A program made the translations under genes and the position numbers. The notes below the pieces were generated by a model. That model saw nothing but the letters and a program-made list of their open reading frames with translations. It searched no databases and had not been told where the DNA came from. 64,000 nucleotides of DNA from the NCBI RefSeq assembly GCF_026571515.1, contig NW_026862013.1, positions 186,001 to 250,000 on the forward strand, in the 5' to 3' direction. This document shows, in pieces, positions 1-64,000 of the stretch; the stretch's first letter is position 1; every line of letters begins with the position of its first letter. This DNA comes from Ruditapes philippinarum (taxonomy: Eukaryota).

Positions 1-890
1 GTTCTCTCTTTTGTTATGCTACAGTAAGATGGATATATATATCAAAGTCAGAAAAAAAAGCTAACTAATGTTTTTACCTTAATGGCCTGTATAATTATGT
101 TTCACAGCTTCTCAGCAAACAACCAACTGAGCCAACAATTGAAATCTAAACAAACAAAGCCTTTATTCACAAACCTGAAATAAAAACTTTTCCTAATCCC
201 AATACAATAGTTCTTTTAATTTATTACATACTTCATTGAAACCATTAAGAAATATTGGATAAAGTTAAAATGCCTCCATTTTCATTTCCTGTATTTTTTC
301 CCAATGTAATTATTCATTTTTCATTGCGTATTTTTCACAAAAGTGTCCTCCTAAAATTTAGCCTATAACACAAATAGACTGTAAAGAATTAATAGGGCAA
401 TTCTTTATAATTTCAAGTAATTTTATAGTCGAAACAGTCCTTTTTTAAAAGGCATATATATGGGTAAGTTGAATGTTGGCATGTCCCCAGATAAAAATGA
501 TTGAGACTAACAATAATTATTGTAAAAGTGAGTAATAATTGTCGGAATCATAGCTCAATCGGTAGAGAACATAGCTCGAGGTTACCAGAGATTTCAAAAA
601 AAAAAATTATTAATTTTGTTCTGACATGTCAGGAACAACTTAGACATGTCAGGAACAACTTGAAATTTAAAATGAGTTTTTCGTTTGATTGATTTTTGTT
701 ACCTAATCTTTACTTTTTCATTGAAGTATCTTTACGCTTCTTTTAAAAAATTATGCCCAAATCTCATTTCTTTCTCTTTTTTTTTAAACTTCTTTTTCAT
801 GAATTTTAATATGAATATTTTTCAACAGATTTTAAAATAATCAAAATACAACACTGTTAAGCATATATAACTGTTGTCAGGATTAAGTTT

Positions 891-1079
891 TGTTTCATCA
901 AAAAAAAACTTGAATAGAAAATAGAACAGTTTCCACCTGTAGTTTGGAACCCACTAACTGAATTCACTTTTATATCAATATTATGTTTCATCAAAAAAAA
1001 ACTTGAATAGAAAATAGAACAGTTTCCACCTGTAGTTTGGAACCCACTAACTGAATTTCACTTTTATATCAATATTATG
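891..1079. repeat. Tandem duplication, 2 x ~93 bp
   Basis: tgtttcatcaaaaaaaaacttgaatag...tatcaatatta at 891-983 is repeated at 984-1077 with one extra T. Confidence 0.95.
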
Positions 1080-4000
1080 CAGTCTTACAACTTATTTCAC
1101 TAGTAAGTCAAATGATTTATTATCTCAAACAATGTAATTACATGTAGTATAAGTTTTATGGAAATAATGTGGTTAATCACTTGCAGTTAATCAAGGGCTT
1201 GACAAATCCACTTGTCAGCTCATAAATGATAAATACGAGTAAAAATGACTCTGGACAAGTTAATCTCCCAAAAATGCCCCCGTCCTGCAGGATGTGTGAA
1301 ATTTCTAGCATAAAATTAATCAAATTTCAATTCAATTCTTTTGAAACCATTTTTCAAGTTTTACTAGTAGGACAGAGCACACAATAATTCCCCTGTGTTT
1401 GATGGGCAAAACTGATGTTGATTTGTTGAATGCAACGCTTAATTCTGTCTGATTCAATTTTGTAAAAACTTACTAAAAGCCCGTGCGGCGATTCCAGTAT
1501 GTTCCACAAAATTTTTTTTTAAAAATGTCACAATGCAATATTTGGCAAATGTTTAGCCAGAAAGAAGTAAGTTAAACAGTGTCTTCAAAAAAAGAAAAAT
1601 TGTCTTCAAAAAAGAAAAATGAGTCAGAACATGTAGGAAATTTATATTTTTTAAGCATTGTTGTTGTTGTTGTTTTTCGTTTTTCAATCCCTGATATATT
1701 ATTTGTAGTATTTGTAACTATTATCTATTCTATTTGTAATTGAACAGCATTTTTCCCTTATAAAACTATTTAAATTCCCAATAAAAAAGACAGCAAATTT
1801 TCAAATGTTTTATTTTTTAAGTCCCAAAATTACTGTCAAAAAAATTCCCATCCAAAATTGGCATATATTAAATGGATGATTTCATATTGATAAGTGATAT
1901 GTGATAAAAACCAAGTATAACTACATCTGACAGAGCAATATTTGTACCTAGTTCATTTTATACTTCCGAACATTATTTATGTACATGTACTCATTTTTTT
2001 CACTCCAATAAGAAATCAATATATTATGCATGGTTTAACTTTAAATGTGTATAAATATTATGCATAATTCTCATGTCTCCCTGGATAAAATTCTAAAATT
2101 AACCATGTGGCATGAATACCTGTCAGTTATGTAGTATCAATTTGAGTCAAAACGCATTTTTTCCAAAAAAAATTGTACTGGTAGTGTATAGATGTTACAC
2201 AGAACTAAGCAAATGTCAGGGTTTTTCAATGCTAATCCCCAGTGTAAAATATAATTATAACCTTACTCAAATTTCTTAAAATGAGGGGTGAAGTGTCTGC
2301 AAAAAAAGGGCCTAGGGTGAAGTGTCTGGGGGGTGAAGTGTCTGTAAGCCGAGGTGATGGACAAGGCAAGACATGTCGATTTTTTTTAGCTTATTATGAA
2401 GTTGCAGTACATGAGAGACTGGCACATGATGAATCAGCACATAAATAAAACAATCTAGTGTTCTGTGGTTTCTAAGTGTCATACCTCAGCTCTTTTCCTT
2501 ATTACAATGAAATTTTACATGATTGTTATCCACCGCTGGTTTTGTTTTAAGCAGTGAATGATAGGTACCGTTTCAGCAGATTTCGCAAAGAGAGTACAAA
2601 TATGGATTATGCACCGTGGATCCAGTTCATTCTTTTTTGAGAAAATGTAATAAGACATCATTACTGAACTTGTATATTTTTTTATTTAAAAAAGCTGTAA
2701 GGTAAGCATCAACAATATGTATACGCTAGATGTAAAATAACTCACCTCCAAAAAATATATAAAAAAAAAAATGGGTCAAAAATGTCTGGGTAGGAAATGG
2801 TTTGAGGGAGGACTTTCAAGGGAAGGAACTGCTAAACTTAAAATTTGATAAGGTCAATTCAGTACAAAAAAGCTTTACCCGATAATGGCCGATTGTGAAG
2901 AAAATTTGTAAAAAATACAGCTTTTTGATTGCAACTTAAATATCAACGTTATGAAATATAAACAATGAACATCAGTCATCTTGAATAACGTTGTATTTAA
3001 AGTCATATCCGGTATTAAGTCCTTGTATTTTTTGTAAGCAACCAGAATCGCCAACGATTTGACGACGATTTCGCCACTGATAAATGGATAAATGCAAAAC
3101 AAGCAAAGTTATACAACATTTAGGTAAATGGGAGATAAGGTTTTTGTAATATAAAACTTACAACTCGTTTTAACACGTGGAACTTCCATATAAACTTCTC
3201 AATCACGGATGAACTTGTAAACAATGGCGATTGCGGTAAAATGACGTTAGGGCGAAAATAGTTCGTATTCATACGCATGCATTGTTTTTCTTAAATTTAC
3301 ACTTATGAAGCATTAGGCCCTATAAGCTTTAAAGTTAGCTGATCTGAAATCCGTATTCCATTACTTGCTAAATTTTTGAGTTCTATGACACTTAATTAAC
3401 TTGTGACTACATGTAATTTGTACTATATTTATGCAAGTACTTTGGCTATGATCGACCGCTGGCGTAGTAATATTAAAATCGCGTAAAGCAAAAATATACA
3501 TACAATTTTAAAAGACGATTGCTAAATTTAGTACAAAATTGGCAAGTCAATTTTAAAATAGATAGGGAACTATGATTTTGGAGTTACTGCGAAGTTTTGG
3601 AACTATTTTGCTTAGCGTAGGTAGCTGACTAATTGTGTTCACATCATAGTAAATCTGAATTTGTCGTTATTACATTGGGGGCGCATTGCGCATGCGCCCC
3701 CAAAAACATACAATCATGTGTCCTGTTTTCTGTTTGTGTAATAACTAAGACTTGACTACTTTTAAGTGACACCAAAACTGTTTATAAATATGTCTTACAA
3801 ATATTTCACATGAGATATTATGTATAAGTTTCCACTATGACTAATGAAATCTTAAACCATTCTGGCATAGATAGTTAAGGCAAAACCTAAATAAAAATCA
3901 TTCAAGCATAAAAACTTCCTATCTTCCTACTGTGATTTTTTTTCCAATGTTCATGCAGGACTGGTCTATTTTTTTATAAATTTTTGAGGCTCAGTCAATT

Positions 4001-4116
4001 CTCAAAAGTTAATCACTTAACCACCTATTAAATTCTTTGATGTATCTTTATTTTATCACAAAGTTTAAATCAGACCTGATTTTAATATTTCCTTTCATTT
4101 GCTTACTTCTTTGTTT

Positions 4117-4804
4117 TCATCGTTGTAAACTATTCCTTAAAAATACCATCCCTAACTTTACCTTTTTCTCTGGAGGTTCACCAGCATCATCATCTCCTGC
4201 ATCCATTGCATGTTTCTCTGTAGGCACACCTATTTCTGCACTTTTCTCTTCTATATTTTCTTTTGATTGGTTATCAGAATCCCCAGATGACATACTGTCT
4301 GTTGACATTTCAGATATTTGTTTGGAATCAACTGAGCTTTCATTTTTTGTAATGTCCTGATTTTCTTTTTGTTCTGTGTTTTCAGTCTTATTTTCAGTCG
4401 TATTTTCTGTCTCATTTGACACTGTATTTATTGATACAGAAGATGGAACACTGTCTTTGACAACACAATCTTTCACAACTAATTCATCTTTATCATCATC
4501 TGCAGCTTCTGGTTCAGCTTTAGGCAATCCAGATTCAATATTGTCCTCTAATTTTTCATCAGATTTAAGATTGTTCACTTTATCGTCAGTACACGATATA
4601 GCACTTTCTGCATTTGAATTATTCTTGTTCAAGTTGGTAGGCTCTGGCCAGACAGTCGCTACATTATTTCCTGCCCAGTCAACCAGAGGACCTGGGCCAA
4701 ATGGCTGACCATCTGTGAAGTCATTGAAGTCTGACCGTTGTTGATTAACTCCATTCATGTCCAAACCATTGACCATTGGATGTGATGACTCGGATACAAT
4801 TTTT
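4117..4804 (-). CDS. PPP4R2: PPP4R2 exon 6 (acidic disordered C-terminal region); probably terminal
   Basis: Acceptor ttgcag| at 4805-4806. Its first base completes the AG|A (Arg) codon begun by exon 5, in the frame of ORF 4117..4857 (RKIVSESSHPMVNG...PPEKKVKL). Stop at 4117-4119, minus-strand AATAAA at 4047-4052. An acidic tail is typical of PPP4R2. Internal phase-0 donors at 4162 and 4147 are possible. Confidence 0.85.
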
Positions 4805-4974
4805 CTGCAAAATATTAAAGAAAAAAATATTATATCATAATAGGGACAAGGACACAATTTAACTTTTTCATCTACATGACTTTATTTAAATGTTCTGACC
4901 TATACCTATTGATACACCAAGATCAGTCAGTACATAGTGAGGTAAGGGTCAATGAGATAAATCACAAAAATTAA

Positions 4975-5055
4975 TGTTAAGGGGCAAAATATTAAAAATA
5001 ATTGGTAAGGGGCAAAAGATTCAAAGTAATTGGTAAGGGGCAAAAGATTCAAAGT
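4975..5055. repeat. Short tandem repeat (~28 bp x 3)
   Basis: Repeated taaggggcaaaa(gattcaaagtaattgg) units. Confidence 0.8.
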
Positions 5056-7591
5056 ATTTTGCTAGTTTGTGATTTTGTTCCGCATGGTAAGTGTTCAAGG
5101 ACAAATAGCTCAGTATTTTGGCAAACTGATTTTGATATAAATGTATCAGTCACGGGAATAGTATTTATTATCTATGAATTTTTATGATTTTAAAAGAAGA
5201 CTTTAATCTAACTTTTAAAAGGTTATTTAAATCTATGCCAACTTCTTAATATCATAATTTATGATAATCATAACAAATACAAACGTACACTGTAATTTCT
5301 GAACATTGTTTTCCATTCATTTCAGAAAGATTCTTCCACATAAACTTTACAGTTCATGTATATACAACTTGCTTTTTCCACATTAACTTGATATGTATAG
5401 TAATATGTACATATAAATGTACATACAAAATTGTTTTTCCACAGTTATTGTATAGTTCATGCTTATATACATTATGACATTCTAGTTTGTCAAATTACAT
5501 TGTTGTCCTGTTTACATTGTAAAATGTTTGAGCATTCATGCATACATTTTACATGTAACTATACATATATGTAACTACAAAATATATTTAAAATGTAAGA
5601 TGACACTGAACAAACTGTCTACATGTATATGTTCTACATCGTATGAACCAGGCAAATTCAAATATTTAAACTCTGAGCTTCAGTTCCTATAATAACTTGC
5701 CAATGCCACTAATAATATAACCCGAGGATCCTGCCTATCTTTGCAGTGTGAAACCATACTCATTGCTGCTATAATATCAAAGCTTCATGGTAAAAACCCT
5801 CGTACTTAAAAATCTTATTTTAAAGCAGGAAAAGTCTTTAACCTAACTTGAGCCAGGTAAAAAAATTTAACACAAAAATTATATAGGTGTCATATGGTCG
5901 ATTCTCGAAATCTCTGTGATTTCTTACACATGAATATTGTACGTAAACAGAATAAAATGTTCAGTAACAAAAAAATATATTCTGCTTTTTACAAAGTACG
6001 GTATAATCAATTTAGCAATGCTTTCGTGTAAGCGCAATTCATTTTTTAAGGCAATTTACTAACATATTTATTTTATACTAGCATTCTTGAATTATTTGTT
6101 TTAAAATTCAAACAATAATTTTTGCCATAGATATATAGCTTTTTATACATTTTAAGGTACGATCAATAAGGAAGAGAATATGGGGTATACAAGGAAGTAC
6201 AAAGATAAAGTTTTTCATTGGATGATAACTAAAATTCGGGGTTAACAATTACTTCAATACAGTCTCTATGGAAACCATTTTTTTATGTTTAAAATAAGAG
6301 ATAAATGTATGTAAATGTCAAATGTATGTACATTTTTTCCTGCTAGCCATTCTAACATAAACATGTCTGATCAATTTTATAAAATATTATCTACAGATTT
6401 AATACCAAATATGACCTTAGAAAGAGCAAAATTAGTTTTATAACATTTAAATAATGGTTTTAGTCTAGCATGTTAGACACTTATTACCTGAAGAAAGTAG
6501 CACTGAATGTGAAACTATTTGTCATAAAATAGCAAAATGATGTAAACAAGTTCAGGTAATTGGTCAATTATAACCTTTTTGGAACAATAACTGGACACCG
6601 TAAATAAAAAGCTTTTGAGAAATAAAAACCTTTTTTCATATCAATATTCCTCAAAATAACAATGAACAGTTCAAAAGATGGCAAGTCTTGGTATATATCC
6701 TTATATCATTCTTGTCTTCTGGGATCAATGATTCCAGTACTTTTAAGTGTTGGATCAAGCCAATGCTAGGGGGCATGAGGGAAGTTGCACTGTTTTCTTT
6801 ATCAAACATGCACAGACTCAATGAAACTGAGTGTGCATTTTTTTATGTAATTTTGTTGTGATTAATGCAAGGCTGAATTGGTTGAACAAGTATTTCACTG
6901 TAATCATAACAATTTATTACATGTCACACAACCTTAATGTGGGGTGACAGAGTAAATCTGAATGATGAATCCTTATGTCTAATTTTGAGGTCTTTTCATT
7001 TATCTGTTAACATATCTGAACAATTAAATTCATATTTCAAATAATTTTTAGATTCACATAAGATATTTTAAAGGTACTCCATTATTAATGAAATACATGT
7101 ACCAATATTATACATGGGATATTTATTAACTATAGTAAATTACCTTTAATTGGGTAAATTCAATTATCTGATAACTGTTGAATCAATTTCAGTTACCAGT
7201 TTTCCACTTAAGACCACAGGTGTTTGGCGCATTGATTGGTTACTACCCCCAAAAAATATGTATCTTTTTCCTTTTAAATGAAAGAAATGTTGTCACAATC
7301 ATATAAATATGGTATTAAATTGCATGTTACATGAAAAAACAACACTACAATTTAAATTGTTTGGAAAGGTTGGGGGTTATACAGGTGGTTGGGGAAGTGA
7401 CCAATAAACATGCCAAACACCTGTGGGTGGGACTTCAACATGAACTCATACATATTAATATTGGCAGTTATTTACTGAGTAATTACTATTTGACCTTTAC
7501 TTAGGCATTAACTGAATCTATTATGCAAACAATGCAGACCATGATAAGCTGGCACAACTGTGTTGTCTGATCATTGTCTACACTTCACTAT

Positions 7592-7750
7592 ATCAGGATC
7601 CATGCTGTTCGCTTACAAACCCTATAACAAGTAGAGAAACTGATAGCGAACAGCATGGATCCTGATCAGACTGCGTGGATGTGCAGGCTGGTCTGGATCC
7701 ATGCTTGTCGCAAACCCATTATGTTGGTTTTTGTCGTGACGCGGCTCAAA
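7592..7750. mobile_element. Partial MITE with a perfect 22-bp internal inverted repeat
   Basis: atcaggatccatgctgttcgct (7592-7613) pairs with agcgaacagcatggatcctgat (7645-7666), followed by a related repeat and a ...gcggctcaaa end. It adjoins a gcagacc(a)tgat-type repeat also seen at 27800 and 60010. Confidence 0.7.
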
Positions 7751-8329
7751 TGGTAATTTCATATAATGCATCTGTATAGCTTAATCTGATTGAAAAAGAT
7801 ACAAAGAGAACAACCAAGACTTATTTCAGACATGTGCAGATATTTGGGTTTAATATATTACTTTGGGTTTATGTTACTGTACTCCCTTCCAAAAGCTATC
7901 TGGTTAGCTCCTAAATTGAAAGAATACAACATTGGGAACATTCAAACACACCTACTGATTTATGTCAAGTAACTTCAACAACTTGTTCTGCTTGTGAATC
8001 TCCCTTGTGCATAATTTAAGAGGCAATAAAAGCAAGAGGGAAGTCATTTAACTTCAGTGAAATCATACACTTATCAAAAAGCACCTTCACTTATTGTATA
8101 AAAATTTTTTCCTAAGTTACCAACAAAAGTATTTTTTTCCTCTTTATTTATTCTGAAAATAAATCTTTATGAAGGTTTTGTTATGTCAAGGTCAGATGTG
8201 CTTTAAAGTAAGAGGCAAAAATTTAACTGTGACACTTTTATCTTTTTCTCCATTGCTACCAGGTCAACCACCTTTAAACAATTATACATTAACATTTTGT
8301 ATATTTTAGATAAATACATACTTTATATT

Positions 8330-8460
8330 CATCAGATAAGGGTGTAGGTTTTAAGTTAATGAAACAGGAAAATAAACAAGTGAATGAAAATTGGATAATA
8401 TATATTATACACAAATTATATATATTAAAGGAAGAAGGAAGTTACAACTTGCGCAAAAGT
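8330..8460 (+). promoter_or_regulatory. Candidate promoter of the nested NHL gene (GATA, ETS, C/EBP motifs)
   Basis: AGATAAG 8334-8340, AGGAAGT 8436-8442 and a perfect C/EBP palindrome TTGCGCAA 8449-8456, all within about 250 bp of ATG 8585. Confidence 0.35.
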
Positions 8461-8584
8461 TGGTTCAATGCGTGTAATAGCTGTTAAACAAATACCACGA
8501 CTAAAGTGGAAAAAAATGTGATATATGAAAGAATAAATCATTTTGAGAAGAAAAAAAATTGACGGTAAACTGTTGTGAAATTAA

Positions 8585-10090
8585 ATGACTCAAGCGATTA
8601 AACGAGCCAAGGTTGAGGGTTTATCAGAAGGTGGGAGTGAAGGTCAGACTGCGTTAAATCATCACAAAGCATGCGATAAAGTAGACTGTATTTCTTGCGC
8701 AATAAAATATTCTAGCAATCGTAACATTGAAGACGGTTCTCACTATACAGCACAGTCTGATAATATAAGAATGGAATTAACAGAAGTAAAAGGAAAGTTA
8801 CAAAAAATTTCTAAGGAACTTGACCATGAAAGAAGTGTTTACGAGACCAACAAGGTGATAAATGAAACACAGCTAAGCGGAGCCAAGGAAATGCTTAAAA
8901 AACAACGGGAGGAAATCAAACTTTATTTTGACAAACTTGAGAGTGAAATTGAAACAAAATTTATTACAATTACAGAAAACAATGTCAAAAGACAGAATAT
9001 GGTTGAAAAGTTTCAAAAACAACTTAATGCTTCACTGCAGAAGTCTGATCAGCAAACCTCTGCTACAATGGAGAAAATTGTAGAGGACCTAAAAGATCTA
9101 GAAGACACCCTAGAAAAACTGAAACAGGAAAACAGAGTAGATCATTTCAAGTATGAACCATCCAAACAAATCAAAGAGATGATGCTGGCAATTAAAGAAC
9201 TAGGAACACTTCTACTAGACGGACCTACAGATCATACAGATGGAATTTCTACACAAATTGTTGAAAATCAAAATTCAACAAATGGTGTCCAAACACATAC
9301 AAAACGAGAGACTTCCATTAAAGCAAGAACAAAGACTGATGAAAAGCCTTGCACCATAACAGGGGTCTGTTGCCTATCAGATGGCTTTATTGTGGTTGTT
9401 GACTGCGGTAACAGCCTGATCAAAATGATAGACACATTTAACAACAAGACTGTCTCTTCTGTTGCTGTGGAGAGTGACCCTCATGATATTACCATGGTAA
9501 CAGACAATATCGTTGCTGTCACACTATTCTTTAAACGGAAAATCCAGTTTTTCACTGTCAGCCAGAGAAGGGAGCTTTCTCTTTTAAACTTTTTGGAAAC
9601 AAGCACTCCTTGCTATGGTATCATATACAGTCAAGACAAAATTACTGTCACCCACAAGGACAAACTTGAAGTTATAAACATGAAGGGAGAAAATCTGAAG
9701 AGTTTTACCACAGACTCAGAAGGGAACCAGCTGTTCAGTCATGCTAAGTATCTGACGCAAAGCCCAGATCATGGCACTATCTACGTCTCTGACTACAACA
9801 ACAACACCGTGAAAAGTCTAACAACGGATGGAAAGGTCAAAGCTGTTTATAAGAATGCGGAGCTACAGATGCCGTTTGGTCTGACTGTAGACAAAAGTGG
9901 ACATGTGTATGTCTGCGGATATAACAGCAATAACATACACCGTATAAGCGGAGATCTGTCGAAAGGCCAGGTAATACTGGATGCCAGTAATGGTATAGTT
10001 AACCCACAATGTGTAGATTACAACTCCCAGAAGAATACACTCTATGTGGGCATGTGGTGCAATGATACTATAAGGATTTATCAGCTTTAA
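8585..10090 (+). CDS. Intronless TRIM-like protein: B-box remnant + coiled coil + NHL/six-bladed beta-propeller (501 aa)
   Basis: Uninterrupted ORF. LNHHKACDKV resembles the tail of a B-box; heptad-rich segment about aa 60-205; NHL-type repeats (CTITGVCCLSDGFIVVVD, PHDITMV, TIYVSDYNNNTV, PFGLTVDKSGHVYVCGYNSNNIH, PQCVDYNSQKNTLYVG). AATAAA at 10223-10228. Confidence 0.88.
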   Translation: MTQAIKRAKVEGLSEGGSEGQTALNHHKACDKVDCISCAIKYSSNRNIEDGSHYTAQSDNIRMELTEVKGKLQKISKELDHERSVYETNKVINETQLSGAKEMLKKQREEIKLYFDKLESEIETKFITITENNVKRQNMVEKFQKQLNASLQKSDQQTSATMEKIVEDLKDLEDTLEKLKQENRVDHFKYEPSKQIKEMMLAIKELGTLLLDGPTDHTDGISTQIVENQNSTNGVQTHTKRETSIKARTKTDEKPCTITGVCCLSDGFIVVVDCGNSLIKMIDTFNNKTVSSVAVESDPHDITMVTDNIVAVTLFFKRKIQFFTVSQRRELSLLNFLETSTPCYGIIYSQDKITVTHKDKLEVINMKGENLKSFTTDSEGNQLFSHAKYLTQSPDHGTIYVSDYNNNTVKSLTTDGKVKAVYKNAELQMPFGLTVDKSGHVYVCGYNSNNIHRISGDLSKGQVILDASNGIVNPQCVDYNSQKNTLYVGMWCNDTIRIYQL

Positions 10091-10834
10091 AATTTACCTA
10101 AACCTTGTTTATATAACATACGTGTATCAACAGAGAACAAATTTCATTTAATACGTGTGATAAAATCAAAGAGTGATAGTTTTATGTTTTATAAATCATC
10201 AAAACATTATTGATTTCTTAACAATAAAATGCTGCAAGTCTTTTGGAATCGGAATGACACTAGCCAAAAAAGTTGTTTTTTTTTTGTATTGAAATGCATG
10301 GCTTTAATCATGATAAATATGGTAATTACACCATGTAAACCATTGTATAAAAGTGAATTTTTATTCCATGAAATCTGAAAATGAAATACTTAGGATACTG
10401 ACATGAATTTCTTGCCTAGCTTTCTATCTTTGCCTTTTTACCTTCTTACTGATGCTATTGGTAAATCACATTATCCCTATATTTATATTTAATTCTTTAT
10501 ATATAAGGATAGCACATCATAAAAAATTTCATAAATCAAGCAAATTTAGCTTAAGACACAAACCCTCTCATTGAGATTATTAAAGTTTGTGAAATATAAA
10601 ATATTTTGAACTTTTTGTTTAATTTATTTTTCCATGTATATATGAGGAAACAAAAAGAATTTGAAGTAAGTTTAACTTGTGCCCATATTTCTTAATGCAG
10701 CAACTTTTGAGTTTTTACATACTTAATGTTATAAAAATGTAACTAGTATACATTCTACATGTAATGCTAACCATACTGAATGATTATTATATCTTTAATA
10801 ATTTGCTTCCTGGTAATAAATACACTCCTATTTC

Positions 10835-11115
10835 ATATTGTGTTTATATAACACAGTCATTTTTTTTACAATGTGTTCATATAACACTTCCATTTTAATT
10901 GTATTTATAATTATAACACATTCATATTTTTTTTACAATGTGTTTATATGACACTTTCAATTTAATTGTGTTTATATAACACACTCATTTTTATTACATT
11001 AAATAACACATCCTTTATTGTGTTTATATAACACTTCCACCTTTTTATTATTAGGCATATATAACACTTCCATTTTGTATGGTATTCACATATAACACTT
11101 GTGTGTTTATATAAT
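10835..11115. repeat. Degenerate AT-rich minisatellite (tgtgtttatataacac core)
   Basis: About 8 imperfect copies of tgtgtttatataacac(ttcc/tca). Confidence 0.7.
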
Positions 11116-11738
11116 TTTTTTACATTAATCATTTCCTATCTTTATAAATTGCATTTTTGCTTGAGCTTCCTATGTATCAAAATATATCAATAAAAATATT
11201 TCCAAGAAAATTACATTTCTTGATTTTATATGATAAAACAATGCTACTTAAGGTAAAATTTGGAAATAATAACTAAATATGTGAAAACATATGCTAACAT
11301 CCTTGGGTGGAGCTGGAAAGACCTTTCATTGTCTATGAAAATATTGGATAAATCTGCCTTTTAAAAGAATTAAATTTTGTAAATGATACTGTCCTTCTTT
11401 TTAACCTTGATCACATGTTAACTTTAATGTTATCGGTGAAACTGATAACAAGTTGTTGGCCTGACCTTTAAATGGATGTATACCGTATTTGAACAGTTAA
11501 ATCACTTTCTTAAATTGCGCACTTGGATAACCTCCCTTTTTCAGAATTTCATAGATAGTTCCCGATTTTTACAATATTTACTGGTGGCCAGGGGAAGTAA
11601 AAATTGCTATGTGAAAAACATCTATATATTCACAAATTCACTCCATAAATTAAGGTCTATCTATGATGCCTTATCTATATAGTCAGTATCAATCACACCA
11701 TCAGTACACATAAACAAGGGAAATACTGATATATTAAA

Positions 11739-11890
11739 GCAGTGGCCAGGGAGTTAAGGTGTCTGCCCCTCAAACCAGGAATCAAGAGTTCGGACACAGT
11801 TTGGGCCAGGACCACATTCTTCCTATTTGACACCAGTTCTGATATGACTCCCGACTGGTTAAATAAACCTTAAGCTTTCATTACAGGTAA
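11739..11890 (+). mobile_element. Degenerate tRNA-derived SINE
   Basis: A-box-like gtggccagggagttaagg, B-box-like gagttcggac, then a body ending aataaaccttaagctttc. Confidence 0.5.
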
Positions 11891-12869
11891 GCTAAACTAC
11901 TAATTAAAGGGACACAACTCAAATATAAATGAGCATAAAGTCAGAAGATTTATCTCCCATTACAAAATAAAATTGAATATATTAAGATAATAGAATGTAT
12001 CAAGCACAAGAGAGATCATTGTAAAAATGGACATAAGAATTAATCTGAAAATATTTCAGAACAAAGTAAAATTAGAATATTAAAGTAAATTGGTCTACAA
12101 TGGGCACATTTTTCTATAAAAAAACAATACAAATGTATAATTTGTAAGTTTTTAAAAAATATTATTTAGGAAAAATGTTGAAAAAAATTTTGTATAGGCA
12201 TTTACATGATGAAAAAGCAAAATCTATTCTATCTGCTATGGTATTTAGATAGAAGAGAATTTGATTTTTCATGATGTAAATGTCTGTTATACATATATAT
12301 GTAATATCGTATCTCACACTTACCAGCAACATCCACATATTATTCTTCAACAGTTTGGTGCTATGAATGCTACTTTATACTATCAACCTAACTATTAATG
12401 ATGTTACAGACTTCCTTTACGGCCCAATTTTTTTTAAAAGAAATCAATCTATGTTAAATGGTTTTATTTTTTTAAAATCTTTTGTAAACCCCAAAGAGGT
12501 AAATTTGGAAAACCCATACATTCTGTTAATGAAAATTTTTCCTTAAGTGAACAGCCGAATATCCCAGCGCCCAGTGCAGGAAAAGATCAGTCCCGCAATG
12601 CCTGCTGATCATAGTCTGCACTGTTCGCTATTCAGTCAGTACTTATTTTAAAATTTTCCCTAAAATTGATGAATAGTTAGGGCCAAATTGAAAGATGAAA
12701 GTCCATTTAAGATATTGCGTTAAAGGTTGATTGAATAAACCACAATAGTAACAGGCATGCAGTTCAAAGCAACAGGAACTGGTTTTACTAGTCTGCGATC
12801 TAGTTCTAAAAATAATGATTAAAGTGTATTGAAAGTGGATTTGAAGCTGAATAAACAAAAAATACATAC

Positions 12870-12907
12870 CTGCCATTGGGATCAACCGTGCTTACTACCA
12901 TTACATT
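12870..12907 (-). CDS. PPP4R2: PPP4R2 exon 5 (38 nt, NVMVVSTVDPNG)
   Basis: tttacag|AAT GTA ATG GTA GTA AGC ACG GTT GAT CCC AAT GGC AG|gtatgt; continues the conserved ...FLRGxEKNVMVVS motif; phases match both flanking exons. Confidence 0.95.
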
Positions 12908-14082
12908 CTGTAAACAGGATAAAAATGAATTACTTTGACTTATTAACAAAACTAAGACAAAGAAAAAACAGCTTTCATACATTCAACAACAGCTTATTCA
13001 TTAAACATTTCACACCAATTTTTTTGTTCAGTTATATAGTTGACGATATATGTTTACATGTAGTTTAGAACACACTGACTTTAAAATTTGCTTCATTTAT
13101 GTTCCTTCTTAGACAAAAAAAAAATAAATCTATGTCTCTCTACTCTGCTTTTAACTGTTGGCCCTTTTCCCCCCTTAACTCACTCCAAAGGTAGAAGACA
13201 CCTCCGAAATATAAAAGAAGTCTGTCAATGACATAGATTACCTGTCACCTGTAAAACTGTTAATATCTATTTTTGGTATTGTTGATCTTGACCTTGACCC
13301 AAATCACCCCTATCTAAATCTGAACCTTCCTTTGCATTTAAACATGAAAGACATCAATTAAAAATAAAAGCTGTATGAGCAAATATATGACATACAAGTT
13401 TGTACAATGTTCCATATTATCTTTTAGTCCAAGTATAAAAAATGTTCCATTTTATATCTTAAAGGGAAAGCACTTGCTGATGAAAAAATATCATCAATAT
13501 AGATAATGTTTCATAAAGTTTTGAAGGCTGCAAGCTGTTTCTGACAGTTTCAGGATGAATTCTTCCACAACCAAAAAACCCTTAACTTTCAGCTTTCACA
13601 CACAACTCGACAGAAAAACTATAATATTGCATATCGAGTAATTTTCATCTGTAGTGGTAAGTTATTATCAAGTATACACTTCTTTTTTTAACCATTTCTT
13701 AGTAATTACATTACCATTTTTCCCCGCTGAAAGGATCTATCACCATTCGTTCAAGACAGAAAAATTATAGATGGCTGGTAAATGTCAGGGGAAAACATAT
13801 GTGACGCCAAGGTTTTGAATATTATTAAAGGTCGATAGAACCAACACTATCAACATTGATTTATTTATGAAGGAAACCAGCAAAAAGTGGTACTGAAGCA
13901 CACAAAACATTGCAACATTACTTGGTTTACAACATCTTACAAGCTGGTTTATAAACATCATGTTTTCTGTTAGCCTATAATTTGCCAAGTTTGAACAAAA
14001 GCAAACAAAATGCACTAAATTTAAAATTAGACACAAAATAAAAATCATTCAAATATCTAAAGTGTATATCATGAAAGAATAC

Positions 14083-14176
14083 CTTTTCAATGCCCCGCAA
14101 GAATTTATCACACTGTGTATAATGCTTCTTTGGCTGTGTTACAAGTTCACAAAGTCGCTGTACAGTAAATGGTGCA
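14083..14176 (-). CDS. PPP4R2: PPP4R2 exon 4 ([31 protein letters not shown])
   Basis: tttcag|...AAG|gtattc; contains the PPP4R2 hallmark PFTxQRLCEL...DKFLRG. Confidence 0.97.
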
Positions 14177-14367
14177 CTGAAATAAGAAATTACATCTTAA
14201 AGTGATCAAATATTCCAGAGATGTGCATTTTTGAAATGTTTCAAATAATGTCATGACAATGACCTGTATGATTTCATAATGCTGCATGCTATAAATACTC
14301 TATTTACAAGATTTTAATTAATCAGGCAAGGTAAAAATTTCTGTGAAACAAATTCATTGTATGCAAT

Positions 14368-14817
14368 AACAAGATCTGTTGGAGAGCATTAATGCTCGAC
14401 TATTTAAAAAAGTTGTCACAAGGGTGTTTTAATTGAGTATAATAATGCTTACCTATATGAATACATAAAATTGTCCGAAAAGGTACAAAGGCTTATTGTT
14501 AAGATGCTTTATTGAGTAAATCACTGCTTTATTATTATGAATGCATAAAATTGTCCCAAAAAAGGCACAAACCCTTCAGTAGTTATGGAGATACCAGCAT
14601 ACAAGCAAAACCTTTACCAAGAATTTCTAAGCCGAAAAAGGGGAAAAATTACGAAAAAACAAATCAAGAGTTATGGGACTTGTACCAATCATGTAAGATG
14701 TGAATTTGAATTCATTTCCTTCAGTAGTTATGGAGATACTTGCTTACATGCAAAAACTTAACCACAGGGAAGCCGATGCCGACAAATGGGTGACTGCAGA
14801 ATAATCAAGCTAATAAA
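14368..14817 (-). mobile_element. Helentron-type non-autonomous element (HINE/DTC84-like MITE), reverse orientation
   Basis: Minus strand begins tttattagcttgattatt and ends aatagtcgagc...ctcc/aacagatcttgtt, the same termini as the elements at 25673 and 41956; gtcggcatcggc microsatellite relic. Confidence 0.7.
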
Positions 14818-14984
14818 TGTCAGAAACATGAATTTCTAAAACAAAAATATTGTCTGACATTTTAAATTGAATTTAATCTTTCATGCTGATATCACTCAAA
14901 ATTGATAATACTGAAGCTTGACAAGTCCATTAAAGAAATTAAGCAAATTACAAAATGTGGGTAACACGAAATTGATTATTTTAC

Positions 14985-15157
14985 CCATTAAATTTCTGCA
15001 ATGCATCAATAATGCGCTGTCTCATCTCCATAAACTTTGTATTATCAACATTTGGAAAATGGGGCCCGCGAAACCCCCAAGGTCATTTTGTTGAATGTTT
15101 TTCCATCACCCGCTCTGTTCTGGCAAAAAAACATCTTGAGTTGTTGCCCCTGGAAAC
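14985..15157 (-). CDS. PPP4R2: PPP4R2 exon 3; 3' half intact, 5' half frame-disrupted
   Basis: 3' part reads PHFPNVDNTKFMEMRQRIIDALQKFNG|gtaaaa and joins exon 4 in phase. The 5' part has FP, QQLKMFF, ERVME and FNKMT in different frames and GG where the acceptor AG is expected. Confidence 0.85.
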
Positions 15158-16948
15158 CCCAGGCATTTCAAAAAAAGTGCATTTGGTTCAAAATTAAAAG
15201 TTTTTGAAATGCATCCTATATTGTAACATTAAATGTTTGTGGTATTTTATGTAAATCTGAAAAATTTGTTTATTTTATCTTAAATTGTTTCAAATTTCAC
15301 TTGATAATAAAATGTTTTGAGAAATTTCCACATTTATAACCATAATTCATTTACATTTATCATGAAAACCCTTTGTAAATTTTTTTTTACATATGAATAC
15401 CTCTAAATTTAAATTTTAATGGACACAAAAAAGGTCTTTGCCAAGTTTCTTTTTCATATGTGATGATGTTTATGATGCTCCCAAATGACTGGTTATTAAA
15501 TAACTGAAGTGTGTACTTTAAAGTGACAAAAATAAATTGATTAATGTAGATCTGTAGCTGTAAAAATCCAAACAAATCTTCATGTTTTCTAGTACACAGG
15601 CGATTAAAATTATTAACTTTAAAGTATTTTAACATTTAACTCAAATCTGACGAATGTTTAAGATAATAATTTGAGCATTTAAGGGATTTTTATACCAGAA
15701 ATTAGATAAATCTGTTTTACCATGACATTAACAGATCTTAAATATTTTGGGTGAAAACTTTGTATTTCAGGAGTATAAATCTGACAAGTCAAGTGGCTTT
15801 TTTTTGTTTTTGAATTTTTGGGAATGGGTCCGGGTCCAATCTAGCTTGGAAAAAAAGGGGATTGTGATGCCATTCTGAATTTTTAAATTTAAGTCACTTT
15901 TAATGTTCACCATTTCAGCCTCAGGCTGTTGACATTAACCAATTAACTGACTTTTCCATTTTGAACTGGGTAGAAATTAATTTGTGACTTTTTTGGGTGT
16001 TTCATTAATATATCCAAATGCTGAAAGTTTTTCTGTGGAATTGGCGTGCTTGATTATCTTATTGCAACTATGGGAACATGTTCCATTGGCATGTTCTAAA
16101 TTCTAAATCTAATTGAGTATTTTTCAGGGATTTATTAAACGCCTTTAAAATCCAAATAAAATGCAGATTTTAAAGGAGTTTTGAGCTCCAAACCCAAAGT
16201 GTCTGTGGAATTTGATGCATTCAAATCATTGAAATAAATATCATACTTGTAAAGGTTAAACATATCCATACCGTTTGGTATCAATATTTTTTCCCGTATT
16301 AATTATACAGCCATAGAAAGGTAAATTAAAAAATGCTGCCTAAAAAAATCTTCCGTTGGCACTCTATAATTTAAAAAAAAAATCTGACACAAGTCTTTAT
16401 CCAGTTTACTCAGGTCATTATGTACATTACACACACATCGAATGCATCATGCTTACCATATTTGGCAGTAGAGAACAGACGCTACGTCACTTGATACCTG
16501 TACTGTATACATGTTAACAGTGTAATTGATGCACAGATGTGTAGAGTTTGTTTGCTACTGGATTATATAATTGGACTTAATTATTTTGGCCCTGTGGGTG
16601 TTAAAATAGGTATTCAATTTATCAATATATTAACGGACAATTAAAAGGTGTGAAAGTCGTTTAAATCAGACAAAACATTGCATTGGGACCAGACAATTAG
16701 GGTCGCTTGTCACATATGACTTGGAGTTGTTTAATTCAAACCATTTATATAGGAAAATACGTTGGGGGTACTGAAACAAGGTCGGATAAGTCAGGGAGTC
16801 GTTGAAATCAGGGGGTCGCTAAGGCAGTCTCGACTGTACAACTTTTTTACAAGTGACATCTTGTTTCTCAGGCAATGCCTCTTGATTCCTATATCACTTG
16901 ATTACAATCTAGTAGTGGAATAATCTGGTGCAAAATCAACTCTTCCTC

Positions 16949-17008
16949 GGTCGGTCTATTTACCCCACCCAGAGTAGTCTTGTGGTATCTTGGGTAAATA
17001 GACCGACC
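16949..17008. repeat. 17-bp perfect inverted repeat (MITE remnant) in PPP4R2 intron 2
   Basis: ggtcggtctatttaccc (16949-16965) / gggtaaatagaccgacc (16992-17008). Confidence 0.85.
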
Positions 17009-17181
17009 TACTCTTCCTGGCAGATGATTCCAGATGGAGAAAAGATTTATTTATAGACATATCAGTTTGTAAGTTTTGTTTATTAATCACTTAACATTTA
17101 TGGATATACAAAATGTAACTATAAAAGACCAGAAACATGTAAGAAAATTGTTATGATAAATATTTCAAACTGTTTACTTAC

Positions 17182-17263
17182 ACAGTTTTACCAGTTTTCG
17201 CGACTGTGCGTAAATAGTCTTCCAAGACCGGTGGTATATCTCGAGACGGTGTTTTCTCAAAAC
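17182..17263 (-). CDS. PPP4R2: PPP4R2 exon 2 (FEKTPSRDIPPVLEDYLRTVAKTGKT)
   Basis: tttacag|GT TTT GAG...ACT GT|gtaagt; matches the PPP4R2 FEK...PVL..(F/Y)L..VAKTG motif. Confidence 0.96.
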
Positions 17264-17348
17264 CTGTAAAGATATGACAAAATGGTGAGAGACAGTCAAT
17301 TTATGAATATTTGAAGTACTGTTTTGTCAAATATCAAACACAACTTAC

Positions 17349-17391
17349 TGTTTAAAACATCCAGAACTTTGTCTTGATTTTCCATTTCCAT
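17349..17391 (-). CDS. PPP4R2: PPP4R2 exon 1 coding part (MEMENQDKVLDVLN)
   Basis: ATG at 17391 (alternative ATG at 17385); donor A|gtaagt in phase 1 matching exon 2. Confidence 0.92.
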
Positions 17392-17394
17392 TGT

Positions 17395-17490
17395 TTACCG
17401 TATCAGTTCTCCGGTCAAGGACGATAATTGCGTACGATGACGTCTAGACAATCTATTTTACAGTGCACGAAATTCCGGTATAAAAGTACG
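17395..17490 (-). promoter_or_regulatory. Probable PPP4R2 promoter/5' UTR
   Basis: CpG-rich patch directly upstream of the ATG, with a CRE-like TGACGTC near 17438 and an ETS-like CCGGAA on the minus strand near 17473. Confidence 0.45.
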
Positions 17491-20060
17491 AGTTGGCACA
17501 AATTTTTAGAAGCAGAGACTTACAGTACATACAAATATTTAAATAAAGCTCTGCGGTAGAAAAATAGAACATATCATGAATATAAGAAATGCAGATTTTG
17601 TTTTTAGTTCTTATTTATTTTTTATTTATTTTTATTTCATTTTCCATTCAAAATGCACGTGAAACTCGTTCTAAAGGCACACAAATCATGTGCAATTGAA
17701 ACATGTGCATTAAAAAAATGGCCAGTATGTCTGTTATGTAACATTGTTCGGCGGGAGTGTCCGAAGTGTCCAAAGAGAGGAAAGTGATCTCTAAATGAAA
17801 ATTCAAGTATAATTATTTAACACTTTCCGTTCGATGCATTTTTAATTTCGCAATTTTTGATTTCAAAATATGCTTTCCAGCCCGATCATATTTTGTTTAA
17901 ATGCGCGAGTGAGCATACAAAACATTTTTTTACTAATAACAAATCTGTTCCAAGTAGAGCTTTCCCTAACTTTATACATATGTAGCCGCCCAGATGTCAT
18001 TTAGTAAAATCTATAAAACCTCATAAGTGTTTCAAGGGTATTAATTGATCGATATTGATAATTGATCGATATCTATCTTAATATGTTGCTAGGAAAATAG
18101 ATGTACACAGAAACTTCATAAGAAAATGAGGTAAAGGGCAACGGAAGAGGTTTCAAGTCTACCCGACGACCAAAGCTAAGAGTTACAACGGCTGCCCTGT
18201 AACATGTTCGTGTCGCTGGGGTAGTATTCATTCGTCTTTATTGTACCACCATTGAACATTTTGAAGAATTCCATCAGCAAATTCTAGAAATATATATTTT
18301 CATAGAGTGTGGTACAGTTATAAATTTCTCCAAGTGTAGTTATAATTATATTGTTCCTACCTTGATTTGCAAAAATAAAATCGCTAAAGAATCCGACAGT
18401 TTACTCGTATTGGTGAATGTTATAAAATGTTAGAGACTATAGTTAATAATTAATTATGTGAAACATCCGTTTCGTTTTTTTTAAAGTTACTATATCGTCG
18501 CATTTATATTTTAGTTATAAACGCAACGTGCTTTTTAGTGAGGTTTCGGTAAGAGTTTTGCAATATGCAACATAAATTCCATGATTTTCTTAAATTTCAA
18601 AAATATACTTGGCACAGAGCAGATACACATGTATTACAAAAATGTACATGCATTTTATCAAACAAATTTCTTAACATATCTTGAATAAAGACCAAATCAA
18701 CTGATCAAGACTTATTTATAAATACAATGAATTCCTTTCAATAAAATGAAATTTTACGGAAAAAAGGAAAACATGATAGAAATATCTTGTATTTCCCACC
18801 TAATATTAACAAGCACGCACGCACGTTTAGATAATAATGTTTTTCAGAGGAAAGATACCAAATATTGTTCGTTAAAAGCACGGCACCCTACTTTAATGCT
18901 TTAACACGTCCGTGTTATTTTTGCCGTGTGGCGACTGGAAAAAGTCTCCCCGTACATTATATTTTCGATCCTTGAAGAGCGTTCAGCACGACATTATTGC
19001 CGTGTATACATTTTAGATGGTATTTTAGTTTCTTGTATTTGGCCTTTTTCAACTTGGGTGGTTCCAATATTCCTACTTTAATACTGTATAAGCAGCCTTA
19101 GGATATGTTGCCTATTTTTTAAATTTATCTTTTGACGCCTTGTCTGTGATATGCAGGCTTCATAACCTCAGGCCCCTTTCAAAATTCCATTTTATTTAGA
19201 TCCGCCCATTGTTTTCTCGTTTAGGGCACACGCATTCTTTCACTATGGGGACCGTTCGCCGCTTTTCATGGAATGACACTACTGTGTCACATTGAAGGTT
19301 CCATGATAACCGCCGTATGAACACATCTGCGGATGTTTCTAAATTCAAAATTTCACCATTTTTGTGTTTAAATGTTGAATTCTGCTTAAGCCGGTGCTAG
19401 TGGGCGTGGGCAGTGACTTGCACTTTCCAGTACCGTCCATGAACAGGCTCAATCAAACCGAGCCTGCAACATTTTACAATTTTGCCGTGTTGGGCTTTCT
19501 TTAGGGACTCTGTTTTTCTCTATTTAATTCAGTTCAAATTAAAATCCACAGTTTTTTCCTTTTGTTTATATAAAAAAAGACAAAGGGAATTTGTACCGTA
19601 AATATCGTACGATTCGCAAAAGCTCGCAATTCCATAGTACACACCCTAACTGTCGTTTATAACATTTATTTCGTTCTTTCCGTATCCAGTCCCATCTAAT
19701 TCTCTCGTTTTGACGAATATTATAGCTACATGTTTATGTCTATAGACCTCCGCCGTACTGGAGCGAATATACGTCCAGCGACTCGCCAATTATGATTTTC
19801 AGCTAGGTGTTTGTCCAAATATATGTCCATGTTGTACAAATCACGGTCTAATGAATATAATACAGCAATTAAGGTCTCAATTGCAGTGATATAGATATCT
19901 ATATACCCGGCCCAATCCTTAAGGAGGACTTTATTACGACCTGAAGCTGTGCCATATATGTCTCCTGTTGCACAGTAGCTGCAGCTATCATGAGCCGACT
20001 CATGTGATCACTAATCTCTCTTGTTATTCTGTATGTCTTAAAATTTGTTCTTAATTATTA

Positions 20061-20292
20061 CATACATGTTAACTTTTTTCAATGTTCAAGAGGGAGAATT
20101 TACTTAAAAAAGAGGGAGATTTTTTAATTAACAATAGACATAGAAGGAAATTTTGAAAAGAAAAAGAGGGGATTTCTTTTTTTCTTTTTTTATAAACACC
20201 CCTTATTCCAAGAAAATTATTTAAAAATTTGACAGGAGAAAGAAGGTGTCTCCCGCTTACCCTTAATTAAACAGGGAGAGTTCACATACAGA
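20061..20292. mobile_element. MITE with CATACATGTGAACT-type terminal inverted repeats
   Basis: Starts catacatgttaact, ends agttcacatac; internal aagagggagatt repeats; second family member at 33953-34154. Confidence 0.6.
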
Positions 20293-23109
20293 TATACATG
20301 TATGTTATTATATAGTCAGTTCAATGAAAACCAGAGACGTAGATATCTATGTCTCTGTGAAAACAAACGCTTTTCCTTTTTTTCTGTATTATAAGACATT
20401 TAGATAAAGATTTCATCTGCGTTATGTGGTATTTTTTTCCAACTATTTAATATAATTTTATAAAAGTTATTGAATAATTATTAAATTGAATCTCCTGCTG
20501 CAAGGGAGATAAATCCTCCAAACTTGTCTTGTGGGATATATCTGCCTGGGCGGAATATACATCGACGCCGGTGTCCAATTACGATAAAAGCTAATTAAGG
20601 TAGAGCCAGGTAAATCATGTTTTGTTTTGATTTTATAGATTTTTATTTGACTTATTATAACATCTTTTAATGTTTGCCTTGAATACATGGAATTTATCAC
20701 ATAGTATCGCCGCTTCATTTGAGAAAAGGCAGAAGTGGGAGTGAATGATGTGTATTGTTTTTCGGATAGTTTAATTTTCGGACATAATGAATATTGAACA
20801 TTAAAGTTTGATTCTCTTAATGTAGAAATGGTGGGGTTATTTTTGTTTATGAAAATGAATATGTTGTTAAAATATACTGTTCCCATATAAATGTATCGCT
20901 ACTTTGATTTTGCACTACATATTCTATGCCATTTATGTTACCTGATTAACTTGATGGATCTATATTGTAGTAATGTTATCAATTGATAATTATAATTATA
21001 GAATCTATACACTTACTGATAACTTGAGGATCTGCCTAATCTGGTACTTGATGCGGCTGTTTATCAACCTCAATAAAGCACACTTTAATTCAAATCATTA
21101 TTTATCAAATTGTTTATTATTCAAAACCAGAACTTACCAGAGTTTCTTCATATTTTTAAAAAAAATTAAGTCTTGTCAGAAATATGATTTTGAAAGTTTG
21201 ATCTAGTTTTTAAGGTTATATTGGAACTTTGTTCTTTTTGCCTTCTGGATAATTTTGAAATATTTTGAATGCAAGACAACATCATTATAGCCAGCTATCA
21301 CAAACAGTGATGTTTCTAAGACATGACCAGTATTAATAGGCAAACTTATGGTCTGACTATTCTAATATCATGACAATATGTGTACAATATTTGAAAAAGA
21401 AAATGCTTTTGGTAAAAGGGTAATGTGTGATTTTGGAAGAAATTGAAATTTATTTCATATTTAAGGTGAACATGGGAAAAATTCTTCAAATTATCATAGG
21501 TTTTCTAAGAAAACTCTATATTATTATACACATTTTCATGCTGAAACAGGTTTGTTTATTATGATGGTTTAATTCAAATAGCTCATAATAGGCTTTTAAT
21601 AACTATATTGAAATCTGTATTAAGTCGGTCAGTTCTAATATTTTCTCCATGAATCAGTAGCTTCATAAATTTCCATGAATCAGTAGATGATAGGGATGAT
21701 AATAAGGGCAAGTCCAGTTATGACAAATCTTAAAATTGTCTCAAATGTAGACCTGTCTTCTTAATTAGCCAGGGGGAATCATCCTCATCTGCCACTCCCT
21801 TTATAGATTGTCATCTTGCTGTTTATAAGACAATATAAACACAGTGTGAGGCAATTATCATATTTCTGTATCATCATTTATATTATGAAATGATGGGTTC
21901 AGAATAATATAGCTTGTTCTATTAGCTTACCAGTCCAATCATACTAATTACAAATTAAAAATGGTACTCCACTTATACTCATAGCTTTTCCTGGCTTCAT
22001 ATCTTGAATTAATGAACTAGTTATGATTTAAAATAGAAATTATGTCACTGTTATATGATAGGGTGGGGTGTTAAATCCATGACTGTGTCTAAGTTTTGAT
22101 ATTTCAGAGATGTTTGGCATTGTGCCCACACCTACAATTAGGTATTGTCTCCCATGTATCTGAATGCAAACCATGTTATCATACATTGTTATGTTCAAAC
22201 AATTATCAACAATATATTTAGGAAATTATTAACCAGGCTACAAAAGTTTTTAAATGAGTAAACTTACCTGAGTATGATAGATAATACACTAATCATTTCT
22301 TTGAAGCTTTCTTCATTGTAAAAAACTTTTCCTGTTCCTATATATTTTCAAAATATGAAAAATAATGAAAAGGTAATTAATGCATGTACAAAAATCATTA
22401 ATGATCTTAGTTCTTGTAGTAAAAGATTATTAGAAGCAGTGCTAAAACTCAATATATTTTTAGTAATAACACTGTTCAAGATATGAAGAGACAAAATTAA
22501 TGCTTATGTTGTAATGTTTATTTTCAGGGAAATATAATTTAATCTTTTAAGAACCCTAATATACATTTGCTTTCTTGCAAAAGATAAAGATTTAATGGCA
22601 ATATCACAGAAAGAGAAAACTAGAACAAGAAATATTCTGTCAACAATGCAATAAAATAATTATATTATCCTATTTGGATACTAATAATCTTTTGGTTTTA
22701 ATGCATTTGTACTCTTGGTCAATTTATTTTAAAATATCATTTTGAATGTTTTGATTAATTTTTATTAGACAGTTGTTGACAACTTTATATTAATTTATAT
22801 TAATTTTGACAGGTGTTTGTGTTAGGTTGACAATAAAGGAATGCAGCTGTCATGTAGGAAAAAAGATAAATTTTTGCAATGTACGATTACCTTTTATCAG
22901 GTAGTTTTCCAAAAAAATATATATGTCATTTATGTGTAAACATTTTAGATTTTTCCCTTTAATATCACTCACTTTAAGTCTTTATGAATGATTGATGTAC
23001 AGCAGTAATTAAAAAAGGTGTATCTTTATATTAATTAAGGCCAAGGCTGTTAATTTACTACCAAAGCAAGAAAATGTTAAATAACCAGCATAATTGTAAG
23101 TCGATACCA

Positions 23110-23750
23110 CTGTGTAGCTGGTTATGTGATTGTTGTGTCACTAATTTCTATAGTACAATTTGACCAGAATAGCTGGTTATGAGATTCAGTTGTAACACAG
23201 TGTCACTGGTTATGTGATACAGTTGTAACACATCATCACTGGTTACATGATACAGTTGTAACACAGTGTCACTGGTTACGTGATACAGTTGTAACACAGT
23301 GTAGCTGGTTTTGTTATACATTTGCAACATGGTGTGACTGGTTACGTGATACAGTAAGAACACTGTGACTGGTTATGTGATACAGTTGAAACACTGAAGG
23401 ACCGGTTATGTGATACAGTTGGAACACTGTGTGGCTGGTTATGTGATACAGTTGGAACACTGTCTGGCTGATTATGTGATACAGTTGGAATAGGCCTACT
23501 GTCCAGCTGGTTATGTGATACTGTTGGAACACTGTGGCTGGTTATGTGATACAGTTGGAATAGGCCTACTGTCCAGCTGGTTATGTGATATAGTTGGAAC
23601 ACAGTGGCTGGTTATGTGATACAGTTGGAACACAGTGACTGGTTATGTGATACAGTTGGACCACAGTGACTCACATGTTATGTGATTCAGTTGGAACACT
23701 TTGTGACTGGTTATGTGATTCAATGGGACTTTTGTGTGGCTGGTTATGCA
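23110..23750. repeat. Minisatellite, ~30-39 bp unit ctggttatgtgatacagttggaacacagtg, about 20 copies
   Basis: Direct tandem repetition visible; it produces the repetitive ORFs at 23148-23602. Confidence 0.95.
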
Positions 23751-25672
23751 GTTCATTTGCAATACCATGAAGTTTTAAATCAAGGGTTTGAAACTTTAAT
23801 TATTATCCAGCCCCACTACTACAATAACAAGTTAATTTATCTTTCTGATGAACCACCTCTTAAAAAAGGTCCTTGATGCTCTTTGTAATTCCATGTTAGT
23901 GGCTTGGTTAATTCTTATGAAATGAAGAGTTAGTGTTGGCCTCCAAAATAAAGTAAAACTCACAATATTTGCTGCATACATATACACATGTGCACACTTA
24001 AAGAGCAGTTAGGGTTTGATTTGGAATATCATAGCTAAAATGCATTTAAAACCAGACAGTAACTTCAGCAAAACTGTACAAGTCGGGTGACATTTAAGAT
24101 CTTAAAACACTCCATATTTCTTCAGTCTCAATAAATTAAAAAATACCTTTAACATCAATTTATAGAGAAGGCAGTCTGTACTAGTTTTTAAAAGTGCAAA
24201 TACAATGTATTATATGTTGAGAATATTTAACCTAATTTGTGGAGAAAAGACAGCAATCTTTCCACTTGGCTGACAAAAAGCTGATTAATACATATATAAA
24301 TATACATATTACATACTTATATATAAACATGTTGTTATAATGTTTTCATTTGGATTTATGATAAAGTTAGATAATGTAACAATTACATTTAAATCTTAAA
24401 TAATCATTTAGGTATAATGGGTGACCACTTTGAGATAAAATTTATTATTATTATATTATTGTAAAGTGTTGATTTCTGATTAGCAAATAAACTAGATATT
24501 ATGTCATCATATATATAGTGATACAAATCAGCCTACTAGCCTATATGATACAGGGGGGACAGTTTTTAATTTCCTTTATTTTAGATTGATATTCTTCAAA
24601 GCCTACAGTTTCAAAACTTAAACTTTACAGTATATTCTTTTCACTTGTCTGAAATACAAAGATGGGAAAATCGAAAATGATGTCCAATATGGCCGACTTA
24701 TTACAAATTACATTTTCCAGGTTTTCAAATGATACAGTCATAGTTACATTCTATATAACATGCTTCAATCATTTACAGACAAAGCAAGTAGGCCTGAGGT
24801 TCATGGACCTGAGCAGATATTTTAGATCTCTAAATTGTTGTTAAATTATCATCATCAAATATGTAACCTTTTGAGAATTGTCTGATCACAATGTAAATTA
24901 TGAGAAAATGGTATATGTTATTTCTGTATATAAACATTGATTAAGTAAATAATTGTACTACAATGTACTATTTCCTCATGCTAATATTTGTATTAACTTA
25001 TGACTTGGCATATTTGGAAAACTTTTGACCATTTCTTGACTTTAAAGATTTTATATAAATTTCATAATTGTTCTGGATAAGCAAATCAATCTTTAGAATT
25101 AGGAACCACTGTGAATACAAGCTTCTTTCAAACACATGCTACTTGTAGTATGTAATAGCATACATACTTTACCCCATCTTTACTAATGACTTTGACTGTG
25201 AACTTTGAGAGTATAAATACCAGCAGGACCATGCAGCATTTTGTATGAAAAAACTTTCATGCTGGATTATGACTGGTAAAGTGGCGGCTTTATTCCATTT
25301 CTGGCTTGTGCTTGAAGTAATTATAATATTGAGAAATACACTTGTGACTTTCCTCAACCATAAAAGCATGTTAGTACCACTATGACTATACAAGACTTGA
25401 TGCTTGCTGTCCGAACAAGTATCTTAATACTGTCCACATATACATGACTGTTTAATGTTTGCCATGTAAGATAATGTTTTGAAAAGAGGTGTGTAACCTG
25501 AAAGTTCATATTTTCTGCTGTAAAGTTTGACCTATTGTAATTGCTGGTCAATGGCCACTTTATGGTTAGATTATGGGCAATGAAACGTAATGTCTTAAAT
25601 CTTTATTAAAATAAATCTTGATTTAGTATTTAAAAATCAAAGCAATATAACACATTTGAATCTCATTTTGCA

Positions 25673-27027
25673 TTTTTAGCTCGACTATACGAAGTATATG
25701 GAGAGCTGTCCTACTCGCCCCGGCGTCGGCGTCGGCGTCCGCGTCCAGATTTTAGATTAAAGTTTTGGTGCAGTAAAATATTTTTCACTATAACTTTGTC
25801 ATTTCTTAAGGTATCAACTTCAAACTTCAAATGTATGTTCTTTATCATCAACCCCATCTTATGTGACAAGGTTCATAACTCTAGCACCAATATTTTCAGA
25901 TTTATCTCCCCTTGAACTTAGAATTTTCCTTAAAAAATACTATTTTTTACTGTTACTTCTTTATTTCTTAAGGGATCAACCTCATACTTCAAATATATGT
26001 ACCTTATCATCATCCCCATCTTATGTGACAAGGTTCATAACTCTAGCACCAATATTTTCAGATTTATCTCCCCTTGAACTTAGAATTTTCCTTAAAAAAT
26101 ACTATTTTTCACTGTTACTTCTTTATTTCTTAAGGGATCAACCTCATACTTCAAATATATGTACCTTATCATCATCCCATCTTATGTGACAAGGTTCATA
26201 ACTCTAGCACCAATATTTTCAGATTTATCTCCCCTTGAACTTAGAATTTTCCTCAAAAAGTACTATTTCTTACTGTTTCTTCTTTATTTCTTAAGGGATC
26301 AACCTCATACTTCAAATATATTTACGTTATCATCATCCCCATCTTATGTGACAAGGTTCATAACTCTAGCACCAATATATTCAGATTTATCTCCCTTTGA
26401 ACTTAGAGTTTTCCATAAAAAATATTTTTTTTACTGTAACTTATTTATTTCTAAAGGGATCAACTTCATACTTCAAATATATTTACGTTATCATCATCCA
26501 CATCTTATGTGACAAGGTTCATAACTCTAGCACCAATATTGCAAGAATTATCTCCCCATAAACTTAGATTATTTTACTAGAAAAAAGTTATTTTTTATTA
26601 TAACTTTTTTATTTTTAAAGGTATCTACCTCAAACTTACAATACTTATTCCTTATCATCAATTACATTTAATGTGACAATGTTCATTACTCTTGAAGCAA
26701 TATTTACACATTTATCTCTCTTTGAACTTAGGATTTTCTTAAAGAAATATAAAAACTTCTTTACTTTTTAAGGTATCTACTTCAAACTTCAAATATATAT
26801 TTCTTATCATTACACAAATGTTGTTTGACAAGGTCCATAACTCTAGCATGACTATTTCTAGAATTATTCCCCTTGATCATGGAATTTATGTTAACAAATA
26901 TTATTTTTTTAATTATAACTTAATACATAATTATACATAATTGATTTTTCTTTCATAGTTTTGTCCTCCTTACTGCATCCAGTATTTGATTAGTCGAGCT
27001 TCGCTGTCTCTTGTGACAGCTCTTGTT
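25673..27027 (+). mobile_element. Helentron-type non-autonomous element with internal ~162-bp satellite array (~7 units)
   Basis: T-run + agctcgacta at the 5' end, inverted copy tagtcgagct at 26991-27000, (ggcgtc)n microsatellite, 3' hairpin gctgtc...gacagc then tcttgtttt. Unit anchor atgtgaca at 25861, 26023, 26184, 26346, 26507, 26671. Confidence 0.9.
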
Positions 27028-30000
27028 TTCTATTAAAGGTATCATTTCTTATTTATTTACCTGATATTGTATAAACATATTATGCTCGATTCAATCTAGA
27101 TCTGTAGATAATCATTGACTCACATTGAAAAGATTGCATGATTAAATTTACAAACTTTATGTCATACTTCAATAGATGACCTGAATACACCCCTGAATAT
27201 TTCTTTTCAGGATTTTCCATTGAGATATGATATATTGTAAATAAACATTGTAGTAAGTTTAAATTGCTGTACATTTAATCACAGCGTAATATAAGTCTTA
27301 CAGCATAATCCTAGGTATTACTCTTATTTTGGATTAAACCTTATATTAAGGTATGAAATTTTGTTGAAATTTATACAAGATTATTAGATTAATGTAATAA
27401 TTCTAAACACCTGTTATAATTAAAGAACTGTTTTTTAATAAGACTTTGTAGTAAATTGTAAACGAAAGGTTAAAATGTGTTAGTGATGATTAAGTATTTT
27501 GTATGTATTAAAAATAGCTACCTTTCATTTGAATTTTAATAACATGAAAAGAAAGATGTATACATGTAGACTTTAACTAGTTTGTGAAATCAGCATTAAG
27601 ATTACACTAAAAAATTACAGTTTTACGTTTATGGTTTTTGTTGAATTGCACAGCTTTAAATAAAAGCGTCAATTACTTGCTTTGACCTTGACCCTGTTGA
27701 AACTCTTTTGACTTTGCTATAATTTTCCTTTTAGTAAGGAATTATGATATGAAATGCTAAACAGATAGCCAGCTGGCGCAACTGATACAACCCATGCGAC
27801 CATGCAATGCAGACCAAGATCAGCCAGTACATTTGACTGCAGTCTGATCATGGTCTGCAAGTGTTTACTATTCGGTCAATACATATTTAAAATATGAAAC
27901 TTTCCCTTGATGGTGAATGGTTTTGTCCAAATTGAAAGATGGAAGAGTTCATTTATGATATTTAGGAGGAGAAATTAAGGGTTTACGTCATAACAATGGA
28001 TATTCAAATTGGTGTGGTTCTATATACAAAGGTGTTCTGAGCGCCTTCGTTGATTGGTCACTATGTGGGTACAATTGAAAATTGAATTAAAAGCATATAT
28101 ATCAAATATTAAAACATATTTCAAATAAAAAATACTGCAGTTTACATTGTTTTGACGAGGTCGGAGGGTTGTAGAGTGGGTAAAATGGGGTGGGGTAGTG
28201 ACCAATCCAATCAACGCGCTGAATGCCTGTGGTTCTATATTGTTGGCATAATGGCCAGCAAGCTTTTTAAATTTTCTTGCATTTAAAATACTGATTCACA
28301 TTTCCCACAAAATTTGCAACTTTTATTTATAACATTGTTGAAGATTTCGAGCACATCTAAGTCATATTTACATAGAAGAGATAGCTCTAATTTATTGCCC
28401 ACATTTATAAAAACAGCGAAAGAAATGATCAACATTAAAGTTAAAGTTTAAAAAAAATATAGAGTAGGAAAATTCTTTGAAGTTCTGTTTGAAACACAAA
28501 AATCATCACTTACATTTATATAATGCATAAATGTTTAATATATAAATGTATATAAATGTTATATAATATATAATGTAATTATGTAATTGTCTTCAACAAC
28601 AAACAGATTTGATAAAAAAATCATTTGACTCTATCCACACCTTACTTAACTTAAGGTTATGTTTTATGCTTGGAAATTGAGAGAAACCTTAATTTAACTT
28701 TACATGATACGAAATGGCCTGCTGCTGGCCCCGAGTTTGATTCAGAAAGTTCATGTGATAAAGCTATGTAAGCTTATTGTAGCTAGGGTAGTGTAAGGTT
28801 GTTGGCCATTAACTTTGATACCAGCACATGCCTAAAATTACGTACCTTTGGTGATCAGCTATGTTTGTCCAGTATATACAAAATGTAATTGCAATTTGAC
28901 CCTTTAAAGAGTTGATGTGAGTTGAATAAAGATATTAACAACAAGAAAATGAAAGGCATTTTGATGATACGGTTAACAAATGAAACAACCCAAGTTTGAT
29001 TATTATCATGCAGGTTTCGGATTGTCTTCTTCAACAAATTTTTACATTTCAATGATTGCGATGATAGATCTTATCATGCATAATTAATATGATAATTGAT
29101 TTCCTTAATGAATATGATAGATCCATGGCATGATCATCATAATTTCCATAATTATACATGTAATGACCATGCAGAGATTTGAGGTATTGATATGCTTTAA
29201 TGAAAAAATTCTGATTGAATCGAGAAGAAAAATGTATACACAGTCTTGTTACTTTTCTCTTATAAATTATTGACCACAAGTATGTGGGCTAACATAAAAT
29301 CATTTATCTGAAGGAGAAAGGGTGTGAATGAATACAAATTGTCAATTTATACCCTATCAGTGAAATAGGGCAAACTTTTATCCGGCCTGCCGTATTGTTA
29401 ATTTGCATGTAAATATTTGTCTAATTCTGACTACATGTACATGTACATTCCTCAGATTCTACATTTAACATTTTTCTTTTTTTACTTTTAGCTATAAAGA
29501 TTTTGAGCAATTTAATTCAAAAGGATTATTTTGGCAGATTTCTACAATTTTATCATTATTTCTTTTGTATATCATCTTTGAACAGAATTGTTTGAATACT
29601 GTCTCAAGTTTCTCACTTTGAATATGAAACTTAAATGATGTATGATTTATCATTCAATTTGTACCTGACATTATGGTATATTATGTCAATAAATGAAAGA
29701 TGACCTGTGTAATAAAAGGCAGTAAAAGGCTACCTGATAGGGTCAAATTTGAGATAAATAACCTCTATTAAGGGTAGTATTTCAAAAAAGTTGTAAATAA
29801 GTAATTGCTGGTACTAATGTGTTAATTTCAATGGGAAGCATTTCAAAAACTAGTCAATATTTATACTGGTTCTTCTTATTATATTTGTGTACTAAGATAA
29901 CACTTGTCATCAAACTAGAGTTTCAAAAGAAAGAGATATAAATAGTGGTGCCAGTGATTTTTATTTGTTTGGGTCGTCAGACCAAACAAATATGGTAGCG

Positions 30001-30874
30001 AAATTTCAGAGTCTAATGCTGTTAATTGCAAATGCCGAAAGTAGTCCAATTTTTTGAAGCGGTTACTTCCCTTTATATGTACACTAACGCCGAAAAATTC
30101 GGGGGAGATCACTGCGTAAAGATGGTCAAAGACAAGCACATTAATTTTCAAGCAAAATAATTCCCGAATGGTCGAAGATTTCTAATATTGTTTTATTGTA
30201 TTTTCTGATCGAAAAATAAGTAAATACAAAGCGGATATTCAATCTCTGACACAGAAGTTTACGACAAACCTAACAACAAATAGTTCTCAAAACAGCTTAA
30301 AACTAGCGATTTAAAAGAAAGAAATATTTTTATTTTGTTACAAGTATCCAACAAATTACAACGCTTTCAAAGTTTAAAAATAGCGTTGGCTTATAGAATT
30401 GTCAATAAATGCACAATCACAAATTACGCGGATGAATATGATTTTATCAATGAAAATACTATTTTTAGCGATGTCGATTACCGAATACTACACAACCGAG
30501 TAGTGGAATATATAGATTCTACATGTCGGACTGTTTGGGCGAGAAGATTTTCGCCAAATTATCTACTTCAATTTTAAACAACAATGAATAAATGATATTT
30601 TGATGCAACTCTAGAACTTAATGCAGAATTCCGTATGTATCAAACTCTGGTGCCTTGCAAAATGAATTATAATACATAAAAATAAACTTATACAAGGAAA
30701 TACATACAGTACGATTTAGATTGCAAAGATCAGAAAATACCACAGAACTTGCAGCCCTTTGATTCTTTATAAATATACATCCTTATAGTAAGCTCCAGGA
30801 TTATTTACATCTGTGTTAAACAACAGTTTAAAGTCGTTACAAGCCCTAATTTAGAATAATATGGTTTTCTTCAG

Positions 30875-30951
30875 GCCGTTCACCGTGGCTGAAGGGTTTT
30901 CGCACTCGCTTAGGAAGCGAGAGGTCTGGAATTCAAATCCCAGTAAAGGCA
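30875..30951 (+). pseudogene. tRNA-Pro(AGG)-derived relic
   Basis: Anticodon arm CTCGC-TTAGGAA-GCGAG (30905-30921), T arm ctgga-attcaaat-cccag, acceptor-like GCC...GGC, followed by a T-run; D arm degenerate. Confidence 0.65.
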
Positions 30952-31386
30952 ACTCATTTTTTTTCAAATTGTTTAAGTCAAATAAACATTGGATTGAATA
31001 TCAGCGTTGCAATTAGTCTTATAGCCAATTTACTACAATTAAAACGCTAGAAAGCATTGGTGGCACTATACATATAATCTCACAACATGTACCTTTCTTA
31101 CATTCTGAGACCCAAACAAATTCAGCGCCTTCTGTGCTTTGATTTCAAAAGGCCAGTGCCATAATTGTGGCTTTCAAGCTTGTTATAATAGACATAAGAA
31201 CAGAATTATCAATATACATGTACCAGTTCATATTTTCCTTCTTTTCATTTCACCTGAATGACACCACTCAAGGTGAAAATCCTTCAAGAGATGTTTTAGC
31301 TAGCTCGGACGTCTCAGGTCATTTGTTCTTTGCTGTGGTGCACCACCATGACTGATAACATGCTTTGTTTTATTCTTGAGATATCA

Positions 31387-31845
31387 AGGGGTCTTCTTTT
31401 ACAGTAAAGCTTATTATTGTCACAGGTTGAGAAAAATGTGCAGCCTGACTGGGACTCAAACCCGGGACCTTCGGAATACTGTACCGCGGCTCTACCAACT
31501 GAGCTATCCAGCCGCTTACATAATCTTCTTCCCTCATGGGGTCTTCTTTTACAGTAAAGTTATTGTCACAGGTTGAGAAAAATGTGCAGCCTGACCGGGA
31601 CTTGACCCCGGTACCTTTGGAATACCATACTGCGGCTCTACCGACTGACCTATCCGACCGCTTGCACATCCTCTCCCCTCAGTGGGTCTTCTTTTACAGT
31701 AAAGCTATTGTCACAGGGTGAGAAAAATGTGCAGCACTACCAGGACTCAAACCCGGGACCCTTGGAATATCGACCGATTGAGCTACCCGGCTGCTTACAC
31801 ACCTTCTCCCCTAAATAGTGAACAGTTCTGAACCGTAACACTATT
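31387..31845 (-). repeat. Tandem array of three ~150-bp units, each with a tRNA-like Pol III cassette
   Basis: Units start at about 31388, 31538 and 31684. Minus strand: gcggctggaTAGCTCAGTTGGTAGAGC...GGTTTGAGTCC...ggctgcacaTTTTT (A box, B box, terminator). Confidence 0.85.
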
Positions 31846-32417
31846 ACTTCTTAACTGAGTGTCTTATAACAATGTTCGTATGTGTGACTCTAAATATAAA
31901 TCCTAGCTACTACCAGAAGACAAGATTATCTATACATTATGTGTGTATTCGGTATCTTGTGGTTTTAAATTTGTTGAAATTTTCATAATTTCTATATACA
32001 GTGAAATGATATTGTGGATGTAGTTTTCCTAAAAATACACACAGTATATATAAATCATCCTTTTCAATTATGAAATGTTTAATTAAGGTGGTAGCACAAT
32101 TGACAATATATTGTAGTGGAGGCTTGCCCTGACCTTGCTGTCAGGGACGTGTCAATTATTTGTCAGCTCAGTTGTTACACTGGACAACCTTACATTGTAT
32201 CATGTCACAGCGATTAAATAGTCCCGGTTCTGATGTTAATACATATTTAATTACTATCAAATACCATAAAAAAAATAACAAGACTGTGCATTTTGTACTC
32301 AATGTAGGGTCACAAAGGTTGTCTATGTTGTTTTTACCATGCTTTTAGAGATAAAAAGAAAAAAAAAAAATCTTGAGGAAGTTTGTTTAATTTGTTTTTG
32401 CATTAATTTTCAAAGTT

Positions 32418-32575
32418 GCTGATAAAGGTGAAGATAACTTTATTACCAATGGCCTCGATATTTATTACATCCTTGAGGTCAAAGGTCAGTCTCTGATAAC
32501 AACCGGGATAAGATAATTGTCGTCTTTAATTTCCCTTTCTATATATGGGTATCTTTATAGCAGGTGAGTCATTTA
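32418..32575. promoter_or_regulatory. Candidate enhancer: clustered GATA sites + AGGTCA DR1 + AP-1
   Basis: Five GATAA sites within about 100 bp, AGGTCAaAGGTCA near 32476-32488 and TGAGTCA near 32565. Confidence 0.4.
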
Positions 32576-33952
32576 ATCTGCAAGTAAGGATAGCTTTCAG
32601 CAAAACGGTTATATTATACCATATAATAAGGGTTAAAGATGCTGTTTAAAGTGTAATTTCAGTATTAAGTTGCAATCCAGTCTGAATAAAAGTGATACTT
32701 ACTAGTCAATGAGAATCATAAGGATAACCTGAGTAATTTCCATAAGAAAGGGTAATAACAGGTTGTTAAAATGATTAAGAAAGGTTATATTGCAAACTAT
32801 AGCAGTGACCACCTATGGTGTGTTACTATATACATGTGTAAACGCTATGTTTCATTTGGTGTGCTCTCAATGACCAAGAGGTTCAAGGCTGCTCAATCTG
32901 AAATTCTGGCATTGTAGCTTCAAAATGAGTCCGGCATTGTGGGAGTTTGAATACTTACATGATTGTGAGATAGCTCTCCGTCAGGTACCGGAATGTTGGT
33001 GATTCTAACCAGTTGCTGAGCTTGTAACTGAAGCAATACTGCAAGGTCACCGATTACCCTAATGAGAAATGTACATATAAAATTATGTATTATACCAAAC
33101 CAGAAAAATATCAAGATTATAATTGTAAATAATGCTGAAAAGGTCAAAGAACTTTCAGCAAAATAAGGTGTAATATACACATAGGGCATATCTATATCAG
33201 ATTAGTTACAAATGCCTTTGTAAAGTAACTTTAAGAGCATTTTATTGCAGATACAAGTAGCATTATATTATTGTTGTAAAAAAAAAGAGCAGTAAAGGTA
33301 AACATTGTTATAGATAACTTATCAACGATGAGACAATTGGTGTATAGATATACTTCATAAATAATAATGTATCAGTATCTATGGTTGATAGTTTTGTATC
33401 TTCATGTATGTATTATGTCTATATATATATATATATATAGTGGCTATATTAGGTATTGTGTATTGTAATTGATTGTTTTATACTGTCACCCCTTAAGGTA
33501 ATTCACAAATATATGCGAAAAAAAATTGTGAATAGATTATACCACTCTTATGTGGCTTAAGGGTCCAGGGCAAGGGTGTGCTTTTTTCTCATCTTTAGAT
33601 ATCATATGAATAATTTAACATTCTTGTTAAACATTGATGACATGGATTTGTTTTAAGTGAATTTCTGTAAATTTTGATGTCATATTTTGATAGGTTTGTT
33701 CCCCCACATAAAATTATAAATTCTTGGTTTTTGGATGAGTAGGCTTATTTCACATTTTTTGTATAATTTGAAATTTAGCTGATGTGGTTTGTAATTCAAT
33801 GGAATTATTGAAGTGTGCAAATGTAATGGTATTATATGTAGCATTTTAAATACTTATATATATATTGCTTAATACAGAATTGTTGGATTTAGTGTTTTTA
33901 TTGAGGGGGAGTATAATAATAATGATAATATTGTTATGAGGTGAGTAGTTGC

Positions 33953-34154
33953 TCATACATCTGAACTTTTTTCGATCATCAAGAGGGAGATTTTTCTTCA
34001 ATAAGAGGGAGATTTTAGAATTTGCAATTTGCAAGAAAGTTGTGTCATCAAAAAGAGGGAGATTTCTTTAATTTGTGAAAATACGCCTTATTTTAAGAAA
34101 AATCTTTCAAAATATGGATGCTCCCAGCTTAAAGTGCGAGAGTTCACATGTATG
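33953..34154. mobile_element. MITE, same family as 20061-20292
   Basis: catacatctgaact ... agttcacatgtatg termini and internal aagagggagatt repeats. Confidence 0.65.
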
Positions 34155-34412
34155 GTTGCTCTTTCATGGCCAAGATTTCCACAGACCTATATATATACCT
34201 ATTTATTGGTTTTATTTCTACTCAAACAACATAAGTATTTTCATATTTAAATCTCATTAAACCCTTGTTTATTGTAGCATGCTTGTATAGACCTAACTTT
34301 GATAAAAAAGGGTCAACAGTTTATACTAAATTTTCTTAGATTAGTTTGTTTTTACAGAGTATCAAATATTAGAAACATTGGCTAAGGCTTGTAAACTGAT
34401 GAAAGTTGATAC

Positions 34413-34658
34413 TTTGTTTGTTTTTGTTTGAGTTAAATATCACAGTGACACTGTTAAGGTCATGCAGCAACTTTGCATCTTTACTGGTGTCAGGTGCTAA
34501 GTCAGTACATTATTTCAAGCACATTAGTGGGCACCTGAGTAGAACCACCCACCTTCCGTAAGCTACATGGATAACTTCCTCACATGAAATTATTAAAAGT
34601 CCCTAACAAGATTTGGACCCGCAGCAGTGAATGGCAAGTGATTTGAAGTCAGTGTCCT
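34413..34658 (-). mobile_element. tRNA-derived SINE, 5'-truncated, with 10-bp TSD
   Basis: TSD aagttgatac at 34403-34412 and 34659-34668; (caaa)n tail on the minus strand; body homologous to the copy at 57390. Confidence 0.85.
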
Positions 34659-35264
34659 AAGTTGATACAACTTCTTTTCCTATTTATCTTGATAATGAAC
34701 ATAAGATGTGAACGTGCCCACTGAACAGTGGAGTCAGCACCCTATATGGCTTATTGGAGTCAAATTGACACCCATGTGTGCTTAAGTTGCATAGAGGCAA
34801 GCACCTTAAAAACTAGGTCAAAACTTGTACCTATTCTCACAAAGATTTAAACTTTACACCTGAGATGGGTTCTTTGCTTATTGATTGCATCAACCTCATA
34901 TACAGTAAATTCAACTTATAAAGTTAAATCACTTACATATATTAACGATGTATATAACTGTGCTTTGCAATGTCTGAATTTGTGCCAGTCAGATAAATAA
35001 ATGTTGCGAATACAACGAATATAAAATTCGGTCGTCCCGATTATCTATAAGCAGAGTTTACTGTACTCTCATATATCATCTTTAAATTTATCTTTGTTAC
35101 CTTAAACAAAATTTTTATGTTATTTATATAATCTCCAATTACTTCCGTCTAGCCGAATGACTGAGATAATGCAATATAGTGCATTTCAGCATACATTCAG
35201 CATTACTGTTATTGTGTTAATCTATATGTCCTATCAAAATCTATAAACTGTTTTCATATTTTAG

Positions 35265-35381
35265 GTTTTGACAGCTGTTACACAATGGACATACAGTGAG
35301 ATAGTGTGCTGAGGACTGTTATTGTTTTTGATATGGCCATCACTGACAGCTTCAACTTCATGTATTGATTTATCAACTCAG
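35265..35381 (+). other. Probable non-coding 5' UTR exon of the plus-strand gene, with two uORFs
   Basis: ttttcatattttag| ... CAG|gtatgt; contains ATG-GAC-ATA-CAG-TGA (35285) and MAITDSFNFMY* (35333). Confidence 0.55.
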
Positions 35382-35799
35382 GTATGTCAAGTTTTTTTCT
35401 CTGTATTTGCAAGAAAATTTAAAGCTATTTCTTAATATTCTGTTCGCAATATGTGTTTTTATTATCTTAAACATATTGTTAGGTTTTGAGTTTTAGGCTT
35501 AAATGACTTTATTTTCTTAACTGACACAAATTTCAGTTTTTACTGGTTAGGTGAAGGTCACCCTAGGAGCTTCACTGTGCATTGTTTTATGTATAAGTTG
35601 GCTGTTAATCAAGGGTAAAACTACGCACCCTGTTGAATTTTTAGCTTAAGATTTGTTTGTAATATTTTAAGAATTAATAACATGGATAACATTTTCAAAT
35701 ACATGTAACATAAATTATATCATTCATATGGAGTGCTTTCTTTTTTTACAGTAATAACATATTTATATACCAAAATTCATGCATAAATATGTTTACACA

Positions 35800-36013
35800 T
35801 GAACCGCCTCAGTGGTCGAGGGGTTAGAGTTGATGACTTCTAATCAAGTTACCTCTCTGGCGTGGGTTCGATCCCGAGGAGATGCTTTGGTAGTTTAGCG
35901 TGGAGGAAGGTAGTCTAGTACTGGTGTAACTCTCCAGGAACGATGGTTAGGAAACTACCTGCCTGTATGACTGAAATACTGTTGGGAAAAGGCGTAAAAT
36001 GAAACAAACAAAC
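35800..36013 (+). mobile_element. Full-length tRNA-derived SINE with 11-bp TSD
   Basis: A box gtggtcgaggggttag, B box ggttcgatccc, tail atgactgaaatactgttg...(caaa)n; TSD atgtttacaca at 35789-35799 and 36014-36024. Confidence 0.9.
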
Positions 36014-36888
36014 ATGTTTACACAATAACTTTTCTTTCTTTTTTCTGGTTATTTAAAGACATTGTCAAACTGACATGATTAACATTGATTTTGAAAATCT
36101 TTGATGTTGCACTAAAAACATGTTAAAATGATAAATTCATCATGTGAAAGAGAGCCAGGTGATTTTCTATTGTGAAATGTTATTAATTAATTAGAATTAA
36201 TTGACAAATAATAAGTGCAGGTTTGTTTTATGTAAGTATTCCAGTGAGTGCATTCATCAACAGTCAGAATATTACAGTTTAAAACCATTGGCTTGAAAGA
36301 TTCTATAAATGTCAAAAATTCAAAATGATGCATAATATTTAAAAAAATGTTTTCAAGTATACTCGACATCACTAATTCTGCGTCATCACTTATTTCACGG
36401 TAATGACATATTTTCATGTGACCAGTGTTAAAATTGTCCATTAAATTTGTGTATACGTCTGAATCAATCATCATTTTCTAATTGTTCTTGTTTGTTGAAA
36501 TAATAAGTTTTGAGTTACAAAGTAAATATAGTTTTAATGTTTAAAATTGAGCAATATAACATTTAGAAATTTTAACTGAAACATGAAAAAACTATAGTGT
36601 AACACCATTTACCGTGATTTTAATGATGGCATACCGTTTTGTAAATGGCCGACACATGGTCTACGTCTGGCCCATTAAAACTTATTTGACTGAATATATT
36701 GTTGTTTCCTTGTGTCATACAGCAGAAAATCCCTATATGTTACAGCTTATGACAATTTTTGTACCGTAAGTTTCATTTGTTGTTTTCTTTCTTGTTTCAA
36801 AGTGTTATGTACCGTTAACTAAGAGGAGCACAGTATATAATATAAAGGCATTATATTTTCAGGTATAAAGACATAATAAATAAAAGAA

Positions 36889-36969
36889 ATGGCTGCTCTT
36901 ACAGCACAGCAGCTATTGAAGCTGGATGATGGAGACTTTAATTCCAAGATACAAGATATGTCTGTCAAG
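36889..36969 (+). CDS. Unidentified gene, first coding exon (MAALTAQQLLKLDDGDFNSKIQDMSVK)
   Basis: Acceptor ttttcag| at 36862, ATG GCT at 36889 preceded by in-frame stops, donor AAG|gtaaaa in phase 0 matching the next exon. Confidence 0.8.
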
Positions 36970-37223
36970 GTAAAATTGTTAGAATTCATAGAAGCACCTA
37001 AATAGTCAATTAAAGCACTCATCAAGTGTATAGATGTTTTGCTCAAGAAAGGTAGTGCTGTTCCTTACAGGACTCAAACTCAGGACCTCTGAACCCTTAA
37101 GCACATGTCCTACCACTGGACCACTTCTTTCACTCAGAATATGTCCATTTTGGACTCTTTTCAGTGAGGCAATGCTATAAATTTAGGCGTCGACTGGATA
37201 CAACAAATATCCAAATGAGTGCC

Positions 37224-38473
37224 TTTTTATATGCCCGAAAGAATTTCGGACATATTATGTTATACCCCCATGCGTCCGTTAGCAATTTGGTTTCCGGAGC
37301 ATAACTTAAGTTCCATTTGGCCCACAATATTCAAACTTCATAGGATGATAGTCCATATTGGGTAGAAGACCCGTATTGATTTTGGGGTCATAAGGTCAAA
37401 GGTCAAGGTCACTATGACCTTAAAACTGAAAACAGTTTCCGGAGCATAACTTAAGTTCCATTTGGCCTACAGTGTTCAAACTTCATAGGATGATTGTCCA
37501 TATTGGGTAGAAGACCCCTATTGATTTTAGGGTCACAAGGTCAAAGGTCAAGGTCACTATGACCTTAAAACTGAAAACAGTTTCCCAAGCATAACTTTAG
37601 TTCCATTTGGCCCACAGTGTTCAAACTTCATAGGATGATTGTCCATATTGGGTAGAAGACCCCTATTGATTTTGGGGTCACAAGGTCAAAGGTCATGGTC
37701 ACTATTTCCTTAGAACTGAAAACAGTTTCAGGAGCATAACTTAAGTTCCATTTGGCCCACAGTGTTCAAATTTCATAGGATGATTGTTCATATTTGGTAG
37801 AAGACCCCTATTGATTTTTGGGTCACAAGGTCAAAGGTCAAGGCCACTATTAACTTAAAACTAAAAACAGTTTCCGGAGCATAACTTAAATTCTATGTGG
37901 CCCACAGTGTTCAAACTTCATAGGATGATTGTCCATATTGGGTAGAAGACCCCTATTGATTTTGGGGTCACAAGGTCAAAGGTCAAGGTCACTATTACTT
38001 AGAAATTGAAAACAGTTTCTTGAGCATAACTTAAGTTCCATTTAGCCCAAAATATTCAAATGTCATAGGATGATTGTCCATATTGGGTAGAAGACCCCTA
38101 TTGATTTTGGGGTCACAAGGTCAAGGTCACTATTACTTTAAAACTGAAAACAGTTTTCGGAACATAACTTAAGTATCATTTGGCCTACTGTGTTTAAACT
38201 TCATAGTATGATTGTCCATATTGGGTAGAAGACCCCTAATGATTTTGGGGTCACAAGGTCAAAGGTCAAGGGCACTTTTACCTTAGAATTGAAAACAGTT
38301 TCTGGGGCATGACTTAAGTTCCATTTGGACCACAATATTGAAACTTCAAAGGAGGATTGTTATTTGAAGGAGGTAATACTTTATTTTACTCCCATGTCTT
38401 ACAAATGCTTCATCTTTACTAAAAAAAAAAATCACTTTCGGGCATATAATGCTCCGCCTAGCGGTGCTCTTGT
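37224..38473 (+). mobile_element. Helentron-type non-autonomous element with ~7.5 x 145-bp internal repeats rich in AGGTCA
   Basis: Subterminal inverted repeat tatatgcccgaaag / ctttcgggcatata, 3' hairpin ccgc-cta-gcgg then ctcttgttt; unit anchor cataac at 37300, 37445, 37590, 37735, 37880, 38025, 38163. Confidence 0.9.
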
Positions 38474-38750
38474 TTCAGATATTGAAATCTAATCTTTGCC
38501 CGGGCCTATAAAAAATTTTTTCTATGATTCAGAAGATGAAATTCTAAAATATGGAAAACAATTTAAATAACCAGTCTCTCAATTGTAACAGATAATTTTG
38601 GGTAGGGTCATTGGTGTATTACAAAAGCATCTTGACATAATGTATAAATTAAACCAACAGAATCTGGCATAATTGTGTTAAATCTTTTGAAGAATTTGAA
38701 AGGTAATTTTGTTTTTGTTATCAATCTTTATTTTAATTATTTTATTGTAG

Positions 38751-38942
38751 AACCTTATAGACACAATCAGTGTGTTACAGAAGGAGATGAGCAGAGAGCA
38801 AGAGAATTTTAATGCTCTCAGTGCCGAGCAAGGTTCACTGAAGAAGAATTCTGGACAATATAAGTCCATCACCAAAGATATGACAGCTTCGCAGACCAGA
38901 CTTACTCTACTCATGGACAGAAGCATGAAGTGTTTCTCCCAG
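38751..38942 (+). CDS. Unidentified gene, coding exon 2 (helical/coiled-coil, NLIDTISVLQKEMSREQ...RSMKCFSQ)
   Basis: Strong acceptor tttattgtag|, 192 nt open frame, donor CAG|gtacaa; phase 0 at both ends. Confidence 0.85.
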
Positions 38943-40761
38943 GTACAATCTCTGATTTTGTTCTTACAAGATTTTATTTTTCTAGTTCAAAGTAATCACT
39001 GAAAATGATTGTTGATGTTCTCACTTCTGTTGGTACATGTACTAATCTTGACTCTTTCAGTTGTGTGGTTGGTTAGGTTTTGCTCACATATCGCCTGCTC
39101 CTGGTGTATGCATGCTCTAAGTAGGCTAATACAGTTTGAAATTCACCATAATTAGTACCTCAACATTGTCTTTATTATTCAAGACCTGTTGAAGTATACA
39201 AGTATAAAAATAAGTTCCCTATAATCTGTGACATATTGGGGAAGTGAGCTTAATTTTGTGTAAAATACAGATATTAGTACCAAGCTCAAGCTGTGACATA
39301 CCTTAAAGGCAATGTATTTATTTGTTTGATTCATCCAGTTAAAATTAGGAGCAAACTAAGGGTTTAATGCTACCCTGTCCTTCCTTAGACATGCAATTCT
39401 TAAAATTCTGGATTTTACCATATTGAATTTGCTGAAGGTGTTGCTATGGGACATTGACAATACATTGCATTAACTACCTGGTACCGATATCCCTGATAAG
39501 GTTCTGTCAAACCAAGTCTGAAACAGTTTTACTTTAAAAGTGTTGGACAACTTTCTGGGTTTCTGAATTTGATTTTTTTTAACCCAACCATTATTAAGTA
39601 CAGAAAAGAAAATTTAAGGAATTTGCTAGCTGGTGCATGGTGTCATTATGAAATACCAAAAAGTAATTGACATAAAGTAATGTCTTTGACCTAGTTTTTA
39701 TGATTCTTAAACTTTTCCCGTACATATATTTAGTTATTTTTAGTTACAAATTGTTAAAATAAAAGGACATACATGCATAATTTTTTCACATTAAATGCTG
39801 TATGTACACAATGTAGCCATGTTTCTTGACCTATTGTTGAATAACATGTAATATGAACAATGTACAAACATTAGAATTATTGTTACAACTTACAACTTTT
39901 TTGCTACCAAAACTCATGATTCATGAATATTATGATGTACATTATTGTTAGGACATCCCTGGATTTCATGTATCATATATAACAAGGTTTTACTATGTTT
40001 TATAATAAATGATAGTGGAAATTGCCTCCCTTGAAATATTGTGACTATTAATTCAGATAATAAATCTTAGTCAGATTAAAGCCTCCCATGTCATAGGTTG
40101 ATTTAATTATAAACAAAGTATTTATGGGAAAATAGGTTTACTTTTTTAGGAATTATTATTAGGATTAGTTGTGTTATTTAAATTAAAAATAAAATATTAT
40201 AACCATTATATTAACAATTCTTTCATTTTGAACAAATCCTTAAATGTCCTAAATATTTTCTGTTTTCTTATAAACATACTTGATTAATTAATAAATTAAT
40301 TTCTTTTATGATACTATTAGTGTGTATAATATATTGCAGTTAAATGATTCATCTTCCCATTATTAATGGTTTGGATGTATAGGACGTTACGGTCATGACT
40401 TAGGAACACTTTTCTTATCTTAGATTTTTGTGATCCATTATGACATTATGAACTCAGTTCTCTTTTTTAGTGGGTTGGAGTGGGGGTGGATGAGGGAGGG
40501 GCAGGTGGGGGTTTATACCAGGAGATATCCAGCACAGTGATATTGGTAGAATGCATTTCTAACTGGACCTTCTTGCACCTGGGTTGCACCTGGAAGTTAC
40601 TTGTAGGCTTTCTTTCTTTATATGTAAAAGCTGTCAAAAAAGATAAGCAAATAAAATTAAATCTGTAAATGTGATTATGTATGTCACTATAGCATAAAAA
40701 GATGTTTCCTCTTACTTGCTTGTTTCATGTTAATTTACACAATTTTACATTTAAATTTCAG

Positions 40762-41914
40762 CAAGGAAATCAGCAGAGTAGAGCTGCTGTTGAACGTAGG
40801 AACTCTTTTCAGGGGTCACAGTCTCAAGGAAATGTGCAAAATAGAGCTTCAGAACCAGTCAAAGCTACTGCAGTAACACAGTCTACTGCAGACAGGAAGT
40901 CTATGACATCTGCGGATGTGTCTAAAAAGCGAACTGATAATGGAACTAGTAACAGAACATCTATTCAAGTGCAATCTCTCAGCTCTAACAGTCCAGTGTT
41001 AAGAAGCAAAGCAATTGATATTAATGGATCAAGCAATATAAATGGAGATTCAAATGGAAATGGGCAGAAGCATAATGCATCTGTGTCAAATTCAGTTGTC
41101 TCCCTTGGACCAATGTCTGAACAAAGAAATAAATACATGTCCAAAAGTACAGACAATATATTTAAGAAGCCTTCTGAAACTGCATCTCAAAAACCAGAAG
41201 TTGTTAAGGGAAAAGTATCCTCAAAACCTGTGACTAAAGTAGTAATGAATGCTGATAAACAGATGTTGGATTTAGATTCTTTTACTGAAAGAAAGAACAT
41301 GTTAGATGAATTGAAAAAGTTCGATAAAACATTGAAACCAAGTGCTACCAGAACACATACAGAAAAGGTCACAGAGGTCAAAGTCAACATAGCCAAAAGC
41401 GGTGAAAAGAGATCAAGTGCTGATATTGAGCCAAAGGGACCTGTGACACCAATGGAGAAAAAAGTAAATCTTCTTGGTGATATAAAACTAGGAAAGAAGC
41501 CATCTGAACTTAAACAAACAAAAGTTCCAAAAAGTGAACAAAATGGCAATAACTATGATACAGTAATTAAAGCAGTTGATAACTCTAAAACTGATAATAA
41601 ATTTGATTCTCAAGTGAAACAGTTTGACAATCTGTTAAAAGATTCTGAGAGTGATAAATCTGAAAGTTCTGAAGATTCACCAAGGGAGACAATTGTACCA
41701 TCAGTAAAGAAGCAGACGGCAAATATCTCGGTATCAGGGGAGGTCACTCTAGATGAAGTAAGGGGGAGTACTCCAGTGGAAGAAGCTAGTGATGATAGTT
41801 TGAGCCAATCATCAGGTGTGTCAGAGGAAGATGATAAATTTGTCACAGAATTCCATTTTTCTGGAAGTCAGATTAAGGCAACATCAGCACAAGCAGCAAT
41901 TCCAAAGAAGCAAG
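40762..41914 (+). CDS. Unidentified gene, coding exon 3: S/K-rich disordered region with two WH2/beta-thymosin-like motifs
   Basis: Acceptor aaatttcag| in frame with ORF 40702..41919; donor CAA G|gttagt (phase 1) just before the ORF's stop. Confidence 0.85.
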
Positions 41915-41955
41915 GTTAGTTACTTGATTTATTTGAAACAAATACTCATGTCACT

Positions 41956-42244
41956 TATTAGCTAGACTATTTGAAGAATATGAAGAGCTATTGTACTCAC
42001 CCAGGCTTTGGTTATGGCATTGGCATCTAATGCAAACTTTAATTAAGTTTTCATGTGGTATTTCCAAAACTACTGCAGTGGATAGGTTGAAACTTCACAC
42101 ACTTATTTGGGAGCATTTAAAAGTATAAGCATGAATTTTGACAGAATTATGGCTCTTTTTGAACACAGAAACATTATCCAGGCTCTTGTTTTACTACCAA
42201 GCACTGAGAATAGTCGAGCACGCTGTCTTATGGACAGCTCTTGT
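41956..42244 (+). mobile_element. Short Helentron-type element without an expanded array
   Basis: tattagctagactat ... atagtcgagcacgctgtc-ttatg-gacagctcttgtttt, the same termini as 25673-27027. Confidence 0.8.
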
Positions 42245-45200
42245 TTTATAGAAGTGGAACAGCACTGAATTATATTTTTGTTATAATTTTTTAATAAAAA
42301 GTAATTCATGTTCCACTACAAAAAGAAACGAAAGTTATATGTGACATGGCTTGTATGATTCAATCCCTCAATTTCTCAGGTTACCCAGCTTATTATATTT
42401 GTACATACTTCAACAATTTTGTAGTCAATTTGACTATCTGTATTAGAAACAATCAAATAGTTATAGACCTAAATTGGCTAATAATAAAATGTTGAGTTCT
42501 GGAAAAAGGAATGAGACAGATGTGCCAGTTTATTGGATATTCAAGCTAAAAATATTTCATTTGATTACACCCTTACAAAGTCAAACACCAACCAAACCCC
42601 TTTAAGCTCAAGATATATATCTGAAAATGTTATCTTGAGCTTCAATGCAAAAATTAAAATATATTTTACTCAGTTGTTGAAGGTTTGACTTATCAATGCA
42701 GGTTATAATAATAATGGTGTTTATTGAAAACCCAAAAATACTCTTTCAATATACAAGTAGCACTCTGTAAATCTGCACAGATGTTTTCAAAACTGGAGAT
42801 GATGATTGTATAGAAGATTAAAAGGTGTAAGATTAAGTAATAGGTTGATGCTAATAAGAAAAAAATAAAATAATTTAAACAAAAGGAGCGACTTTAACTG
42901 TTCAAGAGGTTTATATTTTCCTTATTAGCATCAAACTAACTTTGTCATTGTCATTTGTCACTCTTAGTGTGATGTATTTTTCTTCTTTTATCTAAATAAT
43001 GAAAAAGTGTTTGTAAGCATGACTTGAAAAATATATGCATATTAGGGCTCATCAAAGATAGTGATATCATCCCAGAACAAAGGCCACTTTTACACTTTCC
43101 CCCTTGGTGTGCTTAGTTGACAAGTTTGACTGTAGATGTAAATTTTTCAAATTTAGGCATTCTCATTTGACCAAAAAGTAGAGCAAAAACTAATATTAAG
43201 ATATTTGTTAAATTTAAACCACTTTTATTTATAGAATTATTTACAGACTTTACTGTTCCTTATTATGTAATGTAAAGTTGACTACATGTGTCTTTTAATG
43301 ACTACCTCTGTAAATAGACCATTTTCTCCAAGTATATGTATGAGTCTTATGTAGGATGGTTTGACTGTATTTTCTGTTTAAACAACGAAATATGGTGAGT
43401 CATTTTTGAGCAGGAGGTAAATTTCAAGTGTCCACAATTTGGTGGAATAACAAATGATTGTTTATGTCTGGTGTTGCTGAGATCAGGATTTTAGATACAG
43501 ACAATATTGACAAGTAGATTGATGAAAACTTACAGCCAACATACATGAAATCATTATGTTACTCTGCACATAAACTCACTGGGAGAAGTCTGGCAGAATG
43601 AATTTTCTTTTTGTGTCTTTGAGATGCCATTGTTGTTGAGCTGTGTCAAAATTATGATATATTGAGAAGTTGTCAGTTATAATGTATTTGGCATAATAAA
43701 GTTAATACTGATTGTAGGTATTTTAATACCATTGACACACTGTTACTTAGCTTAACTAAAAGAATTTATGTTGTGTTTTTTTGTTTGTTTCAAATTATAG
43801 TGTTTGCAGTAAATATTAATTGATACAGCTTTTAGATTGTTTTTTTATTTTTGGTCAAGATTCCTACTTTTGATTATCTGTTGTTTTTTTCCTACATTAA
43901 ACGAAAATTAATCCTTGATAATGAGAAACAATGATCTTAAGGAAAAAAATGATTTGACTCAATGAGTCAAATCAAGCACCATTTACCTTGTTACATTCAT
44001 TGCATCTCTTAAAATATCACAAAATCCTCCAAAAAGAAGGAAAACAATCCTCCAATTTAGATAGAGCAGGTATAATGTAAATTTAGTTGAACTGGTTTTT
44101 GTCATTTATGTACTGGAAAAAAGTGTAAGAAAGATAATGTAAGATGTCCTTTAAAGGCGGAGGTTAACAAGTCATGCTCACTGTGGGTTTTCTCACACAA
44201 GAAGTTAATAATTATATTCATTTGCGGCATGTTTAGATTTTTATATTTAAAAGATGCTTCATGTGGAGAAGTCTTGCATGGATAAATCTTATCATTTGCA
44301 GAATTAAATACTAACTCATTTATTTCTAATGGTATAGTGATCTTTACTGACTTAAGTCACTAACATTTTGTCACATCATATTTTATTAAAATTCTACAAG
44401 GGAAATTGATGCTTTGTGAGAAAACTGTCCAGCTAGACATGAAAACCCAGACAAGTGCCATTGCATTGAATTTACCATTGAAATATCTTTTATTGCTTGC
44501 CTTTGGTTTTTCTCCATCATGAATAACCTGGAAAGTTGCCATAAAATCTAAGGACTTAAAACCTCGCCTCCATACAAAACACTGCAAAAAAAAACAACAA
44601 AACAACTTAACACTTAAACACAGTTTGTAAACAAACACATGACCTCTTTCATAAGAAACATCTTGATCTGAATATTTGTTCATAGAGTTGTTGTTGTGCA
44701 TTTATTTCATAGCATTGTATCTGATTTAACAAATATTTAGATTATGGAGCAATCCTCTTTTCTCTCCTTCAGCTCACAAAGAGCAGGTAGCTTTGTATTC
44801 AATACACGATCTAGTCATTTGGTTTTATTTCCCCTTAAAGGCATATATATTGATATTTAAATAGTGTGCCTGGGATAGACATTTGTCACCTTACATACAC
44901 TTAAATTACCTGGGCGAGATTTATATATCATATTACGGACTGTTATATTTTTAAAGTAGACTGGTTTAAAATTTAATGGAATGGATATATTGTGAAAGTT
45001 TAAGCAGTGAAATATGGGCACCAGTCAGATTAATGTATGTTTACATGGTTAAGGATTTAAATTTTACGTAGGTTGAATGTAGATGGAAGATTTTTATATA
45101 AAGTGTAGGCATAAAGGCATGACAAATTTGGTTTCATAAAAATTCATGGCTGTTGAACGGAATAATTTAAATATGATTGGATGAGTTCAAAGGGGAGAAG

Positions 45201-45961
45201 TTTTTGAAAATCAAAATATTAAAAACTGTGTATTACACTGACAGGTTATGACACTAACATTGATTTGATGTTTAAAAAATGAAAGTGACTTTTGTGAACT
45301 TTGTGAAGTGGACTATTGCGTTATCATAAAAATATTTGATGTCTTTGGAGATCAAATAGCGTTAAGGCACAGCACACATAAATACGCGCATTGTGCGGTT
45401 ATAAAGGCTATTGAACATATAGAACAACATATATACAGCTGTTACTATATATTGTGTAGTGGGGAAAACTTAATGCACTGAACTTTCATTTCGTACACCC
45501 GAATGACAGATGGATTATATTTTTACACTGTCTATTTAGAATAAAAACATTAATATAGAAAGTAACAAATTTACTATGGCAGGATGATGACTTGTTAGAA
45601 TAAGTCAATTATATTTGACAATTGAGATAGTTTTGTCCGAGGTAATAACGCCTCTTTACAGTATGTGTGATTTGTAATCGTTCATGGTCTAGCGGACATT
45701 CAATGTATTCGATGGAAATAGCGTGCTACAATTTAGTGAATTATCCGATATTAAGACAGCTGATCTAGGATATTAAATAAACAAAGGCTTTGTTACAGAA
45801 GGACATGTGATCACTCGGAATGAAACCTCGTAATGACTTACAAATAAAGGTAGAAACTATTCTTTTGTGATAAATGATCTGTTGATACAAAAAGATAACA
45901 GTGCTTATTATACACATTAAAGTACATCAAGTTGTTGTTTGAATCAGAGAATACAAAAAAA

Positions 45962-48900
45962 ATGGCTGATATTTCGACACTTGCTGAGAGATTTGCTACT
46001 AATGTAAGGCAGGACCGACAGCCTATTAATGATATGATAAATGCTAGGCTTCAGAGAATTCAGGAACTGGAGCGTGTACGTCTGGAGCATGCATCAGAAC
46101 ACACAACTAATGTCGGTGATGGAGACTCACGTCATTCAAGAAGAGATCGATTTATTCGCCAGACGGGACAACGCTCGATAGAAAGACAGAGTTTTGGATC
46201 AAGCATTCAGAGGACACCCTTAAGGTCTCAGAGTTTTGAAAATACAACATTAGTTGCTGATATGGCTGAGGATACACAAAATTTTCGTAACATGTTCGAA
46301 AGTTCAAGAGAAACTTTATTTGGACCACGAGTAAGTGGAAGTAGTGAAGATTTAAATGGTAGACGCACTTCAGATACAGCTCTTACTGCACCAAGGGTGA
46401 CATTTCAGACAGGGTCAGAGTCTGGTTCAGGTTCTAGCACTCCAAGAGGTACTGTGAATGTTCGACCAATGAATGAATTTACTTCTGGTTTAGCAGAGGC
46501 ATTTTCTAACATCCGTTCAGCAATGGTAAGATCAGATTCATCAAGTTCTTTAAGAGAAACGAGGAGGAGCTCTTCAATAACACGTGAAGCCAGCTCTGCT
46601 TCAAATCTACAGAGAATTGCTGTTACAAATAACAACGGAAACTCTTTAACCAGATCTTCATCAGTGCGGGAAACAAGGCGGGAATCTCGTTTTCGACGTC
46701 GTACAATTCAAGGGGTTGATAGTAATATATCTCGAGCAATAGAGCAGGAAAGATCAGAAAGAATATCACCTTCAGTCTCAAGGTCAGTATCACCTCTTGT
46801 TGTTGATACAGCTTTGACTTCAGCACCTGGTTTACATGGAATGACAACAGTTACACAGTCAAAGGAATCAACTCGCACTACTTCAGCATTTTCTTCAACT
46901 TCTTCATCCTATTCTAGCCGATATCCAAAGAAAATTGATTTATATCCAGAGGATGGTATTGCTGTTCTTGGGTTTGAAAAAGAAATGGAAATTTTTGTCG
47001 ATAAAACAGGAAAAATTCATTGGTTGAAAAAGACTCATCCTTTGATAAAGGAAGTGAAAAGGTCCAATCAAGTTCCTGAAATTGTGCAGCAGTCAAAACT
47101 AGCCTTAACAAGTGGTGATAACTCAGAAGGTTTTGTTGCTGCTATAGAAGGGGATGTGGATGCAAGGTATAGCAAACTAAGAGAACTAGTTACACTTGCA
47201 AGAATGAGAGATGGACATTTAGAAAATACGGATTTTACTGACTCTGCTATGGCATTAGCTTTACTTGAAGTAAATAAAAAAGATGACTCTTTTGAGACAA
47301 TAGATATTGATGAGAAGTTTAGATCTTTTAGTTTATACACTGAACCACGACCTAGACAAGATATTGAAAAATTGATCTCATTGAAAGAAGTTCTACCTAT
47401 ATACCATGGAATACCACGTTCTGAATTACCACAGGAAATTAAGGAGCGTGACAGTGACAAATCAGAAAAGGATTTAGGCTATAGAACATTTGAAAATTAC
47501 AATTTTGATTTCATAAGGTCTGATACAAATGGTGCAGCAACTAGAACCCAACAAGCAAGATCTCGAAGAATTCACGAACAAGTTTCAGGTGATTCAGCTG
47601 ATGGCAGTTCAGCAAGTTATACAAGAACTGGAGAAAGTCATGCAGCATCTGAAACAGTCTCTGATGGATTAGGTAATGTTAGTAGTAGGCAAGGTCAGTT
47701 TCAGAGTCAAACTCAACAAGCAGAAATTCGAACTAGTGATGGTGTCAGTAATATATTCCAAAGACGAGCTGAAGCAAGGCGTCAACAATACACGTCAACA
47801 GTAGAGGGATCACATGAAAATGGAATGTCATTAATACAGAGAAGGGCAGAAGAAAGAAGACGGCAATACTTGGCAGAGCAACAAAGAAATGAAAATGGTA
47901 CCACAGTGTCTAGTTCAAGATCAGAGAGTATGCAGCAACAATTTTCATCAGAAACTCGAACAGGTCCAAATGGAAATGCGAGAGAAAGTGTGGCACAAGA
48001 AAGACATCAGCAATATTTTACCAGACAGACCAATACCAGCGAGAGTAGCAGTTCAACTGTAAGACATGAGGAGCGCTCAAGCACCATTAGACAAACGTCT
48101 TCTAAGTCAAATATAGTCAGACAATCTTCTCAAAGTCTTATTGATAACTCTGATATACATAGTGAAGTAAATTTAGTTATGGAAAGGCTTCATTTGATGC
48201 AGAGTAACCCTTCTGAGCCGTTAGATGCAAGTCATCTTGATTTTGAGGAGATGTTAATGATTCAGAAAGCATTGGCTGAAAATCCAAGTCCTTCATATAG
48301 CCCTGTGGAGTTTGAAACTGAAAATTTAAACCCTGATGAAGTGATACCTGTTTCTGATGATGTAAATGATCAAAATCAAATGGAAGGATCTTCTTCATTT
48401 CAGACAATTGAACAGTCACATTTAGACACAAATATAAGAGAAGAAGCTTCAAGTAGTTCCACAAATAACACAAATTTAAATGAAATGTCAATAGTAAAGT
48501 CAGGTGCAGACAATGTAATTGACTCAAATTTAGGTTCTGAAGCCTCAAATTCCAGATCAGGTTTTATAAGTGCAAAACAATCAGTGATTACTCATACAAA
48601 AGTAGTTGACGATGAAGAAACAACAAAGGGAAATACTGTGGTAACTGATTTGAATTCAATTCAAGATACATTATCTGAAGAAACTGCTGGAGAAACCATT
48701 ACTGAAACATTTACAGTTGATGCTACTGTTAAAGATGATGTGATTGAGTCTAGAACACCTCGATATCAGAGGCTGCCTTCTGAAGGAGGGGAAGGTAGAC
48801 TGCCTCTACCTTCAATGGACTGGTCCCCTTTGGAGAGGAGTAATTCACCTATTTCACCTAATAGATTTTCATTTGAGGATAGAAAATCTGAAAATGCAAG

Positions 48901-49318
48901 TAGTGCTAGCTCAACTGTATCTAATTCTAGTGCATCGAGTAAATTTACAGTTCCTAAGACTTTAAGTTCCACACCTATGACTGGTGTAAGTTCTTCTGTT
49001 CAAAGTGAACTAACAATTGAAATTCCATCATACAGTCCTGTAACCAGTCCAAATGTTCAAAGTGAGGCAAATTCAGCAGACACTCAAAATTTAACCAATC
49101 AAAATGACTCTTACAAAAGTCATACGGATACTGTAACATTACAAGCTTCCCCTTTGGTTAAAAGTCCAGGGGCCAGTTTATCAAATTCAAATAGCTCGGA
49201 AGCACCATCACCTGCAGGAAGTGAAACCGTGACAACCGTTTTTGAAGAATTTATTCAGACTGTTCCTTATAGTGTGTTGATGAAGATGAGAGCTGCAGAA
49301 GAGGAAGACAGTGACTGA
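45962..49318 (+). CDS. Giant uninterrupted ORF (1118 aa from ATG 45962), largely disordered S/T/R/E-rich protein; single-exon gene or terminal exon from 45948
   Basis: 3.4-kb open frame in AT-rich DNA; aaaATGG start context; in-frame phase-1 acceptor aatcag| at 45947; AATAAA near 49661 and 49882. No recognisable catalytic or transposon domain. Confidence 0.88.
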   Translation: MADISTLAERFATNVRQDRQPINDMINARLQRIQELERVRLEHASEHTTNVGDGDSRHSRRDRFIRQTGQRSIERQSFGSSIQRTPLRSQSFENTTLVADMAEDTQNFRNMFESSRETLFGPRVSGSSEDLNGRRTSDTALTAPRVTFQTGSESGSGSSTPRGTVNVRPMNEFTSGLAEAFSNIRSAMVRSDSSSSLRETRRSSSITREASSASNLQRIAVTNNNGNSLTRSSSVRETRRESRFRRRTIQGVDSNISRAIEQERSERISPSVSRSVSPLVVDTALTSAPGLHGMTTVTQSKESTRTTSAFSSTSSSYSSRYPKKIDLYPEDGIAVLGFEKEMEIFVDKTGKIHWLKKTHPLIKEVKRSNQVPEIVQQSKLALTSGDNSEGFVAAIEGDVDARYSKLRELVTLARMRDGHLENTDFTDSAMALALLEVNKKDDSFETIDIDEKFRSFSLYTEPRPRQDIEKLISLKEVLPIYHGIPRSELPQEIKERDSDKSEKDLGYRTFENYNFDFIRSDTNGAATRTQQARSRRIHEQVSGDSADGSSASYTRTGESHAASETVSDGLGNVSSRQGQFQSQTQQAEIRTSDGVSNIFQRRAEARRQQYTSTVEGSHENGMSLIQRRAEERRRQYLAEQQRNENGTTVSSSRSESMQQQFSSETRTGPNGNARESVAQERHQQYFTRQTNTSESSSSTVRHEERSSTIRQTSSKSNIVRQSSQSLIDNSDIHSEVNLVMERLHLMQSNPSEPLDASHLDFEEMLMIQKALAENPSPSYSPVEFETENLNPDEVIPVSDDVNDQNQMEGSSSFQTIEQSHLDTNIREEASSSSTNNTNLNEMSIVKSGADNVIDSNLGSEASNSRSGFISAKQSVITHTKVVDDEETTKGNTVVTDLNSIQDTLSEETAGETITETFTVDATVKDDVIESRTPRYQRLPSEGGEGRLPLPSMDWSPLERSNSPISPNRFSFEDRKSENASSASSTVSNSSASSKFTVPKTLSSTPMTGVSSSVQSELTIEIPSYSPVTSPNVQSEANSADTQNLTNQNDSYKSHTDTVTLQASPLVKSPGASLSNSNSSEAPSPAGSETVTTVFEEFIQTVPYSVLMKMRAAEEEDSD

Positions 49319-50130
49319 TTTATAAAGAAATTTATTCATTATTGATATAAATATATATGCATGTACCTGTTCATTGTCATAATATCACAGTTACCTATCA
49401 TATATATTCTTGCCAAATGGAATGATACATCAATAAGTATGGTAGTCTGTGCTAGCTTTATGTGAATAACTATAGATATGATATGATAATTTGTCTTTTT
49501 CTTTTAAAACTATAGATACAATAGGATGATTCGGCTTTTTATCATTTATTTGATTTATTAAAAAAAGTGATTTAAAGTGATTTATTGAATATTGTAAAAC
49601 AGATTTCCACCAAAATCTCAGATGATAAGTGATTTACTTTTTCATGGAAATAATGCTATAAATAAATGCTAAACTAAACTTTATTACAACAATAATAATC
49701 TTTAAAATTAACAAATATTATCTGCATTGTTATAGATTACAGTATATTATGTTAAATTAATTCACAATTAAAACATTGAAATATGTTTCATTGTCACATT
49801 CAATCATACTTATCAGTCTTCATAAAATGTCACCCATTTATTTATGTCAATCAAAAGTAGCCTAATTATTTGTTAACACCTTAATAAATAAATGATATCA
49901 GGTTTGTTTAAAAGTCAAAATTCCATACTCAAATTATGTTCACTTTTAATTGATATGCTCCTTTGGTTGGTTAAAATCATTATTTTTAATCATGTCATGG
50001 ATTTATATTTTACACTGTTATTTGGTGCATCTTTGAAAAGGACAGTTACTGTAGTATATTACTATTATTAAGATTTACTAAATGTGAGAATCTATAGCCT
50101 GAAATATTTGTGATGTGTTTATATGTTGTT

Positions 50131-50363
50131 TTTTTAATTGCCGAGTAATTTGAATTTGTATAACTGACTTTCTTTTAATTGCTGAGTAATTTGAATTTGT
50201 ATAACTGACTTTCTTTTAATTGCCGAGTAATTTGAATTTGTATAACTGACTTTCTTTTAATTGTGGAGTAATTTGAATTTGTATAACTGACTTTCTTTTA
50301 ATTGTGGAGTAATTTGAATTTGTATAACTGGCAGAGTAATTTGAATTTGAATAACTGACTTTC
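50131..50363. repeat. Minisatellite, ~41-bp unit (ttttaattgccgagtaatttgaatttgtataactgactttc), ~6 copies
   Basis: Direct tandem repetition. Confidence 0.93.
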
Positions 50364-53298
50364 CATAGTCTACCAATTTTAGAATTTTTTCTGAGGAAGA
50401 CTAGACCCCGAAAGCTAAAGAAAAACCGTTTTGCTTTCATTGAACTGATTATACATAGTTTACCAAGAAATATTTAAATCATGGTTAAATTTAAAGCTGA
50501 ATAGGTCTTATAATTGTTTTATCTAAAAGTGAAAAAGTATAAAATACTAGTATATAAACAGTTAACAATTGTGATAACTATTTAATGATTATTTATTTGA
50601 AAAAATATTTGCTAGCTATGATTAAATATGTACAGGAATATCTCACAACATGCTTGTTTGTTAATCTATAATTTGTGTGCTACTTTTACAAATCAGAATT
50701 TCATTTTTCAATTGAAAATACAGTGAGAAATGTATGAGATAAATTCTGTTATGTGTATTAAATGCATTTTGCTAAGCTTTGGTAATGGGTTTAAGGTTTT
50801 TATGTGCGACTCCCAGCATGAATCTGTTTTTGTTTTGAAATAAGTGTGGGAAATTTTTTAAAGCTTTGCACTGGCACAATACAAATCAATGTTTAAAAAA
50901 TGGCTTGAAGGTCATGTTATCAAAGTTTATAAAAAATTAAAATTTTTTCATCATGATTGTTGTTTCAGTTGCTGAAATGAATAATAATGATTGTCTTATT
51001 TTTTTTGTAAATGAACAAAGAATAATTTTCTTTTTTGGCTTTGAATTTGATAATATGTTTTAATTGTGCTGTGCTTGTAGTGTACAGATTTCTCTACAGT
51101 GACATGCTATACACATTTCTGTCATTTTGGATATTTACAGTCTCAGACAAAGAACATCAGAATTTATTTATAGCACTGATCCACTGCATGAAATGAACAT
51201 ATTGAATAAATTGTCGATACAGTTTCCAGCAATCATATTCTCCTCAGAATCAATAATGTCTGTAGATTATAACTTTGATTTTTTTATAAAGATCTATCTA
51301 TTTTGGAACATGTTTGTGCGTTGTTGATGAGTAACTGTTAAATAAGTACATGTATTTATGTTGTCTGTCCTATCATGATTGTATCATGGGTTAAACTATT
51401 AAGTGTGTGTGTTTGCTTCCTAAGCAATATTTCTGTCATACGTTTTAATGATTTCCAAAAAAACAACTTATAAAAGGGCAACTTCAACTGAATTGTGTTA
51501 TTTAGTTTTTGTCCGACAGTAAACGTCCTATGGTAATAATAAAAAGAAACCAAGTGCCTAAAGTTAACCTAGTGTAAATGTTAGACTTTTTGACAAGTAT
51601 ATAATGATATTTTTATGTGATACAGATTTGAATTAAAGAGTTTTTCTGTAATTTATAAATTATATAGCATTTTCTTTAACTTTTTGTCAGTGTTTCTTAG
51701 TTGTTACACTAATGCAACTGTGAAGTATGATAATGTACCAATAATTACAATGTATAAATATAATTTTTACTCCATGGACCCCTTAATATTGTTAGTTTCA
51801 CCCTTATTTAATAATACTTTAATATGTATTGGCTGAAATATGGTATATAAAAATTATAACCAAAAGAATTAAGTGACTTTATTGTAAATCATGTCTTCCA
51901 AGTCTGAATTGGTTTGGTTTAAAGTCATGGTCATCGAGATCTAATAATGTTCCAAAAGTATTTGTCTTGGGAAACCATGGTTACGACTCCAAACAATATT
52001 TCAGGGACCAGATGGGTGGGTGCCTGGGATAGTCTCTACCATTCCATAAACAAAACCTGAATTTAGATGACTGTTTTAACAGGAAAACATTATATAATAG
52101 TAGTGTGATAAATGGGTTGTGAATGAAAAAGAACCGATCAAGTGAAAGTTGATATTGATTTATAGATATAGGTATAAATTATTTATGTTTGCAGTCATAA
52201 TATTGCTATTATATTAATTGTCTCTCATAGTGGTGCTAATACACTTATAGAATATAACGTGATATTAAATTAATTGTTGCCTAGCTTTTCCATGAAAAAA
52301 CATTATTGTCTGGTTATTATCTATTTTTTATGCTTGTATACATTATGATAAGGTAATACAATTTTATTTTGCAGTGTCATTATGACAATAAAGTATAAAA
52401 AAAATCTTCAAAGTGTTTTTAATGTTGTCTTGTGTTCAGGTGCATTGCAATGAAAAAAAAAACATGCAGAAACATAATCAATTTTAAAATCTCATGTATT
52501 GCTAAATTTGTGAAATTGACTTGCCATTTGAGCAGTCAACAATATTGTATGCCAGGACCTGTAAGAATAGCGGTTTTGGAAACTTATTTACATGGGCAAA
52601 TATCTCACACTCAACGTGCAGCACTTCTGAAACGTATCCTACCATCGCGATTCACTCTTTTAACAAAAATGAAAGTCAAGTTCAATGTATTAAAATATGT
52701 GAGCTAATCTACTAAATGTCACGAATCAAATAGATTGAAATTACTTTCACACTGCATGAGTCCTACTCAACCTAGGTCGCCTTTCAATATCCAATATCAT
52801 TTGTTACTAAACAATAGCAACACTTAACTATCGCAAATCTTTCGTAAAATCGATATTATGATGCTTTTCATGTTAGAACTCCATGTTTCTGTATGATTAA
52901 CTATGCCTCTTGATGACTAATCTCATTTTGATTATATTTTAATTGAATATCGCACAAAATACGAAGTAAGTAGAAAAATCTTTGCAAACGGTAACGCTTT
53001 TTGGCAACCAGTTTAAGTAATGGACTTGAAGATGGCTTATAAACACTTTTATATTATACATGCTTTGCAACTTTAATATTGATTGTGTTTTTTGTTTTAT
53101 CAAGAATACTCTTGCTTTTTATGAGCAATCTCATAGTGATTTATTGTCATTGAATTTTTCACACATAAAGCATTGGTCAGTAGGAACTTTTGTGCCACGG
53201 ACGTCAGGCGCCTATAGCCCCGCCCCGCTTTTCAAAACTGGGGCCCCGTAGAAAATTGATCTAGTTTCTGTGTCCAGGTGAGTGAAAAAAATAATAAT

Positions 53299-53433
53299 AT
53301 TGGGTTAGTTTAGAGGATGGGGAAAATTTCCCAACCCTGGGGAATCGGTTCCATCGGAAACTCGCCAAGGCTCGTTCCCGATAGAACCGATCACCCTTGG
53401 GTTGGGATTTCCCTATCCTCAATCTAACCCAAT
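53299..53433. mobile_element. Foldback MITE forming a ~60-bp imperfect hairpin
   Basis: attgggttag...gaggat.ggga...tcccaaccc...atcggttc.atcgg mirrored by ccgat.gaaccgat...gggttggga...tccc.atcctc...ctaacccaat. Confidence 0.8.
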
Positions 53434-54039
53434 GATAGATTCTATTAATATATTAATGACAATATGACAGTGTTAAAATATCTCACATTAGCCATCAGAG
53501 AGTTCAAAACAATGTCCAGAATTCGTCCTGAACCTCAAACCTTGCGACATCCTTTATTATGCCATGTAAATGTTTTAATGTTTGGCCACATCCCAATTCG
53601 GGACTTAATTATGGAATCTATGGAAGCCAAAAAAGTGCAAGATTTGCAATAACCTTTAATTATGCTATGCCATTGAAAGAATATAAGGTTGTCTGTAGTT
53701 TTTAAAATACATGTACTTGAAAAGTTTGGCTCTATTCTTGTGGCATAAGGCTCATCACTTTTGGGTGCAAAACAAACCCAAAGGTTTACATGATAGTAGT
53801 AGACTTATAGTTTTAAACAATAAAAGAATTTAACCTGAGACCAAAATGCCAACATTAACATAAAATGTTCTATAATTAAAGCATGTACTTAACATGCTCA
53901 GTGATTTATAATGGCTGTTTGTCTGCACTTCATCATCATTGTCATTTATCAAGGAATTTTAATGTTACAATAATGACTTCACATTGCTAGATTGTATAAA
54001 TTGTTCTAAATAAGTAAGGTTATGTTATACAAACAACAA

Positions 54040-54720
54040 AAGCAGGGAATCTTTGATGTCTGTCAGTACTTTGTCTTGAAAATGCAGGAATTGGTGCTCT
54101 ATCTGATACTAGCAGGAAGCTTTTGTCACATTCCCTGTCTTGTAAGTGCAGAAAATGTTTGAAGACAAGTCCTCTGTCTTCTTAATGTAAGAAAGGTTTG
54201 GTCATGTTATGGCAGGAAATGTATGGTGGATAACTCTTTGTTTTGTTGTGGTAGGAAAGGTTTTATGTCTAACTCTTTATTTTGTTATAGCAGGAAATGT
54301 TTGATGTCTACATCAAATTCCTTATCTTGTTATGACAGGAAATGTTTTGTGTTGTTATGACCAGAAATATTTGGTGTCTTAGCTCTCTGTTTTGTTATGG
54401 CAGGAAATGTTTAGTGTCTTTTTATGTCAGGAAATGTTTGGTGCCCAACCTTCTGTTTTGTTATAACCGGAAATGTTTGGTGCCTTAAACCTTCCATCTT
54501 ATTATGGCATGAACTGTTTGGTGTCTTAAACCTTCCATCTTGTTATGGCATGAAATGTTTGGTGTCTTAAACCTTTCATCTTGTTATGGCATGAAATGTT
54601 TGGTGTCTTAAACCTTCCATCTTGTTATGGCATGAAATGTTTGGTGTCTTAAACCTTCCATCTCGTTATGGCATGAAACGTTTGATGTCTTAAACCTTCC
54701 ATCTTGTTATGGCATAAAAA
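54040..54720. repeat. 41-bp minisatellite (ggcatgaaatgtttggtgtcttaaaccttccatcttgttat) with a degenerate 5' flank
   Basis: Near-identical copies at 54470-54715; increasingly diverged copies upstream. Confidence 0.9.
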
Positions 54721-57389
54721 CATTAATGAAATGTGTTGTTGTATCTGGGAATGTTTTAATGTCTTTCTAATCATTTTGACATCATAGAAATGCATATCTG
54801 TCTCTTAGTTATAACAGGAAAGGTGTTGTTAAACCAACTGTTTTGAAATAACATGTTTAAAGGATGGGATTTTAATGTCCCTTATCCATCAGTGTTTTTA
54901 GGTCATAGTTACATGAGTTTAAAACGTTATTTATATTTCTTCAATTAAATGAGGTTTGTCTGCTTTTAGTTTTGTCTTAATTACCATATTTGAGACAAGT
55001 TTGTTTGAAATATTTCATAATGGTTTGCCATATGTTTGTTCAGACTTTGAAATAGTGTGTAATATTTATACAAATTGTTTTGAAAAGGTATGCATCAACA
55101 TAAATATAAAAGAAAAAATACAGTCAAACCTAGATAACACTTATCCATAATGCCCCCATCTCCATCTAAAGCTTTCGTAAACTGGCGTATTTTGTGACTA
55201 TGGCACCCTTGTTTCATTTTCAAAAGGCTTGTTTTACTGACAGGTTTCACTGTACTGTTTCATGTAGAAAGTGACACATAATTTGCAAAATGTTGATGTT
55301 TTCTAGATTCAAAAATTTACCAAGCCTCATTTATTATTCATTTAAGCAGGTAGAACTCATAAATAGTGGTTATTATGCATGAAATGTCCTGAAGAATTTT
55401 GGGGGTATGGTCTATCATTGAAAGAAGGTAAAAGTGTGGGTAAAAGGTATTTACATTTATATTGGATCTCAATGTTTTATTACCTGTTGAAGTCTCCCAA
55501 TAATGAAATATATACATAATTATTATAAACTACTTTGAACCTATGTAAGTTATTTTATCTGAAGATATATGTTTTACCTTAAATCATATCATTTTATCAA
55601 ATTTCTAAACCTAGTCATCTTGGAGACACAGCTAGCTTTGAAATATTTTTTGATATGTTAGAATGTTAAATGTTGTGTTGAACATTTTGATAAAGTCAAC
55701 ATTTTGCACTGTCAGAATGGAAATATAGGTGAACCCTTCTTATAAAGACCAGTGGAAATTGGTCTTTCTTTACAGGTGGTCATTCAAAGTAAACTTTGTA
55801 GCTGTAAAGAAATGGGTTTCAAGACTATTTCTGGTCAATATTTGAAGATTTTATTACATGTACTTGGATAGAACTGAAGTTAAATTAATTTTTGAGCAAA
55901 CAAATGAATTGATATAAAATTCTTTTTGATATAATTATTATGTTAAAATGCTGAATAAGCAAAAATATGTCAGTATGGATCAACCTGAAAGTCGTTGTTT
56001 CTTTACTTATGACTATGGTACCTCTTTTGTATTTGAGAAAGCAAATTATACTGAATAAGGGGATTGTTTCTCAAAAATGCCATATATACAAACATAGATG
56101 TTGTAATAAGCGTTAAATCAAAATGTGCTGACTTTACATATATTTAGAAAAGCTTCATGACCATGTAAGACTGTATTAGAACTTTATTGATGATTTCTGC
56201 AGAAAGTAAATCACACTCTTGTTGCTGAACACAGGCGTCTTGTTTATAATTATCCAATAAAATGTCACTCAGATATAAAAATAGAAATTCGAGACTGGAA
56301 AATTGAAGATTTATTGCAATATTGTATTTATTTCTTTGATAGTGTTACTTTGAACTCTTATTGTAATATTTTAGAATTTAAAACAACATGTACAATATGG
56401 TTTTGTCTAGGTGTCAGTTGACGGTCATGTTTTTCACATGATTGAATCTTTAACTGTACAACTTGGATATAAAGTCTCTTACAGTGTATATTTCAAGAGT
56501 TGGTTGCAATTTTGTTGTAACTTGGTGTATATAAAGAACAAGTTACGAGCTTGTTGAAAATATTGATAAAGTCTGGTTAATCCCAAAGTTGGAAATAATC
56601 CTTGTGAAGTAAGCTGGTCAATGATAGATCTGTATGTGATGTCAGGTGGAAGAAAAATATCTGATTATATTTTATCTGGGATATTGTAATTTAACAACTA
56701 AAAATAACAGTGTACTTTAAACCTTAAAACCTGCTGATTTTGTGTAATGGGCTGATCCATCTATGAGTGTGGAAGAGTCCATTGTTTATATAAAGGGATT
56801 TTGATATCAAAGTATTAAAATTGAGCTTTAGACTCCTGGCAAAGGCCTTTCTTTATGGCTCCATGTGTCCAAAGCAATGAATTATTGGAGACTTTCCCAT
56901 GTCATATACAGATAGTCACCAATAGTCACCAATTTAACAAGGGTACTATGACATTGGTTGTTTGTACAAGAACATTTGTCATACAATAAAAGTCATATCA
57001 AATTATTTACTTTTCAAGACTTCAGGTAATAATTGATTTTGATTTCTTTATAATTATATCCTTAGCTAAAATATTACATCACGTACACAAATAGGTGTTT
57101 ATTCTAAATATTTGTAGAAAACTTTGATTGTGACTAAAATGCCACAGGGTATGAGAGAATAAAAAAAAATCCATTATAGTTAATATATTACATTTGCTCC
57201 CCCCCCTGACTACCTTAATGTAACAAACATATAAATGAAAGAGGCAATGCAAATATCTTGTGAATAAAGTATCATATTATATTTGGTCATAAAACTGAGT
57301 ATGTAAAAAAATTTAAACAGCTAAAAGCTGAGACATTATATATATTATACAGGTACGGGGACAAATATTTAGCATGCATTTCTGATTGG

Positions 57390-57590
57390 TTGACTAGTGG
57401 CTGAGTGGTAAAGGTCACCAACTTCAAATCAATCGCCCTCAGTTTGTTGTTGGTTTGAATCCTGTGAGGAACTTTATATGTTTTCATGTGCGAAAGCTAT
57501 CCAGCTAGCTTATGGAAAGTCCGTGGTTCTACTCAGATGCCGCTCATGCCTGAAATAATGCATGAAAGGGCACTTTTAGTGTTCCTCCAC
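57390..57590 (+). mobile_element. tRNA-derived SINE (same family as 34413-34658)
   Basis: A box gtggctgagtggtaaagg, B box ggtttgaatcc, core catgtg..aagctatccagctagctta.ggaa...gtggttctactcag. Confidence 0.8.
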
Positions 57591-59031
57591 TCCAGACACT
57601 ATCCAGTATTAGCACAATAGGTAAAGCCTTGGACAGTGAATCAGGCCATTTGGGTTCAATTCTCAGATCATGCAGGTCACTTTCGTTGATTAATTAAATA
57701 GCTTTTGTAAATAAACTTTTCCTCATGTTCACAAAATTTACCTTTGTGGTGGTAATGGTATACTTTACTGGCATTCCAGAGAATACTGTAGTCCTGCGCT
57801 CAATTCCTGCTACAGTGCCTAGCATTTTTTTTATGTGTGAGTTATATTTTCCATCTATAAATTACCATATAGAACTCAAACTATTCCTTTTATGGTGTGG
57901 TACAGTCTGACATGTATATAAATGTTTTTTTGATGTCCCACTCAAGATTTTTATCTCAGGCCATTAAATGCTGATTACACACTTAAAACAGATTTATTTT
58001 TGCTTTACAGTAAACCTGGCATGGACTTGAAATGCATTATTTGCATAATTTCATGATTCATGTGTTAATGGCATACACAACATTACAGTAGTCATGAGAT
58101 ATAAAAACATTTAGCCTTGTGGACATGCATTCACTTAACATACAATATATAAATTGTTTGAAATCCATCTTTAAATGAATACATATATAATTATATATAT
58201 ATTTATAATTATAATTAAATAAAACACCTCCAAGTGACATCACTTGTAATATCCACAGGAAGTATTTTTTTGTAAAAATAATGAGAAGATAAATGAGGGA
58301 TGTTTTGTCACTTTTGTTGTCTAATATTAGACGTAAGCAGCCTTCAGTTTGTTTGAAAAATGTGCGGTTATGACCAACCATAATTATGTACCTGTCAAAG
58401 GTCATACAATTCGTGTATAAAACATCTGTTAGGCTATTTCCCCCAATACTTTCTCCACCCCATATGTCTGGTCATATATTGCCTTAAGACATTCTTATGA
58501 GTGAAAACAATATTGTTGTATCTCTTTCTTTATGTCATATGAATATTGACCATTTTTGCACCAAACTTTAAAAACCTTTGGTGTAATCAGCTGACTTGGT
58601 CATTTAGTCCACTCAGTGATAGCATCAGAGGGAGGGTCCACGTTTCTGAGATTTGGGGTAAATTTTATTTACTGAACTGCTTGAGAAATTGAATGTTTAA
58701 TTGTTCGCTGACTTTTGTATCTGCTGAGTAAACATTAATTTTACCACCTAAATAGATAGTTCATTGTGGTGTTAATATAGAAATACTACTTATGGATATG
58801 CACACATTTTAGAATGGAAATCTGTGGCTTTTATTATTTATTTAGCAGGGTTTTTTTTAATCGGTAAATTTCATAGATCATTTAAGGTCATATGGTAACT
58901 TTTAAGATGGCAGAAAAAGTTTGATAATTACCCACAACGACACGAAGTAAAAAACCCCCCAAAAAACAGTCATCCCAAGCTTATTGCTCCTCTTGCTCTA
59001 CGATGGAAGTCAGTGTAGTTAGCAGTGTTCT

Positions 59032-59120
59032 CTGTTTCCTCTTCCGCTGTTTCCCCTTCTGCTGTTTCCCCTTCTGCTGTTTCCTCTTCCATTGTTTCCC
59101 CTTCCGCTGTTTCCCCTTCT
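59032..59120. repeat. 15-bp tandem repeat (ctgtttccccttc(c/t)g) x ~6
   Basis: Direct tandem repetition. Confidence 0.9.
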
Positions 59121-59957
59121 TACTCATGCTTTCTGTATATAGCTTAACTTGCTTTCAAATAGGTTCAGCTATGCCCCTGAAGATCTAAATTTGGAACTGA
59201 ATATGAAACTTCAATGCAAATGAATGATAAAATGTAAACAGATTAAATTTTAACCCACAGATTAAATTTGAACCTACAGATTTAATTTGAACCCACACAC
59301 TAATAAGAAAATAAATTGTTAAATCATGTCTTTATTCCTTTATTCTTTTTATATGTTTGGTTGTCTTAGCATAATTAGAGTTCATTGCATAACTGATGTT
59401 ACTTTTTGTTATAAGTCGAGTTTGTTACAACATTGTTGAATCAATCTCTCAGTTTGAGATTTTCATGATAAGATGAGATTACCAGTATTATAATCTGAGA
59501 ACACAATGGTTGACAATATCATAGCATACAAGTACAGGTACATGCCCACAGGGTTTTAAAACCACATTGTAAATTGCATGATATATAGTAGTTATAAATG
59601 ACTGTTTTTGATAACATGTGAAAGGTGCACTGATTTTTGTAGATGAGAAAGCAAATACACCAGTTATTTTTGTTATCTTTGTCACACAAATTGTCTGTTA
59701 TGGGACAAGGAAGATAATGTTTAATGACAGAAATGATTAAGGCTATGTGAGTGACTAGCAAGGTTTAGATCATTATACATTTTCACTATTATGGGTTTCG
59801 TTTAAGTGTTGAAAATTGAGTACCCGCCCAAGCCAGTGCTGAGGGGCACTTTTTTCATTATCCCTACTTGTAATGTACAGAATGAAACCAAGTCTGCAAT
59901 TTTCATGTAATTTTGTTGTTTGTAATGCTTCAGAGGAATCACCCTTTTCCCAGACTT

Positions 59958-60166
59958 TTAACCCTCAGCCTGCTTGCTTCGAGTTCAACTAAATCTGCCC
60001 ATACTATCAGTGCAGACCAAGATCAGCCAGCCTGCTGAGGTCTGTGCTAGCCACAGCTCAGTCATAATTATTTCGAAATATTTCTAAAGATAATGAATGG
60101 GCTACTCTGGATTGAATACTGGTAATGGATATGTCCATTTATGATACTTAATGTGGTAAGGGTTAA
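59958..60166. mobile_element. TTAA-flanked MITE (ttaaccct...agggttaa)
   Basis: Terminal inverted repeat including TTAA; internal gcagaccaagatcagcc motif shared with 27800-27980. Confidence 0.65.
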
Positions 60167-60469
60167 TATGAAAGCTGTCAGGAAATATGGACAACCTGTT
60201 AATAATGCTGATTATCAATAGCCCCTCCCTTGTTTGAACCCCATATAGGGCAGTAAATGATTAAACACTGGTTTGCCTTTAATAATGTACTGGTCAGCAT
60301 CTTTGGCTTTATCCTCAAAGCTCATTTTAAGAATCAGAAGACCAAGTGGATATGTCTTCTAAAGTGAGAAAATGCCGCAGCGGCAGCCCTTCACTATACT
60401 GGAAGAAGAAACTAAATTTTAAAACCTCTAGAATGTTTGCCACTGTAGAATTTATAACTTGAGACCATC

Positions 60470-60653
60470 TTAACCCATAACCTGCTGGAACCAAAAGGTG
60501 ATTTTAGCCTTTGCCACAAGTATAGAGACAAGCCAGCATGCACATCCGGGCAGCCTGACCTGATGCTCTATACTGTTGGCTGACCTAAACCACAAAACTG
60601 ATAATGGACAGCTGAACAAGTTCATTTAAGAAAATTAGTGGGTTATGGGTTAA
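60470..60653. mobile_element. TTAA-flanked MITE with 13-bp terminal inverted repeat
   Basis: TTAACCCATAACC ... GGTTATGGGTTAA. Confidence 0.75.
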
Positions 60654-62528
60654 ACAGACAGTATTTGCCATATCCGACAACTTGATGATTTGATCAAGTG
60701 ATCTAGATCAGACCAGTCTGACACTCAGATGATGACAAGAGTATATTCTGAGTATTCTACTTCTTACCTCTCTGACCGCATGCAGTGGCCATGCAAAGGT
60801 CAAAGCAAAAGATAAAGTAAATGGTGAGACATTTAACACCAGGGGTCACTATCAAACTTTTCAATTTTCGGTATCAATTTTCACTTGTACCTCAAATTAT
60901 AATGCCCATTCTATTCACCTACATGTGATTTTTCACTTCAACCACAAAACATTGGTTTTATAGATGTTCATGTTGCCCTAGGGCTCATAAAAAGGAGAAA
61001 TATATGCATTAAAAATCACTTACACAATAAATCTTTTAAGAGCGACTGTGATTCAGGCAAGTGATCAAAGTTAAGATTAACCCAGTATGAAAAGATCAGT
61101 AAAGAGAATATACAATTTTGAATTTGGTAGACATTAAGTTATCTTGATGACATAAAACACATATGTTTAGAAAGACAGAGTTGATATTTGAGATATCTCA
61201 TAAATATACTTCAATGTAGGCAATAAAGATAGACCTTGTTTTAAAAGTTCCATAAATGATATGATATGGCATTTTTATGTTTGCTTTAATATTAGGTCAA
61301 CTTTCTGCATTTATTTCCTAATGGAACACTATTTCCATTGTAGTTGACTAATCGCAAGAATGGGTTCACTGATTCATAAAATACCTATGTTTGTACACTT
61401 TTATATCGAAAGTAAAGTGACGGTGAAATAAGAATACCAATAAAATATTTGAAATTTATGTGCTGTAAAAAATTCGTTACACTGGAATGATTTTTCAATA
61501 GGAGAGTGTTAAGTGACATTATGAACCGCAATACTTTGGATTAAATTTATTTTAAACCTTGATATAAAGTAAAATAAATGTTGCGAATGAAGTGTGTAGT
61601 GATTATAAATAAATATATGTATTGTGTGGCGGTTTAAAGTACACTAAATACAATATTCACCTTTTTGTCAGACTTTCGAATAAAGGTGTGTAATATATGT
61701 TTTGTCAACGAGAGGCAATGACTGTGTTGTGTTTGATTGATAAGCGACTTTCATTTTCGGCGGGACTTACTTACTAATGACAGTACACTGCGGCAATCTA
61801 GCCGTGCGTAATAAACTGCTTCACAATTGGATAAGCAAACCACATGAGCTGGGGATTTTGAATTTGAAATTTGAATTTTGTTGTCACATGATATCTTTAT
61901 TGAATGAAGTTAAACATTTCGGTTATTGGAAGGATGAGTTTTATTAATGTTTTTTTTTAGGACACAAGTAATTTTTTTAAAGTGAAAATAAGTATGTTGT
62001 TGATGGGATATTATAATCACAAGGCGTGACAAACAAGATCGAGATAAGTAAGCTGTGAATTACATATTTTGCTGACTGGTTTTGCTTTATGAATTTTAAA
62101 TAAGTATCGAGATGATTAGGATGAATATATGTGGGTGAGAATTTGAATTGTGGGTGAAATCAAGCAAATATTCTATATACATGAGGAACTGTTAGACTGA
62201 GAAATCATATTTTATACACAAAACATGGTCTAAACGACCTGAGATTAACTTTGTTTAGAAAAGGTTGATTATTATTTCACATTTTGAAAATTACGTGACC
62301 TTGATACAAAGTGCACTGTGTTTTACAACATGTAACATTAATGACATTGTTGGATTTGAAATGAAAAGTAAGAATTAACAAATAATTTTCGTAAAGTTGT
62401 TTGATGACAGTGGAGGGAAAGCAAAGAAAAAGTGGTTGACTGAAGAATAAAAAAACAGCAAGTGACATTTTGTAAAAAAGATAAAAGATATTTCATTCAG
62501 GAACAAAAAACAACGAAACTAATTGAAA

Positions 62529-64000
62529 ATGAATTTAACAACTTCAAGTTACTCAAACATGCTGGGAGGTATGTGGGGGCCAGAAGGAAGCGAAATTAAC
62601 GAAAGGTTAAAAAGACTTGAGCAGTTACAACAAATGCGGAAAGAACGAGAAGCAAAACTTAGAAATGACTTTAAAAGTGCCGAGACAGGTGTCAATATTG
62701 TAAGGACTGAAAGGATAAAATCATCTGATATTGATTCAGAAAACCCATCAGGATATAGATTTCGTAGAACAATGTCAATGCGTGAAAATGAAACTGATAG
62801 ATACGGTGGTGCAAGACCTAAAATGGGCAGCTTTAGCTTGTTTGGACAGGACGATAATCAAGAGACTGATGGTAATCCAAAAACCATATTTAGTGGGATT
62901 GTTTCATCAGTGTTAGGTACCAGAAAACCTCTTAGAGCAGACTATTCAAGCAGGAGCAGGCTTGGTAGCGGGGATTCAGACTCTTCAGACACAACTTCAA
63001 CTTCATCGTACAGATATGACTTTTCTCGACCAAACGTTACTGAAAATTCTTATAGTAGCTCTTACTCCAGGCCAGAAGAAAGCAAAGACAGAAACATTTT
63101 TTCAGGAATTACAAAAAAAGGCATGAATAGGCCTGGCTATGAAAGTAGTTCATACAGCAGGAGAATGAATACTGAGATACCAAGAGTGAATGATGAACAA
63201 AATAGCTATGATGGTGATGAATATAGTAATGAGCAAACATCTAATGAGAATGAAGATGTTAACACTGAACATTTTGAAAGTCATGAGATAGAGGACCATG
63301 ATGAAGAACCTAAATATTTCATAGAGAGGCTGAAAAATGGAAATGGTAATTCCCAAAGTGAAACAAATGGATATGGACATTCTATACCAGCAGTTCCCCC
63401 TTACAATGGTGATGATTCAGAAGTTGAAACTTCTGAGGTTTATTATGAAGATCTTCACAACTCATGTATACAGCCAGAAGATGACATTTTGTCTGTCGCC
63501 CAAGAAATAAGTACTACTTTTGGAAACCTTAAGAGTCCAACTTACTTGACACCTAAAAACAGTAGTCAGAAAAGTTATTCCAGTAAAAGGTTCAGTGATG
63601 AAAAAATGAATTCAAATGGTGGTGTAGAGGATCCGGATGTTTCTGTGACATATGTTTTACAAGAAGCTGATTATGACAGTGAGGGAGATGAGGAAGGGAA
63701 AACATTACCTGTGAGAGAAAGTATGTACATTGCTAGTACCACTGAATGGAATGCCTTAGATCAGACACAAGGAAAGCTTGACGAAATGCATGAATTCTTT
63801 ACCGGAGAGGCCCCAAATGAAGATCCAAACATTTCAAGAGAGCTTGATGGGGGTAAAGTGAAAGCTGAACTTGAGAAAAGCTTCTCAACACCAAAGACTA
63901 GTACTAAAGTTAATGGAAATAAAACCCCAACCAGTGTGAAAAAGAGTGCAAAGAAAGGAAGTGCTGTGAAAAGAAGTAAGTCCCCATTAGATAAATTGAA
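62529..64000 (+). CDS. Large uninterrupted ORF (at least 490 aa, runs off the window): MNLTTSSYSNMLGGMWGPEGSEINERLKRLEQLQQMRKE...
   Basis: Manual translation shows no stop from ATG 62529 to 64000; an in-frame TAA at 62520-62522 precedes it. Absent from the ORF track, presumably because it has no stop in the window. Confidence 0.9.
   Translation, partial: MNLTTSSYSNMLGGMWGPEGSEINERLKRLEQLQQMRKEREAKLRNDFKSAETGVNIVRTERIKSSDIDSENPSGYRFRRTMSMRENETDRYGGARPKMGSFSLFGQDDNQETDGNPKTIFSGIVSSVLGTRKPLRADYSSRSRLGSGDSDSSDTTSTSSYRYDFSRPNVTENSYSSSYSRPEESKDRNIFSGITKKGMNRPGYESSSYSRRMNTEIPRVNDEQNSYDGDEYSNEQTSNENEDVNTEHFESHEIEDHDEEPKYFIERLKNGNGNSQSETNGYGHSIPAVPPYNGDDSEVETSEVYYEDLHNSCIQPEDDILSVAQEISTTFGNLKSPTYLTPKNSSQKSYSSKRFSDEKMNSNGGVEDPDVSVTYVLQEADYDSEGDEEGKTLPVRESMYIASTTEWNALDQTQGKLDEMHEFFTGEAPNEDPNISRELDGGKVKAELEKSFSTPKTSTKVNGNKTPTSVKKSAKKGSAVKRSKSPLDKL

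Follow-up and report, generated by a model that had tools for sequence, protein, structure and literature searches.

A shared N-terminal helix suggests that two giant open reading frames nested in a clam gene intron are ancient tandem duplicates

Two giant open reading frames (ORF A and ORF B) on the forward strand of a 64,000-nucleotide window of the Ruditapes philippinarum genome (the window being the whole stretch of DNA analysed) carry a common N-terminal helix. The similarity of the two helices exceeds chance once orthologues are included, and on sequence grounds A and B are likely a paralogous pair whose significant similarity is confined to this helix. On balance we favour the reading that they are independent intronless genes, ancient tandem duplicates lying on the same strand in an intron of a host gene, with a helix predicted to dock the same or a related partner. 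The features are listed in Table 1.

Table 1. Positions of host, ORF and candidate regulatory features in the window
Feature	Position	Strand	Evidence
Host first coding exon	36889..36969	+	tblastn 100% to P0036 aa 1-27
Host coding exon 2	38751..38942	+	tblastn 100% to P0036 aa 28-91
Host coding exon 3, ends at phase-1 donor	40762..41914	+	P0036 aa 92-475; next exon beyond window
Host intron with ORF A and the 5' part of ORF B, >22 kb, not closed within the window	41915..64000	+	
Conserved non-coding element, 1.1-1.3 kb upstream of the ATG of A	44826..44844	+	also in L001, L002
CpG-rich promoter-like patch before A	45001..45961	+	CG share of C 0.158 vs 0.034 in host introns, p=2e-7
ORF A, 1118 aa without introns, largely disordered, pI 5.3	45962-49318	+	12 full-length homologues, RNA contigs
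Shared motif of ORF A, aa 21-43, predicted helix	46022..46090	+	family alignment, model
Third CpG-rich patch, between A and B	52501..53500	.	GC-box-like run, donor-like site near 53279
CpG-rich promoter-like patch before B	61301..62528	+	CG share of C 0.169 vs 0.034, p=2e-9
ORF B, first 490 of 1212 codons, mostly disordered, pI 8.9	62529..64000	+	P0013 100% identical
Shared motif of ORF B, aa 18-40, predicted helix	62580..62648	+	family alignment, orthologue model

The initial annotation had paired the helix INARLQRIQELERVRLE of ORF A (46037-46087) with INERLKRLEQLQQMRKE of ORF B (62595-62645), and these coordinates proved exact: the helices are identical at 8/17 residues and the two ATGs lie 16,567 nt apart on the + strand. 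The motif was also found at a nearly equal distance from the initiator Met in both proteins, as had been described (aa 21-43 in A, aa 18-40 in B). Taken alone, the window pair is weak (BLASTP E=1.3). A shuffle test of the pairwise alignment was negative for the whole proteins, whose Smith-Waterman score of 109 (shuffled 104+/-13) was matched by 64/200 shuffles, but positive for the first 60 aa, a segment chosen post hoc, where 2/5000 and 4/5000 shuffles reached the observed score. The short motifs said to follow the helix in a common order fared worse. RFRRT and SLFG, the B members of the pairs RFIRQ/RFRRT and TLFG/SLFG, each occur in 1/14 B rows, and SSSYSSR/SSSYSR is low-complexity and variable; the FS core of AFSNIRS/IFSGIVS is kept in both families, yet the pair's score of 15.2 does not reach the 27.9 obtained at best with a reversed profile. 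That the remainder of the two proteins does not align was confirmed by an hhalign probability of 0.09% after removal of B residues 1-45.

Fourteen A and 15 B sequences were found (29 total), the B relatives comprising P0013, 9 further homologues and then 5 more from a search of 1.84 billion proteins. Both families share an N-terminal motif of 23 residues, PxxxxxNxRLxR[IL]QELExxRxE. No other 23-aa window of family B is as well conserved, and in family A the motif ranks within the top 2.7% of windows; the majority lines of the two families agree at 11/23 of its positions. The motif includes an invariant Pro six residues N-terminal to the Asn (21/21 rows) that was absent from the motif as first drawn. 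Comparison of the families by hhalign gave a probability of 92.6% over 39 columns covering the N-terminal helix only, raised from 88.4% by deeper alignments, with a score of 71, where the reversed profile obtained 32.8 and none of 25 column shuffles exceeded 27.6. When a profile was built from A alone, 11/15 B proteins scored above 12.4 bits (up to 23.2 bits), which is the best score among 177,635 PDB decoy sequences, a set whose effective size is smaller because the PDB is rich in near-identical sequences. Three of the most distant B members were the top scorers against this profile. The window's own B protein was the poorest match and, together with P0061, failed the filters, while two more B proteins fell below the best decoy. 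The motif is thus kept in both the A and B families, and the match between them beats natural decoys, the two points on which the earlier claim of a shared helix depended.

No similarity was detected along the length of A and B, and homology rests on ~23 charged, helix-forming residues; a search for a single-copy outgroup or an A/B intermediate returned no intermediate sequence among the 19 hits in the 1.84 billion proteins. Two of these hits (P0058 and P0063) were set aside as repeat proteins whose scores were summed over 18 and 7 weak stretches and which match neither family. Judging from these alignments, the shared helix probably reflects common descent, the disordered remainder having diverged past recognition. 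Convergence, in which unrelated nested genes gained a similar helix either through the same partner or as look-alikes rich in E/R/K/Q/L, appears unlikely: it would accommodate the lack of similarity beyond the helix, the non-significance of the window pair alone, the opposite overall charge of the chains (pI 5.3 versus 8.9) and the 14.7 bits that a ribosomal S2 helix obtains by chance on the mixed profile, but it sits poorly with the same offset from Met and the Pro cap and Asn common to both, with the adjacency of A and B inside one intron, and with an A-only profile that places 11/15 B proteins above all PDB decoys and three of the most distant B members at the top.

Structural models of both chains reach their highest confidence in the helix, with pLDDT values of 83-88 over aa 21-40 of ORF A and 77-90 over aa 21-40 of the B orthologue P0016. 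We give roughly even chances to the proposal that the Pro-capped helix, which presents invariant Arg together with hydrophobic residues along a single face, becomes ordered when it meets an acidic partner, probably a cytoskeletal one; the rest of each chain would then act as a scaffold of short motifs. Conserved features outside the helix include, in A, several helices and an RRRTI[QED]G site, which may resemble an NHS-family motif, and in B a CKHCG knuckle, a basic-hydrophobic tail and YMxxTx[SA]S repeats, which might bind microtubules. B also has an LC8-like site, S[VT]QT[DE], in 14/14 rows: compared with the LC8 ligand motif [DS]Kx[TVI]Q[TV][DE], as given in PMC3078936, the [VT]QT core and following [DE] are present in 14/14 rows, yet there is no Lys at -3. 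Sites of this kind are found in dimerising disordered chains (motif: PMC3078936), and together with the long amphipathic helix predicted at the start of both chains this would suit a variant in which A and B are duplicates whose helix is a coiled-coil element for homo- or heterodimer self-association rather than for binding a third protein. We regard that variant as improbable, since the hydrophobics at positions -1, 3, 6, 9 and 12 (spacing 4-3-3-3) form no heptad and the invariant Arg at 2 and 13 lie mid-face, a better fit to an acidic surface than to a dimer core. Predicting a complex between the N-terminal parts of A and B, with alignments not used, gave a score of 0.02 and is given no weight here.

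The helix recalls two known elements. The SHD1 of Slp, exophilin and rabphilin proteins is an N-terminal amphipathic Rab-binding helix followed by a very long disordered chain, and in Slp/exophilin its Val and Glu are required for binding. The A/B helix has a similar I/L/R/E spacing and likewise precedes a long disordered chain, and Exophilin-5 was the top, weak ESM Atlas hit for B 1-130 (only 0.77; nothing was returned for A). In contrast to SHD1, A and B carry invariant Arg at its Val and Glu positions, and neither a zinc finger nor an SGAWFF block follows. The sequence gave no support for a Slp/exophilin Rab-binding domain: none of the 21 motif rows hit a Pfam family of this kind (E<=10), nor was such a domain among the 8 PDB matches at the same threshold; a literature search on SHD terms found nothing. 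The IQ motif ([FILV]QxxxRGxxxR, with conserved Gln, Arg and Gly) is likewise not matched: Gln is present in 22/29 rows, the following Arg in 16/29 and the Gly in 0/29, with no Pfam IQ hit.

The host gene is LOC132717647 of R. philippinarum (XP_060557148.1), encoding a protein with coiled-coil, disordered, PH and actin-like parts. Its exon 2 is spliced to exon 3 in an RNA contig (GT..AG), and the match of an X1 contig ends at 41914 and continues with 331 nt from elsewhere, which shows host splicing past A and bears out the earlier statement that an exon left open at a donor (40762-41914, the donor being used) lies upstream of both frames. The window does not encode host aa 476-1052, which together with the departure of the host RNA contig at 41914 places A wholly, and B for its first 490 codons, in the same orientation inside the host intron. 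ORF B is still open at the window end; P0013 (B) and P0036 (host) are on contigs that are both 292,294 long. A and B orthologues appear to be linked in two further assemblies on the basis of equal contig sizes only (P0062/P0061, both 848,181; P0073/P0072, both 9,162,916). Such nesting is unusual: a PH/actin-like gene that has received little study apparently retains two giant genes, in tandem and on its own strand. Literature searches found nothing on a PH/actin-like fusion in molluscs or in metazoan domain architecture, nor on LOC132717647, and the clam literature found did not mention the term nested gene. The N-terminal half of the host is itself a helix plus a giant disordered exon.

Transcription of A is seen in one contig set (X1), presumed to be RNA and containing a spliced joint. 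Unspliced contigs cover 45614-48291 (depth 72) and 48478-49606 (depth 62), with zero over host intron 2; the ORF A transcript thus runs unspliced through the stop to 49606, with depth near 62 through the stop and expression near the host level. Two raw-read runs gave a depth of 1-7 over the A region; they are apparently unstranded, show no start site and also cover ~43.1-45.9 kb. ORF A has a codon-position pattern of 3>1>2. All 12/12 A hits (admitted lengths 614-1957 aa) and 10/10 B hits (859-2450 aa) are complete stand-alone frames without a Pfam domain; each opens at the homologous Met or close to it, and each closes at the homologous stop or close to it. An in-frame stop lies 4 codons before the ATG of the A orthologue on L001 and another two codons upstream of the ATG of B. 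The description of both frames as single-exon stands for A, in the window and on the genomic contig L001, whereas for B it covers the first 490 codons in the window, the rest being inferred.

A CpG-rich patch precedes each frame, whereas the gene body is otherwise depleted of CpG; methylation of oyster gene bodies begins at the start site (PMC4378273). A third such patch without an ORF lies between them, so that CpG patches are not specific to A and B. We consider it very probable that A and B each have their own promoter, marked by these patches. The conserved element upstream of A, with a summed match of 39/44 against <=34 in 45 control stretches, is likely a promoter site; it is acceptor-like, without any join seen, and no counterpart was found before B.

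These data bear on whether A and B are nested genes or exons of the host, between which the initial annotation had left the choice. The unspliced A, the CpG-rich 5' patches and the stand-alone full-length relatives argue for nested independent genes, both within the host intron. The alternative, that A and B serve as giant variable first exons which have their own promoters and in some tissue splice to the constant PH/actin exons, as in protocadherin alpha/gamma, or that A is an alternative last exon fused to the host N-terminus, we hold to be very unlikely. Same-strand, tandem placement upstream of the folded-domain exons, the separate CpG patches and the host's own helix and giant disordered exon are all compatible with it, the conserved element upstream of A ends in an AG-like site, and an in-frame phase-1 AG 14 nt upstream of the ATG of A would allow, on paper, a rare host-to-A join. 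However, no join of a host or other exon to or from A was seen among the joints listed in the shallow RNA; no strong splice donor of A in the window recurs in its L001 or L002 counterpart; and none of the 12 A and 10 B hits is an A- or B-host fusion, even though the admitted lengths left room for one. C-terminal motifs and stops are conserved in A and B, and the listed Mercenaria and Dreissena host isoforms keep an ordinary N-terminus. Similarly remote is a present or former protocadherin-like cassette in which 1,100-residue disordered N-termini are swapped onto the PH/actin-like core in particular tissues, with the helix as a common docking site. Under the nested-gene reading, an ancient tandem duplication would have produced two intronless genes within the intron of the PH/actin-like gene, which would be transcribed from their own promoters while host splicing skips A.

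Comparable arrangements are known. In Drosophila, according to PMC5174743, same-strand nestings are enriched for intronless genes (71.5% in D. melanogaster) and internal genes are often duplicates; A and B likewise are internal to a long intron. Clustered protocadherins are tandem large single exons with their own promoters, an element at a fixed distance before the ATG and common C-terminal exons downstream, and Pcdh-beta members are complete single-exon genes (PMC7811963). A and B resemble them as tandem, unusually large single exons upstream of folded-domain exons, but they are only two units, alike over 23 residues, disordered, lacking cadherin repeats and with no downstream splicing seen. 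The CPNE1/RBM12 pair shares a promoter and 5' exons (PMC2568002); as there, two different coding sequences occupy one locus on one strand, whereas A and B have their own CpG patches and no shared 5' exon was seen (RNA examined for A).

The notion of a larger hidden family was not sustained: at E<=0.001 only the A and B families were found in 1.84 billion proteins, although a third family as far removed as A and B are from each other would escape this cut-off. No further motif copies occur in 2,886 six-frame segments of the window. The motif matched nothing in Pfam, the PDB or the Atlas; Pfam searches of 22 A/B proteins and of the window ORFs gave nothing meaningful, and full-length profiles against the PDB gave 1 chance hit and 0, and single 29-mers gave 0. 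Foldseek with the ORF A model (E<=0.001), a prokaryote genome scan with B, tRNA and Rfam searches, and a host-gene profile against A or B returned no match. P0057 (349 aa) copies the start of A and then ends in 9 different residues; there is no donor where the two part, and we took it for an assembly artefact. The finding is lineage-limited. Standard annotation has seemingly passed over two large and conserved protein families of clams: an NCBI record exists for 1/29 A/B sequences, while annotations of the host gene are available for five species. The 23-residue motif can be used to find and test members of both families.

ORF A and ORF B, the two giant single-exon ORFs on the forward strand, share an N-terminal helical motif that is real, previously undescribed and common to two nested clam gene families. 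The initial annotation had picked out a 17-residue segment near each start, and both were recovered at the positions claimed, with 8/17 residues identical. This pair alone is weak (BLASTP E = 1.3), and the whole-protein A versus B score was equalled by 64 of 200 shuffles; the other short motif pairs proposed along the two proteins failed or remained within chance. The helix is nevertheless conserved, as had been suggested, among orthologues of both ORFs, with 14 A and 15 B sequences giving the pattern P-x5-N-x-R-L-x-R-[IL]-Q-E-L-E-x-x-R-x-E. Numbering from Asn as position 0, Arg13 occurs in all 29 sequences, Arg2, Leu9 and Glu15 in 28, Glu10 in 27 and Asn0 in 26. The proline was demanded by the pattern used to locate the rows for this count; in an independent alignment it was invariant (21/21 rows). 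Cross-family pairs (n = 210) shared on average 10.6 of 23 residues (range 6–13).

Profile–profile comparison gave a probability of 88.4%, rising to 92.6% after the alignments were deepened, and a score of 71; reversing the profile gave 32.8, and none of 25 local column shuffles exceeded 27.6. Deleting residues 1–45 of B reduced the probability to 0.09%. As a natural-decoy test, an A-only profile (three sequences) was run against the PDB (177,635 sequences) and 15 B proteins. The best decoy reached 12.4 bits; 11 B proteins scored above it (13.2–23.2 bits), 2 scored below, and the other 2, one of them the B protein of the window itself, failed the filters. No entry matching the motif was found in Pfam or the PDB.

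The suggestion of a larger hidden family was not borne out. A mixed motif profile searched against 1.84 billion proteins (E ≤ 0.001) returned 19 matches: 10 known members, 7 new family members (A: P0057, P0062; B members or fragments: P0055, P0056, P0059, P0060, P0061) and 2 repeat artefacts, which were dropped. No third family appeared at this cut-off, far below which lie the 7–18 bits that either family's profile gives the other. The distant orthologues P0062 (A) and P0061 (B) are both on contigs of size 848,181, and their cluster mates P0073 and P0072 both on contigs of size 9,162,916; the equal sizes within each pair suggest that A and B are linked in two further assemblies.

Sequence comparison indicates that both ORFs encode real proteins that stand alone. 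The 12 A homologues (919–1156 aa, 39–75% identity) and the 10 B matches (1125–1268 aa, including B itself) start at or near a homologous methionine and end at or near a homologous stop; actin and PH domains are missing from all of them within the lengths searched, which were wide enough for a fusion, although longer merged gene models may lie outside these ranges. An A orthologue runs uninterrupted through a genomic contig (L001), and substitutions over 926 codons of A show a coding pattern, with third positions (593) ahead of first (433) and second (323). No Pfam domain was found in either ORF. The AlphaFold models are for the most part disordered, pLDDT being <50 at 840 of 1118 residues of A and 1018 of 1191 residues of the B orthologue P0016, and the motif helix is the top-confidence stretch of both. 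A conserved block of A (aa 323–480, ~46930–47400), modelled at low confidence as a small beta/alpha domain, had no Pfam or Foldseek match. Among the A and B sequences only P0013 (full-length B) has an NCBI record; the exact A sequence was absent from the protein collection searched. Our literature search, which covered papers outside their supplements, found none on the A or B proteins or the gene that hosts them.

Features of the locus and tandem arrays in the window
Feature	Position	Strand	Detail
Host coding exon 1	36889-36969	+	matches P0036
Host coding exon 2	38751-38942	+	matches P0036
Host coding exon 3	40762-41914	+	matches P0036
Conserved element upstream of A	44826-44844		conservation; L001 716; L002 284
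ORF A	45962-49318	+	1118 aa
ORF B	start 62529	+	first 490 codons inside window; 1212 aa as P0013
Tandem array	23173-23719		unit 33 bp
Tandem array	25779-26909		unit 162 bp
Tandem array	31384-31769		unit 146 bp
Tandem array	37290-38360		unit 145 bp
Tandem array	50132-50330		unit 41 bp
Tandem array	54205-54719		unit 39-41 bp

The coding exon that precedes A belongs by sequence match to P0036 (Ruditapes philippinarum LOC132717647, XP_060557148.1, 1052 aa), whose named relatives (Mercenaria, Mactra, Mya, Dreissena) are all heterodont clams. Residues 476–1052 of this host have no match anywhere in the window, which places A, together with the visible part of B, in one host intron of >22 kb, on the same strand. 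The N terminus of the host is a coiled coil and a long part of the chain is disordered; the PH domain scores under the Pfam cut-off (21.3 vs 25.1 bits), and the actin-like domain has E 5.5e-50. Such a combination in a single chain is itself unusual (36889–41914 (+), continuing past the window), and the PH/actin half is strongly conserved across five named clam genera.

Transcripts were compared over 38400–50100 using X1, a contig set that we take to be RNA. One contig splices host exon 2 to 3 (GT..AG, depth 70), departs at 41914 and continues with 331 nt matching outside this stretch; host intron 2 is uncovered (depth 0). Over A lie unspliced contigs (depths 72 and 62), which continue beyond the stop as far as 49606; poly(A)-like hexamers occur nearby (49557–49883). 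Among the joints listed (36 further joints exist), none leads to or from A, and no strong donor in A is common to the window and L001 or L002, a second contig with an A orthologue. Two raw-read runs were shallow, apparently unstranded and showed no start site. Both cover 43100–45960, up to 2.9 kb 5′ of the A ATG, at about ORF depth, for which a long 5′ UTR, an upstream start and host pre-mRNA are candidate readings. A short intronic X1 contig (~43040–43150, depth ~68, similar to A and host exons) may be a repeat or a small non-coding exon.

The CG share of C is depleted across the host introns (0.034) and raised before A (0.158) and B (0.169); it is also raised at the host 5′ end (0.10) and in a patch at 52.5–53.5 kb (0.136). 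Because excerpts of PMC4378273 describe oyster gene bodies as methylated from the start site onward, such patches likely mark unmethylated promoters. Within the third patch (52501–53500), a GC-box-like run (near 53220) is followed by a strong donor-like site (53278/53279) and by a palindrome (~53305–53430) that may derive from a transposon; the patch may represent either an alternative host first exon or a 5′ exon belonging to B. A 19-nt non-coding element ~1.1–1.3 kb 5′ of the A ATG, conserved in three species, resembles either a binding site for a transcription factor or a splice acceptor of low strength.

We propose that A and B would be two independent intronless genes, derived by ancient tandem duplication and nested on the host's strand, each encoding a long disordered scaffold that the shared first helix is predicted to dock on the same partner or on related ones. 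A helical-wheel projection puts the hydrophobic residues (−1, 3, 6, 9, 12) on one face with Arg2 and Arg13, both invariant, an arrangement that would fit binding to an acidic surface better than packing into a coiled-coil core. B also contains an LC8-like site, YMxxTx[SA]S repeats, a CKHCG knuckle and a basic tail, which we presume to point to the cytoskeleton.

Same-strand intronless nesting, as proposed for A and B, is an already known arrangement in excerpts of PMC5174743, although the internal genes described in that work are mostly small and young. The layout also resembles that of the clustered protocadherins as excerpted from PMC7811963, but the splice to constant exons that defines them was not observed in the transcript data (38400–50100).

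Elsewhere in the window, a 97-aa open frame (30284–30574 (+)) of protein-like composition lies in a CpG-rich kilobase (o/e 1.17) and has no match to the host. A single-exon gene for a 501-aa coiled-coil and NHL-repeat protein (8585–10090 (+); Pfam NHL E 6e-12), possibly a further nested gene, lies between opposite-strand exons (4120–4881 and 13978–14196 (−)) that by eye look similar to PPP4R2.
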